From a virus: a stretch of DNA of 64,000 nt. The stretch covers positions 32,001 through 96,000 of the IMG/VR virus record IMGVR_UViG_3300035670_000038; one strand, given 5' to 3'. Position numbers and translations under genes: made by a program. This document shows, piece by piece, positions 1 through 64,000 of the stretch (positions are counted from its first letter, which is position 1; the number at the start of each line of letters is the position of its first letter). The notes beneath the pieces are model-generated. The model ran no database searches, was not told where the DNA came from, and saw nothing but the letters and a program-made list of their open reading frames with translations.

Positions 1-2
1 AT

Positions 3-467
3 ATGTATCACGAAATGATTCATTGGAAATTTACAGCACTTGGTTTTGGTAAAGGATGTACACCGGAAGTATTTGATATGTTGCATACTACGGATGAATT
101 TGTATTAAATCCAGTCACCGAACTTCACCATTCTATTGTCAATAGTTATAATGACACTGCTCAATCCGCTGTAGGACATAAAGCATCAGGCCGTCCTATT
201 AGTGCATCTCTTCACGCGTATGGTTCATTCTTAGGTGAAGCAGAAGTTGCACTAAAGTTCGTACAGTACAATCCCCAAAAGTATTACAGTTGGATGGGAT
301 ATGCAAAGAAGTGGGGTAGTAGACTAGATGAATCATTAGAAGCTATTATGAAAGGAACGAAGGCAACCGCAAAAGGTGCCCAACTTCTTCTTGGATTATA
401 TCGATGGACAAAGGATTATCAAGAAGAATATAACGATACAATTAAAACACTATCTAAATTAATGTAA
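3..467 (+). CDS. HExxH-motif protein (alpha-KG/HExxH peptide-modification family-like), probably 5'-truncated by the window edge; paralog of 49149-49985
   Basis: HEMIH motif plus RPISASLHAY; long collinear similarity to the ORF at 49149 (SIVNSY.DTAQ.AVG.K...RP.SASLHAY.SFLG). Confidence 0.65.
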   Translation: MYHEMIHWKFTALGFGKGCTPEVFDMLHTTDEFVLNPVTELHHSIVNSYNDTAQSAVGHKASGRPISASLHAYGSFLGEAEVALKFVQYNPQKYYSWMGYAKKWGSRLDESLEAIMKGTKATAKGAQLLLGLYRWTKDYQEEYNDTIKTLSKLM

Positions 468-1072
468 TGCATTCATTAACAGCATCTCTTCCACAACATT
501 TATATGGTCGTGTTCGTCGTGAGTTTATTACGAACGGAATTGATACGGGAATAGATAATTGCATCATCCACGCAGTGTCGGTCAGACCTGCCCAAGCATT
601 GACATTTTCTGTGTTACTAGAAAATGGTGCGCAATATCGTGGTGTTCCGATTCACGGACTCGTTATTGGACAAGACCCTATTAAAGCTACACCTTACGCA
701 CTAGATTTACATAGTCATCAAGTGTGGGGATGTTTTGGTACTGAATTTAGTATAGTTGATATGACGTTTTCCAAAGGATTAAGTGCGGAATGGATAGACT
801 CAAACGGAACTAAATTTACTGGTCGTGGATTAGGATGGTCTATAGAATTTCACGATGATGGATATTCTAACGCACCACAACAAGATAAGAGTTTTAATAT
901 GTTGGTGTCGAATGAAGGATACTTGGCAGCAATGCCAAACAATCGTGTTCGATGGTGGGAAGATTCTTTTACTAACTGGAAATTACCAATTAAGTTAAAG
1001 GTCAATCACAAAACATATTATGTAGAAAAAATTGGAAATAATCCAGAGGAAACGGCTTTTGTTAAGGAGTAG
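467..1072 (+). CDS. hypothetical phage protein
   Basis: 201-aa ORF coupled to the upstream stop (TAATG). Confidence 0.7.
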   Translation: MHSLTASLPQHLYGRVRREFITNGIDTGIDNCIIHAVSVRPAQALTFSVLLENGAQYRGVPIHGLVIGQDPIKATPYALDLHSHQVWGCFGTEFSIVDMTFSKGLSAEWIDSNGTKFTGRGLGWSIEFHDDGYSNAPQQDKSFNMLVSNEGYLAAMPNNRVRWWEDSFTNWKLPIKLKVNHKTYYVEKIGNNPEETAFVKE

Positions 1073-1075
1073 AAT

Positions 1076-1435
1076 ATGGGAATGTTTGATTATATAAAGT
1101 GCGAAGTCCAACTTCCAGGATATTCATTTATTACAGATGAAGAATTCCAAACAAAATCATTTGATAATTGTATGGACCATTATGTTTTAACTAAAAATGG
1201 TGAATTATATAGAGAAATTTGGGACCACGAATGGGTAGATAATCCAGAGTCACCAATCGGCGGTAGTTTCAAGAAAATAGAAGGTACTTATCGCAGGCAC
1301 TACTTGACAGACTTACACGGAGACATTATATTCTATAGTGATACACTTATAGACGGAAAACGATATGATTACTTCGCAAGGTTTACCGAAGGTAAGTTGT
1401 CACGAATGTGGACTAAGGAGTGGGACAGATGGTAA
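1076..1435 (+). CDS. hypothetical phage protein (MGMFDYI... family)
   Basis: GGAG RBS; MGMFDY start and FQTKS motif typical of small phage proteins. Confidence 0.7.
   Translation: MGMFDYIKCEVQLPGYSFITDEEFQTKSFDNCMDHYVLTKNGELYREIWDHEWVDNPESPIGGSFKKIEGTYRRHYLTDLHGDIIFYSDTLIDGKRYDYFARFTEGKLSRMWTKEWDRW
1304..1332 (+). promoter_or_regulatory. sigma70-like promoter TTGACA-17-TATATT, internal to a CDS
   Basis: ttgaca gacttacacggagacat tatatt; same consensus recurs across the window. Confidence 0.55.
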
Positions 1436-2097
1436 ATGATGAAGTATTTGAACGTATCTTAGAAAACAAAGAAAGGGCATTTGTTCTTACTAACTCCTGT
1501 GTACCAGAGCAAATACTTACGTGGACTGATGTAGAACGTTATCTAAATGATAATTCACACAATACAGAAATTACCATAATTGGTGATAACAAACAAAAGA
1601 AAGATGTATACAGAAGCACAGAAACTAGTGGTACTCCGTCCGAAACTATATTCGGTGAAATAAACAACGGTAGTTCTTTTATATTGAATTATATGGAACG
1701 ACATACAAAAGGTTTATTTTACGCATCAAATATGTGTTCACGTATTCATAATATGTACGTAACAACAAATATATACGGTGGATTAAAAAGTACTTCTAAA
1801 TCATTTTACACACATGCCGATTCACAGTATGTATTGATATTACAATTAGAAGGTGAATCGGATTGGACGGTTTATGGTGAGCAGTGGAATGGAAATCCAG
1901 ACGAAGTAGTATGTACAAATGACAGTATATTAACTGTTGATTTCCGATACACTTTACAATCTGGAGATGTGTGTTATATTCCATATAGACGGTATCACAA
2001 GTGTATACCGTTGAGTAAAAGATTATCGGCAAGTGTAAGTGCAGATTACAACACGGTAAGACCAGTAAATTATGGTGATTGGTTCAGTTTAAATTAA
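1429..2097 (+). CDS. JmjC/cupin-type 2OG-Fe(II) hydroxylase (YcfD/ROX-like)
   Basis: HAD (HxD) motif, VLILQLEG.S.W, LQSGDVCYIP...YH distal His. Confidence 0.75.
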   Translation: MVNDEVFERILENKERAFVLTNSCVPEQILTWTDVERYLNDNSHNTEITIIGDNKQKKDVYRSTETSGTPSETIFGEINNGSSFILNYMERHTKGLFYASNMCSRIHNMYVTTNIYGGLKSTSKSFYTHADSQYVLILQLEGESDWTVYGEQWNGNPDEVVCTNDSILTVDFRYTLQSGDVCYIPYRRYHKCIPLSKRLSASVSADYNTVRPVNYGDWFSLN

Positions 2098-2117
2098 ACA
2101 ACAGAGGTTAAAAGGTT

Positions 2118-2837
2118 ATGGAAAAGTCAAAGTTAGAGCGGTTTATCGCCAAGTACAATCTCGGTGGTTCATGTGAGAGTGTTTTATGGAAGTCCGATGG
2201 TGACGATATCACCGTTAAGTGTATTTCCGATGACAAGAATGTTTTGGGCATCGTGACAGTCAAGGATGCAAAGTTGGATGAAGGTGACTATGGTATCTTT
2301 GATACAAAGCAACTTTCGTCAATGTTGTCTGTTCTTGGTGAAGGTATTGAGATTACGACCAAGAAGAACAATGGTAAGGTTTCCGCTATCCATCTTACCG
2401 ACAGTAATGCAAAGGTTGACTATGTGTTGGCAGATAGTGCGGTCATCCCCGCAGCACCAGATTTGAAGCAACTCCCATCATTCGATATTGAAATCAAACT
2501 TGACCAGAAGGTAATGAATACTTTCTTGAAGGCCAAGGGTGCTCTTTCCGATGTCGAAACCTTCACGGTCATTAGTGATGGTGATAAGGCACAAATCATT
2601 CTTGGTTATTCGGATATGAATACCAATCGTATTACCCTTGATGTCGAAACTTCCAAGAACGGTAAGTTAAACCCCACCAATTTCTCAGCTCGTTATTTGA
2701 AGGAAATCATCGCAGCAAATCGTGAAGCGGCGAGTGGTGTCCTGAAGGTCAGTTCGAAGGGATTGGCGTATGTCAAGTTCGGTGTCACCGACTATAACAC
2801 CGATTATTATCTCGTCCAAATTCAGACTGCTTCATAA
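2118..2837 (+). CDS. DNA polymerase sliding clamp (T4 gp45-like)
   Basis: 239 aa, GIFD...L pattern, beta-rich clamp profile, next to clamp loader. Confidence 0.75.
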   Translation: MEKSKLERFIAKYNLGGSCESVLWKSDGDDITVKCISDDKNVLGIVTVKDAKLDEGDYGIFDTKQLSSMLSVLGEGIEITTKKNNGKVSAIHLTDSNAKVDYVLADSAVIPAAPDLKQLPSFDIEIKLDQKVMNTFLKAKGALSDVETFTVISDGDKAQIILGYSDMNTNRITLDVETSKNGKLNPTNFSARYLKEIIAANREAASGVLKVSSKGLAYVKFGVTDYNTDYYLVQIQTAS

Positions 2838-4273
2838 TGTCATTCTTTGAGTTTGACGATACACCAAAGCAGACAGCACCTAAACCCCCTTCGGCAAAGA
2901 AACCGCCGAAGGGTGGTGTTGTCTTAAATACCGCTGCCACGGATTTCTTTAGTGGTGAAGGGGCATCGTTTGACTTTGATGTAGAAAAGGTGAGATTCAA
3001 AGAGCATATGGATTTACTTAAAAGCCAAACAGTACAAGAAAGTACATTATATAAAAAGTGGAAAGAACTCTCTACAGATTATAATAATACAAAAGATATT
3101 CAAATGGCGCAAATCGTGCAAGCAAAGATTTGGCAGCCTACGGATATAATGAACAAGGATTTGACCATCCAAGAGGTCAGTGCGATTGACCCCGAAATTA
3201 TTATTGTAGAACCAGAAGATACGCAGTATTTTAATGATTGGAAATATATTCGAGTGTTTTGCCACACTATGGAATTTACTGCAAATGTTGGTCGGTTGAT
3301 TCGTGTATTGATTCGTGACCGTTCATCTGGAAAATATGTTGGAGCAGCATCACTTGGCTCCGATGTAGCATCAATCAATGTCAGAGACAACTGGATTGGC
3401 TGGTCAAGAGAAAATAAATTTGAACAGGGTTTGTTAAACTCTACTGCAATTTGTACAACTATAATTCCTACACAACCATTCGGATATAATTTTTTGGGTG
3501 GTAAGATGATTGCATCGTTACTTACCACAAAAGTCATCCGTGATGAATGGAAAAGAAAATTTGGTGATACTTTGGTTGGTGTTACTACAACATCACTTTA
3601 TGGTTCGCATAGTATGTACCAACGTATTCCATTTTGGAAGGAACTTGGGGTCACTGCAGGAAAGATTTCACTCAAACCAGATGACGATGTGTTTGAGAAA
3701 TGGGCAAATTATTTAAAAGTAAATCATTCCGAAGCGTTTGATAAATGCACAATTCCATACTTTGGTGATATTACACAAGATGGTGAAATGTGGGTATGCA
3801 CAGATGGCACTACAAAGATAACAGCATCATCACGTGACGAGTTAGTTTCTATACTAGAAAACGATAACTATTCTGTACATACCACTGGTGAAGTTTATGA
3901 TAAGAAGTGTAGATGCGGATCACCACCAACAGGTCCAAAACTACAGCAGATGTTACTTTTATATAAAATATTAGGTATCAAATCTAGTGATTACGAACAC
4001 GGATTCCAGCGTGGTGTCTATTTCGCACCACTTTATGAAAATACTCGTGAATATCTCCGTGGAGAAATCGGTGACGATAAACTAAAATTGTCAAGCCGAT
4101 TGACAAATGATGTGGAGAGTGTTATGTTATGGTGGAAGGAAAAAGCACTGAATCGGTATAATAACTTATTGGAAAGTGGAAGAATCAATCCTAATATTCT
4201 TTATTATCGTAAGATGGTGCAAATGACTTGGGATGAAGCCAAGAACACTTACTTGGGTGAGGTTGGACGATGA
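2837..4273 (+). CDS. DUF4338/Druantia DruA-like protein
   Basis: GRLIRVLIRD..SGKYVG, R..WIGW, PTQPFGYNFLGGKMIA, TTTSLYG..SMY motifs. Confidence 0.65.
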   Translation: MSFFEFDDTPKQTAPKPPSAKKPPKGGVVLNTAATDFFSGEGASFDFDVEKVRFKEHMDLLKSQTVQESTLYKKWKELSTDYNNTKDIQMAQIVQAKIWQPTDIMNKDLTIQEVSAIDPEIIIVEPEDTQYFNDWKYIRVFCHTMEFTANVGRLIRVLIRDRSSGKYVGAASLGSDVASINVRDNWIGWSRENKFEQGLLNSTAICTTIIPTQPFGYNFLGGKMIASLLTTKVIRDEWKRKFGDTLVGVTTTSLYGSHSMYQRIPFWKELGVTAGKISLKPDDDVFEKWANYLKVNHSEAFDKCTIPYFGDITQDGEMWVCTDGTTKITASSRDELVSILENDNYSVHTTGEVYDKKCRCGSPPTGPKLQQMLLLYKILGIKSSDYEHGFQRGVYFAPLYENTREYLRGEIGDDKLKLSSRLTNDVESVMLWWKEKALNRYNNLLESGRINPNILYYRKMVQMTWDEAKNTYLGEVGR

Positions 4274-5184
4274 CCGAAAATACACTCTGGGTCGAAAAAT
4301 ATAGACCAGACACATTAGAAAACTATATTGGTAATGATAATCTCAAAGCCAAGTTAGAGCAGTTTATCAAGAACCAAGACATTCCACATCTCTTGTTCTG
4401 TGGTACTGCGGGTACTGGTAAGACCACCGCTGCGAAGATATTGGTGAAGAACATCGAATGTGATTATCTTTTCATCAACGCATCCGACGAAAACTCTGTG
4501 GATACAATCAGAACAAAGATTAAGAACTTCGCAGCCACGATGAGTTTTAAACCGATGAAGATTATTGTTCTTGACGAGGCGGACTTCATTACTCCACAGG
4601 CACAGGCAGCACTTCGTAATCTAATGGAAGTGTTCAGTAAGAATACTCGTTTCATCTTGACTTGTAATTATGTGGAACGGATTATTGACCCACTTATCAG
4701 TCGGTCACAAGTGTTTAAACTCACTCCACCGTCCAAGAAGGAAGTGGCGGTGCATGTGATGAAGATTTTAGATACGGAAAATGTCTCCTACGAGAAGGGA
4801 ACCTTAGCAGCATTGGTCACCTCATATTATCCAGACATCCGTAGAATTCTAAACAACTCGCAACTCCAAGTGATTGACGGAAAGTTGCAGATTAATGTAG
4901 ACGAGATTATCGCTGGTGATTACAAGTTGCAAGTACTAGATGTATTGGCAAGTAATCTTCCACTAAAGGATAAGGTCAATGGTGTGAGACAGATTGTAGC
5001 AGATAGTAATGTAAAAGATTTTACAGAGTTATACAGAGTATTGTTCGACAAGGTGCAAGAGTATGCACCAACCAAAGTCCCCCAGAGTATCTTGGCAATC
5101 GCTGAGGGGCAATATCGGGATAGCTTCGTAGTTGATAAAGAGATTAATTTCGTAGCTACATTATATAACATTTTGAATAGTTGA
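4270..5184 (+). CDS. clamp loader large subunit (gp44/RFC-like AAA+)
   Basis: WVEKYRP, GTAGTGKTT Walker A, LDEAD Walker B, AQAALRN. Confidence 0.95.
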   Translation: MTENTLWVEKYRPDTLENYIGNDNLKAKLEQFIKNQDIPHLLFCGTAGTGKTTAAKILVKNIECDYLFINASDENSVDTIRTKIKNFAATMSFKPMKIIVLDEADFITPQAQAALRNLMEVFSKNTRFILTCNYVERIIDPLISRSQVFKLTPPSKKEVAVHVMKILDTENVSYEKGTLAALVTSYYPDIRRILNNSQLQVIDGKLQINVDEIIAGDYKLQVLDVLASNLPLKDKVNGVRQIVADSNVKDFTELYRVLFDKVQEYAPTKVPQSILAIAEGQYRDSFVVDKEINFVATLYNILNS

Positions 5185-5191
5185 GGAAGTT

Positions 5192-5497
5192 ATGGCACGA
5201 GACAAGTTTGGTGGTCCACCTCCGATGGCTCCGCAGATGAACGTAGATTTATCAAAGGCAGAGGATGTGGTATGTGAGAAGTGTGGAAACTATACCTTTG
5301 AGCAGGTAATGTTGATGAAGCGTATCTCCGCACTAGTATCTCCAACGGGAAAGGAAGCAATCGTTCCTATTCCAACCTTCGCATGTAATGCGTGTGGTTT
5401 CATCAATAAGCAATTCCTTCCAGTTCTTCCAAAGGGTCGGGAAGAGGAGCAGGTTGAAGAAGCACCAAGAAAGCCAATTTTAACCCTGGAGAAGTAA
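5192..5497 (+). CDS. zinc-ribbon hypothetical protein
   Basis: CEKC...CNAC. Confidence 0.7.
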   Translation: MARDKFGGPPPMAPQMNVDLSKAEDVVCEKCGNYTFEQVMLMKRISALVSPTGKEAIVPIPTFACNACGFINKQFLPVLPKGREEEQVEEAPRKPILTLEK

Positions 5498-5498
5498 T

Positions 5499-6068
5499 AT
5501 GGCAAATACACCATCACCTATGATGCCCCCTGCCACGGTTAATATGCGTGACGCTGGGATTTACTACCTCTGTGATGAGTTTAACACGAATGTCGCAAAG
5601 GATGTGGTGTCATGGATTATCGAAGCCAACTTAAACAAGACAAAGAAGTTTGACCACCTTACGTTGATGATTACCAGTTATGGTGGTGACCTCAGCGCAG
5701 CTTTTTCAATCATTGACGTTATGCGGGGAAGTAAGATTCCTGTACACACCGTTGGATTGGGATGTATCGCTTCGGCTGGATTGTTGACCTTTATCTCTGG
5801 TGCAAAGAAGAATCGTGTTATTACTCCTAACACCAGCATCTTGTCTCACCAGTGGTCGTGGGGTCAAGTTGGTAAGGAACATGAACTTATCGCTACGATG
5901 CGTGAATTCGAACTTACGACAATTCGTATGATTAATCATTACAAGAAGTGCACGGGATTGCCTGATAAGATGATTCGTGAACGACTTCTCCCACCGCAGG
6001 ATGTATGGCTTTCACCGCAGGAAGCACTGAAGTATAAGCTCTGTGACGCGGTGAGAGATATTAAGTGA
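5499..6068 (+). CDS. clpP: ClpP-family serine protease
   Basis: ITSYGG, GCIASAG (catalytic Ser), LSHQ (His), WLSPQEALKY.L.D. Confidence 0.85.
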   Translation: MANTPSPMMPPATVNMRDAGIYYLCDEFNTNVAKDVVSWIIEANLNKTKKFDHLTLMITSYGGDLSAAFSIIDVMRGSKIPVHTVGLGCIASAGLLTFISGAKKNRVITPNTSILSHQWSWGQVGKEHELIATMREFELTTIRMINHYKKCTGLPDKMIRERLLPPQDVWLSPQEALKYKLCDAVRDIK

Positions 6069-6074
6069 GGTTAT

Positions 6075-6902
6075 ATGGAAGAACAGTTCGTTGATAAGTC
6101 CCGTGTCTCAGTCCGTGAAATCAGTAAGGCTGTGGCACGGGATTTTATCGAAAAACATCATTACACACATAAGTTCAGTTCCACACGATATGCCCTTGGG
6201 GTTTTTTATCGTGAGGAAACTGAGCATATGTTCTTTGCTGGTGACAACGAACAGTTAATCGGTTGTATGACCTATGGGCATCCTGTGAGTAATAGAACCG
6301 TAGATAGTATTGTGGATGATTTGGAATTGGACGAAGTGTTAGAATTAACCCGATTGGTGTGTTTAGATGGATATGGAAAGAATCTGGAAAGTTTTGTAAT
6401 TGCTCAGTCCTTTGATTGGATGAAGAAGAATGACCCAAAGGTAAAAGTCTTGGTCAGTTACGCAGACCCCGAACAAGCACATACGGGTGGTATCTATAGA
6501 GCAACCAATTGGATATATCAAGGCTGTGGATATTCCAAATTGATGCCAGATTTTAGTCTTAGACTCAACGAAGAAGATTTGTGGATACATTCACGAACTG
6601 TTGGAGCCAAGTTTGGAAATAAAAATGTAGAAAACTTGGCAAAAACAATCGGTCATACCTTCTGGAGAAAAGAAGAAACCGCGAAGCATCGGTATATTTA
6701 TTTTCTCTGTAATAAGAAAGAAAAGAAACGAATGATGAAGAATTTGAAAATTCCAGTTATTCCTTATAATGATATCAAAGAGTATGTCCAACTCATTCAG
6801 AAGGTACATGTGAAGGATGGAGTAATTGAGAAAATTGAAGTATTACAAGGTGTGGACAATGGATGGAAACCGCAAAAGGTAGAATTACAGGAGAAAATAT
6901 GA
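6075..6902 (+). CDS. Mom-like GNAT-fold DNA adenine modification protein
   Basis: ELTRLV, LESFVIAQS, VLVSYADPEQAHTGGIYRATNWIYQG. Confidence 0.7.
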   Translation: MEEQFVDKSRVSVREISKAVARDFIEKHHYTHKFSSTRYALGVFYREETEHMFFAGDNEQLIGCMTYGHPVSNRTVDSIVDDLELDEVLELTRLVCLDGYGKNLESFVIAQSFDWMKKNDPKVKVLVSYADPEQAHTGGIYRATNWIYQGCGYSKLMPDFSLRLNEEDLWIHSRTVGAKFGNKNVENLAKTIGHTFWRKEETAKHRYIYFLCNKKEKKRMMKNLKIPVIPYNDIKEYVQLIQKVHVKDGVIEKIEVLQGVDNGWKPQKVELQEKI

Positions 6903-7675
6903 AAGTGATAGTTGTATCAACACCACGAACGTGTTCTAGTTATCTTTGTAACATTTTTGCAAAACGATTTGATTTGATAGATTATTCTGAATTATTTTCT
7001 GAGATGTGGGTAAAAGCTGACGTTAATACAAAAATGAAATTGGTTACACGGAGTGATAATTACACCGCAAAGATTACTAGTACGTCACTTACTACGTATC
7101 CACATGTATTTGATTACCAGACATTTCCTTGGGAAATATTTGACTATATCATTGTAACAGAACGATTGGATATTACCGCTCAAGCCGCTAGTTGGTTATT
7201 ATTGTCACACGCACAAATGAATGGTAAGGGTGACCAAAGATTATTGGTAGAGTATTTGGTAGATGGTATGCAGCATCCAGAAGATTTCCCAGAAGTTGAT
7301 AAAGGACTACTCCTAGGAATATTAAAAACAATTAATTACTTTTATGATTATATAAAGCCACATCTATTGAATTCTGGATTGAAATCTGTTAAGTTAGTAA
7401 ACCACGAAATGTTTCAGCAACAACCAGAAGAGTATATAGAAGAATTAAGAAACAAAACAGATATCTATTGGCGTATTGAAAATTTGGTTGATCAAGGTAA
7501 TCCTACTTATGTAGATTACACACCATATATTGAAACAAAGAATCTACGTCAAATTATAGAAGAGATGCAAAATGAGTTGAAGGGAATTCCTACACAAACA
7601 GAGGTATCAGATGCCCCCACGGAAGAAGCAAACAACGACAGACCAGATTCAACAGAAAACGAAGGGACTGTTTGA
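6899..7675 (+). CDS. sulfotransferase-like protein
   Basis: N-terminal STPRTCSSYL resembles the 5'-PSB loop; ER.D...QAASW resembles the 3'-PB motif. Confidence 0.5.
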   Translation: MKVIVVSTPRTCSSYLCNIFAKRFDLIDYSELFSEMWVKADVNTKMKLVTRSDNYTAKITSTSLTTYPHVFDYQTFPWEIFDYIIVTERLDITAQAASWLLLSHAQMNGKGDQRLLVEYLVDGMQHPEDFPEVDKGLLLGILKTINYFYDYIKPHLLNSGLKSVKLVNHEMFQQQPEEYIEELRNKTDIYWRIENLVDQGNPTYVDYTPYIETKNLRQIIEEMQNELKGIPTQTEVSDAPTEEANNDRPDSTENEGTV

Positions 7676-8087
7676 CCACATAGACGCAATTTATACGAAC
7701 CAGAAGCCAGATTACTATACTTCGTTATCTGATGGTGATAAGAAGTCATATAACAACTATATGGTCAATAAGTTTTTGAGTATGAATCCTCACCAACTTC
7801 CTTTTGTGAACGAAGTACAAAAATATACACTTACTCCAGAACTTCATTACGCATTCTTTAGTCGAGTGATTCCAAAGGGTAAACAGTTTAACAAATATAT
7901 CAAATCGAAGAAGGAGAGTTCATATGAAACGTGGTTGGTTGGATTGGTTGGGGAACATTATAACGTTAGCTCAGCAGAAGCTACAGACTACCTCGACATC
8001 TTCTATAAGCACAACAAAGCAGGATTGCGAACGTTGTGCCAAATGTACGGAAAAACAGAGAAAGAAATAAAGAAAGCAAAACTATGA
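7611..8087 (+). CDS. clamp loader small subunit (T4 gp62-like)
   Basis: FDHIDAI, YNNYMVNKFLS, HYAFF...IPKGKQFNKYIK. Confidence 0.75.
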   Translation: MPPRKKQTTTDQIQQKTKGLFDHIDAIYTNQKPDYYTSLSDGDKKSYNNYMVNKFLSMNPHQLPFVNEVQKYTLTPELHYAFFSRVIPKGKQFNKYIKSKKESSYETWLVGLVGEHYNVSSAEATDYLDIFYKHNKAGLRTLCQMYGKTEKEIKKAKL

Positions 8088-8590
8088 TACAGGATTTGGT
8101 TACTATGGTAAAATTAAGTTGGGCAGAATATTTCAGACAAATCGCACATACTATTAAACTCAAATCAAAAGATAAGAGTACACAGATTGGTGCAGTTATT
8201 GTCGGTTCCAATAATGAAATCCGTTCGACGGGATACAATTCATTTCCTCGTGGGATTGAAGATTTCCACGATAAACGGCAGGAACGTCCAGAGAAGTATT
8301 ATTGGATGGAACATGCTGAACGTAACGCAATTATTAATGCAGCACGTATTGGTGTCTCCACGAATAACTGCACTATGTACATGACTTCCGACATTCCGTG
8401 TGTGGATTGCACTCGTGCGATTATCAACGCAGGTATCAAGATTATCTATTGTGAAAAAGATGGTGGAACCAAGGCAGAGCATTGGGAAGGACACAGAGAA
8501 CGTAGTATCCAGATGTTGAAGGAAGCGCATCGAACAGTTTGGTACTATGGTGAATCAAAACCTTTTATTGATATTGGTGAAATACGATGA
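8084..8590 (+). CDS. dCMP deaminase
   Basis: TQIGAVIV, TGYN, HAERNAI, PCVDC. Confidence 0.92.
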   Translation: MIQDLVTMVKLSWAEYFRQIAHTIKLKSKDKSTQIGAVIVGSNNEIRSTGYNSFPRGIEDFHDKRQERPEKYYWMEHAERNAIINAARIGVSTNNCTMYMTSDIPCVDCTRAIINAGIKIIYCEKDGGTKAEHWEGHRERSIQMLKEAHRTVWYYGESKPFIDIGEIR

Positions 8591-8805
8591 CGAATGGTAA
8601 AGGTGATACTCCACGCCCACTGAGTGTGGATACTGAAACATATAAGAATAATTGGGAACAAACATTTGGAAATACCCCAGAAAAGAATCGTGCTAGAATT
8701 TCTGCATCATTACAAGAAGTTAAAGAAGAAATAGATAGACTACGAGAAATCGTGGATAATTGTGAATATAGTGGATTACCACACACTTCATCTTACGAGG
8801 ACTAA
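8587..8805 (+). CDS. hypothetical protein
   Basis: ATGA-coupled ORF; GKGD.PRP motif. Confidence 0.6.
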   Translation: MTNGKGDTPRPLSVDTETYKNNWEQTFGNTPEKNRARISASLQEVKEEIDRLREIVDNCEYSGLPHTSSYED

Positions 8806-9011
8806 TGGCTTTATATAACGCAAAACAAAAAGGAACCACGGAGTCTGGAAGTTGGTACTCCATTCTCCAAGATGGTCCTGCATCGTTTCACATAAGTGTG
8901 GGGAAAGGTGATAATGTAGTATATGATTATTTTCTAAACCCTCCTAATATACAACATTTAATGGATAATATAGTATTATTGGAGAAAGAATTAGAGCAAA
9001 TGACCCCTTGA
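8805..9011 (+). CDS. hypothetical protein
   Basis: TAATG-coupled ORF. Confidence 0.55.
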   Translation: MALYNAKQKGTTESGSWYSILQDGPASFHISVGKGDNVVYDYFLNPPNIQHLMDNIVLLEKELEQMTP

Positions 9012-9036
9012 TTTTTGAGGGGTTTTTTGTTATATT
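9003..9036 (+). terminator. intrinsic terminator overlapping a TTGATT-17-TATATT promoter
   Basis: accccttga-ttt-ttgaggggt followed by a T-tract; -35 at 9008-9013, -10 at 9031-9036. Confidence 0.6.
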
Positions 9037-9063
9037 TCTACTGTATCTATCTGTGAGGAATTT

Positions 9064-9429
9064 ATGACCGATGTAAATTACAAAGGATATACAAGAGAGA
9101 TGGGGCTAAATAGTGTCGGGAAGGGATGGGCACATTTGGTCAATCGTGTCTTTGATAAGTTGGATACTATCAAAGGGTCTATCAAGATTGTGCAGGTCAA
9201 GGAGAAATACGCAGGACTCCGTATCTATACAGATTACAGTAATAAAGAACTTGACAAGTTAATCTACGATGTAGAGAACGAGAGTCTAAGGACTTGTGAA
9301 GAATGTGGTAAGCCAGGCAAGGTTCGTGGGAAGGGATGGTATTATACATCGTGCGACATTCATTCCAAGAACGGGGACACTCCACACAAATACCAACCAG
9401 GAGATAAAAATGCCAAAGAAAAAAACTAA
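9064..9429 (+). CDS. hypothetical phage protein with Zn finger
   Basis: GKGW, QVKEKYAGLRIY, CEECGKPG, C..H. Confidence 0.75.
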   Translation: MTDVNYKGYTREMGLNSVGKGWAHLVNRVFDKLDTIKGSIKIVQVKEKYAGLRIYTDYSNKELDKLIYDVENESLRTCEECGKPGKVRGKGWYYTSCDIHSKNGDTPHKYQPGDKNAKEKN

Positions 9430-9640
9430 CACTACAAAAGAACTCAAACTGAACTTTACGGGTAAGGCTACCTTCTTGGTTGAGCTGGAAGATTTCGGTC
9501 CAATTGAATATCGTATTGATGATAGGGAAGTGGTGGTTGAAATCTTTAAGGTGTTAATTGAGAAGATGGGACCGACTACACCTGTTAATAGCTACGACAA
9601 GAAAACACAAAAGAAACTTGAAACTTTACTGGATTTCTAA
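9410..9640 (+). CDS. hypothetical protein
   Basis: GGAG RBS before ATG 9410; coupled to the next gene. Confidence 0.6.
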   Translation: MPKKKTNTTKELKLNFTGKATFLVELEDFGPIEYRIDDREVVVEIFKVLIEKMGPTTPVNSYDKKTQKKLETLLDF

Positions 9641-10542
9641 TGAATAAAATCTCTTACTCACAATACTCCATCTGGGCTAATTGTCCTCTCGCATGGAAGC
9701 TGAAGTATGTTGATGGTGTGAAGTTGGATGACGCATCAATTCATACCGTATTCGGTACTGCGATGCATGAGGTCATTCAAGAGTGGTTAGAGAACTATGT
9801 GTATCAAGGAAAGGATACACAGGCCAAGAGTATTGACTTGACCGAACCCTTGAAGCAGAAGTTTATTACTTTGTTCCAAGAGCAAACCACCGTAGATAAT
9901 AATGGTAACAAGGTATTCCTTTGTGATAAGAAAACTTTGATGGAGTTCTACAATCAAGGATGTGAGATTTTGTCGTATGTCCAGCAGCATCGTCAGAAGT
10001 TGTTCCCATCGAAGGATGTAACCCTTCTTGGAATTGAGCATCCGATTGAGGAAGAGGTTCGTCCTGGTGTCACCTTTATCGGATATATTGATATTATGGT
10101 GAAGAACGAAAAGACGGGAAAGATTACCATTTATGATTTAAAGACTTCTCGTGCAAGTTGGACACAGGCACAAAAGAGTGATCCTGTTAAGTTGAACCAA
10201 ATTCTTCTCTATAAGAAGTTTATCTCTGAGAAGTTTAATACTCCGTTGGAAATGATTGGGACCGAGTTTGTTATCTTGAAGCGGACGATTAGTGAGAATA
10301 GTCCGTATCCTATTCCTCGTGTTAGTTCCTTCGAACCGTCTAATGGAAAACCATCGGTCAACCGTGCATGGGGTCATATTGAAAAGTTCCTTAATGAGTG
10401 TTTCGATAATGAGGGAAATTATCGTACCGATTTGATTAAGGCAAACCCTAGTAAGGATAGTTGTAAGTATTGTGTGTATAATGATAAGGAAATCTATTGT
10501 CAAGAATCCTTTTACAAGATTAAGAAAAAGGTATTGGTGTGA
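9640..10542 (+). CDS. PD-(D/E)XK exonuclease (RecB/Cas4-like)
   Basis: ISYSQ...CP, FGTAMHE, GYID, IYDLKT, Q..LY, C..C.....C. Confidence 0.85.
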   Translation: MNKISYSQYSIWANCPLAWKLKYVDGVKLDDASIHTVFGTAMHEVIQEWLENYVYQGKDTQAKSIDLTEPLKQKFITLFQEQTTVDNNGNKVFLCDKKTLMEFYNQGCEILSYVQQHRQKLFPSKDVTLLGIEHPIEEEVRPGVTFIGYIDIMVKNEKTGKITIYDLKTSRASWTQAQKSDPVKLNQILLYKKFISEKFNTPLEMIGTEFVILKRTISENSPYPIPRVSSFEPSNGKPSVNRAWGHIEKFLNECFDNEGNYRTDLIKANPSKDSCKYCVYNDKEIYCQESFYKIKKKVLV

Positions 10543-11054
10543 TAGTCCAAGAGTTGAGTGTAGAGCATATCCCATCCACATACCATCTTGTAAGAGAAAC
10601 TATGTTCAATCTTTCCGAATATAATAGTCGGGGAAAAGAGGACCAATTAATAGCGTATTCACCTGATAAGTTAAAACTAAACATTAATAATCCTGATAGA
10701 CTTAATATTATTGCTATAGAAAACAATCAAGTTGTAGGATTTTTGTTTGGTGTAATAGAAAGATTGTCAATAGCTAATATGTTTTACGTAGAATGGTTTG
10801 GTGTAGACACTAAGTACAAAACTAAACGAATCAAGTTGGTGGATGGAAATACCACAACTGTAATTAATTTATTGTGGGACCATATGGAAATGTTTGCAAA
10901 GAGTAAAAATTTGAACGGTATATTAGGGGATAGTTTGGTAAGTAATAATAAAGCTATCAACTTTGGAAAACATAATGGAATGAATCTTTGGGCAGAAATG
11001 AAAAATCACTGGTACGGACAAGATTATTTTCTTTTTGGGAAATTTTATGGATAA
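10539..11054 (+). CDS. GNAT-family acetyltransferase
   Basis: VVGFLFG, YVEWFGVD, N.KAINF. Confidence 0.6.
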   Translation: MIVQELSVEHIPSTYHLVRETMFNLSEYNSRGKEDQLIAYSPDKLKLNINNPDRLNIIAIENNQVVGFLFGVIERLSIANMFYVEWFGVDTKYKTKRIKLVDGNTTTVINLLWDHMEMFAKSKNLNGILGDSLVSNNKAINFGKHNGMNLWAEMKNHWYGQDYFLFGKFYG

Positions 11055-11655
11055 TCCGATGGTCAACTATAGCAAGATTATTGCAGATACCGCAAGTAAT
11101 CATTATAATGTTCGTGATGAGTATAAGAACAACTCATACGAACAGAATGTAGCTATTACTATTAGTGAGCAACGTCCGTTTTCAGTTGGTGCGATTAACA
11201 TTACGGGTGAACTCAATATCGGAATGATGATTCGGTCTGCGTGTCTATTGGGTGCAGAGAACTTTTATATCTTTGGACGAAAGAAATTCGATAAGCGGTC
11301 CACAGTAGGGGCTGAGAAATATATTAATATCGTCCAGTATACGTTTGATGACCCGATACACGCGGATACCGAAATCAATGACCGATTGATGTATCTGTTG
11401 AAATGGAACAGTGTGGTATTGTGTGAACATGGTGGGACGGAGGCTGGTTCGTATCTCGCAAAACAAATGTACACCGAGTTGAAGAATCCGTTGTTCGTGT
11501 TCGGTTCGGAGAGTCATGGACTACCCGATATTATTACACAGAACGAAAACTTCTATAAGTTGAGTATTCCACAACGAGGTGTCCTTCGTTCGTTCAACGT
11601 ATCAGCAGCAATGAATATTATCGTGTGGGATTATATCAAGGAGAGGTACCTATGA
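11047..11655 (+). CDS. SpoU/TrmH-family RNA methyltransferase
   Basis: NIGMMIRSA, FVFGSESHGLP, SIPQRG.LRSFNVSAA. Confidence 0.88.
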   Translation: MDNPMVNYSKIIADTASNHYNVRDEYKNNSYEQNVAITISEQRPFSVGAINITGELNIGMMIRSACLLGAENFYIFGRKKFDKRSTVGAEKYINIVQYTFDDPIHADTEINDRLMYLLKWNSVVLCEHGGTEAGSYLAKQMYTELKNPLFVFGSESHGLPDIITQNENFYKLSIPQRGVLRSFNVSAAMNIIVWDYIKERYL

Positions 11656-11867
11656 ATCTGGAACGCAGAGTACAAGTATATGAAATGGTTCTTCGTCGGC
11701 TGAACGCATTCGGTAATCTCAATCCCAATCACGAAAAGATGCGGGAGCTAATGGTTGAGATTATGCATTGGCAACATACCAGACGAGGTGGAGAGTATAC
11801 CCAAGAAGAGTTGGACCAGATGGAAAATAAAGCATTTGAAAAACTTGCAAAAAAGGTGGGTCTATGA
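11652..11867 (+). CDS. hypothetical protein
   Basis: ATGA-coupled ORF. Confidence 0.55.
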   Translation: MNLERRVQVYEMVLRRLNAFGNLNPNHEKMRELMVEIMHWQHTRRGGEYTQEELDQMENKAFEKLAKKVGL

Positions 11868-12130
11868 CTAAATTAAAGGAAGCAGCAGTATTATTTTTTA
11901 TTCAGGTATTGAGTTATACCATTTGGTGTATTAACTTTAGAGCAGTGGCAGATGCACATTATCACACGGCTGCGGCAAGTGATTTCCTAATCGCATCAAT
12001 CCAGTTCTTCGTGATTCGTCGGATTGCTCACGGACAAGACCACCTACATCAATGGATGGGATATGCCGCAGGAAGTGTGGTAGGAAGTTATTTGGGGATT
12101 TGGATTTCCGCAACATTCTTGGGAGGTTGA
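11864..12130 (+). CDS. small membrane protein
   Basis: hydrophobic helices; GYAAGSVVGSYLG. Confidence 0.65.
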   Translation: MTKLKEAAVLFFIQVLSYTIWCINFRAVADAHYHTAAASDFLIASIQFFVIRRIAHGQDHLHQWMGYAAGSVVGSYLGIWISATFLGG

Positions 12131-12297
12131 TATGAGTGAAGGATTAGCTATTACATTGACGATTATCGTAACCACTATCGTTGGAATAGGAATATCCACC
12201 ACGTTCTATGCACGTTGTCGTGATTGTAGAGCAAAGATATACAAACATAGTATTCACAAGTGTCCAGTATCGGGCAAACGATATAGGGGGATGTAAT

Positions 12298-12657
12298 ATG
12301 ATTGAGAAGATTGAGAAGCCGTGGGGAAGTGAATTAAAGTTTGCACATACGGCACATTATGTTGGAAAGATTCTGGAAGTGAAAGGTGGGGAAGCATTGA
12401 GTGTCCAATACCACAAACAGAAAGTGGAAACGATGCACGTAATTGAAGGTACGGGTCGTATGGTTCTTTATGTGATGGATGAAGATGGTGAAACCACGGT
12501 GACAAGTGTTAAGGCTATGGAACCGAAGGATACATTTCATATCCCACCCAACCAGATTCACAGAATTATTGCAGATACAGATATGAAGATTATTGAAGTA
12601 TCTACCAACCATTTAAATGATTTGGTCAGATTACAGGACAAATACGATAGGAAGTAA
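12298..12657 (+). CDS. cupin (mannose-6-phosphate isomerase type II-like)
   Basis: KPWG, LSVQYH..K.E, IPPNQIHR, EVST....D.VRLQD.Y.R. Confidence 0.8.
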   Translation: MIEKIEKPWGSELKFAHTAHYVGKILEVKGGEALSVQYHKQKVETMHVIEGTGRMVLYVMDEDGETTVTSVKAMEPKDTFHIPPNQIHRIIADTDMKIIEVSTNHLNDLVRLQDKYDRK

Positions 12658-12659
12658 TT

Positions 12660-13358
12660 ATGATTTTATTATTGGGTGACATCCACGGAGACTACACTAT
12701 TCTCCAAAAGGCGATAGAGAAGGCTGAATGGGCGGGTGCAAAGGCACTTATCCAAGTTGGTGACTTTTGCTTATTTCGTGGTGGTCAAACCGATTTGGGT
12801 GCAAGACTTCCCGATAATCAAGATGACTTTCATAAAGTAGTCACCAAGTCTAAAATCCCAGTGTATTTCATCGACGGTAATCACGATGACTGTGACCGAT
12901 GGTTATATCACACAGAGGTTACACAGGTGTTCGATGATGCACCATTCTATTATGTCCCTCGTGGAACTGTTATGGAAATAGATGATAGGATTGTTGCTTT
13001 TATGGGTGGTGCGTCGAGTATCAATAAGAAGTGGTCACTTCGTGATGGTGCACATTGGACACCATTGGAAGATATTCGTCAAGAAGATATTGATAAGCTT
13101 CTACGAAATATCGAAGGTAAGAAGATTGATATGTTTATTACGCACATACCTCCACACAGTGTTATCCAAGAACATTTTGATAATAGTGCAAAACTATTCT
13201 TCGAAGTGGGATTAGACTGGCACGACCAGAACCAAACGATTGTTGAGGAATTGTGGCATAAGTTAGGAACACCTGAGATTTTCTCAGGACATATGCATAA
13301 ACGAGTAGTGGGAATGACTTACAGAATTTTGGATATAAACGAACTTTTGGCAGTCTAA
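12660..13358 (+). CDS. calcineurin-like metallophosphoesterase
   Basis: GDIHG, VGDF, DGNHD, THIPP, GHMH. Confidence 0.9.
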   Translation: MILLLGDIHGDYTILQKAIEKAEWAGAKALIQVGDFCLFRGGQTDLGARLPDNQDDFHKVVTKSKIPVYFIDGNHDDCDRWLYHTEVTQVFDDAPFYYVPRGTVMEIDDRIVAFMGGASSINKKWSLRDGAHWTPLEDIRQEDIDKLLRNIEGKKIDMFITHIPPHSVIQEHFDNSAKLFFEVGLDWHDQNQTIVEELWHKLGTPEIFSGHMHKRVVGMTYRILDINELLAV

Positions 13359-13398
13359 CTTACTATTTATTCTATAGAAATCTATAGAAAGGTTACGT

Positions 13399-13563
13399 AT
13401 GAAAAAAGATAAGCAACACTATACTACCGTTCAAATCACGAAAGAAATAAACAACCACATCCGTGAGTTCTGTAAACTCAATGGACTGGTCGCTAGCTCT
13501 GTAACAGAGATGTTATGGTCTAGGCATATTTCTTCAAGTATGAGCGGTAGTATTGTTTTATAG
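13399..13563 (+). CDS. small putative DNA-binding protein
   Basis: 54-aa ORF MKKDKQHYTTVQITKEINNHIREFCKLNG..., RHH-like; ACTATTTAT motif upstream. Confidence 0.45.
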   Translation: MKKDKQHYTTVQITKEINNHIREFCKLNGLVASSVTEMLWSRHISSSMSGSIVL

Positions 13564-13571
13564 GAGATAAT

Positions 13572-13829
13572 ATGTCAGAAGAACAATTGGTGAATATCAT
13601 CAGACAACAATTGGATGAAGAAGCAGATACATCTTCTCCAAGACAACGTGTTTTCAAAACAGCACAGAAGGGAAATAACATCTTCGCAGAAAGTATAGGT
13701 CGTGCAGTGTATGAATATTTGGATACAATATACTTTGAACGTATCATTACGTACATCGAAGATACCTACGAACCACGTATCAAGAGATTAGAAGAACGAG
13801 TTACATCATTAGAAGCAAGGGTAAAATAA
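13572..13829 (+). CDS. hypothetical protein
   Basis: GGAG RBS; C-terminal coiled coil. Confidence 0.6.
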   Translation: MSEEQLVNIIRQQLDEEADTSSPRQRVFKTAQKGNNIFAESIGRAVYEYLDTIYFERIITYIEDTYEPRIKRLEERVTSLEARVK

Positions 13830-13832
13830 TAT

Positions 13833-15239
13833 ATGAGTAATAAGAAAGGTTACATTCCAAAGGACCAACGAAAGAAAATTTTATTCCTCGCAGACGATAT
13901 GCGAGTAACATCTGGTGTTGGAACAATGGCACGAGAAATCATTGAAGGTACTGCTCACCGATTTAATTGGGTACAAGTAGGAGCAGCGGTAAGTCATCCA
14001 GAAGCAGGTAAGATGTTGGATATGTCTGATGCTTTAAATAACGAACTTGGTATGACGGATGCCAATGTTAAGATCGTTCCATATAATGGATATGGTGACA
14101 GTCGATTAATCCGTCAATTAATTGAAATGGAAAAGCCAGATGCCATTCTTCATTTTACTGACCCTCGTTATTGGATTTGGTTGTATCAAATAGAACACGA
14201 AATTCGTCAAAAGATTCCGATGTTTTTCTACGCCATCTGGGATGACCTCCCATATCCATATTACAATGAAAACTTCTATCGGTCTGATGATTGGATTGGA
14301 TGTATCAGTAAGCAGACCTATAATATTGTTAAACACGTATCCCGTAAGGAACCACGTGAACCGTGGTCATTGACTTATGTTCCGCATGGCATTAATACAA
14401 AGCGATTTGGTCCATTACCTGCGGACGATAAGGAAATGTTGGAAGTTCGTCAACGATTGTTTAATGGTGAAGAAGTTGATTATGTAGTATTTTACAACAG
14501 CAGAAACATTCGTCGTAAGATGACATCCGACATTTTGTTGGCATTTGATACATTTATGAAGGCACTTCCAGAAGAAAAACGAAAGAAGTGTCGTTTAGTA
14601 ATGCATACGCAGAAAGTAGATGACCATGGTACAGATTTACCTGTTGTCATCCGTGATGTGGTTCCTGGTATTGAACCATATGTTGTATTCTCAGACGAAC
14701 GTATCGAAGCAAAGCACATTAATATTCTTTACAATATCGCAGATGTTACAATCAATCTTTCCAGTAACGAAGGATTTGGTTTAGGTACTTGCGAAAGTAT
14801 AATAGCAGGAACTCCTATTATTGTAAACGTTACTGGTGGATTACAAGACCAATGTGGATTCGTAAATGACGAAGGAGAATATCTAGACCCAGAACGTGAC
14901 TTCACATATGAATGGGGAACAAACGCAGATGGTAGATTCCGTAAGCATGGTGAATGGGCATTTCCAGTATTTCCAGTATCACGTTCTCTTCAAGGTTCAC
15001 CATTAACTCCATATATTTTTGATGACCGTGCATCGTGGACAGATGCAGCAAATCGTTTGATGGAAGTATATTTGTTAGACCGTGAGGAACGGAAACGCCG
15101 TGGAATGTTAGGTCGTGAATATGCACTTGGACCAGGACAATTTACCGCAGAACGTATGTGTGAATTATTCATTCAAGATATGGAAAACGCATGGGAAAAC
15201 TGGACTCCACGTAAACGATTTACTTTGGTGAAGGCATGA
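13833..15239 (+). CDS. GT4-family glycosyltransferase
   Basis: SGVG, YVPHGI, RNIRRK, EGFGLGTCE. Confidence 0.88.
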   Translation: MSNKKGYIPKDQRKKILFLADDMRVTSGVGTMAREIIEGTAHRFNWVQVGAAVSHPEAGKMLDMSDALNNELGMTDANVKIVPYNGYGDSRLIRQLIEMEKPDAILHFTDPRYWIWLYQIEHEIRQKIPMFFYAIWDDLPYPYYNENFYRSDDWIGCISKQTYNIVKHVSRKEPREPWSLTYVPHGINTKRFGPLPADDKEMLEVRQRLFNGEEVDYVVFYNSRNIRRKMTSDILLAFDTFMKALPEEKRKKCRLVMHTQKVDDHGTDLPVVIRDVVPGIEPYVVFSDERIEAKHINILYNIADVTINLSSNEGFGLGTCESIIAGTPIIVNVTGGLQDQCGFVNDEGEYLDPERDFTYEWGTNADGRFRKHGEWAFPVFPVSRSLQGSPLTPYIFDDRASWTDAANRLMEVYLLDREERKRRGMLGREYALGPGQFTAERMCELFIQDMENAWENWTPRKRFTLVKA

Positions 15240-16213
15240 TGAAAACAGCATTGGTTACTGGAATTAATGGACAAGACGGTTCCTATATGGCAGACTTTCT
15301 TCTCGACAGGGGATATAAAGTATATGGAATGGAACGTAGAGCATCAGTAAAGATTCGTGAAAACACAAAACATTTGGAGAGTAATCCAAACTTTGAATTT
15401 ATTATCGGAGATTTGTCTGACCAGAATTCACTACTCCGGTGTTTAAAAGCTACGAAGTGCTCGGAAGTATACAACTTCGCAGCACAATCATTCGTGGGTG
15501 AAAGTTGGAATACCCCAGAACAGACAAGTGATATTACTGGATTAGGTGTTCTTCGTATGTTAGAAGCTATTCGTGAATATGGTGAACCTGTAAAATTCTA
15601 CCAAGCATCGTCAAGTGAAATGTTTGGTCGGTTGGTGGAGAATCCAGCAAAGGAAACTACTCCATTCTATCCACGGTCACCATATGGTGTGTCCAAGTTG
15701 TATGGACATTGGATTACAAAGAACTACCGTGAGAGTTATGGAATGTTTAATGTTTCTGGGTTATTGTTCAATCACGAATCGGAACGCCGTGGGTTAGAAT
15801 TCGTTACTAGAAAGATTACTAATGGTGTTGCACGAATTGACCGTGGATTTGATAAAGTTATTGAATTGGGAAACCTTGACGCCGGACGAGATTGGGGTTA
15901 TGCTCCTGATTATGTAGAAGCAGCATGGATGATGTTACAACAAGACGAACCAGATGATTATGTTATTGCTACTGGTGTTACGAAAACTATCCGTGATTTC
16001 TTGGACGCAGCGTTTGCAGCAGTAGATATTATGGATTGGGAACCATTTGTAAAGGTAAATCCAAAGTTCCTTCGTCCAGCAGAAGTAGAGACACTTCGTG
16101 GAGATGCAAGTAAGGCAAAAGAAAAGTTTGGATGGGAACCCAAAACTCCATTTGAAGTGTGGGTAGAAAGAATGGTAGTAGCAGATATTGATAGATTAGA
16201 AAAACGAGGTTAA
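15236..16213 (+). CDS. gmd: GDP-mannose 4,6-dehydratase
   Basis: TGINGQDGSY, AAQSFV, YPRSPYGVSK, FNHES, FVTRKI, RDWG, RPAEV. Confidence 0.95.
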   Translation: MMKTALVTGINGQDGSYMADFLLDRGYKVYGMERRASVKIRENTKHLESNPNFEFIIGDLSDQNSLLRCLKATKCSEVYNFAAQSFVGESWNTPEQTSDITGLGVLRMLEAIREYGEPVKFYQASSSEMFGRLVENPAKETTPFYPRSPYGVSKLYGHWITKNYRESYGMFNVSGLLFNHESERRGLEFVTRKITNGVARIDRGFDKVIELGNLDAGRDWGYAPDYVEAAWMMLQQDEPDDYVIATGVTKTIRDFLDAAFAAVDIMDWEPFVKVNPKFLRPAEVETLRGDASKAKEKFGWEPKTPFEVWVERMVVADIDRLEKRG

Positions 16214-16214
16214 T

Positions 16215-17522
16215 ATGTTAGGTAAACCGTTATGTATAGTTAGAGCACCATGCCAAACACGTTCTGGATATGGTGATATGAGTAGAGACATCATCCGTCA
16301 CATTATTGAATGGGATAAGTTTGATGTGAAGATTCACAGTGTACCGTGGGGTGATACACCGATGAATGCATTGGATGAAAATAATCCAAAAGACAAGATG
16401 TTGCTAGATAGAATTGTTAAGAATGGACAACTCCCAAGACCAGACTTGTATGTGACCATTACCATTCCAACGGAATTTGAACCAGTTGGTAAATATAACA
16501 TTGGTATTACCGCTGGCATTGAGACATCAGTTGCATCGGTACAATGGATTCAGGCGTGTAACAAAATGGATTTGGTACTAACCATTTCTGAGCATTCCAA
16601 GAACGTATTTCACTTTTCAAAATACACACAAAAAGACCAAAATGGAAATACTCTTGGTGAAATTAAAATTGAAAAACCGTTAGAAGTTTTACATAACTGC
16701 ATTGACACCAATGTATTTAAGAAGTTGGAATATGAATCGGATGTAGAAAAGTCGGTTCGAGAAGAACTTGCACAAATTCCAGAAAAGTTCTGTTATTTGT
16801 TTGTCGGTCACTGGCTCCGTGGTGACTTTGGTGAAGATAGAAAGAATGTTCCTTTCCTCATCAAGATATTCTTAGAAACTTTCAAACAAGTTCCAGACAA
16901 GGAAAAACCAGCGTTAATTCTCAAAACCAGCTCGGCTGGATTCTCCCTACTTGACAGGGAAGAAATTTTGAATAAGATTAATCAAGTGAAAAATTCAGTT
17001 TCTTTGGCTGCTGGACAAACTCTTCCAAATATTTATTTATTGCATGGTGAGTTGACAGATAAAGAAATGAATTCTTTATACAATCATCCAAAGGTAATGG
17101 CACACGTTAGTTTCACCAAGGGTGAAGGATTCGGCCGTCCATTACTCGAAGCATCGGTAAGCGGTAAACCAATTATTGCATCTGGTTGGAGTGGTCAATT
17201 AGATTTCTTAGACCAGAGTAATGCAGTTTTGGTTGGTGGTGAACTAAAACCAATTCATAATAGTTCTATATGGGATGGGGTATTAATTAAAGAATCAACT
17301 TGGTTTGCACCAGACATGAATCAGAGCGCAAATGCTCTGTACGCAGTGTTCAAGAATTATAGTCAGTTTAAGAAGCGTGCAAATATGTTGGCTAGAGAAA
17401 ATAGTAAAAAGTTTTCTTACCAAACAATACAGAAGAAAACGTGGGAACTTCTCGACCAATATGTTCCAAAGTTCTCAGTAGAAACTAAACTGGTTTTGCC
17501 AACACTTAAAAAGATTAACTAA
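16215..17522 (+). CDS. GT4-family glycosyltransferase
   Basis: SGYG, RKN, GEGFGRPLLEA, SGWSGQLDF. Confidence 0.85.
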   Translation: MLGKPLCIVRAPCQTRSGYGDMSRDIIRHIIEWDKFDVKIHSVPWGDTPMNALDENNPKDKMLLDRIVKNGQLPRPDLYVTITIPTEFEPVGKYNIGITAGIETSVASVQWIQACNKMDLVLTISEHSKNVFHFSKYTQKDQNGNTLGEIKIEKPLEVLHNCIDTNVFKKLEYESDVEKSVREELAQIPEKFCYLFVGHWLRGDFGEDRKNVPFLIKIFLETFKQVPDKEKPALILKTSSAGFSLLDREEILNKINQVKNSVSLAAGQTLPNIYLLHGELTDKEMNSLYNHPKVMAHVSFTKGEGFGRPLLEASVSGKPIIASGWSGQLDFLDQSNAVLVGGELKPIHNSSIWDGVLIKESTWFAPDMNQSANALYAVFKNYSQFKKRANMLARENSKKFSYQTIQKKTWELLDQYVPKFSVETKLVLPTLKKIN

Positions 17523-17902
17523 TGGCAATTGAAGAAATTAGAAGTACGTTGGGGATTCGTTCCTTCGTATCTAGAGCAGATTTAACACCAGGTAAAGTTA
17601 TTCAGTTCACATACGATGGTGAACAAAAATACGCACTGGTGTTAAATCCCGAATGGGAAGGTAAACTCCACGCACTTTCTATTAAAGATGTAAATCTTTC
17701 TAAATTTACAGAAATAAGAAAGTTGGTAGGTTCAGATGTTGATGGACAAGTATTATATTCTAAGTTTAGAAATTCAAGTTTAGTCGCGGATAGACCTTAT
17801 CGAACCTATTTATTATCAAAGGTATCTACGTTACGTGAAGTGTTTGTAAAAGAAGAAGTATTAAAGAAAGCTGAAGTAACGGAGAATATGTATGGGGAAT
17901 AA
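17522..17902 (+). CDS. hypothetical protein (weak resemblance to DNA end-protector gp2)
   Basis: G....F.Y, YRTY motif. Confidence 0.5.
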   Translation: MAIEEIRSTLGIRSFVSRADLTPGKVIQFTYDGEQKYALVLNPEWEGKLHALSIKDVNLSKFTEIRKLVGSDVDGQVLYSKFRNSSLVADRPYRTYLLSKVSTLREVFVKEEVLKKAEVTENMYGE

Positions 17903-18066
17903 CACATACCAACACCCACTTACCAATCTAAATTACGATAAACCAATAAATTTACAGAAGCTAATACCTAAAAGGGAATGGTGGACTGTTTGGTATTATA
18001 TCTTTACTGGTAAGATGATTGACTTAAAAAAAGAAAACAATAACTAATATTTAAAGGAAGGGTTAT

Positions 18067-19092
18067 ATGACATACGAAGGTAATGTAAGTAAAAAACCAC
18101 TGAACACAGCGGAGAAAGTCGCTGTGGTTTTCGGTGGTTGTGGTTTTATAGGACACCATCTAGCTCGTAGATTACAACAAGAAGGATATTGGGTCAGAGT
18201 TGCTGACATCAAACCCCCAGAACATTGTGAACTTTCTACTTTCGCAGACGATTTCTATCACGGAGACTTGTCAAATGAAGGTATGACGTACAACGCTCTC
18301 AATCTTGGTAGAACCGATATTGAGGTATATCAACTTGCCGCGGATATGGGTGGTGCACAATATATCTTTAGTGGTGATAATGACGCAAATGTAATGTCAA
18401 ACTCCGCAGCTATCAATCTGAACGTTGTTCGTTCGATGATACGCTTGAAGTTAAAGAAGGTATTCTACTCATCGTCAGCATGTATCTATCCAGAACATAA
18501 CCAGATGGACCCTGACAATCCCAATTGCGAAGAGAGTTCGGCATATCCCGCAAATCCAGATTCGGAATATGGATGGGAGAAATTGTTTAGTGAACGCCTT
18601 TATATGTCATTCAAGAGAAACTATGGTATCGAATGTCGTATTGCACGATTTCATAATATCTACGGACCAGAAGGTACGTGGAGAGGTGGTAAAGAAAAGG
18701 CACCCGCAGCTCTCTGTCGTAAGGTATTGTTTACCCCAAGTGGTCGTTCAATAGAAATGTTTGGAGATGGTAAGCAGACCCGTTCATTCTTATATGTAGA
18801 CGAATGTGTTGAAGGTATTCTTCGATTGATGCGGTCTGATTATTGGAAGCCAGTTAATATTGGTTCGGAAGAAATGATTTCCATCAATGACTTTGCAAAG
18901 ATGATTATGGAAGTTGCTGGTAAGGAACTAGATATTGAACACATTCCAGGCCCACTTGGTGTCCGTGGTCGTTCTTCTGATAATAGACTTGTTCGTGAAG
19001 TATTGGGATGGGAACCAAATGCTCCACTTCGTGAAGGTATAACCAAGACATACAACTGGATTAAGGAAGTTGTAGAGAGTGAAAAGACATGA
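18067..19092 (+). CDS. GDP-mannose 3,5-epimerase-like SDR
   Basis: GGCGFIG, QLAADMGG, SSACIYP, YGWEKLFSE, RFHNIYGP, EKAPAALCRK, GVRGR. Confidence 0.88.
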   Translation: MTYEGNVSKKPLNTAEKVAVVFGGCGFIGHHLARRLQQEGYWVRVADIKPPEHCELSTFADDFYHGDLSNEGMTYNALNLGRTDIEVYQLAADMGGAQYIFSGDNDANVMSNSAAINLNVVRSMIRLKLKKVFYSSSACIYPEHNQMDPDNPNCEESSAYPANPDSEYGWEKLFSERLYMSFKRNYGIECRIARFHNIYGPEGTWRGGKEKAPAALCRKVLFTPSGRSIEMFGDGKQTRSFLYVDECVEGILRLMRSDYWKPVNIGSEEMISINDFAKMIMEVAGKELDIEHIPGPLGVRGRSSDNRLVREVLGWEPNAPLREGITKTYNWIKEVVESEKT

Positions 19093-19925
19093 TTACGCAT
19101 GTTGGGATAGGAAACTCTGGACGATTTGGTAATCAAATATTCCAACTTGCTGCATTGATTGGTATTGCAGAAAAGAACGGATATGATATAAAGATTCCCA
19201 TAGAGAATACTGATAATCCATTTACATTTTTCGATTTGGCAAAACAACAAGCCGAACCAACTGGTATGGAACTTCGTAGACCATTTCTTATCCCAGACGA
19301 ATACTTTTCTCCATTTACTGACATCGCATCTGTGGTCAAGCAACGATATCAAGAACCATTCTTTCACTTCAATGGTGCAACATTAGATATTCCCGACAAT
19401 ACAGATATTGCTGGATTTTTTCAAAGTGAAAAGTATTTCAAACACGCAGAACAAACGGTTCGTGAAGTACTTACATTCCGTCCAGAAATAAGACAACAAG
19501 CTCAAATAGAATTGGCAAAGGTCAAGGACGATGCACCACGAGTGTCTATCCACGTTCGTCGTGGAGATTATGTAGCAAACTCGGCAAATCATACGGTGAC
19601 GGGTATGGAGTATTATGCTGAAGCTATTAGCAAGTTCTTTTCAAATGAATCATATCGATTCGTTGTATTCTCCGATGACCCAGAATGGTGTAAGGAAATG
19701 TTTGAAGGTGGACATATCGTAGACATCAATAACTCATATGTTGAGATGTGTATGATGAGTATGTGCGACCACCATATTATCGCAAATAGTTCATTCAGTT
19801 GGTGGGGAGCATGGTTAAATCCAAACCCAAAGAAGATTGTCACTGCACCCTCACTCTGGTTTGGTCCGAACCTTCGTCATAATAGTATTGTAGACATTCT
19901 ACCTGATGAGTGGTTTTGGATATGA
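19089..19925 (+). CDS. GT11 alpha-1,2-fucosyltransferase-like
   Basis: GRFGNQIFQ, GFFQSEKYF, HVRRGDY, FSDD, ANSSFSWWGA. Confidence 0.92.
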   Translation: MITHVGIGNSGRFGNQIFQLAALIGIAEKNGYDIKIPIENTDNPFTFFDLAKQQAEPTGMELRRPFLIPDEYFSPFTDIASVVKQRYQEPFFHFNGATLDIPDNTDIAGFFQSEKYFKHAEQTVREVLTFRPEIRQQAQIELAKVKDDAPRVSIHVRRGDYVANSANHTVTGMEYYAEAISKFFSNESYRFVVFSDDPEWCKEMFEGGHIVDINNSYVEMCMMSMCDHHIIANSSFSWWGAWLNPNPKKIVTAPSLWFGPNLRHNSIVDILPDEWFWI

Positions 19926-20521
19926 GATTAAAAGAATTTTATTATCAAATGGCAGAAGTAGAAGGTATTGGATTTTCTGATAAAGGTGACCGTCATCCAA
20001 CACACAAACACTTTTATATTGACATTTATGATGGAATGTTTTCTGCATGGAAGGATGAACCTGTTAAGTTGATGGAACTTGGTATAGCTTCTGGTGCAAG
20101 TTTATTAATGTGGTCACAGTTCTTTACAAAGGGACATATCCTTGGTCTTGACATCGTAGAACCTGTTCGTAAAGAGTATTTGGAAAAATTACCAAATGTT
20201 GGAATGATTTTTGGTGATGCATACAACAATGATAATGCTAAATACCTCGTAGAAAACTTACCAAAGCAAGACATTTTTATTGAAGATGGTGCACACGATA
20301 TAGATAATCAAATTACAGCACTACTGAAATATAATACACTCGTTAGACCAGGTGGATATTATATTTGCGAAGATTTATATATTGCAAATCTTGCAAGATA
20401 TCTCACCGAAGGTGTCTATCAAATAAACAATAGAAATTTTACAACCACTATATTTGACCAACATCGTCGTATCAATGGTTTGTATGACGATGTTATGGTT
20501 ATCATTCAATTCTTAAATTAA
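19922..20521 (+). CDS. class I SAM-dependent methyltransferase
   Basis: SDK, ELGIASGASL, GLDI, IEDGAH, PGGYYICED. Confidence 0.8.
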   Translation: MRLKEFYYQMAEVEGIGFSDKGDRHPTHKHFYIDIYDGMFSAWKDEPVKLMELGIASGASLLMWSQFFTKGHILGLDIVEPVRKEYLEKLPNVGMIFGDAYNNDNAKYLVENLPKQDIFIEDGAHDIDNQITALLKYNTLVRPGGYYICEDLYIANLARYLTEGVYQINNRNFTTTIFDQHRRINGLYDDVMVIIQFLN

Positions 20522-20522
20522 T

Positions 20523-21299
20523 ATGAAGATAGCATTGTGTTTATCTGGACAACCACGGGGATTACCTTTATCACTTAAAATGTTAAAGGCAAATCTTGTG
20601 GGTATAGAAAACATGGATATATTCTTACACGCATGGTTTGACCCATCTACAATCGGTCAACCATACGATAGTGCGCAAGCACATCAACAAGGTCGTGTGG
20701 GATTAGTGCATCCACAAACAGAAGAAATGTTATTGGGATTAACCCCAAAAGATTATTTGTTTGAACCACAAAAAGAATTTCCGTTTGCACGAAAGTTTGT
20801 ATCACCACCAGAGGCAAACCAAGAAAGAATGGCAAGTATTTTCTATTCCATCTATACCGCAAATATGTTGAAGAAACGATACGAAATATTGAACGGATTC
20901 GAATACGATTTGGTAATTCGTGCACGATATGATTTGTGGTATGAACAACCTATCGATGTGATGGAATATTGGGAGCAGTCTAGAACACACATTGTTACAG
21001 CTAATAAGTTTCAAGGAATACGAAACGACCCTAATTTTCAGCAGGGTAGTTATACGATGACAGACATCTTTGCATTCTCTACATCAAAAAATATGAACGT
21101 ATTTTGTGATACTTATCCGCACTTCTCGTTTATTCATTCGCAGATTGATATTCCATATGGTGAAAATTATATCGGGTATAGAGTTCGTGTGATGGGTGGA
21201 ATCGAAGCATACTGTGCTCCATTTAATTATGAAATAATGCATCGTGTGGTCAATATAAACAATTTAGAAGAACTGGAAAAACAATATGCCGCGTACTGA
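20523..21299 (+). CDS. putative glycosyltransferase
   Basis: KIALCLSGQPR, DIFLHAW, YDLVIRARYD, D.FAF. Confidence 0.65.
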   Translation: MKIALCLSGQPRGLPLSLKMLKANLVGIENMDIFLHAWFDPSTIGQPYDSAQAHQQGRVGLVHPQTEEMLLGLTPKDYLFEPQKEFPFARKFVSPPEANQERMASIFYSIYTANMLKKRYEILNGFEYDLVIRARYDLWYEQPIDVMEYWEQSRTHIVTANKFQGIRNDPNFQQGSYTMTDIFAFSTSKNMNVFCDTYPHFSFIHSQIDIPYGENYIGYRVRVMGGIEAYCAPFNYEIMHRVVNINNLEELEKQYAAY

Positions 21300-22158
21300 T
21301 TTTACACCAGATAATGTTGAACTCTGGATTTCCAACTGGCGGAGAAAGGAATTGATGGATGGATTCGCACGTCAGTGGTTAAATACATTTGACTTCGAAC
21401 GAGTCAATATTATCACCAATCACTCATCGGTCACTATTGATGACTTCGCAGATGACATCAAACCTCGTGTCAAGATTTGGAACAATGTAATGCGACACGA
21501 CTACGCAATCGGTCCAATGGTTGAGAATTATAATCAGGCATATGTTCATACCTTCCTCGCTGGTAAAAAGTATTGTATAACGGCACATGACAATATGATT
21601 ATCAAGGATGGGTGGGTTGACATTATCAAAGAAACTGATTATGATTTATATATGGCCCCACAAGGTGACCAAGTAACTTTGATGACATTGGAAGGATTAC
21701 GTTTCTTTGGTTGGTGGGATGAACGATATGCAACAAATGGAAACCACGAATTGGATTTCAGTACACGTGCATTACGTAGAGATTTAGGACATAATAGAGC
21801 ATCAATGGTTGATTATCACGCATGGCATAACTGGCCTGATAAGATAGATGTGGAAGGAGAAATTGTAAGTCCAATATGTAGAAATGGACATCCAGAATTC
21901 GGTGATGGGTTTCCATACCTTAGATGGAATGATATAGGACTGGATAAATACTGGACAAGAGCCAGTAAGCATGACGTTCCACAATGTGGACCCAAGACAC
22001 AGAAGTTTGAGAAGTTGACTTGGAACGATAGGAAGTGGAGAGGACAGGCACCAAACACTTTCAAGAATTTCGCAGAAGGACCAGCAGAACCAGAACTTGA
22101 TTGGTATCCGTGGTTAGATATAAATTCACTAGACTTTGACATTTGTAAAATAGTATAA
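21286..22158 (+). CDS. putative GT-A fold glycosyltransferase
   Basis: HDN, GWWDERY...HELDF; located in the glycan island. Confidence 0.55.
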   Translation: MPRTDFTPDNVELWISNWRRKELMDGFARQWLNTFDFERVNIITNHSSVTIDDFADDIKPRVKIWNNVMRHDYAIGPMVENYNQAYVHTFLAGKKYCITAHDNMIIKDGWVDIIKETDYDLYMAPQGDQVTLMTLEGLRFFGWWDERYATNGNHELDFSTRALRRDLGHNRASMVDYHAWHNWPDKIDVEGEIVSPICRNGHPEFGDGFPYLRWNDIGLDKYWTRASKHDVPQCGPKTQKFEKLTWNDRKWRGQAPNTFKNFAEGPAEPELDWYPWLDINSLDFDICKIV

Positions 22159-22170
22159 GGGGAAAATTAA

Positions 22171-22806
22171 ATGTTATCACAAAAGATTCAGGCAGCACTC
22201 GAAGATATTCGTAACGGAAAACCAATCATCGTTGTTGACAGTTATGATAGAGAAAATGAAGGTGACTTGATGATTGCCGCAGAGAAGGCAACTCCACAAA
22301 CCTTGGCGTTTATCGCAAAGGAAGCACGTGGAATTATGTGTATTCCTACACCAAAGTTTATGTTGGACCGTTTGGAAATTCCAATGAGTCCATCAAACAA
22401 CAATGACAAGTTTTCTACTCCATTCACAGTTAGTATTGACGCACGTGATGGTGTCACTACTGGCGTAAGTGTTGAAGATCGTATGGTCACGATTGGATTG
22501 GTGTTGGATGAGAACACCAAACCAGAACAACTTGCGTACCCAGGTCACTTATTTCCACTTCGTCCTCGTCCTGGTTTATTAAAAGAACGTCAAGGTCATA
22601 CGGAAGCATCAGTTCAACTTGCGATGATGGCTGGAACGAAACCAGTGGCAATCATCTGTGAGATTATGAATGACGATGGTAGCATGGCTCGTATTCCAGA
22701 CCTCGAACCATATGCAGAGAAGTGGGGACTTAATATGATTTCTATTGATGAAGTCATCGAATACTGTAATGAAACTGGATGGGAACCACCATTTAATGTT
22801 GGGTAA
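22171..22806 (+). CDS. ribB: 3,4-dihydroxy-2-butanone 4-phosphate synthase
   Basis: DRENEGDL, FTVSID, TGVS..DR, PGHLFPL, GHTEA, CEIMNDDG. Confidence 0.95.
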   Translation: MLSQKIQAALEDIRNGKPIIVVDSYDRENEGDLMIAAEKATPQTLAFIAKEARGIMCIPTPKFMLDRLEIPMSPSNNNDKFSTPFTVSIDARDGVTTGVSVEDRMVTIGLVLDENTKPEQLAYPGHLFPLRPRPGLLKERQGHTEASVQLAMMAGTKPVAIICEIMNDDGSMARIPDLEPYAEKWGLNMISIDEVIEYCNETGWEPPFNVG

Positions 22807-22809
22807 ACA

Positions 22810-23496
22810 ATGCGTGTAGCAGTTGTAACTTCTCCAAGAACAGGTTCTTCGTTTTGTATAAAATTAATATCCGAATTACTAAATCTTGAAAACTATGAAG
22901 AAATTTTAAATGAGCAGTTATATGTTTTTGAAGATGATAGCCACGTTCGTATTAATACCAACATAACAAACGAAAAAATATTGGAGAAATTATTACACAC
23001 AAATGATTATGTTGTAAAAATAATGGCTTCGGAGTTGTTTGAGAGAAATTTTAATGTAAGTGATTTTCCGTGGGATAAGTTTGATTTAATCATACTACTA
23101 GAACGTGACAATATATTCGAGCAAATAACCAGTTGGTATAGTTTAAATTATTGGCAACAACGTGTTACAAATACTACTACCTCCGAATACAACATAAAAG
23201 ATAAATTTCTTAGATATACAATTGAATGCATAAAAAAATATCACATCGTAAAAGATTTGATAATCCAGAATAGAAATAAGTTTGTTGTGATGGAAAAAGA
23301 AAACATAATAAATGATGTATCTGTAATATTCGACACGCAAATCACAGATGATATAATACTTCGTGCAAGAAAAAAATTAGTTCCTGAATGTGATTTGAAC
23401 GATATTGATTACGAAGTAATAATGAGTAATCAAAATATAAAACAAAGAGTATTAAGTATATTGGAGCAAGAATTAAATGGAACGGATAGTAACTAG
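22810..23496 (+). CDS. sulfotransferase-like protein
   Basis: TSPRTGSS 5'-PSB-like loop; LERDNIFEQITSW; paralog of 6899-7675. Confidence 0.55.
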   Translation: MRVAVVTSPRTGSSFCIKLISELLNLENYEEILNEQLYVFEDDSHVRINTNITNEKILEKLLHTNDYVVKIMASELFERNFNVSDFPWDKFDLIILLERDNIFEQITSWYSLNYWQQRVTNTTTSEYNIKDKFLRYTIECIKKYHIVKDLIIQNRNKFVVMEKENIINDVSVIFDTQITDDIILRARKKLVPECDLNDIDYEVIMSNQNIKQRVLSILEQELNGTDSN

Positions 23497-24469
23497 AGCA
23501 TACAATAGATTCGAAATAGATGAAACCAGAGGTGTCATTCGTAAGTTGAGTGCTACCCCCCGGCTTCGTGATGAGATACAATATTATGTTAAGTTAGTTA
23601 ATGCCCATCCACGTGAAGCTACGTTCTTCCCAAGATTGTTTCAATGGTCAGCAGAGGGTGAGAATCATTGGATGGATTTGGAAATGTATGATTATCCCAA
23701 CTTAGGTAAATATCTCCTAGCAGAAGATATACTACCTGAATGGTATTCTGTTTTAGATAAACTAAAAAATATTCTTCTACACTGGTCTACAACGCATCCA
23801 TATTCTGTGTGGACAAAGGAAGAAATTCGTCAGGCAGCATTCGATATGTACATCACCAAAACAGAACGAGAACAAAAAGCATTCTATAACGGATGGAAAG
23901 ATAAACTTGATTGCATATTTCTTGACCAGATAAAAAATCATATAATCTATATTAACAAAAAAGAATATAAACCATTTGAAATTATTTGGTTGCAAGTACG
24001 AAAGTACATAGAAGAAAATATGTTGGAGTTTACACCTTCCCTTATCCACGGTGATTGTTGTTTTAGTAATATTCTATATGGTAAGGATAAGAAAATTATA
24101 CGATTTATAGACCCACGTGGTTCTTTCGGTAAAGATGGTATATACGGAGATATTAGATACGATGTGGCAAAATTGTATCACTCTGTGGATGGAACATATG
24201 AATCATTTATTACAGATAAATTTGAAGTATCAAGTAATGGTAATTTACATGATTTGATTCTAACAGGTCATATGTCAAGAATAGAAACCAGTCATGCGTT
24301 GGAAGCTTTTGAAAATACTTTCTTCCCGCAATTTAATAAGAAAGAAATTAAGATATTGCAAGGATGTATTTTTATTGGAATGTGTGCTCGTCACTATGAT
24401 AGTTTAGAAAGACAACACGCAATGTATCTAACCGGAATCCGTTTACTTAATGAGGCTATGGAACTATGA
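23477..24469 (+). CDS. APH/choline-kinase-like phosphotransferase
   Basis: RAYN, IHGDCCFSNI, FIDPRG.FG, GD..YDVAKL. Confidence 0.8.
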   Translation: MERIVTRAYNRFEIDETRGVIRKLSATPRLRDEIQYYVKLVNAHPREATFFPRLFQWSAEGENHWMDLEMYDYPNLGKYLLAEDILPEWYSVLDKLKNILLHWSTTHPYSVWTKEEIRQAAFDMYITKTEREQKAFYNGWKDKLDCIFLDQIKNHIIYINKKEYKPFEIIWLQVRKYIEENMLEFTPSLIHGDCCFSNILYGKDKKIIRFIDPRGSFGKDGIYGDIRYDVAKLYHSVDGTYESFITDKFEVSSNGNLHDLILTGHMSRIETSHALEAFENTFFPQFNKKEIKILQGCIFIGMCARHYDSLERQHAMYLTGIRLLNEAMEL

Positions 24470-25236
24470 ATATACTAGTATTGATGGCTGGTAGAGGTCA
24501 ACGATTCCGTGATAAAGGATACGATAAGCCAAAACCATTAATCGAAGTTAATGGTAAGACAATTCTTCAATGGACAACCGAATCATGCCCATACATCAGT
24601 CATAATGGTAAGGGACAAGGTGATTATATAAAACTCCACTTTGCAGTTCTCCAAGAGCATTTAGACGAAGGATTGGATAAATTTCTGTATTCCGTTTATG
24701 GTCGTGATATTGAAATTATTCCATTCAAGGAAGTAACCAGAGGTAGTTTAGATACCGCGATGCAAGCAGCATCTCGTATGTGGCATAAAGAATATCCATT
24801 GTTGGTATTAGATTCCGACAACAAATATAATGACAATGGTTTTAAAGATTTTGTTCGTGAAATAGTCTTTAAAAAGAACGCAATGGCAGTGGCATGCTTC
24901 GACAATCCAGACCAATCACTTCCTAATAAGTGGTCAAATGTAGATGTTCGTGAAGGAGTGGCAAAAGGAATTCGTGAAAAAGACGATTCGTGGGTTCATC
25001 ATCCCACAATGATTGGAATATTCTACTTTGGTCAAACTAAGTTCTTTAAGGAATATGCAAAGTTTATTATGGAGTTTCATAAACCAGTAGAGTTTAATGG
25101 GAACGCAGAGTATTATATGAGTATGGTTCCGTCTTATAATATCGGTATAAATACTCCTGTATATGTTCACAAAGTCACCGATGTTGTTCCACTTGGAACA
25201 CCAGAAGATGTTAAAAAGTTTGAGGAATCTATATGA
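24466..25236 (+). CDS. sugar-phosphate nucleotidyltransferase
   Basis: MAGRGQRF, PKPLI, DSD, REK, EYY, LGTPED. Confidence 0.85.
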   Translation: MNILVLMAGRGQRFRDKGYDKPKPLIEVNGKTILQWTTESCPYISHNGKGQGDYIKLHFAVLQEHLDEGLDKFLYSVYGRDIEIIPFKEVTRGSLDTAMQAASRMWHKEYPLLVLDSDNKYNDNGFKDFVREIVFKKNAMAVACFDNPDQSLPNKWSNVDVREGVAKGIREKDDSWVHHPTMIGIFYFGQTKFFKEYAKFIMEFHKPVEFNGNAEYYMSMVPSYNIGINTPVYVHKVTDVVPLGTPEDVKKFEESI

Positions 25237-25613
25237 TTTTTTGTTTTGACATTGATGCAACTATCTGTGAAAATAAAACTGGTGATATGACTTACGCAGA
25301 TGTTAAACCATTCCCAGAAGCATTGGAAACATTACGATGGTTACGAGCAGAAGGACACACCATTATTCTTCATACTGCACGACATATGAAAACTGGTGGT
25401 GGAAATCAAGGAAAGGTATTGAAATTACAAGGTAAAGTATTATTTGATTGGCTAGAAAAGTGGGATGTTCCATATGATGAACTTTGGTGGAGTAAACCAC
25501 ACGCCGATTTAACGATAGATGATGCAGTACATAGACACACAGATTGGGCAACCTCAATCTTAGCAATAAAAGATAGAATACGTAAAGGACCAAGAACCGT
25601 GGAGAATCCATAA
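25233..25613 (+). CDS. HAD-family phosphatase (capsule biosynthesis type)
   Basis: FDIDATIC, HTAR, YDEL...KP..D..IDD. Confidence 0.85.
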   Translation: MIFCFDIDATICENKTGDMTYADVKPFPEALETLRWLRAEGHTIILHTARHMKTGGGNQGKVLKLQGKVLFDWLEKWDVPYDELWWSKPHADLTIDDAVHRHTDWATSILAIKDRIRKGPRTVENP

Positions 25614-26446
25614 TGTCACAACCAACATTCTTTTTTGACACAGCAGACACCGACTATATCCGTAAGATTTGGGACAAGTTGGGTAAGTATATTGACGGTA
25701 GTTCCGTAATCGGAATAACCACCAACCCAAACGCATTGGCAAAGGTCAATTGCGATACACTTGAAAAGTTTGAAACACTTGTACCACAGATGACTTCACT
25801 TGTTGGAGAACTTCGTGGTGAAGGACCACAAGGATTGGTCTATGTACAAGTTCCAAATTCTACAATGAAGGATGAAGATATTCTTCGTTGGGCAACCTAT
25901 GTGAATGAGTTTAATGGAAACGGTGCAGCAATCGCATTAAAACTTCCTCATTTCAGTTATGTCCTTCGTTTATCTGGTGAACCTGAATTACAAAATCTTT
26001 TCCTAAATGTAACTGGTGTATCGGATGCAAATACAATCATTAAGGCGTTGAGTTACCAGAATGTATTCTTCGCAAGTATTATTCCAGGTCGTATGGAAGA
26101 AGTTGGTATTGATGCAAACGCACATCTCAAATATTTGGCTGACCAACAACTCCAACGTCACCAGAACATAATCGCTGGTAGTATGAGAACAATTGAAGGA
26201 TTGAAGAACTCTATCTTCTATCACACGGTTCCGACCATCGGTAGTCGTGTATGGGATTTGATTGATAAGGAAAATCGTTGGGAAGAATTTGCATCCTATT
26301 GGGAAACCACATATGAAGTCTCAGAAGAACCAAGTGCTGACTACACACCATTGGTTACAGATACGAATCTGGATTTAAGTAAGCAATTCTTTGACCAGAT
26401 GGATAAGTTGGGTGAATCACTTCATACGGAGTTTATGTCCAGATGA
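25613..26446 (+). CDS. transaldolase/fructose-6-phosphate aldolase family protein
   Basis: FFDTAD, GITTNP, ALKLP (Schiff-base Lys), NVT, PGR, AGSMR. Confidence 0.75.
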   Translation: MSQPTFFFDTADTDYIRKIWDKLGKYIDGSSVIGITTNPNALAKVNCDTLEKFETLVPQMTSLVGELRGEGPQGLVYVQVPNSTMKDEDILRWATYVNEFNGNGAAIALKLPHFSYVLRLSGEPELQNLFLNVTGVSDANTIIKALSYQNVFFASIIPGRMEEVGIDANAHLKYLADQQLQRHQNIIAGSMRTIEGLKNSIFYHTVPTIGSRVWDLIDKENRWEEFASYWETTYEVSEEPSADYTPLVTDTNLDLSKQFFDQMDKLGESLHTEFMSR

Positions 26447-27162
26447 ACATAATCATCCCAATGGCAGGTGAGGGGACTCGTGTAAAAAGCACAGTTCCCA
26501 AACCACTTGTCGAGGTTATTAGTGGAAAACCAATGATTGAGATGGCATTGGAATCATTAAACATTGATGGACATTATTGTTTTATTGTTCGTCGTTATAA
26601 CAATCAAGATTGGAATGTCGCACTTCGTGAAGCAATCCACAAAACGGTAGGAAATGCGGTGATTGTGGAAATCGACTATCTAACAAAAGGACCAGCGATT
26701 TCTGCATTACATGCACCAAATCTTTTCTTTAATGATGAAGATTTATTGGTTACCAACTGTGACCAGATAATGCATTGGGATGCAGACAAGTTTATCGACT
26801 TCACCAAGACAACAGATGCGGATGGTGCTGTGGTCACATATGAAACACAAACACCAAAGAATAGTTACGCAAGAGTTATATCGGACGAAGAACATCCTGA
26901 ATTTGATATTATAAAAGAAAAGGAAGTTATTAGTAAATATTCATTAAATGGTATTCATTGGTGGAAGCATGGAAAGAACTTTGCAAAATCAGTGGTGAAG
27001 ATGATGGAAAGTAAAGACACAGTAAATGGTGAATACTACGTTGGTCCATCATACAATTATTTAGATGGTACTAAGAGAGTTTACAATATAGATTCATCAG
27101 AACATTTTGCTGTTGGAACTCTGGAAGATATTGAACGATATAGGGTGATTTATGGACGTTAA
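26443..27162 (+). CDS. sugar-phosphate nucleotidyltransferase
   Basis: PMAGEGTR, PKPL, NCDQ, EK..IS, NGEYYV.P.YN, GT.ED. Confidence 0.85.
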   Translation: MNIIIPMAGEGTRVKSTVPKPLVEVISGKPMIEMALESLNIDGHYCFIVRRYNNQDWNVALREAIHKTVGNAVIVEIDYLTKGPAISALHAPNLFFNDEDLLVTNCDQIMHWDADKFIDFTKTTDADGAVVTYETQTPKNSYARVISDEEHPEFDIIKEKEVISKYSLNGIHWWKHGKNFAKSVVKMMESKDTVNGEYYVGPSYNYLDGTKRVYNIDSSEHFAVGTLEDIERYRVIYGR

Positions 27163-27478
27163 ACGTATTGAGAATATGAAGGGTGGATGGTTTATTGGGG
27201 ACTTCGACCCTGCCGTTTTACGAACCCACGACTTTGAAGTAGGGTATAAGTTTCATCCAAAAGGTGAGAAGTGGGACAAACACTATCACAAACGAGCAGT
27301 CGAGATTACATATCTGATTCGTGGCAAGATGCAAATACAGGATAGGATATTGACTTCTGGTGATATATTCACTATACTTCCGTATGAAGTTGCAGACCCA
27401 ATTTTCTTAGAAGATTGTGAAGTAGTAATAGTAAAAAGCCCATCCGTTGTGGGTGACAAATATACTATAGAGGAATAA
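27152..27478 (+). CDS. cupin protein
   Basis: GWFIGDF.P, HYHK...E, VK.PS..GDKY. Confidence 0.75.
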   Translation: MDVKRIENMKGGWFIGDFDPAVLRTHDFEVGYKFHPKGEKWDKHYHKRAVEITYLIRGKMQIQDRILTSGDIFTILPYEVADPIFLEDCEVVIVKSPSVVGDKYTIEE

Positions 27479-27481
27479 GTT

Positions 27482-28711
27482 ATGAGTGTTAATATTTTTA
27501 CACGTGATGTAGATTTATCAAAATATTTTGTTGTCAAGTATTTCTTAGTCGGTAAGACATCACTACGTGATGCTGCATGGAACTTGGCAATTGGACAAAG
27601 TATCGGCAATCCCAACAACAGAAGTGTGTGGGAAACCGACCAGATGTTTCTTGACCACAGTTGTTTCATTCTTGCAGACGAAGGGGAACTAAAATCAAAG
27701 ACTTCTGGTGAAGTTGAGATTGCTTTCCCACTCGCAAACATCAATCTTGAAGAAGATGGTGTGTCTCAAATTCTTTGCCATATCGCCGGTGGTCAAGTAG
27801 ATATTCTCGAAATTGAACAGTGCCACGTATTAGACATCACATTACCAGAAGAAATTGACCAGATGTTTACCCTCAAACCTGCGTATGGTATCACAGGTTT
27901 CCGTGAATTCAATTGGGTAGAAAATAAACCATTCTTCGGTGGTATCATCAAACCCAAGGTTGGTATGAGTCCAAAGGTATTGTTGGAAGCTGTGAAGGAA
28001 ATGGTTGACGGTGGTGTGAACTTTATCAAGGAAGATGAGTTACTTGGTGACCCATCACACTGTTCACTAAAAGAACGAGTTCCACTCATCTCTAACTGGT
28101 TAAGAAAGAATTGTCCAGAGGTAATGTATACCTTCTGTATCAATGGTGATAGTCCTTACGCACTCCAACGAGCACAGTTCGTAGAGGATGAAGGTGGACT
28201 TGGTGTTCACATCAACGTGTGGAGTGGGTTGGGTGTCTATCGTGCAATTCGTAAGCAGAATCCTAGACTCTGGATTCATTTCCAGAAGTCGGGTGATAAG
28301 TTCTTTACTGACAGACGAGCACCAAATCATATCTATTGGCCTGTTATCTGTAAGATTGCAGGATGGTCTGGTGCAGACTCTATTCACGCAGGTATGATTG
28401 GTGGATATATGAACCAAGACGATACTGAATTGAAGGACGCACTAAAGGTATTGTGGAAGTATAATGTTATCCCAGCACTCAGTTGTGGAATGCATCCTGG
28501 ATTAGTTCAACACATCAACACTTTACTTGGTAGTAATGATTGGATGGCAAACGTTGGTGGGGCGATGCACGGACACCCGATGGGAACCAAGGCTGGTGGA
28601 TTGGCAATGCGCCAAGCTATTAGTGGATTCCACGGACCAGAGTATGAAGCTGCAATCAAGAAATGGGGATTCAAAGAAGTAAACCCTGATTTACAATATA
28701 GAATTTTTTAA
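27482..28711 (+). CDS. RuBisCO-like protein (form IV RLP)
   Basis: GGIIKPKVG, FIKEDE (carbamylated-Lys motif), ADSIHAG, PALSCGMHPG, GGAMHGHPMG; lacks the HRA motif of carboxylating forms (HFQKSG). Confidence 0.9.
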   Translation: MSVNIFTRDVDLSKYFVVKYFLVGKTSLRDAAWNLAIGQSIGNPNNRSVWETDQMFLDHSCFILADEGELKSKTSGEVEIAFPLANINLEEDGVSQILCHIAGGQVDILEIEQCHVLDITLPEEIDQMFTLKPAYGITGFREFNWVENKPFFGGIIKPKVGMSPKVLLEAVKEMVDGGVNFIKEDELLGDPSHCSLKERVPLISNWLRKNCPEVMYTFCINGDSPYALQRAQFVEDEGGLGVHINVWSGLGVYRAIRKQNPRLWIHFQKSGDKFFTDRRAPNHIYWPVICKIAGWSGADSIHAGMIGGYMNQDDTELKDALKVLWKYNVIPALSCGMHPGLVQHINTLLGSNDWMANVGGAMHGHPMGTKAGGLAMRQAISGFHGPEYEAAIKKWGFKEVNPDLQYRIF

Positions 28712-28723
28712 TAGGAATATACA

Positions 28724-29380
28724 ATGGTCACCCAAGACATCCTTAATGCAATATCAAGAACCCCAACAGACATCTACGGATTGAAATGGGCACCTTCGGT
28801 AGAACCTACTATTGGTAATGATGTGGATTGGATTAATCCAACTCGTGGAAATTGGTCAATTCATTGGAGTGCAGCTAATGATATAGCACTTCGTGAAGCA
28901 TGGTCACGATGTGAGAGTTCTCCAAAACTTATTGTTGAAATCGGTGTACACCGCCCGGAAAGAAATGACGAAGGACGTTCTTCCACAAGTACGTTACTCA
29001 GTTTAAAGGATGACGATTGTATGTACATTGGTATAGATTTAGCAGACAGAACATTCTTAAACGATATGGGTAAGAATATATTTACCATCCAAGGTGATTC
29101 ATCAAACAAGAATGAAGTGTATAAATTGATGGAATGGTATGGTAAAGAAACTATTGATTTTATGTTTGTAGATGGATGGCATTCGATTAATCAATGCTTA
29201 CGAGATTGGCAATATTGGGAAAGAATTTCAAACACAGGTGTTATGGCGTTCCACGATACAAATTATCATCCAGGACCAGTTGCACTTCTTGACGCTGTAG
29301 ACGAATCGATATTTGATATACAGATATTTAATCGTGATGAAGATGACGCCGGTGTTGCATACGTAAAACGTAGAGGTTAA
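28724..29380 (+). CDS. class I SAM-dependent methyltransferase (Methyltransf_24-like)
   Basis: VEIGV, GID, GDS, FVDGWHS, FHDT. Confidence 0.8.
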   Translation: MVTQDILNAISRTPTDIYGLKWAPSVEPTIGNDVDWINPTRGNWSIHWSAANDIALREAWSRCESSPKLIVEIGVHRPERNDEGRSSTSTLLSLKDDDCMYIGIDLADRTFLNDMGKNIFTIQGDSSNKNEVYKLMEWYGKETIDFMFVDGWHSINQCLRDWQYWERISNTGVMAFHDTNYHPGPVALLDAVDESIFDIQIFNRDEDDAGVAYVKRRG

Positions 29381-29381
29381 T

Positions 29382-30293
29382 ATGGCAAAGGGTTTGATTT
29401 CAATATTTACATTACCGCACGAGATTGATAATCTTCAAACAACGTTATACAATCTTCGTAGAAACTATGCGGTGATGTCTGGGCACGAATTCGGATTTGA
29501 CATAACTCTGTGTTTAAGTGATGAACTTACAGATTGGAATACTTCACAATTATCTAGAGAATACTTTGCAAGTAAGTATCGGCAAATTGTAGATAGTTTG
29601 TGTGATTGGGCAACGTTAGAAAGTATCAAGATTGAATATGGAAACACTATTCTTGGATGTGTGTCGCAACGTAGACACTCATTAAAATTCTTGAATAAAT
29701 ATGATTTCACGATGTGGTTAGACAATGATATGTTTTTCAATGATTATCTGTTGGCATATGTTGGTACATCGGTAAATATGTTATTAGAACAAGGTATAGA
29801 ACACTATGTTCTCACACCACAGATTACACGGCAGTGGGATGAAACGTGGGATGTCATTGTCAACAAAGATTTGTTAGATAGACCACTCAATGACAATTTA
29901 ACCGCCGATGTATTTGACTTGGGTTTAACACCGAGTGGTAATGTTGGATTACGACCAATAGAAACCTTTAAAGCTGCGGGTGGATGGTGTACAACAATTA
30001 GTAATGATTTGTTAGAACTTACTGGTATTCCAGATTCATTCGGTCATTACGGATTGGAAGATACATATGTCTTAGTGTGTGCAGATTTACTTCGTAGAAT
30101 GAATCGTAAAGAAAAACCACAACAGTTTGTAATTGACAATTTGATTGTTGGTGAAAACCACAGATATCAAACTAGTGATTACTTGAAGAATCATCTTGTA
30201 TCTTTCGATAGAAAAGATGAGTTTAGACAAATAGCAACAAACAACTTTAATAGTGAGATTGAAAAGTTTATCCAACGGATGCTTCAACAATGA
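29382..30293 (+). CDS. putative GT-A glycosyltransferase
   Basis: WLDND DxD motif; GHYGLEDT. Confidence 0.6.
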   Translation: MAKGLISIFTLPHEIDNLQTTLYNLRRNYAVMSGHEFGFDITLCLSDELTDWNTSQLSREYFASKYRQIVDSLCDWATLESIKIEYGNTILGCVSQRRHSLKFLNKYDFTMWLDNDMFFNDYLLAYVGTSVNMLLEQGIEHYVLTPQITRQWDETWDVIVNKDLLDRPLNDNLTADVFDLGLTPSGNVGLRPIETFKAAGGWCTTISNDLLELTGIPDSFGHYGLEDTYVLVCADLLRRMNRKEKPQQFVIDNLIVGENHRYQTSDYLKNHLVSFDRKDEFRQIATNNFNSEIEKFIQRMLQQ

Positions 30294-31048
30294 AAATCTT
30301 TTACAGAATATCAGAATCTACTAATTCACAACACGCAGCTGCAAGAACGTGGCAAGTGAAACTTCCAAATGCAACAAAAAAGAATTGCTTACTCAATACG
30401 ATGGAATGTTTTCCAACCGCAGAGATAAAAGTGTTTGTAGACTCAATTACCGATGAAACGTGGAATTGGTTACACACTCTCCCACGAATCACTATCCAGA
30501 AGATTAATGAAGGTTCTGATGCAAAGTCTATGCGGGTGTTATTGAAGGAAGCAGTATTATTAGAAGATGATAATCAAATCGTATTGTTCCAAGAAGATGA
30601 TTATCTATATCTACCTGGGTCAGAGAAGAAGATAATAGAAGCATTAAACTATTCTCACTACGCTACTGGATATTTACATCCCGACAAGTTTTGGCATCCA
30701 AGTCGTGGTGGTAATCCATTCACTCCGATGGATAATGTGTCCGAAGCAACACAAGTCATAAAAACTTCTGACCATTTCTGGATGGTTACAAACTCCACAA
30801 CAAACACATTCGCAACCACGGTTGGTGTATTAAAGGAAGATATTGATGTGTGGATGTGGGGAACAGAAGATTTAATTAATACAAAAGACTTCGCAATCTT
30901 TCTTAAACTTCGTGAGAAGGGTCGAGCATTGGTGCAACCACTACCATCATTAGCAACACATTGTCTCAAAGGATACGAAGCACCTACTGTTGGATTAGAT
31001 ATTGATTCTTGGGAAAGCATACAACCCTTGACACCAACCACAGAGTAG
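30290..31048 (+). CDS. putative glycosyltransferase
   Basis: FQEDDYLY, Y.HPDK, STT.TFA, PSLATH. Confidence 0.6.
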   Translation: MKIFYRISESTNSQHAAARTWQVKLPNATKKNCLLNTMECFPTAEIKVFVDSITDETWNWLHTLPRITIQKINEGSDAKSMRVLLKEAVLLEDDNQIVLFQEDDYLYLPGSEKKIIEALNYSHYATGYLHPDKFWHPSRGGNPFTPMDNVSEATQVIKTSDHFWMVTNSTTNTFATTVGVLKEDIDVWMWGTEDLINTKDFAIFLKLREKGRALVQPLPSLATHCLKGYEAPTVGLDIDSWESIQPLTPTTE

Positions 31049-31056
31049 TTTATATT
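31028..31056 (+). promoter_or_regulatory. sigma70-like promoter TTGACA-17-TATATT
   Basis: ttgaca ccaaccacagagtagtt tatatt. Confidence 0.65.
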
Positions 31057-31089
31057 TATATCTTAGAACCCTTAACATAATATATTATA

Positions 31090-32130
31090 ATGATTAATAA
31101 AGTATTAATTACGGGCGTAGGTGGACTATTGGGTTCACGACTCGCAGATTGGATTTTAGCAAATAAACCAGGTGTAGAAGTTATTGGTATTGACGATTTT
31201 AGTGGTGGATATAGAGAGAACGTTGACCCACGGGTAAAATTGTACGTAATGGATTTGGGTAAGCAATCCGCAGAACGTATCTTCGACGAACACAGACCCG
31301 ACCTCGTGTATCACTTCGCAGCATATGCCGCAGAAGCATTGTCTCCATTCATTCGACAATATAACTATGTAAACAATCTTCTTGCAACTGCAGGGATTGT
31401 TAATAACTGCATCAAGTATGACGTAAAGCGTATTGTCTTTACTTCATCTATGGGTGTGTATGGCTTCGGTGCAAACCAACCTCCGTTCCACGAAGATATG
31501 GCACGAGCACCAATCGATCCATATGGTATTGCAAAGGCAGCGTGTGAACAAGATATCGAAGTGGCTGGAGTCCAACACGGATTAGATTGGTGTATCATCC
31601 GTCCACACAACGTGTTCGGTGCAAAGCAAAACATTTGGGACAGTTACAGAAACGTTCTTGGTATCTGGATGTACAAGCATCTTACTGGTCAACCGTTAAC
31701 TATCTTTGGTGATGGAGAACAAAAACGTGCATTCAGTTGTATTGATGACTCATTAGAACCACTCTGGAATGCTGGAACCTATGAGAAGGCATCCAAGCAG
31801 ATTATCAACCTTGGTGGTATTCACGAATATAGTATCAACATAGCAGCACAGACATTGATTGGGGTTATGGGTGGTGGTCGAGTCAAGTATCTCCCACCCC
31901 GTCACGAAGTCAAGTACGCATATCCAACGTGGCAGAAGTCGGTTGATATTCTTGGGTTCCAACACAAGACCGATTTGTATGAAGGATTACAGAAGATGTG
32001 GGATTGGGCTAAGTTCCAACCAGAACGTCCTCGTCAAATCTGGGGAACCTATGAAGTAGATAAGAACATTTATCCGTTCTGGAAAACGGATGTACTTGTA
32101 ACTGAGGCGAAAACGGCAAAATTAATATGA
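31090..32130 (+). CDS. NAD-dependent epimerase/dehydratase (GalE-like)
   Basis: TGVGGLLGS, FTSS, YGIAK, RPHNVFG, GDGEQKRAF. Confidence 0.88.
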   Translation: MINKVLITGVGGLLGSRLADWILANKPGVEVIGIDDFSGGYRENVDPRVKLYVMDLGKQSAERIFDEHRPDLVYHFAAYAAEALSPFIRQYNYVNNLLATAGIVNNCIKYDVKRIVFTSSMGVYGFGANQPPFHEDMARAPIDPYGIAKAACEQDIEVAGVQHGLDWCIIRPHNVFGAKQNIWDSYRNVLGIWMYKHLTGQPLTIFGDGEQKRAFSCIDDSLEPLWNAGTYEKASKQIINLGGIHEYSINIAAQTLIGVMGGGRVKYLPPRHEVKYAYPTWQKSVDILGFQHKTDLYEGLQKMWDWAKFQPERPRQIWGTYEVDKNIYPFWKTDVLVTEAKTAKLI

Positions 32131-32918
32131 TTTCTGTAATCGTTCCTTCGTATCGTAATCCAAAATATTTGGATTTATGTTTACACTCTCTCACGAGAGG
32201 ACAATATAACAATAATCAGATTGTAGTGATATTGGATGGGTATGTTGAAGAAAGTGAAGCAGTGGTCAATAGGCATAAGGGTGTTGATGTCATTCCACTT
32301 CCAGAAAACAAAGGGATGCAACACGCAATCAATATCGGTGTCTGGAATGCTACAAGTGATAAGATATTCGTCATTAATGATGACAATGTGTTTGCACCGA
32401 TGTGGGACAAGAAATTAGAAACACAATATAGTCCAGATGAAATCTTGACGGTCAATCAAATAGAACCAACTGGTCCTGGGATGTTTAACTTTCCCGTGCT
32501 TGATTGTGGACAGACGGTTGAGACATTTGATATGGAAAAGTTTATTGATGAGGAACGCCGACTATCGGTAAACAAAAAAACACCAGATGGAAACATCTTC
32601 CCATTCTTGATGAATAAGAAGTGGTTTATGGCTGTAGGTGGATTCGATACGTTCTACAATTCACCAAACCTTTGTGATTGGGACTTCTTCGCAAAGTTGG
32701 AACTCATTCCAGGATTATCCAGAGCAAGAACACACTTCTTACATTCGTACCACTTTGGTTCGGTTTCAACTAAGAAGAACTCGGAAGCACAGAAGTTCAG
32801 AGAACGAGAACAATTTGCATTACAACAGTATTATTATAAGTGGAGATTCCCTCCACAGAATGGTAAAAACAACTTAAAGGTTCCGAAGGGGTTTTATGAA
32901 AATAGAGTATCAGTTTGA
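32127..32918 (+). CDS. GT2-family glycosyltransferase
   Basis: ISVIVPSYRN, N.G...AIN.G, NDD, GGFD, DWDF. Confidence 0.85.
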   Translation: MISVIVPSYRNPKYLDLCLHSLTRGQYNNNQIVVILDGYVEESEAVVNRHKGVDVIPLPENKGMQHAINIGVWNATSDKIFVINDDNVFAPMWDKKLETQYSPDEILTVNQIEPTGPGMFNFPVLDCGQTVETFDMEKFIDEERRLSVNKKTPDGNIFPFLMNKKWFMAVGGFDTFYNSPNLCDWDFFAKLELIPGLSRARTHFLHSYHFGSVSTKKNSEAQKFREREQFALQQYYYKWRFPPQNGKNNLKVPKGFYENRVSV

Positions 32919-33258
32919 AAATCCAGAAATAGTAGCACAAATCGAACGGGATTATCCGGAGATGATGGCAGAGTACCAGAAGATTATGATGGAACAATAC
33001 GAAACCTTTTGTCGTAAACAATCCAATTATGGTCCTGGTAACATTTCGGTGGGTACTTCGTTATCAACTCCAGATGACATAAAATTGTCTTTAACTGGAC
33101 TCTGGTTCCGTATGAACGATAAGATACAGAGATTAAAAAACCTTGTGGTATTGGGTAAGCATGACAATGTAGGTGAGGCGGTGGAAGATACCTTCCAAGA
33201 CCTGTCAGTATATGGGGTCATCTGCCAGTTGGTTAATCGTGGTAAGTGGGCAAAATAA
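32896..33258 (+). CDS. nucleotide-modification-associated domain 1 (DUF1599-like) protein
   Basis: K..NYG..N, RMNDKIQRLKNL, E..EDT..DL.VY. Confidence 0.75.
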   Translation: MKIEYQFENPEIVAQIERDYPEMMAEYQKIMMEQYETFCRKQSNYGPGNISVGTSLSTPDDIKLSLTGLWFRMNDKIQRLKNLVVLGKHDNVGEAVEDTFQDLSVYGVICQLVNRGKWAK

Positions 33259-33283
33259 CTTTATAATAGGAGCTAGGACAACT

Positions 33284-33490
33284 ATGCCAAAGTGGCAAGG
33301 CGATGTAGTGTTTGATGACGATGATGATTACTTCGATGACGAACTCGACTATTACGAGGACGAGTTTGGGTTAGAAGATGATTATGAAGGGTTTGAGAAA
33401 ATCCGCCACCCCCGCAAATCAGAAGAAGAATTCAAGGGTGGAAAGAAAAAGTCAAGCATTAAGCACCAAAAGCGTCCAGATAAGGAATAA
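33284..33490 (+). CDS. small acidic/basic hypothetical protein
   Basis: D/E-rich N-terminus, K-rich C-terminus. Confidence 0.5.
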   Translation: MPKWQGDVVFDDDDDYFDDELDYYEDEFGLEDDYEGFEKIRHPRKSEEEFKGGKKKSSIKHQKRPDKE

Positions 33491-33536
33491 CTCCATACTT
33501 ATCAACTATTTATATTAGTCTCAAACTTGGTATTGT

Positions 33537-35495
33537 ATGAGTGATTTATTACAAGAAGTTGTAAACGAAATATTATTACTTGGTGAAGCTGGGAAATCTA
33601 AGAAATATCCAGGGTACTACAAGATGCCTGGATTTGACCTTTACGCAACTGACCCAAACTCAACCGTAGCCACCCACAAAGTAGATAAAGCAACTGGAAA
33701 ATTAGTTGTCATACAGGACAAAGAGCCATCCATTGGGGATAAACCTAAAGCAGCTGATACAACCCCAGCTGCACAACGTAAGGGTGTAGTTCCACAAGCG
33801 AAACCAATTGACACGACCAAGTTAAAAAAGTTAGCCGATAGACTTTCTGCTAAAGGTGACACAAGACGAGCAGAAGTTGTGTCGAATTTAACAGCAGCAC
33901 TAGAATCCGGCGACCAATCACAAATCAAAGACATTGTAGATAAACTTGGACTGTATATCAGCAAGGAAGGGAAATTAAAAGCTACCAGTTTAGGTGCTAC
34001 AAGTGATGAAAGAAAAGTAGCTGGAGATAACAAAGATTTTGCAAGATATATTTACGATATGGCAAAATCAAATGGTGTGGAAATCCCAGGAGAATCAGAC
34101 GAAACAAGTGAATCTCCAGAACCACAAGCCAGTTCAGAAGAATTCAAACCACAATCTGTTTTCCGCCAAGACAAGTTAGACCAACTTGATGTAAAAGATA
34201 CCGATGGTGGTGTGGAAGTGGAAGGTGTGAAGTTAGAAGAAATTACCGATGAAGCCAAAATCACTGAAATAGAAAATGATATTGTAAATCGTGCAAAACA
34301 AACACGAGGTGGTGAATTGACTCCTGAGCACGAAGATCGTATCCGTAAATATGTTCGTGCAAGAATAGAAGCTAATAATCATAACATACAATATCTTAGA
34401 GATGTCGCAAATCGTGGTGGAAAATTACCAGCACATCAATTTACTGGTGAAGAAGGAAGTAAAAGAATTGTAGAACGAACAACTCCATTACTTGAACAAC
34501 ATATCCCAAACGAAAAGAAACGAGCAGAAGCACAATCTGCACTAGATGACATGGCTTCGGCAAAGACTCCAAGAGAATTTAACGCTGCGTATGAAAGATT
34601 CTCCAAAGCAGTAAAGGGAACTGCCATACAAAAGAATATGAAGTACGTTGCGGAAACACTGACCGCTTTACGAGTAACGGCAATGGGAGGTACCGCGTTA
34701 ATTCCACAATCTGATTCGTTCCCATTGGCAGACGTAATATCGGTGAAAAGAAGTCCAATTACTGGTGAAGTTGATATCGAACAAATTTTAGTTGATGTGG
34801 ACGAAGAGCAGGAAGTTACCACAGCAGGATCTGTAAAGGTAGGTAAAGGTGCTGGTAGTGGTAACAAACCAAAGATAGAAAACAGTAGATTTGATACTGG
34901 TGAAGTAGACGGTGTTGATTGTTCGGAGGTCGTTGATGATTTGAGTAGTATGACTGATATATCATCACGTAACGCTATTTTCACACCAACACAGGATGGG
35001 CAACCAACACCAGAAGCAAAGAAACAAATAATGGGATGGTTGAAAAAATATGGTCCTATGGTACGTGCGTACTTTGGAATTGAAGATGAAATGAGTGACG
35101 AAGAATTATATGAATTCTTGTCATATGGTAAAGAAATGACATGTGTTGATGGAAAACCATCACCGACACCTGATGGGCCGAATGGTAAACCATTTAAACA
35201 AGCAGAAAAACCAAATGGTGGACAATGGAGAGCATGGAGTGTGGTGGGTAGATTAACCGAAGCAGTGCATAACAGAACTGTAAGGCAGCAATATTATCAC
35301 ACAGTACGATATAATGGTGTTGTAAAAACTGCCGATGGTATCCGTAGACTTTCTAAAATGGCATTTCAACCATTTAAAAACGAAGCGAAGATGAAAGGTA
35401 CAGAAGGAAATACACGACCAGACCAAGCACAGAATGGATTTACAATTCCTGCTACAATAGAAGAAACAGCAAACGGTAACCCTTGTACACAATAA
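33537..35495 (+). CDS. large hypothetical protein, possibly virion-associated
   Basis: 652-aa ORF; ACTATTTAT motif upstream; L..E...E..L N-terminus reminiscent of head-packaged proteins. Confidence 0.6.
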   Translation: MSDLLQEVVNEILLLGEAGKSKKYPGYYKMPGFDLYATDPNSTVATHKVDKATGKLVVIQDKEPSIGDKPKAADTTPAAQRKGVVPQAKPIDTTKLKKLADRLSAKGDTRRAEVVSNLTAALESGDQSQIKDIVDKLGLYISKEGKLKATSLGATSDERKVAGDNKDFARYIYDMAKSNGVEIPGESDETSESPEPQASSEEFKPQSVFRQDKLDQLDVKDTDGGVEVEGVKLEEITDEAKITEIENDIVNRAKQTRGGELTPEHEDRIRKYVRARIEANNHNIQYLRDVANRGGKLPAHQFTGEEGSKRIVERTTPLLEQHIPNEKKRAEAQSALDDMASAKTPREFNAAYERFSKAVKGTAIQKNMKYVAETLTALRVTAMGGTALIPQSDSFPLADVISVKRSPITGEVDIEQILVDVDEEQEVTTAGSVKVGKGAGSGNKPKIENSRFDTGEVDGVDCSEVVDDLSSMTDISSRNAIFTPTQDGQPTPEAKKQIMGWLKKYGPMVRAYFGIEDEMSDEELYEFLSYGKEMTCVDGKPSPTPDGPNGKPFKQAEKPNGGQWRAWSVVGRLTEAVHNRTVRQQYYHTVRYNGVVKTADGIRRLSKMAFQPFKNEAKMKGTEGNTRPDQAQNGFTIPATIEETANGNPCTQ

Positions 35496-35498
35496 TAT

Positions 35499-35735
35499 AT
35501 GGAAATCAGAGAACCAGTTTTAAAACGATTACCACCTGGAGATAGATGGGTGGAAATCAAAGGTGACCAACAACGAGTATATCCGTCACTCACCGCGGCA
35601 TTGGAATATATGTTCCAAAAGACCAGATGTAAACAATATTTCTTTGACGCAGGAGAAGGTCGAGTATATATTGTGAAGCAGGAAGCAGACCCAGAACCAG
35701 AAATTCAAACATTTAGTATATACGGTGACATGTAA
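35499..35735 (+). CDS. hypothetical protein
   Basis: PPGDRW motif; tightly packed with neighbours. Confidence 0.6.
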   Translation: MEIREPVLKRLPPGDRWVEIKGDQQRVYPSLTAALEYMFQKTRCKQYFFDAGEGRVYIVKQEADPEPEIQTFSIYGDM

Positions 35736-35737
35736 TT

Positions 35738-36403
35738 ATGAAAGTAAAATTGGTTTCGTACACAACTCCCTCCATCGATGAACTTGGTGAAGATGGTGAC
35801 ATCCTTGACTTAATTGCCTATTGTGCAAGAGTCAGTAATCCAAGTAATCAACTCAATACAGAAACATCAGAAAAATTGATTAATTATCTTATCAAATGGA
35901 AGCATTGGTCCCCATTTGAGATGGCAAACGTCACTCTTGAAATAGAAACAACACGAGATATTGCTCGTCAGATTCTCCGCCATCGGTCATTCACTTTCCA
36001 AGAGTTCAGTCAACGATACGCTGATCCTGTGAAAGAATTGACATTTGAGACACGAGAAGCACGACTTCAAGACCAAAAGAATCGTCAGAACTCTATTCAG
36101 ACTGATGATGAACTTTTACAAGACGTTTGGACGTTTATGCAGAAGAAGGTAATTGAGGAAGCCAAACTAGCATATAGTTGGGCAATTGAGAATGGTATCG
36201 CCAAGGAAGTCGCAAGAGCAGTCTTACCAGAAGGTCTTACAATGTCCCGTATGTATGTCAATGGAACTATTCGTAGTTGGATTCATTATATTGAAATCCG
36301 TAGTCACGAAGCTACCCAAAAGGAACATCGTGAAATTGCAGTGGCATGTGCAGAGGTAATTGGTAAACTTTTCCCACTAATTAACAACTTCACACATAAA
36401 TGA
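35738..36403 (+). CDS. thyX: flavin-dependent thymidylate synthase
   Basis: CARVS, HWSPFE, RQILRHRSFTFQEFSQRY, EVARAVLP, QKEHR. Confidence 0.97.
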   Translation: MKVKLVSYTTPSIDELGEDGDILDLIAYCARVSNPSNQLNTETSEKLINYLIKWKHWSPFEMANVTLEIETTRDIARQILRHRSFTFQEFSQRYADPVKELTFETREARLQDQKNRQNSIQTDDELLQDVWTFMQKKVIEEAKLAYSWAIENGIAKEVARAVLPEGLTMSRMYVNGTIRSWIHYIEIRSHEATQKEHREIAVACAEVIGKLFPLINNFTHK

Positions 36404-36524
36404 TAACCTTTTTCAGACAAATCTTTGGATGGTTGTTTTTAACCACACTTATGTTTTTTGTTGTAAGTGTGTTTACAATATCCATCGGTGTTGCTTGGTT
36501 GTGGGAACATACCGTAGGTAAATT

Positions 36525-37193
36525 ATGGCAGCTAAACGGGTAGGAACTACTAATAGAGGTAGAAAGGCGAAACCGATACTAAAGTCTGCTATTGAAGAAG
36601 CACAAAGACACACGAATAGTAATCGGCAGGCAGCGATTTGGTTGGGGGTAAGTTATCCCACCTACAAACGATATGCCAAAATATATGGTATTTTTGACCG
36701 ACACGCCAATCCATTAGGGTTGGGGACAACCAAAGGATTTGGTAAAAGACCAAGTACCATATCTTTACGAGACATCTTCGCTAACAAACATCCAGAATAT
36801 AGTATGATACGATTAAAGTATCGTATGGTAGCTCGTAATATGTTGGACGAGAAATGTGGTGTTTGTGGATTTAACGAACGACGAATTACTGACAATAAGA
36901 CTCCCTTGATGTTGACATTTAAGAACCAGATAGGGGATTTCACCAGAGACAACCTTCGCCTTTTGTGCTACAACTGTATGTTCCTCACGACAGGTGCCCC
37001 TTGGGTAGCACACCAGAAGCAAATCGTAAATAGCCTCACCAATCCAAATGCCAAACCCAGAAGAGATGACGAACCTCGTTATATGGACGCACTAGATGTA
37101 GCCGAGGACACAGAAATAGAACAAACCGTAGAAGAAAAGCGGGATGATATTCGTGACCTTCAAGCTGAAATACTTCGTGAATTGGGGAGATAG
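36525..37193 (+). CDS. HTH plus HNH-like zinc-binding protein
   Basis: AAIWLGVSY.TYKRY; C..C ... N.R.LCYNC. Confidence 0.55.
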   Translation: MAAKRVGTTNRGRKAKPILKSAIEEAQRHTNSNRQAAIWLGVSYPTYKRYAKIYGIFDRHANPLGLGTTKGFGKRPSTISLRDIFANKHPEYSMIRLKYRMVARNMLDEKCGVCGFNERRITDNKTPLMLTFKNQIGDFTRDNLRLLCYNCMFLTTGAPWVAHQKQIVNSLTNPNAKPRRDDEPRYMDALDVAEDTEIEQTVEEKRDDIRDLQAEILRELGR

Positions 37194-37254
37194 CGTTTAA
37201 TTTTTGACTTCACTATTTATAGTACCCTTTCACAATTAAACTTGGAGAATCACG

Positions 37255-37425
37255 ATGTCCGAAAACGAAATGTTACGGGAAATCGTGGAAGAAATCTCTC
37301 CTCGCCAAGTCTTTCATCAGGATACCAAGAGGCAAGACCTCCGTGAATGGAATATCCAGATGTATTACGAAGCGATGGGAATGGATTTCCTACACGATAC
37401 TGACTACGTAGAAGAACAACAATAA
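37255..37425 (+). CDS. small hypothetical protein
   Basis: GGAG RBS; ACTATTTAT upstream; 56 aa. Confidence 0.5.
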   Translation: MSENEMLREIVEEISPRQVFHQDTKRQDLREWNIQMYYEAMGMDFLHDTDYVEEQQ

Positions 37426-37432
37426 GGTATTT

Positions 37433-38461
37433 ATGGCAAAATATACAATCTATTTACCACTGGGGCAATCCCAGTCTTTTCCTGTTGGAACTATATTTGA
37501 AAAACATATGTATGTCACCGATGTGTTGGCATACGAACTCAAAAAAGAATTGTATTTAATGGGACACAAGGTGGATATAGCATATGTTCCTATTAATTCT
37601 TTGGATGGTAAACGATTGTGTATAGACGAGTTAGGAATTGATATCACAAACAACATTCCTATATCAAGTAGTTTATGGATGTTAATAGCAAATAGAGATA
37701 CAAACAAGTTTTCCGTAATTGATTTACAAGATGGACCAGGCACTACCTTCCTTTTACAGCAACATCACAATTTTGTAATATCTTTGGTAGGGCAATTTCG
37801 TTTAGAAAGATACTATGAAGAAAATAAAGATTTAAATCTATCCAAGCTCATTCCATTTAATTATTTCGCATACTATCCAAACTTGGTGGATTCGTTGGTT
37901 GAAGAAATACAAGACATACGCTCCAGTTCCACATTGGATGATAGGGTATTTTTCTTAGGGAATAATAGAGAAGATTACGTTCATCGTGGGCGTAGAATTC
38001 GTGAGGTTATATCTTCATTGGAATATTTTTATCCAGACGAAGTACGGGTTGGTAGTTTTGAGAAAAAATTACCACCGGAAGAATTCTGGAAAGAAGCTGC
38101 AAAACACACTATAAGTTTAGGATTACCAGGTCATCAATGGTGTTCACGTGAGCATGAATTGTGGACTTTCGGATTACCTGTGATGTTATACGAACATACA
38201 CATCATATGGGTATAGAACTTATACCGAATTATCACTATGTAGCTGTTCCTGTTGGTGAACGATTATCTATCGGTATGGCAGACAATCCAGAGGAAGCTG
38301 CCCATCAAATTATGAAAACACACCGTGAATGGATTACACCAGAAAATCGGTGGAGGCTTGACAATATAGCAAAAAATGGTCAAATTAGAATGGCAAAGCA
38401 AGCTTCACCAAAAGCATGCATTCCAAAAATGATTGAACTTTTACAATTGGGTTACTGGTAA
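37433..38461 (+). CDS. hypothetical protein, possible GT-B-like glycosyltransferase
   Basis: FFLGN, SLGLPG...REHE, LIPNYHYV, IAKNG C-terminal pattern. Confidence 0.45.
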   Translation: MAKYTIYLPLGQSQSFPVGTIFEKHMYVTDVLAYELKKELYLMGHKVDIAYVPINSLDGKRLCIDELGIDITNNIPISSSLWMLIANRDTNKFSVIDLQDGPGTTFLLQQHHNFVISLVGQFRLERYYEENKDLNLSKLIPFNYFAYYPNLVDSLVEEIQDIRSSSTLDDRVFFLGNNREDYVHRGRRIREVISSLEYFYPDEVRVGSFEKKLPPEEFWKEAAKHTISLGLPGHQWCSREHELWTFGLPVMLYEHTHHMGIELIPNYHYVAVPVGERLSIGMADNPEEAAHQIMKTHREWITPENRWRLDNIAKNGQIRMAKQASPKACIPKMIELLQLGYW

Positions 38462-38462
38462 T

Positions 38463-39359
38463 ATGCAAATTATTAAATTAGAAACACCACGTAATAACTT
38501 TACGAATATCACATTTAAAAATCCAGCAGACGAACAACGATATTCCACGTTGATGTCAAATATTACCGGTGCATTTCTTCAAATAGAATATCTTTCTGTG
38601 ATTGAAGGAACTCGTGATGCTCATCTGATGTTTATCCGTCCAAATGAAGTAGAGCAACGTAAGGAAGAATTCAAGAAGTATGGGTTGGAAGTTATTCTAC
38701 TCAATAAAGAAATGGATGATATGAGTGGTGGATATGGAAATCATTCTGCTGATTGGGATGGTAGTGGAAATTATACGTGGCGTGCTATCATCACCAGACC
38801 ACAATTTATCAACACGTGGAAAGAAATCTGGGAAGCACGAGAAAAGAAAGATGTGTTTCTTGGTGAATACTTGATTGGTAGAGCACTTGGTTATCCCGAT
38901 TGTTGTTCGAAGCATTTCACCGAAGTCTGGATGCGTCGAGGTGGTGTTGATACTACGTGGCAGCAGGCAGCATGTACTGTGGCTGGAACACTTGATTATG
39001 TAGAAGCAGAAAAAACAATGGGTGATTGTAATGCAATAGAACTCCCACGCGACACACAAATTTGGGGAAGTAATCTTATCCGTTGGGCTGGGTTGAAATT
39101 CGTGACACATCTTCCGTGTTCGTTCAATTGTGTGGAAACCCGTAGAATCGCTATGGAAAATATTGCTATAGCGACAAAATATGGATTCTCTTACGAATAT
39201 CAGAAATTATATGAAATGTTAGATTGGGAAACTACGTGGACGGCAGAATTCGGTGTAGCCACGATTGATACTCCAATATTCACAATTCAGACAGTTACGG
39301 ATATTACGGCAGTTCCTTATAAAGTAATTAAAAAAGGTCATAATAATTGTATATTATAA
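38463..39359 (+). CDS. Cys-motif hypothetical protein (DUF483-like)
   Basis: LGYPDCC..F and HLPCSFNC. Confidence 0.5.
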   Translation: MQIIKLETPRNNFTNITFKNPADEQRYSTLMSNITGAFLQIEYLSVIEGTRDAHLMFIRPNEVEQRKEEFKKYGLEVILLNKEMDDMSGGYGNHSADWDGSGNYTWRAIITRPQFINTWKEIWEAREKKDVFLGEYLIGRALGYPDCCSKHFTEVWMRRGGVDTTWQQAACTVAGTLDYVEAEKTMGDCNAIELPRDTQIWGSNLIRWAGLKFVTHLPCSFNCVETRRIAMENIAIATKYGFSYEYQKLYEMLDWETTWTAEFGVATIDTPIFTIQTVTDITAVPYKVIKKGHNNCIL

Positions 39360-39376
39360 TATAATATATTATTATG

Positions 39377-39435
39377 ATTCTTAATGAAATCTTAATGTAC
39401 GGGGACTTGTCTAAAGCAGGTTCCCGTATTATCTT
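39377..39435 (+). promoter_or_regulatory. duplicated promoter element, copy 1 (CTTAAT-N5-CTTAAT box plus TTGTCT-17-TATCTT)
   Basis: 54/56 nt identical to 47115-47170. Confidence 0.8.
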
Positions 39436-39463
39436 TATAGTATAACCTCAACGAAAGGAAACT

Positions 39464-41725
39464 ATGCCGAGATACATTGACACCTACGAGCAAGAGACTC
39501 TTTCTACTCTGAACACCCGCACTGGTGTAAAGAAGAAGGACACTAACTATAGCTCGTACTGGTTGGATTTCGATGATGACCGATTTGGTTCATTCCACGA
39601 TAGTGAGGCGTTTGCATCGTCCGACCCAGAGCGGATTATCAAGTTGGCGTCCGTTCGTCGAGCTATCGCTAATTTCGTCCGTATCTTGACGAACAACGAT
39701 AAGATTGAGGTGGCGTTCTCATCTGGTAAGGATTCCTATACCGATGGACAGAAGGTAGTCATTGCCGCAGAGGATGATTCGAAGTATTTCGATTCGATGG
39801 TGGGACTCGCTCTGCATGAGGGGTCGCACTGTCTCCTTTCCGATTTTAATATCGGGAAGCACTTCCTTGCGAAGAATACGTGGTGGCAGGCTGTGACGGC
39901 ATTTAGTCCTGACCTCCGTAGTGTGATGCACCACAACTACTCCGATGACCGTAGTGATAATGGGTATATGAAAACCCGTAGTCAGGTCGAGGCGTTCCAG
40001 AAGATTTTGGGTACGCTGATGAACATTATTGAGGACCGCCGTATTGATAGTTTCGTCTATCAGAACGCGGGTGGGTATCGTCCGTACTATGACGCGATGT
40101 ATAGTAAGTATTTCTTTAATGATGATGTGACCAAGAATATGAAGTATAATCCCGATTGGCGGAAGCCGACTGTGGAAAACTATCTGACTTGGCTCATCCA
40201 TATCTTCCATCCCGATTTTGACCGCAATGCTCTTCCTGGTCTTTCGAAGATGGTGGATATGATTGACCTCCGAAACATTCGTCGGTTTGACTCCGACAAG
40301 CGGTTGCCGAATGATTATGCTAAGTGTGTAGTTTCTTCCCAGACTGCTCCGTGGACGGAGTATTATGCGAAGCATGGGACCAATCCGCATCAGTATTCTG
40401 AGTATAGTCGGTTTCCATATCTTCTTGATTACTCTTCTCTCCCGCAGTTGTGGCGAGTGGCGAACGATATTCTCTACACGATTATCCAGTATGTCGCCAA
40501 CTATGAGCAGGAGATGAAGCCGGAGAAGGGGGAGGGGGCCAAGACTATTCAGATTGATATGAATGGTGTTGGTTTCGATGTGGATGCTAATACGCTCCCC
40601 AACCTTGACCTAAATCAATCTACTATGACCTCTACTCCGAAGAAGTTTAATCCGAAAAAGGCGGAGGCGTGGAAGAAGAAGATTGAGCAGGTAATGAAGG
40701 GTGAAAATCGTCGAAAGAAGCTGAAGAATAATGAGAAGCAGGATATTCAGAATCTTGAAAATGCAGATGCTCAGTTGGTCGAGGCTGGTGATAATATCGT
40801 CGGGAAGTTCCCGTGTATGGTGACGCGGAAGCTGACCAAGCAGATTATGGAGTCCAGCGTGTTTCCGTTCACCTCGACGACCTGGGAGCAGAAGAACAAT
40901 ACATATTCTCTACGGAAGGATAAGAAGGCAGAAGAGGCTGTGGTGGCTGGTGTTCGTATGGGGCAGATTCTCGCCCATCGTCTGGCGGTTCGTAATGACC
41001 CGCAGATTACGCACTTCACTCGTCAAGAGCACGGGAAGATTGACCGCCGTATCCTATCGCAGTTGGGGATGGATATTGAGAATGTATTTAAGCGGACTAC
41101 TGTGGATAACTACAAGCCCGTTATGATTCATCTTTCTCTTGACGCTTCGGGTTCGATGGGTGGTAATAAGTGGTATAAGACGATGACTGTGGCTACGGCG
41201 TTGGCGTATGTGGCGAGTAAGATTAACAACGTCGAAGTGGTGATTACCATTCGTGGTGACCAGCAGATTCCGATTGTCGCGGTCATCTACGATAGTCGTA
41301 AAGACAACTTCCAGAAGGCACGGTCGTTGTTCCCGTATATCTCCCCGACTGGTTCGACTCCTGAGGGATTGTGTTTCTCCGCTACTCTTGACCTTATCAC
41401 GGAATGTTCTGGTGAGTATGATGTATATTTCATCAACTTCTCCGATGGTGAACCTGGGACTTCGGTTCGTCGTGGAAATGATTACAAGTCATATAGTGGG
41501 ACTCAGGCGTATGACCACACTCGTCGGCAGGTCAAGGCGATGAAGGAAGCTGGGGTGAAGGTGTTGTCGTACTTCATTTCAGATTACGAAGTGGAACGTA
41601 TTCAGTATCACTCCGCGTACTCTCCTTTCAAGAAGATGTATGGTGAAGATGCGGTGTTCGTCAACGTGAAGAACGTAACTGAGGTTCTTCGCACTCTCAA
41701 TAAACTCCTAATTAAAAAGGTGTAA
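39464..41725 (+). CDS. VWA-domain protein with N-terminal HExxH region (CobT-like MoxR partner)
   Basis: ALHEGSH, N.IEDRRID, LDASGSM MIDAS, TPEG, FSDGEP. Confidence 0.85.
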   Translation: MPRYIDTYEQETLSTLNTRTGVKKKDTNYSSYWLDFDDDRFGSFHDSEAFASSDPERIIKLASVRRAIANFVRILTNNDKIEVAFSSGKDSYTDGQKVVIAAEDDSKYFDSMVGLALHEGSHCLLSDFNIGKHFLAKNTWWQAVTAFSPDLRSVMHHNYSDDRSDNGYMKTRSQVEAFQKILGTLMNIIEDRRIDSFVYQNAGGYRPYYDAMYSKYFFNDDVTKNMKYNPDWRKPTVENYLTWLIHIFHPDFDRNALPGLSKMVDMIDLRNIRRFDSDKRLPNDYAKCVVSSQTAPWTEYYAKHGTNPHQYSEYSRFPYLLDYSSLPQLWRVANDILYTIIQYVANYEQEMKPEKGEGAKTIQIDMNGVGFDVDANTLPNLDLNQSTMTSTPKKFNPKKAEAWKKKIEQVMKGENRRKKLKNNEKQDIQNLENADAQLVEAGDNIVGKFPCMVTRKLTKQIMESSVFPFTSTTWEQKNNTYSLRKDKKAEEAVVAGVRMGQILAHRLAVRNDPQITHFTRQEHGKIDRRILSQLGMDIENVFKRTTVDNYKPVMIHLSLDASGSMGGNKWYKTMTVATALAYVASKINNVEVVITIRGDQQIPIVAVIYDSRKDNFQKARSLFPYISPTGSTPEGLCFSATLDLITECSGEYDVYFINFSDGEPGTSVRRGNDYKSYSGTQAYDHTRRQVKAMKEAGVKVLSYFISDYEVERIQYHSAYSPFKKMYGEDAVFVNVKNVTEVLRTLNKLLIKKV

Positions 41726-41726
41726 A

Positions 41727-42557
41727 ATGAAAAAGATTATAATGGTTTTTTCACTTCTCACGATGGTCGCTTGTAAGGAAGTGGTTTATCTTACTGGCCC
41801 AACCGTCACCAAGACAGATACACTTGTAGTTTCTGGTGGACTGCAAAATGTGAATATTCGTATTGATTGGGCAAAGTTCAATAAGACGAATATTAGTAAA
41901 CTCACTAGTGAACTTATGGCAAATGCGGTATCCGATAGTGGTTTGAGGATTACGCATGTTGGAGCACGTCTTGTGTATCCCAACAACAATGCTTCCTTCT
42001 CACAGTCTGCCGCTCGTGACACTACCAATACTCGTTTAATTACGATGCAGGTTCCTCCTACCGACACCGCACATCTGTATGTTCTCGCGGTCTTTGATTC
42101 TGGGAGTGTTCGTAAGGCACTTAAAATGGGTGTAAAGCGTAATATTAGTATTCCTGCAAACGGGTCGGTTCTCTTTACTCTGGATTCGTTGACGTTACTG
42201 GATACTGAGTGGACTATTGATTCTATTGCGGACAGTACCCTTCGTATGGTCAACGATACGATTCGTGTGACTTTATCAGATACACTCAGTACTGGAAATG
42301 TTCGAGTTCGTGTAACTGACCCTTATCAGATTGGTACGCAGTTTATCGCATATTCTAATCGTATCGTGAAGTTTTATGGGTCTGGATTTGAGTATGGTAA
42401 TACCGATGGCTGGCGAAAGTTTGGTATTGTAACAAACAATCGTGACACCGCAACGTCTACAGATACATTCTGGCCTTACATTGATGGTGTATTCTTTAAT
42501 CTAAATGGTGAATATCTTGTCGGTAAGAAAGGTATTATTAAAACTACTTGGCAATAA
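41727..42557 (+). CDS. putative lipoprotein
   Basis: MKK plus hydrophobic stretch plus MVAC lipobox; beta-rich. Confidence 0.6.
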   Translation: MKKIIMVFSLLTMVACKEVVYLTGPTVTKTDTLVVSGGLQNVNIRIDWAKFNKTNISKLTSELMANAVSDSGLRITHVGARLVYPNNNASFSQSAARDTTNTRLITMQVPPTDTAHLYVLAVFDSGSVRKALKMGVKRNISIPANGSVLFTLDSLTLLDTEWTIDSIADSTLRMVNDTIRVTLSDTLSTGNVRVRVTDPYQIGTQFIAYSNRIVKFYGSGFEYGNTDGWRKFGIVTNNRDTATSTDTFWPYIDGVFFNLNGEYLVGKKGIIKTTWQ

Positions 42558-43927
42558 TGAAAGATATACGGCGTGGATTACCTTCTGTTGGTAAACTGAT
42601 AGAGAAACAGGTAATTCGTGATATGATGATGTCCTCTCCGCGTTCATTAGTTATGGACGCGGTTAGGGCTGCCGTTGATGATGTACGATTGAATCCCGAT
42701 ATGATTCCCGACACGGATGAAAGTTGGGGAAATCTTGTACAAAAATATCTTGATAAGATGATGACTCGTTCACTTCGCACTGTCATCAATGCTACTGGTG
42801 TCATCGTACATACTAACTTAGGTAGAGCACCACTTGCAATACCAGCAATCAATGCAATACGAGACATCGCATATGATTTCTCTAATCTGGAATATGATAT
42901 TGAGAATGGTGTTCGAGGTTCACGACATACACATTGTGCCAAACTCTTATGTAAACTAACAGGTGCAGAAGATGCCATCGTGGTAAACAACTGTGCCGCA
43001 GCACTGGTACTCACTCTCAATACCTTATCACAGAATAAAGAAGCAATCATATCCAGAGGAGAACTGGTGGAGATTGGTGGTAGTTTCCGTGTTCCCGATA
43101 TTATGGCTCGGAGTAATGCACAATTGGTGGAAGTCGGAACCACGAATAGAACACATCTCAAAGATTATGAAAATGCTATTACACCAAATACAGGTGCAAT
43201 CTTATCGGTGCATAGAAGTAACTTTGTACAAAAAGGATTTGTATCATCTGTTCTTCCCGATGAACTGGTGTTATTATCGGAGAAATATAATATCCCACTC
43301 ATTCACGATTTCGGTAGTGGATTGATGGTTGACCTATCAGAATGGGGATTGTATGGTGAACCAACGGCAACAGATGCAGTCCGTGATGGTGCATCGGTGG
43401 TGATGATGAGTGGAGATAAATTATTAGGTGGACCCCAGGCAGGTATTATTTTGGGGAAGAAATCTATAATTAAAATGTTAAAGGAAAATCCATTGGCACG
43501 GGCATTTCGTGTAGATAAACTAACTCTCGCAGCATTGGAAGCAACATTAGAATTGTATTATGATAAAGATATAGCAGTGAATGAAATACCAGTTCTCAGA
43601 ATGATTACGATGTCTCCTTACGAATTACATACCCGTGCTGCTAACATAGTTGACAAACTGGTAGAGATGGGTTATAATGTAAATGTGGTTGATTCGGAGG
43701 CTACGATTGGTGGGGGAGCATTTCCTGACTCTAAAATAGACTCTATCGCAATTAGTATAAATGACATAAATCCAAATGAGGTAGATAAGAAGCTACGAGC
43801 ACTTGGAACACCTATTGTTGGTCGTATAGTAGATAATACATTATTATTAGATATGCGAACAGTTCCAGCAATATACGATGATATATTATACAGTAGTTTA
43901 ACCGAAGTATTAACCCTTGACAAATAA
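42557..43927 (+). CDS. selA: L-seryl-tRNA(Sec) selenium transferase (selenocysteine synthase)
   Basis: LPSV, VINATGVIVHTNLGRAPL, NLEYD...G.RGSR, VNNCAAA, SRGELVEIGGSFRVPD, EVGTTNRTH, VHRSNF, DFGSG, SGDKLLGGPQAG (PLP Lys), RAFRVDK, LDMRT. Confidence 0.97.
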   Translation: MKDIRRGLPSVGKLIEKQVIRDMMMSSPRSLVMDAVRAAVDDVRLNPDMIPDTDESWGNLVQKYLDKMMTRSLRTVINATGVIVHTNLGRAPLAIPAINAIRDIAYDFSNLEYDIENGVRGSRHTHCAKLLCKLTGAEDAIVVNNCAAALVLTLNTLSQNKEAIISRGELVEIGGSFRVPDIMARSNAQLVEVGTTNRTHLKDYENAITPNTGAILSVHRSNFVQKGFVSSVLPDELVLLSEKYNIPLIHDFGSGLMVDLSEWGLYGEPTATDAVRDGASVVMMSGDKLLGGPQAGIILGKKSIIKMLKENPLARAFRVDKLTLAALEATLELYYDKDIAVNEIPVLRMITMSPYELHTRAANIVDKLVEMGYNVNVVDSEATIGGGAFPDSKIDSIAISINDINPNEVDKKLRALGTPIVGRIVDNTLLLDMRTVPAIYDDILYSSLTEVLTLDK

Positions 43928-43945
43928 CTTATGAACGATTATATT
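43917..43945 (+). promoter_or_regulatory. sigma70-like promoter TTGACA-17-TATATT
   Basis: ttgaca aataacttatgaacgat tatatt. Confidence 0.6.
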
Positions 43946-44051
43946 CTATATCTAAGCTTGATGGTGATTGGTGGAGCAATCTGGAATATTAGAAATTATG
44001 TTAAGTATCTGGAAACTAAGAACGCAATACTACTTCAAATGCTAATGGAGA

Positions 44052-44348
44052 ATGGTTATGACGCTGACTTGGCCCTACGGACCAGAAACGCTGACTCAAC
44101 ATCTGAATAGATTTTCCAAGTATCTCCACCGCAAAAGAAAGTTTGATATTCCTAATCTGTCTGTGATGACTTATAATATGTACCTTCACTACAAGACGGA
44201 AACTGGTGTACACATTGAACTGTATGAAGATTTGGCTCGTCCGTTAAAGAATAAAGTTCACTTATGGAGCTTAGGACAATTGCAAGATGTAGCGCAATTC
44301 CTAGCTAACAAGATACAAGTTCATCTTGGCGTGACAGCCGAACAATAA
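44052..44348 (+). CDS. hypothetical protein
   Basis: GGAG RBS; 98 aa. Confidence 0.55.
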   Translation: MVMTLTWPYGPETLTQHLNRFSKYLHRKRKFDIPNLSVMTYNMYLHYKTETGVHIELYEDLARPLKNKVHLWSLGQLQDVAQFLANKIQVHLGVTAEQ

Positions 44349-44349
44349 G

Positions 44350-44378
44350 AAACCCACCATTCGGTGGGTTTTTTATTA
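44350..44378. terminator. intrinsic terminator between convergent genes
   Basis: aaacccacc-attc-ggtgggttt followed by a T-tract. Confidence 0.8.
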
Positions 44379-44999
44379 TTACTTAATTGGTAATCCAGTT
44401 AATCGTCGTACACTATCCAACGGCACCTTGTGCATCTCAAATGATTTACTACGTTCTGGAACATTTGGAAACACATACGATTCTACTTGGTCCTTGTAAC
44501 GGAGTACTTTCCAGCAGTGCGTTGGAACAGCAACTCTCTTGATTCGTGATACTTCACCCACACATCCCGCTTGAACAAATACAGAATCATTTTCTACAGC
44601 AAGAACACGAGTCCACTCTTCCAAGTTCTTCCACTGCCCACGATTAAGTCCTGGATATTGTGGTGCCATATTTGTGAAATAGAAACTTTCTGCCATATGA
44701 ACGTCATTACAACGTGCGTCTGCTGCTGGGGAAATGTGTCCTCTGTCAAATCCAGACTTTACATAATCTTCGTCAATATCACTTTCCTTACGAACTTGTG
44801 GGTCTGGAAGAAATTTATCGGTTCTCTTTGCGGGGGTCTTACATTCTAATTCACCACGGGTCGTTCCCCATTCTACTAAGATAGGATAGTGCAGTGACTT
44901 AGAAAACACAGAGATATAATTCTTATGAACGACACGAATTGTATCTTGTGCAGTCAAAGGTGAAACAAATAATACCAACAATAATAAAATCTTTTTCAT
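44379..44999 (-). CDS. secreted DNA/RNA non-specific endonuclease (NucA/EndA-type)
   Basis: signal peptide; GFDRGH, ESFYFTNMAPQ, LNRG.W..LE, VPTHCWKV. Confidence 0.9.
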   Translation of the reverse strand: MKKILLLLVLFVSPLTAQDTIRVVHKNYISVFSKSLHYPILVEWGTTRGELECKTPAKRTDKFLPDPQVRKESDIDEDYVKSGFDRGHISPAADARCNDVHMAESFYFTNMAPQYPGLNRGQWKNLEEWTRVLAVENDSVFVQAGCVGEVSRIKRVAVPTHCWKVLRYKDQVESYVFPNVPERSKSFEMHKVPLDSVRRLTGLPIK

Positions 45000-45021
45000 A
45001 CTGTCTCCAAAAAGGTCATTC

Positions 45022-45045
45022 ATAAATAGTTTCCTCACTATTTAT
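45022..45045. promoter_or_regulatory. divergent pair of ACTATTTAT motifs (putative late promoters)
   Basis: ATAAATAGT-ttcctc-ACTATTTAT between divergent genes; motif also at 13362, 33505 and 37212. Confidence 0.55.
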
Positions 45046-45069
45046 AGATTGGATATTTCCGGAGGATTC

Positions 45070-46437
45070 ATGTCTCAGTATAAACTGGATATAATACCAA
45101 GTCAACTCTCTGATGCATTGGTAAACATCAACCAACATGGTAAAGATGGTTGGGAGTTCATACACTTATATAATAATATGGGTGTGTTTAAAGCAGCAGC
45201 CGCAGGGTCGATAACCAGCGGTTCTTTGAACCCAACCGCGGACGCATTTGGTCGTAATCGTGTATCCGAACAATTCACACTAGGTGACTACAAACATATC
45301 TATGGAAATATTGCGGATACCTTCATCAATAAGTTAACTGGTGACGGAGATGTTTCATATAATATAAACGAGGCATCGGTTACCTTATCTGCTACCAATA
45401 GTGGAAGTTCTGCAATTCACCAAACCAAAATGTATCATCATTATATGCCTGGCAAGAGTCAGTTCATTCTTTCCAGTTTTGTGTTTGGTGCACCAGTAAA
45501 TGGATCCACAAAACGTACTGGATACTTTGATGACCATAACGGTATCTTCCTCGAACAAGATGCTACGGGAAGTTTACAATTTGTTATCCGTTCCGCAACT
45601 AACGGTACTGGGTCTATCGTAGAAAATAGAGTCAAACAAGAAAATTGGAATGTCAATACATTGTCAAGTGGTGATTTTACTCTTGATGTCACTAAATCCG
45701 CATTACTATATATTGATTTCCAATGGTTAGCGGTTGGTCGTGTTCGTATGGGATTTATTCATAAGGGCATTGGAGTTATTTGTCACGTATTTGACCACAC
45801 GAATTTGACCGATGTGGCATATATGCAAAACCCAAATCTTCCAGTTCGATGTGAAATTATAAATTCTACAACTGTCGCATCGTCGATGGATCAAATTTGT
45901 TCTACGGTAGTGAGTGAAGGTGGATATAACGAAGCGGGTCGTGCGTTCTCTATTTCCAATGACAGTTTCCGCTCACTTACGAGTGGGTCAACTTTACCAA
46001 TCCTCGCAATCAGATTAAAAAATTCTGTGAATGGGCTACCAAATCGTGCATTCGTTCGTTTACAAGAAGCAAGTGTATTCACTGACCAACAAAGTATTCG
46101 ATTCCTATTAAGTAAGTTACCTAGTGGGTCAATGTTAACCACAGCAAGTGCATGGGTGTCGGTGAATAACAATAATTCTTTGGTAGAATACAATACAAGT
46201 GCTACTGGATACACCGATGGAACTGTGTTACTCTCTGGATTCGTTGGGGCAAATTCTTTAAACCCAACACAAGCAAATCCACTAAGTACTACTAGAGGTG
46301 GAGTAGATAATAAGCAAAACTTCATTACACAAAATTATGATAGTACAGATAGTGAAATATATGTGTTAATTGCAAAGAACATGACCGCTAGTACAACAAA
46401 TGTTGGTGGATCGTTATTGTGGTCAGAAATTTATTAA
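45070..46437 (+). CDS. putative virion structural protein
   Basis: DAFGR.RVS, Y.PGKS, DFQWL.VG.VR.G, NLPVRCEI; S/T/G-rich. Confidence 0.6.
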   Translation: MSQYKLDIIPSQLSDALVNINQHGKDGWEFIHLYNNMGVFKAAAAGSITSGSLNPTADAFGRNRVSEQFTLGDYKHIYGNIADTFINKLTGDGDVSYNINEASVTLSATNSGSSAIHQTKMYHHYMPGKSQFILSSFVFGAPVNGSTKRTGYFDDHNGIFLEQDATGSLQFVIRSATNGTGSIVENRVKQENWNVNTLSSGDFTLDVTKSALLYIDFQWLAVGRVRMGFIHKGIGVICHVFDHTNLTDVAYMQNPNLPVRCEIINSTTVASSMDQICSTVVSEGGYNEAGRAFSISNDSFRSLTSGSTLPILAIRLKNSVNGLPNRAFVRLQEASVFTDQQSIRFLLSKLPSGSMLTTASAWVSVNNNNSLVEYNTSATGYTDGTVLLSGFVGANSLNPTQANPLSTTRGGVDNKQNFITQNYDSTDSEIYVLIAKNMTASTTNVGGSLLWSEIY

Positions 46438-46440
46438 CAT

Positions 46441-47091
46441 ATGCCATTATCATTAACTAATCAAAATGATGCAGGTAGTTTCGGTTTAACTGGAACAACA
46501 GGTAGATTCGCTGCTTCGGTCACAGTTGTGGCGGATAGTATTCGTGCATTCTTAACTGGCAGTTCTTCATCCTCATACGATGCTGCAGCAGTCAACACGT
46601 GGGTAAAGGTGACCCAAGCAGAATATAATAGTGTTGCTGCAAGATTGTCCTCCGTTACAAAGGTTGGTGCAACAGACTTACAGGTTAACACTAGACTTAT
46701 CGCAACAGGATATAACCTTTCACAAACAAACGATTTTACCATACCATCCGACACATACATTTTTGGTATGATAATTGAACCATGGAATACTAATAGTTCT
46801 GGTAGTGTTGGGTATACCACTACCGTTACTGGTAGTATCAGCGATTACAATACTTACTTTGGTAATAATTTCGTAGGATTAATTGGTGGTGGTCGTAATT
46901 ATTTTATTCTTAAAAAACCAACCACAGCTACAACATCTACTGTGTATCCATTCGTAACGATGAGTGCTTCTCCAAATGGTATGAATTATGAAGGATGGGG
47001 TTGGACTGGAACGATTTGGCAATATACCACCGCGGCTTCTAACACGATGGCTAAATTCCAATTACTCACCACAACAAATAAACAGTGGTAA
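46441..47091 (+). CDS. Thr/Ser-rich putative structural protein
   Basis: T/S/G-rich beta composition; follows a structural-like gene. Confidence 0.5.
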   Translation: MPLSLTNQNDAGSFGLTGTTGRFAASVTVVADSIRAFLTGSSSSSYDAAAVNTWVKVTQAEYNSVAARLSSVTKVGATDLQVNTRLIATGYNLSQTNDFTIPSDTYIFGMIIEPWNTNSSGSVGYTTTVTGSISDYNTYFGNNFVGLIGGGRNYFILKKPTTATTSTVYPFVTMSASPNGMNYEGWGWTGTIWQYTTAASNTMAKFQLLTTTNKQW

Positions 47092-47114
47092 TAAATAGTA
47101 TTTAATATAATACA

Positions 47115-47173
47115 ATTCTTAATGAAATCTTAATGTACGGGGACTTGTCTTAGGCAGGTTCCCGTATTATATT
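47115..47173 (+). promoter_or_regulatory. duplicated promoter element, copy 2 (TTGTCT-17-TATATT)
   Basis: near-identical to 39377-39432. Confidence 0.8.
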
Positions 47174-47214
47174 TCTAGAGTAATGAAGTCCACACACTCT
47201 CTCTATGAGGCACT

Positions 47215-48381
47215 ATGACTACTCTGGTAAAGGTTCTCGACAACTTCACTGCGATTGACCACAACGGCAACGACATCACGGATGAGATTCCGTTCACCGC
47301 TCGTAAGCGTGCATACACGAATGGTGTCGCCCTTCGTATGGTGGCGACTAAGACGGGTAAGACGCAGTGGCGTGATACGGACCTCGCGGATTTCGAGGCG
47401 CTCCGTAAGACGGCGGTTCCTACGAAGCCAATTGAGAATGTGAAGAATGAGCTGGAGAATGATGTGGTGGAGTTCTTGAAGGATTGTGAGAAGGTCAAGC
47501 CCGCACATCTTATTATGGATTCGCTGAAGTGGCGTTATCTGATGCGGTCAGTCCTTCGTGGCAAGAATATTATGATGACTGGTCCTTCGGGTTGTGGTAA
47601 GACCCTCGCTGCGCAGACCGTGGCTAAGGTTCTTGATGGTCGGCAGTTCTTCTACTTTAACGTTGGTGCAACCCAAGACCCGCGTTCTACTCTTATCGGA
47701 AATACCCATTACAGCAAGGACAAGGGTACCTTCGTAGCGGAGGCTCTGTTCGTCAAGGCGATTCAGACTCCGAACGCTATCGTTCTCCTTGACGAGCTGA
47801 CCCGTGGACACGCCGATGCGTGGAATATTCTGATGACGGTCCTCGACGAGAACCAGCGGTATCTTCGTATTGACGAGATGCCCGATACTCCGACGATTAA
47901 GGTGGCAAAGGGTGTGACCTTTATCGCTACGGCAAACATCGGTGCCGAGTATACCGCCACCCGCGTCCTCGACCGCGCGATGATGGACCGATTCGCTTCG
48001 GTGGTCGAGATGGAACCGCTGGGTAAGGATGATGAGGTCAAGCTTCTTACGATGACGTATCCTGAGGTGTCGGCACATAATCTGTCCGCTATCGCTGAGA
48101 TTGCAGACCACACTCGTACTCAGGTTCGTAGTGATGACCCGAAGGTGACTACCTCTATCTCATCCCGTATGACTGTCGAGATGGCTGGTCTGTTGAATGA
48201 CGGGTTCAATCTCGCAGAGGCGGCTGAGGCGTGTATCTATCCCTTCTTCTCTCCCGCTGGTGGTAATGACTCTGAGCGGACGTATATGAGGCAGTTGGTA
48301 CAGAAGTTCTTCTCCACGGATTCGAATGGAACCCAGGCGCCGTGGGAGAATATCGCTAAGGACGAGAACACTCCGTTCTAA
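47215..48381 (+). CDS. MoxR/CbbQ/CobS-like AAA+ ATPase
   Basis: GPSGCGKT, LLDELTR, ATANIG, LDRAMMDRF, S.R. Confidence 0.9.
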   Translation: MTTLVKVLDNFTAIDHNGNDITDEIPFTARKRAYTNGVALRMVATKTGKTQWRDTDLADFEALRKTAVPTKPIENVKNELENDVVEFLKDCEKVKPAHLIMDSLKWRYLMRSVLRGKNIMMTGPSGCGKTLAAQTVAKVLDGRQFFYFNVGATQDPRSTLIGNTHYSKDKGTFVAEALFVKAIQTPNAIVLLDELTRGHADAWNILMTVLDENQRYLRIDEMPDTPTIKVAKGVTFIATANIGAEYTATRVLDRAMMDRFASVVEMEPLGKDDEVKLLTMTYPEVSAHNLSAIAEIADHTRTQVRSDDPKVTTSISSRMTVEMAGLLNDGFNLAEAAEACIYPFFSPAGGNDSERTYMRQLVQKFFSTDSNGTQAPWENIAKDENTPF

Positions 48382-48551
48382 TGTGTAATTGCAAGAGATA
48401 CGACCCAGAGGGTGAACGTGATAGTGGGTACGCCTGTTACTATTGTAACGGGCGTATTCCCGTTCGTTCTATTCACCAAGAAAATGTAAATGGTAAAATC
48501 TTTTATTTCTGTTCTTCCGACTGTGCGCATCTGTGGTCAAGTATAGAGTAA
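48381..48551 (+). CDS. small TRASH/YHS-like zinc-binding protein
   Basis: 56 aa: MCNC...CYYC...NGKIFYFCSSDC. Confidence 0.55.
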   Translation: MCNCKRYDPEGERDSGYACYYCNGRIPVRSIHQENVNGKIFYFCSSDCAHLWSSIE

Positions 48552-48585
48552 ATGATATGTATAGAAGTACCCACTAAGAGGTTTT

Positions 48586-49149
48586 ATGAATCCACGATAT
48601 AATGTGATTATCCCAAAAATAATAAAAGAGAAAGTTCTTGATTTCGCTATGAATTCTGGACTATCTTATTTTAATATAAACGCGGACCCTCGTAAGGAAG
48701 CAGAGAAGGGGAAGCGTAGATTTGCTATGCTTACAGAGTATCCCGAATTGGAAATATCACAAATGGTAGATGCGTTCAAAGAAATCGCATACGAAGAAAT
48801 TGGTATTGCAGAAATTCTACCCGAACCACAATTCGGTAATTTTATTGGTGTAAATTTAGAAGGTGGAAGTGTGCATGAACACCAAGATGCTCGTGATGAA
48901 AATAATAATGTTCATCTCCGTTTTAATTTTATGATTCAGAAACCAGATATTGGTGGTAATCCTATCATTAATGGAAAAGAATATTGGATTGATGAGGATA
49001 CGTGTTGGATGAACTACGCATCGGAATGGAAACATGGGTCAACACCTGTGGCGGGTTCACGTGCACGTGTGGTATTGAGTATGGGTGCATGTGTACCTGA
49101 ACATATTGTACGAGAAAAGATTTCCAAAAAAATTGGATGGGAGGCATAA
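48586..49149 (+). CDS. 2OG-Fe(II) oxygenase
   Basis: VHEHQD (HxD), HGSTPV.G...RVVLS. Confidence 0.8.
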   Translation: MNPRYNVIIPKIIKEKVLDFAMNSGLSYFNINADPRKEAEKGKRRFAMLTEYPELEISQMVDAFKEIAYEEIGIAEILPEPQFGNFIGVNLEGGSVHEHQDARDENNNVHLRFNFMIQKPDIGGNPIINGKEYWIDEDTCWMNYASEWKHGSTPVAGSRARVVLSMGACVPEHIVREKISKKIGWEA

Positions 49150-49985
49150 TGTTAGAAAATATACAATACGACAGAATTCTACAACCACAAGAGGATGGTT
49201 ATGATGTACAAATTTTTCAAGAAATTAAAAAGAGTCAGGGGTATGTTCCTATTGACTATCCATCTTCTATGGTTAAGTTTCACGGAAAGGTTGCAGTCCT
49301 TCCTCCGTCCGAACATGCGGTAGATTATCTCAACAATATTAATTTTGAACGTATAGCTAATTACTATAGCGCTGCTTGGGGTCTTGGGTACAATAACGTT
49401 CGTCAATTAGTTGACGCGTATATTCCTAACATTGACCCCAACACAAACTTCAGTGGTCAACATGATGGTGTGGAATTTGGACATCCAGGTGCATGGGGTA
49501 TTATGTCCTCATTGGTGACACACGACCCCGCAGCTACGTTGGCAAACTTGGTGCACGAACTAATGCATTGGAAGTTAGTCGCACTAGGATTTGGACTTCG
49601 TGCGAACACGTTCTTCCCAACCACACAAGAATTTATTCTAAACCACGAAAGTGAATTGTGCTGGTCTATTGTGAATAGTTACGCAGACACTGCACAACCT
49701 GCCGTTGGAAATAAACCAACTGACAGACCTGTATCCGCATCTCTTCACGCATATCTTTCATTCCTTGGTGTGGCGTATACACATACCCAAGTGTTGAAGA
49801 TTGACCCAAACAACCAAGAATCGCAATGGAGAATGACACGTTGGGGTTCACGATTTGATAAGTGTTTGGATGAAATTTTTAAGGTTGGAAAGTTTACCCC
49901 GAAGGGACAACGTTTGATGATTGGTGTTGCAAAGTGGACATCTGATTTCTTCTATGAAGCACGACAAGTAGGTTACAAACTCTAG
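49149..49985 (+). CDS. HExxH-motif protein (alpha-KG/HExxH peptide-modification family-like)
   Basis: LANLVHELMHWKL; RPVSASLHAYLSF; FTPKG..L. Confidence 0.7.
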   Translation: MLENIQYDRILQPQEDGYDVQIFQEIKKSQGYVPIDYPSSMVKFHGKVAVLPPSEHAVDYLNNINFERIANYYSAAWGLGYNNVRQLVDAYIPNIDPNTNFSGQHDGVEFGHPGAWGIMSSLVTHDPAATLANLVHELMHWKLVALGFGLRANTFFPTTQEFILNHESELCWSIVNSYADTAQPAVGNKPTDRPVSASLHAYLSFLGVAYTHTQVLKIDPNNQESQWRMTRWGSRFDKCLDEIFKVGKFTPKGQRLMIGVAKWTSDFFYEARQVGYKL

Positions 49986-49993
49986 GAGGTTAT

Positions 49994-50245
49994 ATGAACG
50001 AGATTTTATTAGCTCTTATTGGTTCAATCGCAATGATAGGATGTTGGGGGGCAATTATTATGAATTACGAAAAGCAAAAGGTAAAACAAGCAAATAAAGA
50101 AAAGAATATGTACGAAACGTGTGTATCGTGTGGTGAAATGGTACATGTCCGAAAGGATACACCGATTGACCAGAGGTTCTACTATGTGGAAGGTGCTGGT
50201 CAATTGTGCCACGATTGTTATGATTATACCTATCGTAGTAAATAA
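49994..50245 (+). CDS. membrane-anchored zinc-finger protein
   Basis: N-terminal TM; CVSC...YVEGAGQLCHDC. Confidence 0.65.
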   Translation: MNEILLALIGSIAMIGCWGAIIMNYEKQKVKQANKEKNMYETCVSCGEMVHVRKDTPIDQRFYYVEGAGQLCHDCYDYTYRSK

Positions 50246-50260
50246 TATTTAATATACCAC

Positions 50261-50289
50261 TTGACAAATATATAACAATCTGTTATATT
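50261..50289 (+). promoter_or_regulatory. sigma70-like promoter TTGACA-17-TATATT
   Basis: ttgaca aatatataacaatctgt tatatt, intergenic. Confidence 0.75.
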
Positions 50290-50319
50290 TCAAGTAACCC
50301 TAACCGTAAGGAGAAACAA

Positions 50320-50526
50320 ATGCCGAAGGCGCCTGTGTTCAAGCATGGAGAGATGGTGGTGATTACGCATCCGACTGATGACCATTATCTTGATATGACG
50401 GGTGTAGTGATGCAAGAAGAGTATCGTAGTTACATCAATGACTACGTGTATTACGTCCGACTTGATGAAGATGGATATGAGATGGAATTCACGGCAGATG
50501 AACTTACACTTGAAGAGGATATGTAA
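50320..50526 (+). CDS. small SH3-like hypothetical protein
   Basis: AGGAG RBS; F..G..V...G.V...Y.V pattern. Confidence 0.6.
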   Translation: MPKAPVFKHGEMVVITHPTDDHYLDMTGVVMQEEYRSYINDYVYYVRLDEDGYEMEFTADELTLEEDM

Positions 50527-50527
50527 A

Positions 50528-50701
50528 ATGGGTAAGACTTGGAAGGACAAGAATAAGTGGGAAAAGAAGCAAGAGGGGAAGAATATCAAAAAGACAAAGA
50601 AAGAACATAAATATTCTTCTGGTAGTAATGAGGATAGAAACATCAATTATAACCGCATCTCTAGCTTCGAATGGTATGACTACGATTACGAGAACGATTA
50701 A
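50528..50701 (+). CDS. small basic hypothetical protein
   Basis: MGKTWKD..., K-rich. Confidence 0.45.
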   Translation: MGKTWKDKNKWEKKQEGKNIKKTKKEHKYSSGSNEDRNINYNRISSFEWYDYDYEND

Positions 50702-51368
50702 TTATGTAAAGGATTACGATACGTTGTCCACGATGGCTGCGGATATCGTAAGGAAGGAAATACATAGAAGCAACACAACTGTACTTGGATTACCTACTGG
50801 TGGAACTCCCATCGGTATGTATGAGAAGTTGGTGAAGGATAAGACAATTGATTGGCGATTCGTCCAGACATTTAATCTTGACGAGTATGTGGGAATTGAC
50901 CCCAACCATCCAGAGAGTTATAGAAACTTTATGGCACGGCATTTCCACAATCACGTAAATATCCCAAAAGAATATATCTACTTTCCAGACCCGAATAATC
51001 CAGAGAACTATGATGACCTCATCGCACAACGTGGGGGCATTGACCTGCTCGTAATGGGTATGGGGTCAAATGGACACGTGGCGTTTAATGAACCTGGAAC
51101 GGATATGATGTCTGAAACACATATTACGGACTTAAAGGAACAAACCATAAAGGATAATTCCCGTTTCTTCAATTCAATTGACGAGGTTCCAACCCAAGCG
51201 GTCACGATGGGACTACGAACTATCTTGGGTGCACAAAAGATATTGTTGTTGGTGACGGGAAAGAAGAAGTTAAAGGTTTTGCAAAAGGCTATCTGGAAAC
51301 CTGACTATAGTATCCCTGTATCTATTATTAATAGTCACAGAAAGGTGGAGATATTATATTGTGATTAA
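50676..51368 (+). CDS. nagB: glucosamine-6-phosphate deaminase
   Basis: LGLPTGGTP, FNLDEYVG, GGIDL...G.G.NGHVAFNEPG, NSRFF, AVTMG. Confidence 0.93.
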   Translation: MTTITRTINYVKDYDTLSTMAADIVRKEIHRSNTTVLGLPTGGTPIGMYEKLVKDKTIDWRFVQTFNLDEYVGIDPNHPESYRNFMARHFHNHVNIPKEYIYFPDPNNPENYDDLIAQRGGIDLLVMGMGSNGHVAFNEPGTDMMSETHITDLKEQTIKDNSRFFNSIDEVPTQAVTMGLRTILGAQKILLLVTGKKKLKVLQKAIWKPDYSIPVSIINSHRKVEILYCD

Positions 51369-51873
51369 TAAGTTAATGGTAGTTGCTCATCCCGACGATG
51401 AAACGTTATTCGGTGGTGGGGAACTGATTAAGCATGCAAAAGAATATAAAGTAATTGTATTAGATTATGGAAATCATATTACCCGTCATATTGAATTCCT
51501 ACGGGCAATGCAAATGATTGGTATAGAGAAGTGGGAACATTGGGATGGGGAACCCTACAAGACCTCTGCCGCATATAATGAATCTATCCTCATCCCCCGC
51601 ATAGAACGGGTCCTGGATGAGCAGAATTGGGATATGGTGGTCACTCACAATCAAGGTGGGGAGTACGGTCACTATCGGCATGTATCCACGCATAACGTGA
51701 TGGCACGGCTGTGTCCTGAGAAATTATATGTATTTAATACGGACTTGACTACTCGACTTCCCGACGATATATTACATAAGAAGCACGAGGTACTTTCTAC
51801 CGCATACCAATCGCAATATAACGTATTAAAATGGTTTCGATGGGAATATGAGGTTCTAACTAAATACCAATAA
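51361..51873 (+). CDS. PIG-L/LmbE-family N-acetylhexosamine deacetylase
   Basis: VAHPDDE, THN..GEYGH..H, Y.SQ. Confidence 0.85.
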   Translation: MINKLMVVAHPDDETLFGGGELIKHAKEYKVIVLDYGNHITRHIEFLRAMQMIGIEKWEHWDGEPYKTSAAYNESILIPRIERVLDEQNWDMVVTHNQGGEYGHYRHVSTHNVMARLCPEKLYVFNTDLTTRLPDDILHKKHEVLSTAYQSQYNVLKWFRWEYEVLTKYQ

Positions 51874-51895
51874 TTTTAATCTCTACGGTCAAACT

Positions 51896-52480
51896 ATGTA
51901 TAGAACACGAAACGGATTATCGGAGTCACGTATGGATAAGCAATACCGTGAAATGGTCAATACGCGTAGATTATATAAGTTTGAAGGAGAATTCTTTAAT
52001 CTCCTACCTTACAGATATATGACCGTACAAATGAATCTCACCACACTCAGAAATATTGCTAAAATATTGTGGAATGGGGAAAATACTACGTGGTTTTCGA
52101 TCCCTGAGGTTCGTTTCGGCAAAGGATTATATCACGGCACCGCCAGAGGCAAAAAATATTATTATAGCTGGTGTGACCGACAAACTATTGAACTCGCTCC
52201 CACTCAACGTGATATCTTGACCTTGATACACGAAATGGTACACGCATTGGGGTATGGATACCACGATACGAAATTCGTGGGGAAGTATATTGAAATGTTG
52301 GTCAAGTACGCAGGGGTTCCAAAGAAAGAACTTATCCAAGGCATGCAACACTATAAGGTCGCTCTTCCACGTAAATACAAGAGGTTATATAAATGCCAAG
52401 ACTCCCACAAGGTACCATCACGCTCACCGCGCAAAGGTGGATGGACTTCCAAACAGGGAAAGTCCAAAAAAACCCGTTAA
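51896..52480 (+). CDS. SprT-like HExxH zinc metalloprotein
   Basis: LIHEMVH....H...F. Confidence 0.6.
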   Translation: MYRTRNGLSESRMDKQYREMVNTRRLYKFEGEFFNLLPYRYMTVQMNLTTLRNIAKILWNGENTTWFSIPEVRFGKGLYHGTARGKKYYYSWCDRQTIELAPTQRDILTLIHEMVHALGYGYHDTKFVGKYIEMLVKYAGVPKKELIQGMQHYKVALPRKYKRLYKCQDSHKVPSRSPRKGGWTSKQGKSKKTR

Positions 52481-53157
52481 AAGACCAATCCATCAACGAG
52501 CAGTATTACGAAAGTCTTTACGAGGAATATAAAGAACGTCAACTTAATGAGTTTACCACGACTCGTATCATTATCCCAAAAGGTACGAAAATGATGGTGT
52601 GGAACGACCACCGTTCCTTTGTTGGGGACATGCTCACTTACATAGACTATTGGACAAACCGTGGGGAACATTACTTTCGCATCCCAAGGGGTAAGGAACT
52701 CTCGGTCGAACATATATCTAATAGAGATATTGATATTCCACTTGTTGTGTGGTCAACCGTACTCAGTCATATTATTGCCGATAAGACACGTACTACTAAA
52801 TACAGTATATTAGAGGATTCCCCTATCTATGGTCTTTGGGTCAAGATGTATGAAACTCCTACCTATATTCCACAATTAGATAAAAAGATTGTTGCCTATG
52901 GAGTATGGGAACAAGATATTTCAGACATCAATATAAAGAATAATGTGGTGTTTCCTGTTGGTGGTGCTTCGATGATGAACAATCCAAAAAGAGCATATAC
53001 AAATCCCTTAACAGGCAAAACTATTGTCCCAGGGAATACTAATATTTGGGTATGTGGATATTGTGGTGGTGATACCTCCCAAATAGAATATGATTATTTA
53101 AGTGGTACGAATCATCTATCGTGTGAATTACAAAATAGTATGGGAGCTAACTGCTAA
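52393..53157 (+). CDS. hypothetical protein
   Basis: 254-aa ORF; C-terminal CGYC...H..C. Confidence 0.55.
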   Translation: MPRLPQGTITLTAQRWMDFQTGKVQKNPLKDQSINEQYYESLYEEYKERQLNEFTTTRIIIPKGTKMMVWNDHRSFVGDMLTYIDYWTNRGEHYFRIPRGKELSVEHISNRDIDIPLVVWSTVLSHIIADKTRTTKYSILEDSPIYGLWVKMYETPTYIPQLDKKIVAYGVWEQDISDINIKNNVVFPVGGASMMNNPKRAYTNPLTGKTIVPGNTNIWVCGYCGGDTSQIEYDYLSGTNHLSCELQNSMGANC

Positions 53158-53602
53158 CACACCTATGCCTCCATATAGTCATCCTATAAACATCCAAGAC
53201 ATCTACGACTATTATAAGCTAATTAATGGTCAGTACTTGGCAAAAGAAAATGATAAGATAATAGTCTGGTATAACTACGATGGGTTACAATCTATGTTCG
53301 ATACCGTGGTCGGACTAGAAAAAGAATATAATAGTGAAATGATAGACTTTAATGGTGTAACAGAAGGATTTACTAACTATATAACAAGTCTAGAGCATTG
53401 GAAAGAATGTAAGGTAGTCGAGGGGAAAGTAGATAATATAACATATAAAACAAAAATAAAGCAAATGGAATTAAAAACTGGAATAAGTCCATATTATCGT
53501 TTTAACTATGTCAATATCCATAATGTGATATTAGCAGAACCAAAAATCCATCCTATCTATGGGGAATATGTAGGGTGGTCAACCTCGGTAATAACCCTAT
53601 GA
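53102..53602 (+). CDS. hypothetical protein (start uncertain)
   Basis: ends in HPIYGEYVGW, shared with the next ORF. Confidence 0.5.
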   Translation: MVRIIYRVNYKIVWELTANTPMPPYSHPINIQDIYDYYKLINGQYLAKENDKIIVWYNYDGLQSMFDTVVGLEKEYNSEMIDFNGVTEGFTNYITSLEHWKECKVVEGKVDNITYKTKIKQMELKTGISPYYRFNYVNIHNVILAEPKIHPIYGEYVGWSTSVITL

Positions 53603-53895
53603 CAAACTATATCGCACAGATGTTACATCCAAGTGATTTGGAGAATGTATCAATCCCACAAGGGGAAACTATTACCTTATTTAAAAATTACCATGGAATA
53701 GAAAAGTACTTTGAGGGAGATACTATCCCTGACACGCTTCTTCTACGGGTAACGGCGGTCAAGAAGGAAGGAGACATCTACCAACTATATAACGTAGGAA
53801 ATAAGGGATTTAAAAAGAGTTATTTAAAGGTATATGATACGGAACAATCTCACCCCCAATATGGGGCATATGTCGGATGGATGGTACACCTATGA
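53599..53895 (+). CDS. hypothetical protein
   Basis: ATGA-coupled; HPQYGAYVGW. Confidence 0.55.
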   Translation: MTNYIAQMLHPSDLENVSIPQGETITLFKNYHGIEKYFEGDTIPDTLLLRVTAVKKEGDIYQLYNVGNKGFKKSYLKVYDTEQSHPQYGAYVGWMVHL

Positions 53896-53997
53896 AAACA
53901 ATATTTTGGCTTATAGTATTAATCGTCGCTATAGTATTGGTAGCAACATCGGATAAGAACCCACCTGATGAGAATTGGTACTAAGGGATACAACAAT

Positions 53998-54098
53998 GGG
54001 AGTGCAGTGAAGCTGGTGGTTCGACTGATCTTCAAAATCAGTAAGTCTTATACCCAACTCCATAGACTGCGGGGTTCGATTCCTCGGCATTCCCGCCA
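53998..54098 (+). tRNA. selC: tRNA-Sec (anticodon UCA)
   Basis: 8-bp acceptor GGGAGTGC/GCATTCCC with G discriminator and encoded CCA; 6-position D stem with TGGT loop; anticodon arm ACTGAT-CTTCAAA-ATCAGT; long variable arm AGTCT...AGACT; 5-bp T stem CGGGG-TTCGATT-CCTCG (bacterial 8/5 fold). Confidence 0.95.
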
Positions 54099-54144
54099 CA
54101 TAGTAGGTAGGATAAGGCGGATATACCCCATATAGAGGTATGTC

Positions 54145-54765
54145 CGTTTTATCATTTTTACCGCCCGTTTTATCATTTTTGTGTGCGTTTTATCATTTTT
54201 CGTGAATACGGGGTCGCGGTCATATTAATATGATATATTGGTAATATCAAAATGATATCAATTCTATAGAACTCTATATCGATAAAATAAAGGCAATTAA
54301 TAGGAGCATTAGTGTTTTCGCTTCGTGAGCAAATTTTTTTATGCTTGGAAAATCGCCCCACCTCGTGAATGTAAACAAGCCTGATAAGCATGTGGATATG
54401 TGGAAAAATGATAAAACCCTAAAAGCATGATAAAACTGGATGATAAAACCATCGCCCGTATAAACCCCGAAGAATACTTTAGCTCTGAAGCAAATGTGGA
54501 TAACTCCTAATAATATGTTATATTGACACGCCCTGCTGACATTATGACATTACCCATTATTGCCCGAAGAAACACCGAAGCAATTGTAACGATTTCTCTA
54601 CCCTATTGACAATAACGGCGTGGGCTATTATCTTTATATTAGGAAAGGCTACGCCTCGTTTTATCACCTTTTGGATTCGTTTTATCATTTTTTGAGGTTG
54701 GTGGAAAATATGAACCCCACCGCCCCTGCATAGTCTATGGAGCGATGGGGAACGATAAAAATAGA
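54145..54765. repeat. non-coding block with iteron-like (C)GTTTTATCA repeats and DnaA-box matches; putative origin or control region
   Basis: CGTTTTATCATTTTT at 54145, 54166 and 54186; inverted TGATAAAAC at ~54409, 54428 and 54441; two more at ~54657-54690; TGTGGATAA at 54495. Confidence 0.65.
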
Positions 54766-54770
54766 AAAGG

Positions 54771-54983
54771 TTAGGCGTTTCGGGGCTTTAGGTTTCCGGT
54801 ATGTACGAAATGCACCCGCCCCTGCATATCCTCTACGTTACGGAATACCCCGCCCTTGCTTCCCCCTGGAATATTGACCACGCGGAGCAGCATCCCGTCC
54901 TTTAGGGTTGGGTTATAGGGCGACCAGCCCACCCAGCGATAGACCACGCCCTTGCGCACCCGATTTGCGCGATATCTAAACAT
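54771..54983 (-). CDS. small hypothetical protein
   Basis: MFRYRANR..., overlaps the upstream gene stop. Confidence 0.5.
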   Translation of the reverse strand: MFRYRANRVRKGVVYRWVGWSPYNPTLKDGMLLRVVNIPGGSKGGVFRNVEDMQGRVHFVHTGNLKPRNA

Positions 54984-55209
54984 TCTGCCGCCCCCGCGTC
55001 TGCCCCATAAACTTTTGAACGGCGCCGGTGGCGAGTAGCAGCTCCTCCGCCCCATAGACGGCGTTAGCCCCGCAGCTTTCGCACTCATACTTTCGGGCGT
55101 CGGGCTCCACGCCCTCCTGCTCCTGCCCGCAACGGACGCAGATGCCGATATAGTCATCCGCCACTGCGGCGAGGATAGAGTCGAGGGTGATGCTAGGATG
55201 GATCGCCAT
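54976..55209 (-). CDS. small zinc-ribbon protein
   Basis: C..C....GVEPDA..Y.C..C...VYGAE. Confidence 0.7.
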   Translation of the reverse strand: MAIHPSITLDSILAAVADDYIGICVRCGQEQEGVEPDARKYECESCGANAVYGAEELLLATGAVQKFMGQTRGRQNV

Positions 55210-55224
55210 TTTTTATTTTCTCCT

Positions 55225-55644
55225 TTACTTGGTAAGGTTGTAGGGCTTGGTCCAGCTTCCCACGTTTACATCGTAGTAATACGCGGTGTCGAAATAGTCG
55301 ATCTGGGCGTCGCTGTTATCGTACCAGTCCGCCGCTTTCATCGCGGGGATGATTTCGGAAAGGAACGCCAGCGACTCCCCACTATAGTGCTCCTGGAACC
55401 AGTAGGGGTTGATCGAAATCTCGTACCGCTTCCGCATCTCATCCTTGTCAATCTTGTGCGAAACATACCCAAACTGCCGCTGCTCGATCAGGTCACCGAT
55501 GAAATCGATCGACCCGCTGGTCAGCTTTAGCACGATCGTGGAATGATTGCGGACGGATAGGGATCCCTTCATTCCGTACTTAGCGAGAATGGGCTTCACC
55601 TTCGCCGCCACCTTCGCCTTGCGTTCCTGATTCATATACGCCAT
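55225..55644 (-). CDS. conserved early-type phage protein
   Basis: MAYMNQE.K, SLSVRNHST, INPY, DNSDAQIDYFD, G.W.KPY. Confidence 0.75.
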   Translation of the reverse strand: MAYMNQERKAKVAAKVKPILAKYGMKGSLSVRNHSTIVLKLTSGSIDFIGDLIEQRQFGYVSHKIDKDEMRKRYEISINPYWFQEHYSGESLAFLSEIIPAMKAADWYDNSDAQIDYFDTAYYYDVNVGSWTKPYNLTK

Positions 55645-55676
55645 CTGTCTTGCTCCGTTTGTTTGGGTTGTATTAT

Positions 55677-55704
55677 AATATAATACAATATCGGGCAGAT
55701 ACAA
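55677..55704 (-). promoter_or_regulatory. early-type promoter TTGTAT-16-TATATT
   Basis: reverse complement match; GTTACA box at 55731. Confidence 0.6.
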
Positions 55705-55859
55705 GCCCCCTGCGCATTTTTCTTTTTTTCGTTACAAACCGAACAAACACCGAAGCGGGGGGTTGTCAAGCCCTATAACGGGATTGTTACACAATTGTTA
55801 CAATCGTTTTATCACTCGGTTTTATCATCTTTTTCGTGTAAAAAGAAAAACCCCACGTA

Positions 55860-56066
55860 TTAGGTGGGGCGGAGAAAGTAGAAGCTCCAGTTTTCTGTTT
55901 CGCGTCTATAGAGTTTTGCTTTCGTTCCTTTCTTTATACCTGGGATTCCTTTCACACCGAACTGCGTGAGTGCGTAGGGTTGTTTATTCTTATCTATTAC
56001 GTTGACCCACCCATTAGGGCTGACCTCTACCACGGTCACATCTGCGATATATTTTTCATTCACCAT
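55860..56066 (-). CDS. hypothetical protein
   Basis: coupled ORF in the early array. Confidence 0.6.
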   Translation of the reverse strand: MVNEKYIADVTVVEVSPNGWVNVIDKNKQPYALTQFGVKGIPGIKKGTKAKLYRRETENWSFYFLRPT

Positions 56067-56392
56067 TAGTGCGACTCCAGGTTTATATAGTCATCCTCAC
56101 CGACCACGCCCCAGAACATCGTGGCGATCTCTTCGGGAGTATAAAGATGCGGAAGGATATTGCGTGAAGGCTGGTCGGGATCCTCACTATTCAGCTCATC
56201 GTAATAGGTGGCGATAGAGTCCTGAATAATATGAAGTGCGTAGTTATTCCCGATAAGAGTATAGGCGGAGTCTCCCCACGATACACCGCTCAGCCCATAG
56301 TCTGCGATTGCTTCCACCTCTTCATCGCTGAACCCGATATGGTCGAGGATGTCCCAAAGGGAAATGACGGTCAAAGTCTTTTTATGAATCAT
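56066..56392 (-). CDS. hypothetical protein
   Basis: coupled acidic ORF. Confidence 0.6.
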   Translation of the reverse strand: MIHKKTLTVISLWDILDHIGFSDEEVEAIADYGLSGVSWGDSAYTLIGNNYALHIIQDSIATYYDELNSEDPDQPSRNILPHLYTPEEIATMFWGVVGEDDYINLESH

Positions 56393-57066
56393 TATGCAGC
56401 CCTCCGAAGAATGGTGAACCCGCTGTTATCCTTTTTCGCTTTCCCCTTTGCCAGTAGACCGACCACCACGTTCTGCGGGTCGAGGAACCGAAGGTCAGTC
56501 TCGGTGCCGTCAATCACCGTGCGACCAAACCAAACATCGGGGAGACTATCGAACACAACCGCCACGTTCATATCCTGCGGGATAAGGTGTTCATTCTCTT
56601 CGCTACGGCTGAAGGTAAGGTGATAGTTAGAAGGAATGTTCCGACGATTAGGGATCTTTGTGTAGTCATAAAAGGTAAGGTTAGGAAACATTTCCATAAT
56701 GTTTGCGAACCCATTCACCGCGACAGTCTCCCAGCGGATATCGCTCGTCCCGTTCAAACGGAAAACGGGAGTCATCCCCTCACGGTCCGCCTTACGAACC
56801 GCCGCGTGGATATCCTTCACCAACTGCGACATAAAGTTTTCGCGGTCCTCAAAGAAAAGCTTAGTCTTACGGATGCGAGCCTCTTGAATGGCGGTGAACC
56901 GACCACGCCCCGCCGTATTGAGACACGCCGCGGTGCAACCCTTGCTCGCCATCGGGCAGGTATTGTATCCCGAAAGCCAGGACGGGGCGAGGTGAAGGAT
57001 GAAGGTAAGATACCCCATCGCCTCGCCCTTCACCGTCTTAGTGTTGCCGATAGTCAAAAACTTCAT
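56392..57066 (-). CDS. GP88-like phage protein
   Basis: CPMAS.GC...CL...GRG, RLNGTSD, FYDYTK, NYHLTFS, DLRFLDP. Confidence 0.75.
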   Translation of the reverse strand: MKFLTIGNTKTVKGEAMGYLTFILHLAPSWLSGYNTCPMASKGCTAACLNTAGRGRFTAIQEARIRKTKLFFEDRENFMSQLVKDIHAAVRKADREGMTPVFRLNGTSDIRWETVAVNGFANIMEMFPNLTFYDYTKIPNRRNIPSNYHLTFSRSEENEHLIPQDMNVAVVFDSLPDVWFGRTVIDGTETDLRFLDPQNVVVGLLAKGKAKKDNSGFTILRRAA

Positions 57067-57100
57067 TTCGTGTTTCTCCGTAGTGTAGTGGGATGATTGT

Positions 57101-57128
57101 AATATAATACTATATCCCAGGACCACAA
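57101..57128 (-). promoter_or_regulatory. early-type promoter TTGTGG-16-TATATT
   Basis: reverse complement match. Confidence 0.6.
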
Positions 57129-57209
57129 GCCCCCGATTGTAACGATTTCATTAGGGATGAGAACCATTCTCAACCGTTTTATCACGGTTTTATCATTTTG
57201 GAAAAAGCG

Positions 57210-57240
57210 AAAACCCCTAGACGGAGTGACTAGGGGTTTT
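57210..57240 (-). terminator. intrinsic terminator
   Basis: aaaacccctag...ctaggggtttt hairpin. Confidence 0.7.
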
Positions 57241-57258
57241 CTATTCGTGCCGCTCGTA

Positions 57259-57447
57259 TTAGATGAGGGTCATCAAAAGATTTCCCATCCCTACATACGT
57301 CCCATAGCGGTCACGCGTTTCGTTCGATTTTGTATAATACTTTCCCTTATATGTTCCGTTCCTATCTCGAAGCTCTTGATAGTCAGAGTAGATATAGAGG
57401 GTTCCCATCAATTGACCGTGGCGGTCACGAAGCTCTTGCGTAGACAT
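57259..57447 (-). CDS. small repeat protein (QELRDR.G repeats)
   Basis: three (E)LRDR.G-like repeats. Confidence 0.6.
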   Translation of the reverse strand: MSTQELRDRHGQLMGTLYIYSDYQELRDRNGTYKGKYYTKSNETRDRYGTYVGMGNLLMTLI

Positions 57448-58283
57448 TAGACCCCCTTGGTGAGAAGGACTCGTGCGATAGACTCCCACCGCGTGGGGTT
57501 ATCCTTTGCCAGACCACACAGCTTCATCAGAGTGCGGATAGACAACTCGCGGAGTGAATCACGATGCACCTTTAGGAAGGAAAGAATTGGAGTGCGAAGA
57601 TGATTCGGGACATCCTCACGGTCGAAGATACGACCACTCGACGCGATGTGTTCCACCCACACACCCAATTCGTTTCGATTGTGGAGTCGAAGGTCAAGAT
57701 ACAGACTCCGCGACATCAACGCCTCGAAGTGTTGTGCGTACTTGTTCTTACCCTCATCCACAAAAGTCTGAAAGTCAAGATTCGAAATAAAAATCATCGC
57801 ACCGTTGAACTCGAAACTCTGCGGGATGTCGTTCTCACGAAGCTGGGGAGCCTCCTTCATATACGACACCTTACGCGTCGAGGAAGTATCACACAGCGCC
57901 TTCAAGATGTTCAACGCGTCCTCATCGTTGAAGATAGAGTCTGCATCGTCGAGGACGATAACATTCCCTGGCTTACGATACTGATACGCCAACATATAGA
58001 GATGAAGGGCGGACATAGACCCACGAACAATCTCGTGCGGAACATCGGCGTGTTCCAGAATGTTCTCGACGGTGTAGGTCTTACCGACACCAGGTGCGCC
58101 CGTCACCACCATCGCCCGAATGTTCTTGGCGATTGCACCCTTGGTCAAGAGTGAGAGGATATCGAACCGCTCCTTCAAATCGGTAAGAATCTGAGAATCA
58201 CTACGAACCTTCGGCTTCGACGCCTCACGGGCGGCGATGTCCGCCTTAGAGGGGCGACCACGCTTCACGACACGAATAGACAT
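57447..58283 (-). CDS. AAA-family ATPase
   Basis: GAPGVGKT, VLDDAD, LKALCD, FISN, ALMSR. Confidence 0.85.
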   Translation of the reverse strand: MSIRVVKRGRPSKADIAAREASKPKVRSDSQILTDLKERFDILSLLTKGAIAKNIRAMVVTGAPGVGKTYTVENILEHADVPHEIVRGSMSALHLYMLAYQYRKPGNVIVLDDADSIFNDEDALNILKALCDTSSTRKVSYMKEAPQLRENDIPQSFEFNGAMIFISNLDFQTFVDEGKNKYAQHFEALMSRSLYLDLRLHNRNELGVWVEHIASSGRIFDREDVPNHLRTPILSFLKVHRDSLRELSIRTLMKLCGLAKDNPTRWESIARVLLTKGV

Positions 58284-58314
58284 TTAGAAATCTCCGTTGG
58301 GATTGGGAATTTGT

Positions 58315-58343
58315 AATATAACTAACTTACCTACGAAAGTCAA
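58315..58343 (-). promoter_or_regulatory. promoter TTGACT-17-TATATT
   Basis: reverse complement match. Confidence 0.7.
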
Positions 58344-58479
58344 GCCCCTGCGACCTCTCCCACCTCGCCATCTCCTCGCGGTCGAGGTCGGAACATTCCA
58401 CCGAACAGAACATCGCTTCCGAATGGTCGGGGAGTGGGGTCTTACAATGTTCACACTTCTTTTTCATTTTCATTTCCGA

Positions 58480-58812
58480 TTAGACGTTAGACCAGAACAC
58501 TTGATTCCCACGACGAACCTTCTTGAAGAACCCGTGACGAACCCCATAGTTGAAGAGGTAGGTACCCCAACCAGAGGTGACGTAGTTAGTACCAGTATGG
58601 GGATAGTAGGTGTGTGAGTTGTCGAGGATACGACCAAACACATCTCGAAGGATTTCCGCCTTAGTCGCCTCACCCTTCACCGAAAGGTAATCACGAACAC
58701 GATTTAAACGGGAATTCGGATTGTAAATAGACTTGGAAAAATTCAAACCGTTGGGGGCGGTCAGATGGGAAGGGACCGACGAAAGGGAACGACCATAACC
58801 ATAACCAAACAT
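58480..58812 (-). CDS. hypothetical protein
   Basis: GGAG RBS; promoter upstream. Confidence 0.6.
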   Translation of the reverse strand: MFGYGYGRSLSSVPSHLTAPNGLNFSKSIYNPNSRLNRVRDYLSVKGEATKAEILRDVFGRILDNSHTYYPHTGTNYVTSGWGTYLFNYGVRHGFFKKVRRGNQVFWSNV

Positions 58813-58842
58813 TTTGAAACTCCGTAGAAAAGGGATAAAGGT

Positions 58843-58905
58843 AATATAACACAATATCCCCAAACCACAAGAGGAAACCCGCCCCGTTACAATTCCGTTA
58901 CAATT
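58843..58905 (-). promoter_or_regulatory. promoter TTGTGG-16-TATATT with upstream TGTAAC-N5-TGTAAC box
   Basis: gttaca at 58886 and 58897 on the + strand. Confidence 0.65.
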
Positions 58906-59167
58906 GGACAAGAGCTGGACAAGTTATCCACATCACAAATATTAAAACGTGGAAAACTATGTGGATAAGTTTTATCATCATTTCTTGTAGTTTTATCATC
59001 CGCGCAAATTTAAACCCCCCCTGCGGATTTGCAGGGAGGGTTCCCGTATCGTGGGGAACGTCGAGGTTTTTTATTAGAGGGAACCTGGAACGGAAACCCT
59101 CGTTAGCGTTAACTGGTGGGGGAGGTTCTGTGACCCTTACGCGCCCACCACAACGCCCGTATCTTTT

Positions 59168-59410
59168 TTACCGATGGGTGAAAGACATATGCACCCCATT
59201 GGTGTCCCACTTTAGTTTGCGGAGGCTTCGGAACCTACGCTTTGCACCATTTCGATTAGGTTCCACCTTGCGGCGGTTGTCGGTCAGACTCCCAACGGGG
59301 GAGGTGTTCCCGCGGGACGGCTGACGGGTCGGGAGGCTGTCGTACATCTCGTCCAAATCGTCGTAGTTAATCATAAAAGGAAATCTAATGGGTTGTGGTG
59401 TGTTTGTCAA
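59168..59410 (-). CDS. hypothetical protein
   Basis: ORF in the early array. Confidence 0.45.
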   Translation of the reverse strand: MTNTPQPIRFPFMINYDDLDEMYDSLPTRQPSRGNTSPVGSLTDNRRKVEPNRNGAKRRFRSLRKLKWDTNGVHMSFTHR

Positions 59411-59604
59411 GCCTGCGAGGCAAATTCGTTGATGAACGAAAGCTGGTCCTCATTCACATGCGGCAGTCTTGCCACCGACACCAACCCAAAAGTCTCCCGC
59501 GTTGCGTCAAGGTCAAGAAGCTCCGGCCAATCCCAATAGTCGGGACCATTCGACATATCCTCTGTGGTGGTGTATTCCAGTACGATGCGATAGGTCTTAG
59601 CCAT
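59407..59604 (-). CDS. hypothetical protein
   Basis: coupled ORF; P..WDW..L. Confidence 0.6.
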   Translation of the reverse strand: MAKTYRIVLEYTTTEDMSNGPDYWDWPELLDLDATRETFGLVSVARLPHVNEDQLSFINEFASQA

Positions 59605-59816
59605 TAGACATTCTCCAAAAGGTCGGGGTAAACATCCTTCACATCAGAATACAACTGCTCGTCGGTCAACTCATTCAACTGCTCATCCAACGTATCGAAC
59701 GCGTACTGCACCAAATCCTTGATGTCCATAGTATCCACGATACGGGAGATGTACGCTTCCTGCAACTTGTGCCGATAGGGGCGGTTATCCATATACTGCT
59801 CGAAGGCGTTGGTCAT
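59604..59816 (-). CDS. hypothetical protein
   Basis: Y...IVD.MD.KDL...YPDLL. Confidence 0.65.
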   Translation of the reverse strand: MTNAFEQYMDNRPYRHKLQEAYISRIVDTMDIKDLVQYAFDTLDEQLNELTDEQLYSDVKDVYPDLLENV

Positions 59817-59817
59817 C

Positions 59818-60033
59818 TTACTTCCCCTCTTGGATGTTGGTGATAGACGTTAGAAGGAGGCGGTCATAGTAGTCCGCCATCTCCGTCATCTGCTTCCCAC
59901 CGCGGGTGCGCATCTCGAAAATCATACCCGAAACCATAGAACCGAAATACCCTGCGGCGTAGGAGTAGTCCCCATATCGCTCGCGGGAAACATCGGTCAT
60001 CTTGGTCACTGCATCATAGGTGTTGCTCATCAT
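59818..60033 (-). CDS. hypothetical protein
   Basis: YG..SYAAGY..S motif; GGAG RBS. Confidence 0.65.
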   Translation of the reverse strand: MMSNTYDAVTKMTDVSRERYGDYSYAAGYFGSMVSGMIFEMRTRGGKQMTEMADYYDRLLLTSITNIQEGK

Positions 60034-60056
60034 TTTCTCCGTTTGGTGTGTATTGT

Positions 60057-60085
60057 AATATAACCTTTTATTAGGTCGGTGTCAA
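60057..60085 (-). promoter_or_regulatory. promoter TTGACA-17-TATATT
   Basis: reverse complement match. Confidence 0.7.
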
Positions 60086-60351
60086 GCGTCGAACCCCGCG
60101 TACTCGTACCCGTCCAGGTCGTGCCCGTACATCCACTCCGATTCCCGCTCCATGCGGTCGGTGTCGATGGGGGAACCCGAATCCTCCTCATACGCGAGGT
60201 CATCGTAATCCGCGTCATACTTAAAACGAAACGCCTCCATCTCCGCCTGCGCCTCCGCCTCACACACAGCGGAACAGAAGAACTCGGAACCGATGAACGA
60301 GCCAACCTCGTTCTCGTTGCAGACGGGGCAAATCGGGATGTGGTAGGACAT
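60082..60351 (-). CDS. acidic zinc-finger hypothetical protein
   Basis: CPVC...FCSAVC. Confidence 0.6.
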   Translation of the reverse strand: MSYHIPICPVCNENEVGSFIGSEFFCSAVCEAEAQAEMEAFRFKYDADYDDLAYEEDSGSPIDTDRMERESEWMYGHDLDGYEYAGFDA

Positions 60352-60376
60352 TTTGTTCTCCATTGAAGTTATACTA

Positions 60377-60440
60377 AATATAACCCTATATCTGGGGGAC
60401 ACAAGGGGGCAGGGGGTCTGTTACAATTCCGTTACAATTG
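60377..60440 (-). promoter_or_regulatory. promoter TTGTGT-16-TATATT with upstream TGTAAC-N5-TGTAAC box
   Basis: gttaca at 60420 and 60431; shares gttacaattccgttacaattggacaag with 58886. Confidence 0.65.
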
Positions 60441-60500
60441 GACAAGATTGGACTATGGGTACAACCCTTGTCCAGCGTTTTATCACGCGGTTTTGGGCAT

Positions 60501-60527
60501 AAAAAACCCCACCTTCGGAGGGTGGGG
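60501..60527 (-). terminator. intrinsic terminator
   Basis: aaaaaa ccccacct-tcgg-agggtgggg. Confidence 0.65.
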
Positions 60528-60545
60528 AAATCCCATAGGGTTTTT

Positions 60546-60821
60546 TTAATTCTGAATTGCGGTCAAAAGCTTCGTTAACTGTAACTTCTCCCAGCTCAAC
60601 TCCGCATGCTTCCTATTCAATGCGTCCAGCTCATCGTCAATCGCCTTGATACGGACGGGGGCGTGTTCCTCAACAACCTTGACGATGTTAAACCCATGAC
60701 CCAACCCCTCTTGCGGGTCAAAGTGGGGAAGGGGAAGAGAGTGAATAGGATTCTCTGCTGTGATTGACTCCATCACCCTTTCCCTACTGACGGGCTTCTT
60801 CTTACCGAAGAGTGGGGTCAT
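60546..60821 (-). CDS. hypothetical protein
   Basis: coupled ORF. Confidence 0.55.
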   Translation of the reverse strand: MTPLFGKKKPVSRERVMESITAENPIHSLPLPHFDPQEGLGHGFNIVKVVEEHAPVRIKAIDDELDALNRKHAELSWEKLQLTKLLTAIQN

Positions 60822-61204
60822 TACGCGACCACCTTACGCGGACGGCCACGCTTCTTGTACCCAGCCGTAATCTGAGCCTCAGCCTCCAGGTGGGCCTTCT
60901 CAGCATCGGTCCCAGCCTTGGGGGAACCCGTATAACCAGACCAATCATACTGCGACACCGTATCAAGAGTACCAAAGGTACGCCGCGGGTTAATCTGAGC
61001 CCACGACTTGATGCCGTAGATGATCCACGAATTGCGGTCAACCATATACCGACCAAGCTTCTGTACATCCGTCTGCACGTAGACCTTATCGAACTTACGA
61101 CCAGTCTCTACCTGCCACTTGTCACCCTTGACGCCAACGTTCTGAGTCATAAGAGCCTTAACGAAAGCCTCAACCTTCTGCGAATACTCGACAGCCTTAT
61201 CCAT
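60821..61204 (-). CDS. conserved phage protein with C-terminal AT-hook-like motif
   Basis: GRKFDKV, YMVD....IYGIKSW, KKRGRPRK. Confidence 0.7.
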   Translation of the reverse strand: MDKAVEYSQKVEAFVKALMTQNVGVKGDKWQVETGRKFDKVYVQTDVQKLGRYMVDRNSWIIYGIKSWAQINPRRTFGTLDTVSQYDWSGYTGSPKAGTDAEKAHLEAEAQITAGYKKRGRPRKVVA

Positions 61205-61300
61205 TTTAGTTTGCCTCCCACAAGTTATTAAAGAACTTGTATAGTGTTTTCCTACTCTAGTGAATAACCTTCGTGTTATTACACTTTTCCTAACATACTA

Positions 61301-61329
61301 AATATACCCACTAAATACCAGTTTGTCAA
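61301..61329 (-). promoter_or_regulatory. promoter TTGACA-17-TATATT
   Basis: reverse complement match. Confidence 0.7.
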
Positions 61330-61655
61330 GCCCCTACAATTTCTTTTACCTTTTCGTACTTATACCACATTAGGGCCATCTGGTAACCAGCGTATAACTC
61401 ACCCTCAATTAAATCTTTATATTCATCAATCTGCTTTAGGTTCAGCGGTGTCTCTTCACCCTCAAACATCACCGATTGCCCGTTGGTCAACTTGGTATGC
61501 ATCTGTTCCAGCATCGGCATCAGAGTCAAGGTGTTGGTCACGACCTCTTCGAATTCATCTTTATACTTCGGGTCACTATCCAACTTGTCCCAGCAAATCT
61601 GTATCTGCTCTGGGTCATTGATAGCCATCTCTTGGATTTCACGTAGTCGGGTCAC
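61326..61655 (-). CDS. hypothetical protein
   Basis: coupled ORF. Confidence 0.55.
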   Translation of the reverse strand: MTRLREIQEMAINDPEQIQICWDKLDSDPKYKDEFEEVVTNTLTLMPMLEQMHTKLTNGQSVMFEGEETPLNLKQIDEYKDLIEGELYAGYQMALMWYKYEKVKEIVGA

Positions 61656-61939
61656 TGCTTGTTCTCCTTGTCTGAGTGCTTACACATTCTGCGGAAGGAA
61701 TACCCTGCGCAGCTACACATCCACTTCCCGTTCGGTTGTCGGGTCAAGGTATAGGTTGCACCCCTCGACCCCTGTACCTTCTTCTGCTCTACCTTGACCT
61801 TCTCCACCTTGGGACGGTTCCACGATATCTGGCTCAACGTGGTCCCGTGGGGAACCTCTTTCCAATCTGGCATGATGTAGAGCTTATTTCCAATCTTTGC
61901 TAGTGCGGGACTATGTATCCCATTCGATGTATACTTCAT
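61652..61939 (-). CDS. SWIM zinc-finger protein
   Basis: GSRG.TY, W.CSCAGYSFRR.CKH. Confidence 0.8.
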   Translation of the reverse strand: MKYTSNGIHSPALAKIGNKLYIMPDWKEVPHGTTLSQISWNRPKVEKVKVEQKKVQGSRGATYTLTRQPNGKWMCSCAGYSFRRMCKHSDKENKQ

Positions 61940-62385
61940 ACACCGACCGTTACGGTGACCTTCCCCTCAATGCGAAGCAGAGTAGTGATAATCTTTCGGA
62001 GATTGTCCACCTGCTTCTGATTCTCTACGGTGACCTTCGTATACTGCGTAGTTCCAGTAGGGAAGGTCAGATGCCGGCGTCTTGCCGCCAACACCTTCGG
62101 TCTAGCATTGTAGAGTTTCGCAAACTTCTTGAATCCCTTCTGTTCGTAGTAGTGATGTCCGTTTTCAAGCATATGACTCTTTGCCAGAATGTCGTGCAGC
62201 TTGTCGGTCACCTCCACACCCTGTAAGTCCCAATATGCCTTTGCATCCGCGGCGTCTCGACGATACTTGAGCGTGGCGGGGTCCACCCCCAACACCTCGG
62301 CCGCCTCTGGGGTTGTGTAGTACCCCGTGATGCGAGCGGGTGCCCGCTTGGTCTTACGGCTGATGGTTGGATTATAAAGTTTCAT
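61936..62385 (-). CDS. putative HTH DNA-binding protein
   Basis: YYTTPEAAEVLGVDPATLKY. Confidence 0.6.
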   Translation of the reverse strand: MKLYNPTISRKTKRAPARITGYYTTPEAAEVLGVDPATLKYRRDAADAKAYWDLQGVEVTDKLHDILAKSHMLENGHHYYEQKGFKKFAKLYNARPKVLAARRRHLTFPTGTTQYTKVTVENQKQVDNLRKIITTLLRIEGKVTVTVGV

Positions 62386-62386
62386 A

Positions 62387-62566
62387 TTAGAGGTCACGGT
62401 TAGAAGGATTCTCCTCAACCCACCCCATCCAAGCGATAAGGGCATCTCGTGCCTCTCGACGCTCTAGACCTAGTGCGGCCTGAAGGTAGGGAGCCGCCCC
62501 GTACATGTTGACCTCACCAGACTCGCGGAGGCGATTGAGAAACTCGAACTCAGGACGAATAGCCAT
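62387..62566 (-). CDS. small conserved phage protein
   Basis: FL..LRESG..NMYGAAPYL (59 aa, below the ORF-track cutoff). Confidence 0.65.
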   Translation of the reverse strand: MAIRPEFEFLNRLRESGEVNMYGAAPYLQAALGLERREARDALIAWMGWVEENPSNRDL

Positions 62567-62568
62567 TT

Positions 62569-62961
62569 TTAGTTTTCTCCCGTAATCTTAAAGGTCTGCC
62601 ACTCACCATTCACTCGAAGGTACCCATACTCACACCACGAACCCTTACGGAACCCCAACCACTCTTCAACGTTGGTGTGGACAAGGGCGGACACCCCATT
62701 CTCACCGCGGTCCCGACCATAGAAGGTAGTCATACCCTCCGTGCGGTCATCAAACGGGTTGCGTTCCGTGGGGGAACCGATTTGCTGGTCAATCGAAGAA
62801 ATATCACCCATATCCAGAAGGCGGTCCAGCTTGTCCTCATCAGAATAGAAATCTCGAAGGATAGTTCCCGCGTGTTCGGGATACCCGTCCCAATGTCCGT
62901 AGACAGAACGAACCGTCACCCCATCCTCCTGCACCTTACCAACCGTCCATCGCGTAGCCAT
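62569..62961 (-). CDS. conserved phage protein
   Basis: MATR, VYGHWDGYP...G..L, GDISS, YGRDRGE, EYGY. Confidence 0.75.
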   Translation of the reverse strand: MATRWTVGKVQEDGVTVRSVYGHWDGYPEHAGTILRDFYSDEDKLDRLLDMGDISSIDQQIGSPTERNPFDDRTEGMTTFYGRDRGENGVSALVHTNVEEWLGFRKGSWCEYGYLRVNGEWQTFKITGEN

Positions 62962-62989
62962 CGTGTGTCTCCTTAAGTGGTGTTTAGGT

Positions 62990-63018
62990 AATATAACCTA
63001 TTATCGGTCAGAAGTCAA
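62990..63018 (-). promoter_or_regulatory. promoter TTGACT-17-TATATT
   Basis: reverse complement match. Confidence 0.7.
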
Positions 63019-63201
63019 GGGGGCGTCCCCCATCGTCTTGACCATATCGTTATAGTCATCCGCCAACCCCGCCATCTTCCGTAGCTCAGCGATGGCGACA
63101 CTCTTATCCCCAAACTCGTAGACCGCGAGAAGGACAGGGAGGATACCGGTCCAGGTGGGGGTCAGGTCGATAGTCTCAACCTTTTTCGTCTTTTTAGCCA
63201 T
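63001..63201 (-). CDS. hypothetical protein
   Basis: IDLTPTW..ILP, AELRKMA.LAD. Confidence 0.6.
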   Translation of the reverse strand: MAKKTKKVETIDLTPTWTGILPVLLAVYEFGDKSVAIAELRKMAGLADDYNDMVKTMGDAPLTSDR

Positions 63202-63371
63202 TAACGAACCCCCCGCTCTTCCAGACACTGCGACACATACTCTAGGTCGGCGGAAGCACAGTCATACTCATACGACCCGAACTCCATCTCTTCCATCATC
63301 TCATCCAGCTCCTTGTACCACGCCAACATCTCATCCGTGGACATCTGCTTGACCGTCTTAACTTCTAACAT
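63201..63371 (-). CDS. small acidic hypothetical protein
   Basis: AGGAG RBS; MLEVKTVKQMS..., 56 aa. Confidence 0.5.
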   Translation of the reverse strand: MLEVKTVKQMSTDEMLAWYKELDEMMEEMEFGSYEYDCASADLEYVSQCLEERGVR

Positions 63372-63399
63372 TCTGTGTCTCCTTTAGTGGTGTGTATCT

Positions 63400-63428
63400 A
63401 ATATAACCTTATTAGTCAGCGTAGTCAA
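63400..63428 (-). promoter_or_regulatory. promoter TTGACT-17-TATATT
   Basis: reverse complement match; leader similar to that at 62963-62998. Confidence 0.7.
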
Positions 63429-63657
63429 GGGGGTCAAACTGAAAGAACCCCTCAACCCCATCTGGGAACTCTACCGACTGGATCATCTCATCGGTGATAG
63501 TATCCATATCCCGATAGTCCCATTCGGTATAGTCATTCAGCTCATCCTCACGGATGACCCATTCCCAGTTGTGGTACTTCCCATTCGTGTGAGTGTTGAT
63601 GACAAGGAAGCGGTCACAGGTGGACCAATAGACGATGTTTTTTAGTGTGTTGTTCAT
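63412..63657 (-). CDS. hypothetical protein (possibly leaderless)
   Basis: ATG about 6 nt after the -10 box at 63664-63669. Confidence 0.55.
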   Translation of the reverse strand: MNNTLKNIVYWSTCDRFLVINTHTNGKYHNWEWVIREDELNDYTEWDYRDMDTITDEMIQSVEFPDGVEGFFQFDPLDYAD

Positions 63658-63741
63658 ATAGGTAATATAAGCTAATAACCCCCCACCCACAAGGGGCGGA
63701 GGGTATTATAACGTAATTGTTACAATTGGACAGGGTTAGGA

Positions 63742-63927
63742 CTAGAAGCTGGACAGGTACACACTCATCCCCAACTGGAAGAGGATAACCCCATAACAGA
63801 CCGCCAGCATCTTGTGACCGAATCGGTTGTCAAGGGACGCGGAATGATTGACGGCTGAAAGGAACTCATGGACGTACTTGGTCATGCTGGTCACCTCAAA
63901 GAGAAAGAAAGGAAAAGATACCACCAA
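63742..63927 (-). CDS. small membrane protein (start uncertain)
   Basis: C-terminal hydrophobic helix. Confidence 0.4.
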   Translation of the reverse strand: MVVSFPFFLFEVTSMTKYVHEFLSAVNHSASLDNRFGHKMLAVCYGVILFQLGMSVYLSSF

Positions 63928-64000
63928 AGATGTTCTTCAAGATGAATGACCACATCAGATAGGGAATCATCTTGGTCACTACCTCAAAGACCAACCAACC

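What the first reader, a model, noticed from the sequence alone, without database searches (positions are those of the whole stretch)
23477..28711. RuBisCO-like protein in a coupled kinase / NTP-transferase / HAD / aldolase / NTP-transferase / cupin cassette: candidate new activated (branched) sugar pathway
Seen: seven overlapping or abutting genes ending in a form IV RLP. The RLP keeps KPK and KEDE but has HFQKSG in place of the HRA motif. The cassette sits inside a glycosyltransferase island. Known: RLPs catalyse enediolate chemistry (tautomerase, isomerase and transcarboxylase reactions) on phosphorylated keto-sugars, including in branched-sugar catabolism. Kinase, HAD and nucleotidyltransferase trios build NDP-sugars. 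Inference: here the RLP works anabolically, with the aldolase and cupin, to make an unusual nucleotide-activated sugar or sugar acid for virion or host-surface glycosylation.
Basis: partly seen in the sequence, partly recalled or inferred. Interest (0 to 1): 0.8.

Follow-up and report, generated by a model that had tools for sequence, protein, structure and literature searches.

The report
RuBisCO-like protein paired with nucleotidyltransferase
A marine T4-like phage carries a non-carboxylating RuBisCO relative that, in phages, SAR11, Legionella and tiny-celled bacteria and archaea alike, sits next to (or is fused to) an enzyme that attaches nucleotides to sugar phosphates, which points to an undescribed role for the RuBisCO family in building cell-surface sugars.

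Summary
The seven genes, the RLP and its motifs (KPK, KEDE, HFQKSG) are real and lie in a 19-kb glycan island of a T4-like phage. The "one coupled cassette" reading is only partly right, because the stretch holds two separable modules.

**Module A.** It recurs collinearly without any RLP or cupin in 21 other viral contigs and in Synechococcus phage S-SKS1, often as an NT-RibB fusion.

**Module B.** It comprises NT2, a cupin and the RLP. It is the only part kept in distant RLP phages and in 50 cellular loci (SAR11, Legionella, Patescibacteria, DPANN, Nonomuraea and others).
- The NT is directly adjacent to the RLP in 50 of 59 loci.
- Natural RLP-NT (667-671 aa) and GDPD-like-RLP (546 aa) fusions exist.
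- The RLP clade is monophyletic and has an invariant active site in 57 of 57 loci: K175, K177, K201, D203, E204 and H327 are kept; H294Q, K334Y, E60G, N123G and G380C are changed.
- It fails every curated RLP/RuBisCO model cut-off.

**Best reading.** The RLP is an enolising, non-carboxylating enzyme that feeds, or acts on the product of, a nucleotidyltransferase to make an activated keto-sugar derivative for surface glycans. The substrate is unknown. The phage RLP clade was already reported in 2018-19, but without function or context.

The parts
27482..28711 (+). RuBisCO-like protein (409 aa) of the 'form IV-like', NT-linked clade. It keeps K175, K177, K201, D203, E204, H327, S379, G381, G403 and G404. 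It carries H294Q, R295K, H298D, K334Y, E60G, T65N, W66P, N123G and G380C.
   Evidence: PF00016 at 114.5 bits. Best solved relatives are 3nwr (1e-32) and 2cwx (6e-31), with alignments shown. Residue table. Clade support 100 SH-aLRT. All NCBIfam equivalog cut-offs are missed. Spinach residue numbering is mapped from recalled motifs.
27152..27478 (+). Small single-domain cupin (108 aa) with the motif G-x5-H44-x-H46-x4-E51-x6-G58. There is no His in motif 2.
   Evidence: 41-sequence alignment A1. Profile against PDB: quercetinase 2.4e-5, archaeal phosphomannose isomerase 2e-4. AF2 pLDDT 92.2. Foldseek TM 0.6-0.76 to cupins, including 7zvm/7zvy PMI and KdgF. Adjacent to the RLP in 22 of 59 loci.
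26443..27162 (+). NT2, the nucleotidyltransferase that is the conserved partner of the RLP.
   Evidence: PF12804 at 30.5 bits and PF00483 at 29.6 bits. Adjacent to the RLP, or separated only by the cupin, in 50 of 59 loci. Fused to the RLP in P0243, P0392 and P0397. Profile against PDB: 4evw at 7e-36, then sugar-1-P NTs.
25613..26446 (+). Module A: short transaldolase/FSA-type class I aldolase (277 aa).
   Evidence: Pfam TAL_FSA at 21.3 bits, below the cut-off of 27. Profile A7 against PDB: transaldolases 3r8r at 2e-11 and 3s0c at 5e-9, with DTA, TTNP, catalytic Lys and GR motifs aligned. Collinear with RibB-kinase-HAD in L069-L089.
25233..25613 (+). Module A: small HAD phosphatase (126 aa).
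   Evidence: TIGR01689 'capsule biosynthesis phosphatase' at 59.4 bits, below the cut-off of 162. DIDAT motif. Fused to NT1 in L077 and L089.
24466..25236 (+). Module A: NT1, a second and divergent nucleotidyltransferase.
   Evidence: PF00483 at 25.5 bits. Holds the same position (kinase-NT1-HAD) in L069-L071.
23477..24469 (+). Module A: APH/choline-kinase-like small-molecule kinase (330 aa).
   Evidence: PF01636 at 25.3 bits against a cut-off of 23.2. HGDCCFSN and IDPRG motifs. Invariant in alignment A8. No solved relative found by sequence.
22810..23496 (+). Lineage-specific 228-aa ORF inserted between RibB and the kinase. Function unknown.
   Evidence: No Pfam or NCBIfam hit. No homologue in L001-L009.
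22171..22806 (+). Module A: 3,4-dihydroxy-2-butanone-4-phosphate synthase (RibB), with canonical sequence.
   Evidence: PF00926 at 250.9 bits. Heads module A in 20 of 21 loci. Fused to an NT2-type NT in 12 of those loci (one cut by a contig end) and in S-SKS1.
20523..21299 (+). DUF7796 protein, a candidate transferase that travels with both modules.
   Evidence: PF25072 at 26.3 bits, just below the cut-off of 27. Homologues lie near the RLP in 18 of 59 loci and in most module-A loci. Unrelated to LicD.
13833..32918 (+). Surrounding glycan-biosynthesis island: GT4 x2, GDP-mannose 4,6-dehydratase, SDR epimerases, GT11 fucosyltransferase, methyltransferases and GT2.

Best explanation
**Two modules.** The stretch holds two juxtaposed, separately mobile biosynthetic modules inside a phage glycan island.

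**Module B (NT2-cupin-RLP, 26443-28711).** This is the phage copy of an ancient, widely spread unit whose core is the RLP plus an NTP-transferase. A cupin and/or a short GDPD-like protein often accompany them.

*Proposed mechanism (inferred).*
1. The RLP binds a phosphorylated 2-ketose, most likely a pentulose phosphate or bisphosphate. Binding uses the retained P1 glycine loops and the carbamyl-Lys201/Asp203/Glu204 metal site.
2. K175 makes the enediolate.
3. Because K334, E60, N123 and H294 are replaced (Y, G, G, Q), no CO2 is added. The enediolate is resolved by proton transfer or elimination to a rearranged keto-sugar phosphate.
4. The His2-Glu cupin tautomerises or isomerises that product.
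5. NT2 joins the phosphate to an NMP. The order of RLP and NT could be reversed.
6. The activated compound is handed to transferases of the island (DUF7796, GTs; LicD or GDPD-like proteins in other lineages) to decorate a surface polysaccharide of the infected cell.

**Module A (RibB-kinase-NT1-HAD-transaldolase, 22171-26446).** This is an independent pathway. It starts from ribulose-5-P through DHBP and uses the kinase / phosphatase / nucleotidyltransferase logic known from heptose nucleotide pathways.

**Shown:** gene families, modularity, adjacency, fusions, active-site signature, glycan-locus context.
**Inferred:** substrate, product, order of steps, and the role in infection.
For: - **Modularity.** The full set is kept only in 5 close viral loci. 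The 4 distant RLP phages keep only NT2 (34-46% id), the cupin (54-60%) and the RLP (74-81%). In 21 of 21 further viral loci found through the transaldolase, RibB/kinase/HAD/TAL are present with 0 RLP and 0 cupin hits. S-SKS1 shows the same pattern.
- **RLP-NT link.** An NT lies within 6 kb in 55 of 59 loci and is directly adjacent in 50 of 59. RLP-NT fusion proteins of 667-671 aa occur in a 128-member cluster drawn from several sources. A GDPD-like-RLP fusion of 546 aa also exists.
- **One conserved chemistry.** The active-site signature is invariant in 57 of 57 locus RLPs at 33-89% identity. The Q294+Y334 pair occurs in 21 of 21 clade representatives and 0 of 77 others. The clade has 100 support.
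- **Not a known RLP.** Every NCBIfam cut-off is missed. For the window: form III 151 of 497, OiaX 114 of 700, MtnW 95 of 409. For the Legionella and Pelagibacter members.
- **Glycan context.** The window island is described. LicD lies next to RLP-NT in 4 Legionellaceae loci. Bac_transf, Wzz and GT2 are present in L058, and WavE, DegT, GT4 and SDR elsewhere.
- **NT class.** The profile's nearest characterised relatives are sugar-1-P nucleotidyltransferases.
- **Cupin.** It has a conserved metal triad and a PMI/KdgF-like fold.
Against: - There is no biochemical datum, and the substrate and product are guesses.
- Known RLP substrates carry a non-anomeric phosphate, whereas the nearest characterised NT relatives use sugar-1-phosphates. 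The hand-over step is therefore not obvious.
- No mutase lies in module B.
- The cupin is found in only 22 of 59 loci and the GDPD-like protein in 25 of 59. The GDPD-like protein is absent from this phage record, which is 67% complete. The minimal pathway may therefore differ between lineages.
- Many of the 59 loci are close copies of one another (for example L001/L002, L003/L004/L008, L042/L043, L035/L036/L040), so the counts overstate independent events.
- In the window lineage the two modules are always adjacent and co-oriented (6 of 6), so functional coupling there cannot be excluded.
- The host is unknown. There is no psbA, and core genes are only about 42-44% identical to those of known phages.
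Confidence: 0.6

Rival explanations
1. All seven genes (plus RibB) form one linear pathway in which the RLP acts on an intermediate made by the aldolase, kinase and HAD steps, giving a single branched NDP-sugar.
For: In the window and its 5 close relatives the genes are contiguous, co-oriented and overlapping. An NT2-type NT is fused to RibB in module-A loci and to the RLP in module-B proteins. The two modules may therefore use related substrates.
Against: Module A occurs without RLP or cupin in 21 of 21 viral loci and in S-SKS1. Module B occurs without RibB, kinase or TAL in 4 viral and 50 cellular loci.
Confidence: 0.15
2. A salvage or catabolic RLP. It would act as in methionine salvage (MtnK kinase, MtnW RLP, MtnX HAD, MtnD cupin) or the Rhodospirillum MTA-isoprenoid shunt (RLP + cupin giving DXP), recycling methylthio- or deoxy-ribose during infection.
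For: The window holds the same fold set: an APH-like kinase, a HAD, a cupin and an RLP. The RLP + cupin pairing is recalled from Erb et al. 2012. I saw that work only as a citation and one passage on the MTA-isoprenoid shunt in PMC7264872.
Against: - MtnW models score 95 and 66 bits against cut-offs of 409 and 514.
- The kinase and HAD belong to module A, not to the RLP unit.
- No MtnA- or MtnB-type gene was seen among the scanned neighbours.
- The distal-site residues stay polar: K/R295 and H327 are invariant. By my recall, methylthio substrates sit in a hydrophobic pocket.
- The constant partner is an NT in glycan loci.
Confidence: 0.1
3. A bona fide carboxylase (form III-like) used for nucleotide salvage or CO2 fixation in the infected cell.
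For: The best NCBIfam and Pfam similarities are to form III RuBisCO. The metal and carbamate residues are kept.
Against: K334Y, H294Q, E60G and N123G are invariant. By established RuBisCO enzymology (recalled), these residues are needed for CO2 addition and cleavage. No AMP-phosphorylase or R15P-isomerase partner is present, whereas the real IF-2B-form III fusions P0277 and P0284 fall outside the clade.
Confidence: 0.02
4. A non-catalytic RLP that acts as a scaffold or regulator of the nucleotidyltransferase.
For: Fusion and adjacency alone do not prove catalysis.
Against: The metal-binding and base residues are invariant in 57 of 57 sequences. New invariant residues (Q294, Y334, C380, N65, P66) lie at active-site positions. 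The RLP is the most conserved gene of the unit, at 74-89% against 34-82% for NT2.
Confidence: 0.05

Closest known systems
'Form IV-like' RuBisCO-like proteins of phages and Beckwithbacteria (Jaffe et al., Mol Biol Evol 2018/19, PMC6389311; passages read)
   Same: This is the same clade. It comprises divergent RLPs on Myoviridae-type contigs from IMG/VR plus a Beckwithbacteria copy. My scan also recovers a Beckwithbacteria locus (L024).
   Different: That paper leaves the function 'unclear'. Its main text does not contain the words nucleotidyl, glycosyl or cupin, and its supplementary figure S1 could not be opened. Here the clade is extended to SAR11, Legionellaceae, Actinomycetota, Spirochaetota, Verrucomicrobiota, Planctomycetota and DPANN. 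The phage group is nested within the cellular members rather than basal. The NT, cupin and GDPD-like partners and the fusions are described here.
Rhodospirillum rubrum MTA-isoprenoid shunt: RLP (1,3-proton transfer on 5-methylthioribulose-1-P) plus a cupin methylsulfurylase giving DXP (Erb et al. 2012; recalled, seen only as a citation in PMC7264872)
   Same: An RLP is paired with a small cupin. The chemistry is enediolate isomerisation without CO2. The product is a 1-deoxy-ketose phosphate, the next homologue of the RibB product DHBP.
   Different: The distal pocket stays polar (K295, H327). The constant partner is an NT, not MTA-salvage enzymes. The clade is different. The relationship of the two cupins was not tested.
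Bacillus methionine salvage (MtnK, MtnA, MtnB, MtnW, MtnX, MtnD)
   Same: The fold set overlaps: an APH-like kinase, an RLP, a HAD phosphatase and a cupin.
   Different: The RLP scores far below the MtnW cut-offs. The kinase and HAD belong to another module. No MtnA or MtnB was seen. Two NTs are present.
Bifunctional type II phosphomannose isomerase / GDP-mannose pyrophosphorylase (NT domain + cupin domain; recalled)
   Same: An NTP-transferase sits next to a metal cupin. The cupin's fold neighbours include small archaeal PMIs. A GDP-mannose dehydratase and a fucosyltransferase lie in the same island.
   Different: This does not explain the RLP, which is the better conserved partner, nor the RLP-NT fusions. 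The cupin is missing in 37 of 59 loci.
Nucleotide-heptose pathways (kinase HddA/HldE, HAD phosphatase GmhB, NT HddC; recalled) as the model for module A
   Same: A kinase + HAD phosphatase + NT trio lies downstream of a sugar-phosphate-forming step. HddC-type proteins are among the NT profile's PDB hits.
   Different: The entry enzymes here are DHBP synthase and a short transaldolase. That combination was not found in the searched literature.
CDP-alcohol / LicC-LicD type phospho-substituent systems
   Same: In 4 Legionellaceae loci the RLP-NT pair lies beside a LicD-family phosphotransferase. LicC and inositol-1-P cytidylyltransferase are weak hits of the NT profile.
   Different: The window has no LicD. 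DUF7796 is not detectably related to LicD (hhalign probability 0.2%).

Membership tests
Bona fide RuBisCO (forms I-III) | Carbamylated K201 with D203/E204 metal ligands, and K175 | tested here: met
   K183, D185, E186 and K157 of the window protein align to these positions. They are invariant in 57 of 57 loci. The numbering map is recalled.
Bona fide RuBisCO (forms I-III) | Loop-6 K334, H294, E60 and N123, which are needed for CO2 addition and cleavage | tested here: not met
   The residues are Y309, Q268, G38 and G104, invariant in 57 of 57 loci.
Bona fide RuBisCO (forms I-III) | Score above the curated model cut-off (TIGR03326 497 bits; NF003252 438 bits) | tested here: not met
   151.1 and 138.9 bits.
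MtnW DK-MTP-1-P enolase (methionine salvage RLP) | Score above the curated cut-off (NF007095 409 bits; TIGR03332 513.6 bits) | tested here: not met
   95.3 and 65.8 bits. The Legionella and Pelagibacter clade members score 156 and 162 bits.
MtnW DK-MTP-1-P enolase (methionine salvage RLP) | Operon context with MtnA/MtnB/MtnK/MtnX/MtnD | tested here: not met
   No IF-2B or class II aldolase family appears among the scanned neighbours. The conserved neighbour is an NT.
OiaX 3-oxo-isoapionate-4-P decarboxylase (apiose catabolism RLP) | Score above the curated cut-off (700 bits) | tested here: not met
   113.6 bits.
'Form IV-like' NT-linked RLP clade | Monophyly with phage and Beckwithbacteria sequences | tested here: met
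   54 rows form one clade with 100 SH-aLRT support against 30 other RuBisCO/RLP representatives. The Beckwithbacteria locus L024 falls inside it (quick IQ-TREE, LG+G4; the outgroup rows carry no family labels).
'Form IV-like' NT-linked RLP clade | Signature G60 N65 P66 G123 Q294 K/R295 Y334 C380 (defined here) | tested here: met
Cupin superfamily | Motif 1, G-x5-H-x-H-x3,4-E-x6-G, and the double-stranded beta-helix fold | tested here: met
   Alignment A1. AF2 pLDDT 92.2. Foldseek probability 1.0 to many cupins.
Cupin superfamily | Motif 2 histidine (the fourth metal ligand) | tested here: not met
   No conserved His follows G70 in A1.
Transaldolase/FSA (class I aldolase) | Pfam PF00923 gathering score | tested here: not met
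   21.3 bits against a cut-off of 27.
Transaldolase/FSA (class I aldolase) | Profile similarity to solved members, with the Schiff-base Lys and the Asp aligned | tested here: met
   3r8r at E 2.1e-11. 'alkiP' aligns to 'tvkiP' and 'FfDTA' to 'FVDTA'. K110 and D9 are invariant in A7.
DHBP synthase (RibB) | Pfam PF00926 over its full length | tested here: met
   250.9 bits, profile positions 2-191 of 191.
Sugar-phosphate nucleotidyltransferase (NTP_transferase) | Pfam gathering score and the N-terminal G-x-G-T-R...K motif | tested here: met
   NT1 at 25.5 bits and NT2 at 29.6 bits against a cut-off of 21.2. MAGEGTR...PKPL in NT2.
HAD phosphatase (TIGR01689 capsule biosynthesis phosphatase) | Curated cut-off of 162 bits | tested here: not met
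   59.4 bits. The DxDxT motif I is present, so this is a HAD fold but not that subfamily.
APH / choline-kinase-like kinases | Pfam gathering score and the HxDxxxxN catalytic loop | tested here: met
   25.3 bits against a cut-off of 23.2. H191, G192, D193 and N198 are invariant in A8.

The most novel reading that the evidence does not exclude
The RLP and RibB may be alternative entry enzymes to one unknown class of activated donors, nucleotide-linked 1-deoxy-keto-sugars.

- RibB makes the C4 compound DHBP from ribulose-5-P.
- The RLP has lost exactly the residues (K334, E60) whose mutation in real RuBisCO diverts the enediolate to beta-elimination. That enzymology is recalled and could not be confirmed in the library.
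- The RLP would therefore make a C5 1-deoxy-diketo- or 1-deoxy-pentulose phosphate from a pentulose (bis)phosphate, and the cupin would finish the tautomerisation.
- NT2-type enzymes are fused to RibB in some phages and to the RLP in other organisms. They would activate both products.
- LicD, GDPD-like or DUF7796 proteins would then transfer them as phospho-substituents onto surface glycans of SAR11, Legionellaceae, CPR, DPANN and phage-infected cells.

This would be the first anabolic, glycan-directed function in the RuBisCO superfamily.
Probability: 0.15. Interest if true: 0.9.

Novelty: new variant of a known kind. Interest (0 to 1): 0.7.

Why it matters
As far as I recall, every RLP function known so far is catabolic or a salvage reaction. 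Here a large RLP clade with an invariant active site is tied, by adjacency and by gene fusion, to nucleotide activation inside polysaccharide loci.

If that link is functional, the RuBisCO fold has been recruited into cell-surface glycan biosynthesis. The carriers include some of the most abundant marine bacteria (SAR11) and their phages, as well as host-dependent CPR and DPANN organisms.

The finding also gives a testable function to the '~80 phage RuBisCO-like sequences' left unexplained in 2018-19. In addition, it exposes a second uncharacterised phage pathway (RibB-kinase-NT-HAD-transaldolase) that uses a riboflavin-pathway enzyme in a glycan context.

For phage biology, both modules are candidates for rewriting the receptor landscape of the infected cell.

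Tried and rejected
- **Single-sequence AF2 of the cupin.** pLDDT was 44.9 and the model was unusable. It was redone with an alignment.
- **Complex prediction, RLP + cupin.** No verdict, with scores of 0.00 and 0.00. This counts neither for nor against binding.
- **Single-sequence PDB searches.** The kinase and transaldolase gave nothing useful and NT2 gave weak hits only. The kinase profile against PDB also gave nothing.
- **DUF7796 as a LicD-like phosphotransferase.** Rejected: hhalign probability is 0.2% and there is no solved relative. The Atlas returned only its own family and a 'capsular polysaccharide biosynthesis' label.
- **RLP against 50,697 phage records.** No match.
- **Cyanophage host.** There is no psbA in the 131-kb record, which is 67% complete. 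The clamp loader and a virion protein are only about 42-44% identical to cyanophage and other T4-like proteins. The host remains open.
- **GDPD-like gene in this phage.** Not found by tblastn or by profile.
- **Literature.** Searches linking RLPs to nucleotidyltransferases, cupins, SAR11 islands or genome neighbourhoods found nothing relevant. Searches linking DHBP synthase to phage or polysaccharide clusters found nothing. Searches for the beta-elimination side reaction found nothing usable.
- **Unavailable sources.** Supplements were not opened, so Jaffe et al. figure S1, which may show gene context, was not seen.
- **Labelled reference RLPs for the tree.** These could not be fetched. The outgroup rows are unnamed representatives, so the sister group among known RLP classes is not established.

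Full report
**What the window is.** The window is bases 32001-96000 of a 131,302-base IMG/VR virus record that CheckV estimates as 67% complete.
- Almost all genes up to about 54 kb lie on the + strand.
- PHROG matches include a T4-type clamp loader, an exonuclease, a CobT-like protein and a virion protein.
- The clamp loader and the virion protein are only about 42-44% identical to their best matches among 50,697 phage records. Those matches are Microcystis, Stenotrophomonas and Synechococcus phages.
- No psbA is present in the record.
- It is therefore a marine-type T4-like myovirus of an uncultured lineage with an unknown host.

**Checking the observation.** The seven ORFs exist as described, with 1-11-base overlaps and one 3-base gap.
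- Pfam and NCBIfam support the kinase (APH, 25.3 bits), both nucleotidyltransferases, the HAD (TIGR01689, 59 bits, below its cut-off) and the RLP (PF00016, 114.5 bits).
- The 'aldolase' is below Pfam's threshold as a single sequence (21.3 against 27). A 13-sequence profile hits solved short transaldolases at E 2e-11, with the catalytic Lys and Asp aligned.
- The 108-aa protein has no Pfam hit. A 41-sequence alignment shows the cupin motif G-x5-H-x-H-x4-E-x6-G. The profile hits solved cupins. The alignment-based AF2 model has pLDDT 92 and matches cupins, including small archaeal phosphomannose isomerases and KdgF.
- KPK, KEDE and HFQKSG are all in the RLP. HFQKSG aligns to HAHRNG / HAHRAM in solved relatives.
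- The island from 13833 to 32918 holds GT4 x2, GDP-mannose 4,6-dehydratase, SDR epimerases, a GT11 fucosyltransferase, methyltransferases and GT2.

**Two modules, not one cassette.** A scan of viral contigs with the RLP gave 9 loci.
- In 5 of them (RLP 88-89% identical) the whole stretch from RibB to the downstream GT2 is collinear with the window.
- In the other 4 (RLP 74-81%) only NT2 (34-46%), the cupin (54-60%) and the RLP are kept, side by side. RibB, kinase and transaldolase are absent.
- Conversely, a scan with the transaldolase gave 26 viral loci. Five are the same contigs as above.
- In the remaining 21, RibB-kinase-(NT)-HAD-transaldolase is collinear. None has an RLP or cupin hit at E <= 1e-3 within 8 kb.
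- In 12 of those 21 the NT is fused to the N-terminus of RibB. Eleven are full-length at 467-479 aa and one is cut by a contig end. In 2 of the 21, NT1 is fused to the HAD.
- The cultured Synechococcus siphovirus S-SKS1 has the same module: an NT-RibB fusion, then kinase at 37%, HAD at 46% and transaldolase at 35% identity. It lies in a GDP-fucose/fucosyltransferase island, again without an RLP.
- So the window juxtaposes module A (RibB, [228-aa insert], kinase, NT1, HAD, transaldolase) and module B (NT2, cupin, RLP).

**The RLP family.**
- In a 90%-clustered collection, 2625 proteins match at E <= 0.001. The 120 best are all 76-94% identical, on contigs up to 346 kb.
- In a 50%-clustered library of 1.84 billion proteins there are 873 hits. 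About 20 full-length representatives are 28-55% identical, and the rest drop to about 30% or lower.
- In an alignment of the query, 97 full-length representatives and one fusion protein, 21 representatives share the query's pattern and 0 of the other 77 combine Q294 with Y334.
- A scan of one genome per prokaryotic species with the clade alignment returned 50 loci. They come from:
  - Pelagibacterales, including a complete Pelagibacter chromosome;
  - Legionella drozanskii, L. nautarum and L. maceachernii, a Tatlockia MAG and a Francisellaceae SAG;
  - Nonomuraea rosea, Azospirillum oleiclasticum and Turneriella;
  - Verrucomicrobiota, Planctomycetota and Bacteroidota;
  - Patescibacteria, including Beckwithbacteria and Saccharibacteria;
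  - Woese-, Nano-, Pace- and Micrarchaeota.
- In 57 locus sequences of at least 330 aa, the residues at RuBisCO positions 60, 65, 66, 123, 173, 175, 177, 201, 203, 204, 294, 327, 334, 379, 380, 381 and 403 are invariant: G, N, P, G, I, K, K, K, D, E, Q, H, Y, S, C, G, G. Position 295 is K in 55 and R in 2. The map to spinach numbering rests on recalled motifs and the alignments.
- A quick IQ-TREE (84 rows) gives the clade 100% SH-aLRT support against 30 other RuBisCO/RLP representatives. The 8 phage rows form one group (100) nested among cellular sequences, with weak support (86) for a Saccharibacteria-type sister.
- The window protein and the Legionella and Pelagibacter members all miss every NCBIfam cut-off: form III, form II, MtnW and OiaX.

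**Conserved partners.** I clustered the ORFs within 6 kb of the RLP in the 59 loci (9 viral + 50 genomic; several are near-duplicates).

| Neighbour | Loci (of 59) |
|---|---|
| Nucleotidyltransferase | 55 |
| ~150-aa GDPD-like protein | 25 |
| Cupin | 22 |
| DUF7796 | 18 |
| SDR epimerase/dehydratase | 18 |
| GT2 | 17 |

- The NT is the immediate neighbour, or is separated only by the cupin, in 50 of 59 loci. Most of the exceptions are contig ends.
- The ~150-aa protein has no Pfam or NCBIfam hit. Its profile matches the catalytic N-terminal half of solved glycerophosphodiester phosphodiesterases (2.5e-5 and 9e-4).
- Fusions confirm the links. P0243 is RLP + NTP_transferase. Its 90% cluster has 128 members, and 11 of the 15 listed are 667-671 aa, from Tara, MGnify, JGI and ENA contigs. 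P0406 (546 aa, seen on 4 contigs) is GDPD-like + RLP.
- The NT profile's best solved relative is the uncharacterised 4evw (7e-36). Next come mannose-1-P guanylyltransferases, RmlA, HddC and GlmU (1e-12 to 1e-8). IspD, LicC and inositol-1-P cytidylyltransferase are weaker.

**Context in cells.**
- In four Legionellaceae loci a LicD-family phosphotransferase (149 bits) lies divergently beside RLP-NT, flanked by unrelated genes.
- In a Francisellaceae locus the unit lies between a Bac_transf initiating transferase, a Wzz-like protein, GT2 and the GDPD-like gene.
- Elsewhere the neighbours are WavE, DegT aminotransferase, GT4, SDRs, methyltransferases and a CMP-sugar synthetase-like gene.
- In L005 they include UDP-galactopyranose mutase, a TylF methyltransferase and a HAD-NT fusion.
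- These are polysaccharide loci.

**How it most likely works.**
- *Shown:* the RLP keeps the metal/carbamate site, K175, K177, H327 and the P1 phosphate loops. It has lost every residue tied to CO2 addition and C-C cleavage. It has gained invariant Q294, Y334, C380, N65 and P66.
- *Inferred:* it still makes an enediolate from a phosphorylated ketose but resolves it by proton transfer or elimination. The cupin, where present, completes an isomerisation or tautomerisation. The NT converts the phosphate ester into an NDP/CMP-linked donor, or supplies the NDP-linked substrate. A transferase (DUF7796 or GTs here; LicD or GDPD-like elsewhere) then places it on a surface glycan.
- That NT2-type enzymes are fused to RibB in one set of phages and to the RLP in other organisms suggests that RibB and the RLP deliver chemically related products. 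DHBP is a 1-deoxy-tetrulose phosphate. The only RLP + cupin pair I recall (Rhodospirillum; Erb et al. 2012, cited in PMC7264872) yields 1-deoxy-xylulose-5-P. This is the basis of the bolder reading in the section on the most novel reading, and it is not tested.
- Module A follows the kinase / HAD phosphatase / NT logic of heptose-nucleotide pathways (recalled), with RibB and a transaldolase as the scaffold-forming steps.

**Prior knowledge.**
- Jaffe et al. (PMC6389311; abstract and passages read) reported about 80 non-redundant 'form IV-like' RLPs on IMG/VR phage contigs (some Myoviridae) and in Beckwithbacteria, with 'possible functionality unclear'. Their main text does not mention nucleotidyltransferases, glycosylation or cupins. 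The supplement was not available to me.
- Yooseph et al. 2007 (PMC1821046; passages read) already noted new RuBisCO-homologue branches in ocean metagenomes.
- Full-text searches found nothing that links RLPs to nucleotidyltransferases, cupins, SAR11 islands or genome-neighbourhood studies. They also found nothing that links DHBP synthase to phage or polysaccharide clusters.
- The library lacks most subscription journals, so absence there is weak evidence.

**Verdict.** The RLP is a member of a clade that was reported earlier but never characterised. Its conserved coupling to a nucleotidyltransferase, its fixed active-site signature and its wide cellular distribution are, as far as my searches go, new.

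Noticed in passing
window 53998-54094 (+): Rfam tRNA-Sec hit (RF01852, 57.7 bits against a gathering score of 47, E 9e-10). ARAGORN reported no tRNA in the window. The hit sits exactly where GC rises from about 0.38-0.40 to about 0.47-0.51.
   Followed up: partly
window 54000-64000: A stretch of higher GC (0.47-0.51) with reversed GC skew, holding only short ORFs, mostly on the minus strand. Reading TGA through does not open long frames. There is almost no DNA similarity to known phages. It may be a foreign insert, a small-gene region or an assembly joint.
   Followed up: partly
window 22171-26446; L069-L089; L013 (S-SKS1 35955-39493): A self-contained five-gene module, DHBP synthase-kinase-NT-HAD-short transaldolase, recurs in 21 viral contigs and in cultured Synechococcus siphovirus S-SKS1. 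It often carries an NT-RibB fusion of 467-479 aa and one or two DUF7796 genes. It uses a riboflavin-pathway enzyme in a glycan island, and its product is unknown.
   Followed up: partly
window 22810-23496 (+): A 228-aa ORF sits between RibB and the kinase and is absent from all 9 related viral loci. Its N-terminus (…SPRTGSSF…) looks to me like a sulfotransferase PAPS-binding loop. There is no family hit.
   Followed up: no
L005-L007, L009, L014 and 20 cellular loci; proteins P0290, P0406: A short (about 145-160 aa) GDPD-like protein with invariant HR..N…E.D…HD motifs is the second commonest neighbour of the RLP, in 25 of 59 loci. It is fused to the RLP in P0406 (546 aa). It has no Pfam or NCBIfam hit, and its profile hits solved GDPDs at 2.5e-5.
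   Followed up: yes
L014 (contig CALAZP010000190.1, binned as Saprospirales): This 64-kb MAG contig has the same gene order as viral loci L006 and L007, including a gp32-like gene, and a 74% identical RLP. It is probably a phage contig mis-binned into a bacterial MAG.
   Followed up: partly
proteins P0336, P0378, P0277, P0284: Other RuBisCO-family fusions lie outside the clade: TIR domain + RLP (583 aa), RuBisCO + APH-like kinase (1265 aa), and IF-2B (R15P-isomerase-like) + form III RuBisCO (726 and 742 aa).
   Followed up: no
L035, L036, L038, L040 (SAR11 single-cell genomes): In one SAR11 subclade the unit GDPD-like-NT-RLP-NT-DUF7796 lies beside the housekeeping genes thyX, mrp/NUBPL and hflKC. 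It therefore appears to be chromosomal rather than viral there.
   Followed up: partly
window 35738-36403 and 39464-41725: ThyX (144 bits) and a CobT-like 'cobalamin biosynthesis' protein typical of marine T4-like phages lie next to the glycan island.
   Followed up: no

Follow-up and report, generated by a model that had tools for sequence, protein, structure and literature searches.

The window analysed here is a 64,000-nucleotide stretch (G000:C1:32001-96000) of a 131,302-bp IMG/VR virus record, a linear fragment whose completeness CheckV estimates at 67%; the full genome, that of an uncultured jumbo or giant bacteriophage with a GC content of 40%, is about 217 kb. The window and the rest of its contig (C1) hold selA, a tRNA-Sec gene (selC), selD and a candidate selenoprotein gene (Table 1). 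Phage genes flank selA on both sides: PHROG matches include a virion structural protein adjoining it (309 bits) and, elsewhere on the contig, a PolB DNA polymerase (621 bits), a helicase (368 bits) and a ribonucleotide reductase (RNR; 427 bits). A preliminary description, made from the sequence alone, had placed these genes among clearly viral ones; that context held, as the PHROG matches and the IMG/VR record show, while the names gp45, gp44 and gp62 are that description's own labels. The contig also carries 24 tRNAs besides tRNA-Sec, plus one tmRNA.

Table 1. Features on the phage contig. Positions refer to the window unless prefixed by C1, the parent contig.
Feature	Position	Strand	Basis or remark
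Lipoprotein-like gene, 276 aa	41727..42557	+	N-terminus MKKIIMVFSLLTMVAC; stop overlaps selA start (TAATG)
selA, L-seryl-tRNA(Sec) selenium transferase, 456 aa	42557..43927	+	TIGR00474, PF03841, PF12390, PLP-Lys motif
tRNA-Sec (selC), anticodon UCA, 8/5, G73, encoded CCA	53998..54098	+	RF01852, minimum-energy fold
Repeat cluster, 5 exact copies of GTTTTATCATTTTT	54146..54692	four +, one -	Directly 3' of tRNA-Sec
selD, Cys-type	C1:98579-99610, about 2.7 kb beyond the window end	-	Family model
Candidate selenoprotein gene, 203 codons, UGA at codon 61	C1:116946-117557	+	Conserved in-frame UGA, hairpin, Cys homolog

SelA matches the NCBIfam selA equivalog model TIGR00474 at 555.9 bits (cut-off 267.9; positions 2-449 of 455) and Pfam PF03841 at 476 bits (1-366 of 367 positions), has the N-terminal tRNA-binding domain PF12390 (31 bits), and carries the motif MSGDKLLGGPQAG, i.e. 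SGDK(PLP-Lys)LLGGPQ. The earlier claim of a full-length SelA with its signature motifs, including the PLP lysine, therefore held. An identity as DgaE, from a SelA-like family, was rejected (only 79 bits versus a cut-off of 385). The preliminary description also had selA translationally coupled to a lipoprotein gene: the overlap itself can be read in the sequence, but "lipoprotein" rests only on an N-terminus that seems to resemble a lipoprotein signal, an inference from sequence alone. That upstream gene has no family match in Pfam or PHROG, and its homolog occupies the same position in three related metagenome contigs (L090-L092, described below).

At gathering thresholds, Rfam matches nothing in the window except the tRNA-Sec (RF01852, 53998-54094, plus strand, 57.7 bits versus a gathering score of 47), and the bases that follow the match are G, corresponding to G73, and then CCA. 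Its minimum-energy fold has the 8-bp acceptor stem and 5-bp T stem of the bacterial 8/5 form, a D stem of 6 bp that includes a single G.G mismatch and ends in a 4-nt loop, a 6-bp anticodon stem whose loop (CUUCAAA) presents the UCA anticodon, and a long variable arm with a 5-bp stem and 15-nt loop, versus a 9-bp arm in the Gemmatimonadaceae tRNAs. The acceptor 5' strand, the D, anticodon and T loops, G73 and CCA are common to it and the tRNA-Sec genes of the Gemmatimonadaceae genomes G002-G004. The canonical 8/5 tRNA-Sec with a UCA anticodon that had been placed about 10 kb downstream of selA (the spacing is 10.07 kb) is thus upheld, with the provisos of the D-stem mismatch and of ARAGORN, which called zero tRNAs in the window, this one included. 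The neighbouring repeat GTTTTATCATTTTT has 7 matches in the window at ≤1 mismatch versus 0.07 expected by chance; the cluster may fall outside the Sec module, and we assign it no role. Gene polarity switches at the cluster.

A UCA anticodon could also belong to a general opal suppressor serving a phage-wide change of code, rather than to a tRNA for Sec. Phages with stop-codon recoding are known (PMC9523058), as are phage tRNA-Sec-like tRNAs of other identities with an 8/4 fold (PMC5389517). However, TGA is an ordinary terminator in this phage, ending 58 of the 199 ORFs on the contig; the fold is 8/5, not 8/4; the tRNA shares its contig with selA and selD; and a recoding signature is seen at one UGA site only. 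We regard this alternative as virtually ruled out.

Of the further genes that the preliminary description proposed seeking in the rest of the genome (selB, selD and serS), selD is present on the contig: its product reaches 377 bits (cut-off 125), the frame has no stops, and the N-terminal motif is AKCAGCASK. As the active site of this SelD has Cys rather than Sec, its synthesis does not itself need Sec. By contrast, selB was found neither on the 131-kb contig nor in four related records that jointly tile the remainder of this genome type, and serS, looked for alongside selB in the phage, was not found. The phage Sec system is therefore partial and, with no phage selB found, decoding hangs on an unproven fit of the phage tRNA and SECIS with host SelB.

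In phylogenies, the window SelA groups with 11 metagenome proteins in a single clade (SH-aLRT 100) that nests inside Gemmatimonadaceae SelA, the branch with Gemmatimonadota on one side being supported at SH-aLRT 98; the named SelD matches within the top 120 number five, all Gemmatimonadota. In a related phage (L003/G001; collinear with C1:12.7-48.9 kb) the selA is a different one (53% identity), which sits at another insertion site and clusters with other Gemmatimonadaceae. Related phages thus captured selA twice. The only viral-collection match besides L003 was L004, which has a GC content of 68.7% and a partial selA at the contig end and so looks like host DNA. The host is likely to be a member of the Gemmatimonadaceae. 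Genomes of this family contain tRNA-Sec, selD and selB, a complete Sec trait, and selB scored above cut-off in all four candidate host genomes (4/4). The phage's GC content lies 25-30 points under that of these proposed hosts, which is unusual for a phage–host pair.

These affinities, along with the linear, incomplete record and the host-like L004 with its selA, could be taken to mean that Gemmatimonadota DNA was mis-joined to a phage contig, or that a cellular contig was misclassified as viral. Several observations argue against such an artefact. The base composition of selA is phage-like (GC 39.6%, GC3 28.9%), unlike that of the nearest cellular selA genes, the donors (GC 71-76%, GC3 81-95%); SelA is merely 52-59% identical to cellular SelA and has phage genes on either side. 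Three independent metagenome contigs from other assemblies (L090, 13.2 kb; L091 and L092, ~8 kb each), collinear with C1:67.3-80.0 kb and with selA at 83-89% identity, repeat the gene order around it, and Logan contigs from run X1, possibly the sample from which the record derives, bridge both junctions (41539-42659 and 53567-54132) with 0 differences. Because L090-L092 show the same synteny and the GC content is phage-like rather than donor-like, selA is not an assembly artefact, and we consider the broader explanation highly improbable. Two findings that, according to the preliminary description, would have refuted it are therefore not seen: the contig is not chimeric at selA, and SelA groups with genuine Gemmatimonadaceae SelA, not with SelA-like paralogs.

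That description had also raised viral selenoproteins encoded elsewhere as one option, to be checked by looking for in-frame UGA codons with a SECIS. One gene, outside the window but on the same contig as selA, selC and selD, has a conserved in-frame UGA, a SECIS-like hairpin and a Cys homolog, which supports and extends that option. When the 15 TGA-ending ORFs that extend in frame for ≥20 codons are compared, the post-UGA hairpin of this gene is the strongest (-17.1 kcal/mol versus -1.5 to -9.8 in the others), and a second screen that returned 3 candidates ranked it top. The 12 related viral loci, which are 41-80% identical and range in GC content from 33 to 52%, all keep the UGA within GITSxGFD-U-PMLRNWVxQFG, and conservation along the protein peaks at the residues flanking the UGA. 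The hairpin has an apical 5-bp stem with a GUU loop and 2 compensatory pairs that split two clades (3 versus 3 distinct sequences); since both pairs divide the same two clades, they may stem from a single event. One natural Cys homolog, P0262, reads through the UGA site with Cys at that position. Among the 11 library homologs, P0262 included, 7 begin at a Met just 3' of the UGA and 2 are N-terminal pieces that end before it. An ATG lies one codon past the UGA, so two separate genes are formally possible. The protein has no match in Pfam or PHROG, and structure prediction gave only poor models (pLDDT 42.7 and 57.1). In G006, closely related and also in possession of the UGA gene, the syntenic site lacks selD; the selenoprotein can therefore occur without a phage-borne selD. 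None of the five related records bearing the gene, all of them fragments, has selA, selD or tRNA-Sec above the gathering score.

The explanation that we favor, and think likely, is a genuine but partial phage-borne Sec pathway, with at least one phage selenoprotein gene, that boosts Sec-tRNA for the phage's own selenoprotein while SerRS and SelB come from the host. The data show the genes to be present, intact and resident in a phage, and they also show their origin and the conserved signature of UGA, hairpin and Cys homolog; every biochemical step is inferred, without expression or protein evidence. The phage tRNA-Sec would be serylated by host SerRS via its long variable arm and G73; judging by homology, phage SelD would provide selenophosphate and phage SelA would convert Ser-tRNA-Sec to Sec-tRNA-Sec. 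Host SelB would then bind Sec-tRNA-Sec and the hairpin, which starts a few bases 3' of the UGA, and Sec would be inserted to give a 203-aa phage protein, to which no function is assigned. The putative purpose is more Sec-tRNA during infection, so that the phage selenoprotein is made. The earlier inference of a virus-supplied Sec-charging step is supported by SelA and tRNA-Sec, and by selD in addition, with enzymatic activity inferred by homology.

Alternatively, the genes could be a classical auxiliary metabolic module that keeps host selenoenzymes (e.g. formate dehydrogenase) running in infection, with the UGA gene incidental or in truth two genes. The complete Sec trait of the proposed host lineage, the ATG just past the UGA, and G006, in which machinery and UGA gene are not strictly linked, speak for this idea. 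Against it stand in-frame conservation across the UGA in every one of the 12 viral loci, the existence of a Cys homolog, the conserved hairpin, and the peak of conservation around the UGA; we find it improbable as the sole account. The two purposes are not mutually exclusive, and host selenoenzymes might conceivably also profit from the phage Sec genes, although this is inferred: the earlier suggestion that the virus sustains them remains a possibility with no evidence either way.

The preliminary description further suggested that the virus might replace host tRNA-Sec or SelA cut by defence nucleases; in a wider form of this idea, the phage genes stand in for host components that such nucleases cleave or shut off, or they act as decoys. 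We have no data bearing on such replacement. It has been proposed that phages use their tRNA sets to escape defences that deplete tRNAs (idea cited in PMC10747093), and this contig has its 24 other tRNAs. However, to our knowledge no defence targets tRNA-Sec, a decoy would need neither SelD nor a SelA that is intact and retains its tRNA-binding domain, and the two selA captures in related phages point to an enzymatic need. Counter-defence thus seems to us a remote possibility.

The phage pathway that we propose resembles the bacterial selA-selB-selC-selD system (E. coli prototype; Gemmatimonadaceae version) in that SelA, SelD and tRNA-Sec pass their family models, the tRNA has an 8/5 fold, G73 and CCA, and the in-frame UGA of the target is closely followed by a hairpin. 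It differs in being carried by a virus, in missing selB, and in the drift of its base composition to phage values; in addition, selD and tRNA-Sec are adjacent in G002-G004, whereas the phage Sec genes are dispersed across 25 kb and both strands. Among phages, tRNA-Sec genes have been reported in Basilisk-like Bacillus phages (PMC6145125) and in huge wastewater phages (PMC10747093), in one case amid many tRNAs. In the sections bearing on them, these rest on tRNAscan calls, their significance is stated to be unknown, and no SelA, SelD or selenoprotein gene is named; in the present phage, SelA, SelD and a candidate target accompany tRNA-Sec. Huge phages augment translation with tRNAs, tmRNA, release factors and aminoacyl-tRNA synthetases (PMC7162821), much as this large phage supplements that of its host with 24 tRNAs and a tmRNA, but a pathway for the 21st amino acid is not among the functions listed there ('seleno' and 'selen' are absent from the main text, supplements excluded). 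In the literature searched, we found no bacterial virus described with the combination of SelA, SelD, tRNA-Sec and its own selenoprotein gene; the preliminary description had called a virus with both enzyme and tRNA very unusual. A few viruses do redefine UGA as Sec (PMC8310308). Poxvirus glutathione peroxidase is an example of a selenoprotein of a eukaryotic virus. Such proteins are likewise virus-encoded and depend on Sec recoding, but the viruses that encode them use host machinery entirely, with a SECIS in the 3'-UTR, whereas the present phage has three components of its own and a bacterial-type hairpin within the ORF.

The selA gene encodes a full-length member of the SelA family. Its product scores 555.9 bits against the NCBIfam equivalog TIGR00474 (cut-off 267.9), spanning positions 2-449 of 455, and 476 bits against Pfam PF03841, spanning 1-366 of 367. 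The Sec-synthase N-terminal domain PF12390 is also recognized (31.3 bits, cut-off 22), and the translation contains the motif MSGDKLLGGPQAG (SGDK), which includes the PLP-binding lysine; the roles of this lysine and, in tRNA binding, of the N-terminal domain are assigned by analogy with known SelA. That the phage enzyme converts Ser-tRNA(Sec) to Sec-tRNA(Sec) is inferred. As an alternative identity we considered the SelA-like paralog (DgaE/selA_rel), against which the phage protein reached only 79.3 bits, far under the cut-off of 385.3. The preliminary description, made from the sequence alone, had claimed a full-length SelA with signature motifs, including the PLP lysine, and a canonical 8/5 tRNA-Sec with a UCA anticodon, and both claims held, with the qualification that the D stem of the tRNA carries a G.G mismatch. 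It had further described selA as coupled through TAATG to a lipoprotein gene: the stop codon of the upstream gene does overlap the selA start in this way, and the upstream protein opens with a signal that is only lipoprotein-like.

Features of the phage contig (C1, IMG/VR record IMGVR_UViG_3300035670_000038) on which the analysis rests
Feature	Position	Strand	Evidence or remark
selA	window 42557-43927	+	456 aa
tRNA-Sec (selC)	window 53998-54094	+	Rfam RF01852, 57.7 bits (gathering score 47)
selD	C1:98675-99607, outside window	-	TIGR00476, 377.1 bits (cut-off 125); no internal stop
Predicted selenoprotein gene (UGA gene)	C1:116946-117557, outside window	+	in-frame TGA, downstream hairpin
tmRNA, full-length	C1:115636-115977 (L006:3636-3977), outside window	+	RF00023, 109.4 bits, model positions 1-374
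24 tRNA genes, one cluster	C1:120117-131301, up to the very end of the contig		
Virion structural protein	1.1 kb downstream of selA		PHROG match, 309 bits
DNA polymerase	on C1		PHROG match, 621 bits
Helicase	on C1		PHROG match, 368 bits
Ribonucleotide reductase	on C1		PHROG match, 427 bits

The tRNA-Sec is the sole Rfam match in the window at gathering thresholds, and G73 and an encoded CCA directly follow the matched segment. Its minimum-energy fold is the bacterial 8/5 cloverleaf, with a 13-bp acceptor/T branch (8 + 5 bp), the UCA anticodon in a CUUCAAA loop, a 25-nt variable arm (5-bp stem and 15-nt loop) and a D arm in which a 6-bp stem with the one G.G mismatch closes a 4-nt loop. ARAGORN made no tRNA call in the window, tRNA-Sec included, and with -m it made no call at the phage tmRNA, despite the RF00023 match there. 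An exact 30-nt stretch of the phage tRNA-Sec used as a query also gave no match. The tRNAs-Sec of three Gemmatimonadaceae genomes that are candidate hosts (G002-G004) score 76-82 bits; they share the D loop, anticodon loop, T loop, G73 and CCA with the phage tRNA, and G002 also shares the 5′ strand of the acceptor, whereas the phage stems are AT-richer and its variable arm is different.

The preliminary description had proposed looking elsewhere in the genome for selB, selD and serS, and of these selD was found, while selB and serS were not. The N-terminal active-site motif of the phage SelD, AKCAGCASK, marks it as Cys-type; the catalytic role of the Cys or Sec and of the Lys in this motif is assigned by analogy with known SelD. 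Both types occur among the candidate hosts: the position is Sec (TGA, CAG-U-ASK) in G003 (L210, G003:C10) and Cys in G002 (L209, G002:C116). The GC content of the phage selD is 46.5%. For selB (TIGR00475) there was no match in C1 at E ≤ 1, but C1 is only 67% complete and absence from the full genome is unproven; nor was there a match at E ≤ 0.01 in the related viral records G001, G006, G007 and G008, of which G007 covers the stretch that C1 lacks. Searches of C1 for selU and serS at E ≤ 0.1 were likewise negative. All four Gemmatimonadaceae genomes searched carry selB above the cut-off, and in G002, G003 and G004 the tRNA-Sec lies directly downstream of selD. Within the records searched, therefore, the phage does not meet the complete bacterial Sec-decoding trait (selA, selB, selC and selD), since selB is unfound. 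Record G006 is collinear with C1:97.0-130.5 kb (59-95% identity), and the 3-kb stretch of C1 that includes selD corresponds there to about 1.1 kb; no selD was found in G006, and the machinery genes are therefore accessory. A selD profile (A7) gave no match in a viral collection of 2.9 million contigs.

A candidate for the other item to be sought elsewhere in the genome, an in-frame UGA with a bacterial SECIS, lies on C1 outside the window. Of the C1 ORFs that end in TGA, 15 can be extended in frame by 20 codons or more, and among these the 203-codon gene, with its UGA at codon 61, is followed by the hairpin that is by far the most stable (-17.1 kcal/mol vs -1.5 to -9.8 for the others), and it ranked top of the three candidates returned by a second screen of C1. 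The other two, at 124167 on the plus strand (16 and 153 codons) and at 98479 on the minus strand (28 and 480 codons), were set aside because each has a short upstream part and its own start nearby.

The TGA is kept in 12/12 related viral loci as well as in C1, although these loci are only 41-80% identical and range from 33 to 52% GC. All 12 have a conserved in-frame ORF upstream of the TGA with its own GGAGG-type ribosome-binding site, and the flanks GITSxGFD-U-PMLRNWVxQFG are kept throughout, showing coding conservation on both sides of the UGA. In the protein collection, every one of the 11 homologs covers only the part after the TGA, and the first 14 residues of these post-TGA homologs are nearly invariant. 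A profile search of 1.84 billion representative proteins returned 11 matches. Seven of them begin at the Met that follows the UGA, and two are N-terminal fragments that stop directly upstream of it. Of the remaining two, one matches only weakly, through a repeat within a 1574-aa protein; the other, the 117-aa protein P0262, is alone in reading through the site together with its flanks and has Cys in place of Sec (...AAATD-C-RLLRNWVTQFG...). The apical hairpin, a 5-bp stem with a GUU loop starting 26 nt after the UGA, is kept in 6/6 distinct sequences; the criteria for the distance between UGA and hairpin and for the loop G are those of the bSECISearch description. In the alignment 90.7% of cells are paired, vs 18-57% when the 3′ partners are slid, and in two pairs both partners change, G-C becoming A-U and U-A becoming C-G; as each variant belongs to one of two clades, a single event may account for the covariation. 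The hairpin that follows the UGA of the G003 selD has a different apical loop. Together, the kept UGA, the coding on both sides, the hairpin and the Cys homolog P0262 make up the signature that is standard for selenoprotein genes; insertion of Sec itself is inferred from sequence alone. A rival reading is general opal suppression, in which UGA would be read through at large. UGA acts as an ordinary stop in C1: in a greedy set of 199 ORFs, 115 end in TAA, 58 in TGA and 26 in TAG.

What the predicted selenoprotein does is not indicated by its relatives or its surroundings. It matched no Pfam or PHROG family at E ≤ 1, the AF2 models have low pLDDT (42.7 for A3 and 57.1 for A6), Foldseek found no similar PDB structure at E ≤ 0.001, and its neighbours (glycosyl- and sulfotransferases, HNH) offer no functional clue. 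Profile A6 also had no match in 401 genomes of the phylum of G002, a search that had no positive control and shows little. In three relatives with 33% GC (L182, L184 and L185), the next gene opens with a radical-SAM-like CNLSCPYC motif (about 1390-1570 in L182). This gene may be a functional partner of the selenoprotein; no such gene follows in C1.

C1 itself is a linear contig of 131,302 bp, estimated by CheckV to be 67% complete, with 39.8% GC and no N; the window spans its bases 32001-96000. In a tblastx comparison, the related 148-kb record G007 matches C1:106-131 kb, then has about 86 kb almost unmatched, and then matches C1:0.8-38.9 kb, a layout from which we infer a full genome of about 217 kb for this phage type, that is, a jumbo phage. 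Both G006 and G007 extend past the end of C1, which is also the edge of the 24-tRNA cluster.

A further rival is an artefact, with cellular DNA joined to a phage contig. When metagenomes were scanned with SelA, related genes were found on contigs L089 (94% identity, 2.2 kb), L090 (89%, 13.2 kb), and L091 and L092 (83%, about 8 kb each), all of about 41% GC; L090-L092 follow the gene order of C1:67.3-80.0 kb on either side of selA. The phage gene has 39.6% GC and a GC3 of 28.9%, vs 71-76% and 81-95% for the nearest cellular selA genes. Logan contigs of sequencing run X1, which holds 92% of the sampled words, cover the junction of selA with its upstream gene (41539-42659) and that of the tRNA-Sec with the adjoining ORF (53567-54132) with 0 differences. 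Since C1 may itself derive from the X1 sample, they offer only weak independent support. Being short, none of the Logan contigs extends from selA to selC; read depth was low at window 53408-53924 in runs X3, X5 and X8. A chimeric or cellular contig, which would have refuted the preliminary description, is thus not borne out at selA, given the collinear L090-L092 and the phage-like GC.

One further viral record carries a selA. A selA profile run against the collection of 2.9 million viral contigs hit only two loci, L003 and L004, and a single SelA query against the same collection found no relative. L003 lies in G001, a viral record of 36,962 bp and 39.7% GC that matches C1:12.7-48.9 kb in the same order, with amino-acid identities of 58-97%. 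Its selA is only 53% identical to the window selA, groups instead with other Gemmatimonadaceae (L014 and L019, SH-aLRT 98), and sits between homologs of C1 at about 43.4 and 43.66 kb, where C1 has no selA. A different selA at a different site implies that related phages acquired selA on two or more occasions, or else exchanged the gene they had. L004, a 38,590-bp contig classed as viral, was rejected as a second phage selA: with 68.7% GC and only a partial selA (43% identity) at the contig end, it is probably host or prophage-border DNA. A separate "phages" collection was not informative: none of its 15 records reaches 60% identity, and most are short fragments or bacterial.

The closest database relatives of the phage SelA are metagenome proteins, at 83-96% and then 66-69% identity (including the subclade P0025-P0030), followed by Gemmatimonadota SelA at 55-62%; in species-representative genomes, the best 12 matches are all Gemmatimonadota (51-59%). 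We built a quick IQ-TREE phylogeny of 68 rows: the window protein, 19 proteins from the database and 48 loci chosen from 80 plus L003. The window SelA groups there with 11 metagenome proteins in a single clade (SH-aLRT 100), which is nested in Gemmatimonadaceae and has a sister group that includes an uncultured Gemmatimonas. The phage protein is thereby placed among the SelA of Sec-using Gemmatimonadaceae (genomes with tRNA-Sec, selD and selB), not among paralogs, the outcome that would have counted against the preliminary description. For SelD we have a similarity list and no tree: a clade at 77-92% (P0139-P0147) is followed by matches at about 60-66%, and the five named proteins in that tier are all Gemmatimonadota. 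We infer that Gemmatimonadaceae are the likely host, with the caution that phage and proposed host differ by 25-30 points in GC. The phage tmRNA is uninformative on this question: it matched 77 of 401 genomes of the phylum of G002, solely over the conserved 3′ 23-73 nt.

The genes and their signatures are shown, whereas the host and each step of the biochemistry are inferred from sequence alone. In the pathway we propose, charging of the phage tRNA-Sec would fall to host SerRS; selenophosphate would come from phage SelD, phage SelA would produce Sec-tRNA-Sec, and host SelB would read the phage hairpin, inserting Sec at UGA-61. Being Cys-type, the phage SelD would need no Sec for its own synthesis, unlike some Gemmatimonadaceae SelD proteins. 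The earlier suggestion that the virus supplies its own Sec-charging step is thus supported at the level of genes (selA, selC and selD), and enzyme activity remains inferred. Upkeep of host selenoenzymes is a rival use for these genes and is compatible with the main reading; counter-defence, the replacement of host tRNA-Sec or SelA cut by defence nucleases that the preliminary description had raised, was also weighed. Beyond supply of Sec for a phage gene, a bolder version of our reading, which we favor by a narrow margin, is that a lineage of Gemmatimonadaceae jumbo phages runs a semi-autonomous pathway for the 21st amino acid, serving a phage-specific selenoprotein family whose fold and function are unknown: limiting Sec-tRNA would have led to repeated capture of host genes, namely selA (at least two independent events), selD and selC, and the Cys-type selD would free the pathway from a Sec-dependent host SelD. 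Were this true, it would be the first known case of a virus with its own Sec biosynthesis genes, and it would show selenium availability to shape phage fitness.

Sec decoding is seen as a trait of cells, and viruses known to use it take all of the machinery from the host. A tRNA-Sec in Basilisk-like phages was, to its authors' knowledge, the first in bacteriophages and of unknown significance (PMC6145125); others were found in 3/7 huge wastewater phages (PMC10747093), phages also carry 8/4 tRNA-Sec-like tRNAs (PMC5389517), and selenoprotein families are described as containing few viral sequences, or none, in the GOS data set (PMC9402790). Those earlier phage reports concern a tRNA of unknown meaning, whereas in the C1 phage the tRNA is accompanied by the two enzymes of synthesis, SelA and SelD, and by a gene that is a plausible target. 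In the open-access literature searched (supplements excluded) we found no report of a phage selA, selD or selenoprotein: "seleno" is absent from the main text of the jumbo-phage papers PMC13573597, PMC7162821 and PMC13037316, and in PMC5029168 "phage" occurs only within "phagedenis". Taken singly, the components are unremarkable representatives of families already known; what is new, as far as that literature goes, is that a virus carries them, apparently without selB and beside a plausible target of its own. With the phage set one can test directly if selenoproteins are made by phages, if the supply of Sec-tRNA limits them in infection, and how a foreign tRNA-Sec/SECIS pair is matched to host SelB. 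It also yields a host prediction, Gemmatimonadaceae, for an uncultured jumbo phage group (few phages are known for this family), a candidate new selenoprotein family to characterize, and a compact AT-rich selA/selD/selC set of possible use in Sec engineering.

Several other features of the window lie near these genes. Between selA and the virion structural gene, a single gene on the minus strand (44379-45038) encodes a DNA/RNA non-specific endonuclease (PF01223, 129.6 bits). The selA region is bracketed by the plus-strand genes for a 753-aa protein (39464-41725) matching phrog_5298, annotated as a cobalamin biosynthesis protein (E 3e-9), and for a MoxR-type AAA+ ATPase (47215-48381; PF07728, 62.7 bits), and a protein of the glucosamine-6-phosphate isomerase/6-phosphogluconolactonase family is encoded at 50628-51368 (+; PF01182, 80 bits). 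Just past the tRNA-Sec, where gene polarity switches, GTTTTATCATTTTT occurs in five exact copies (four on the plus strand and one on the minus, 54146-54692); these are possibly operators, promoters or origin iterons, and with up to one mismatch the whole window holds 7 matches vs 0.07 expected by chance.
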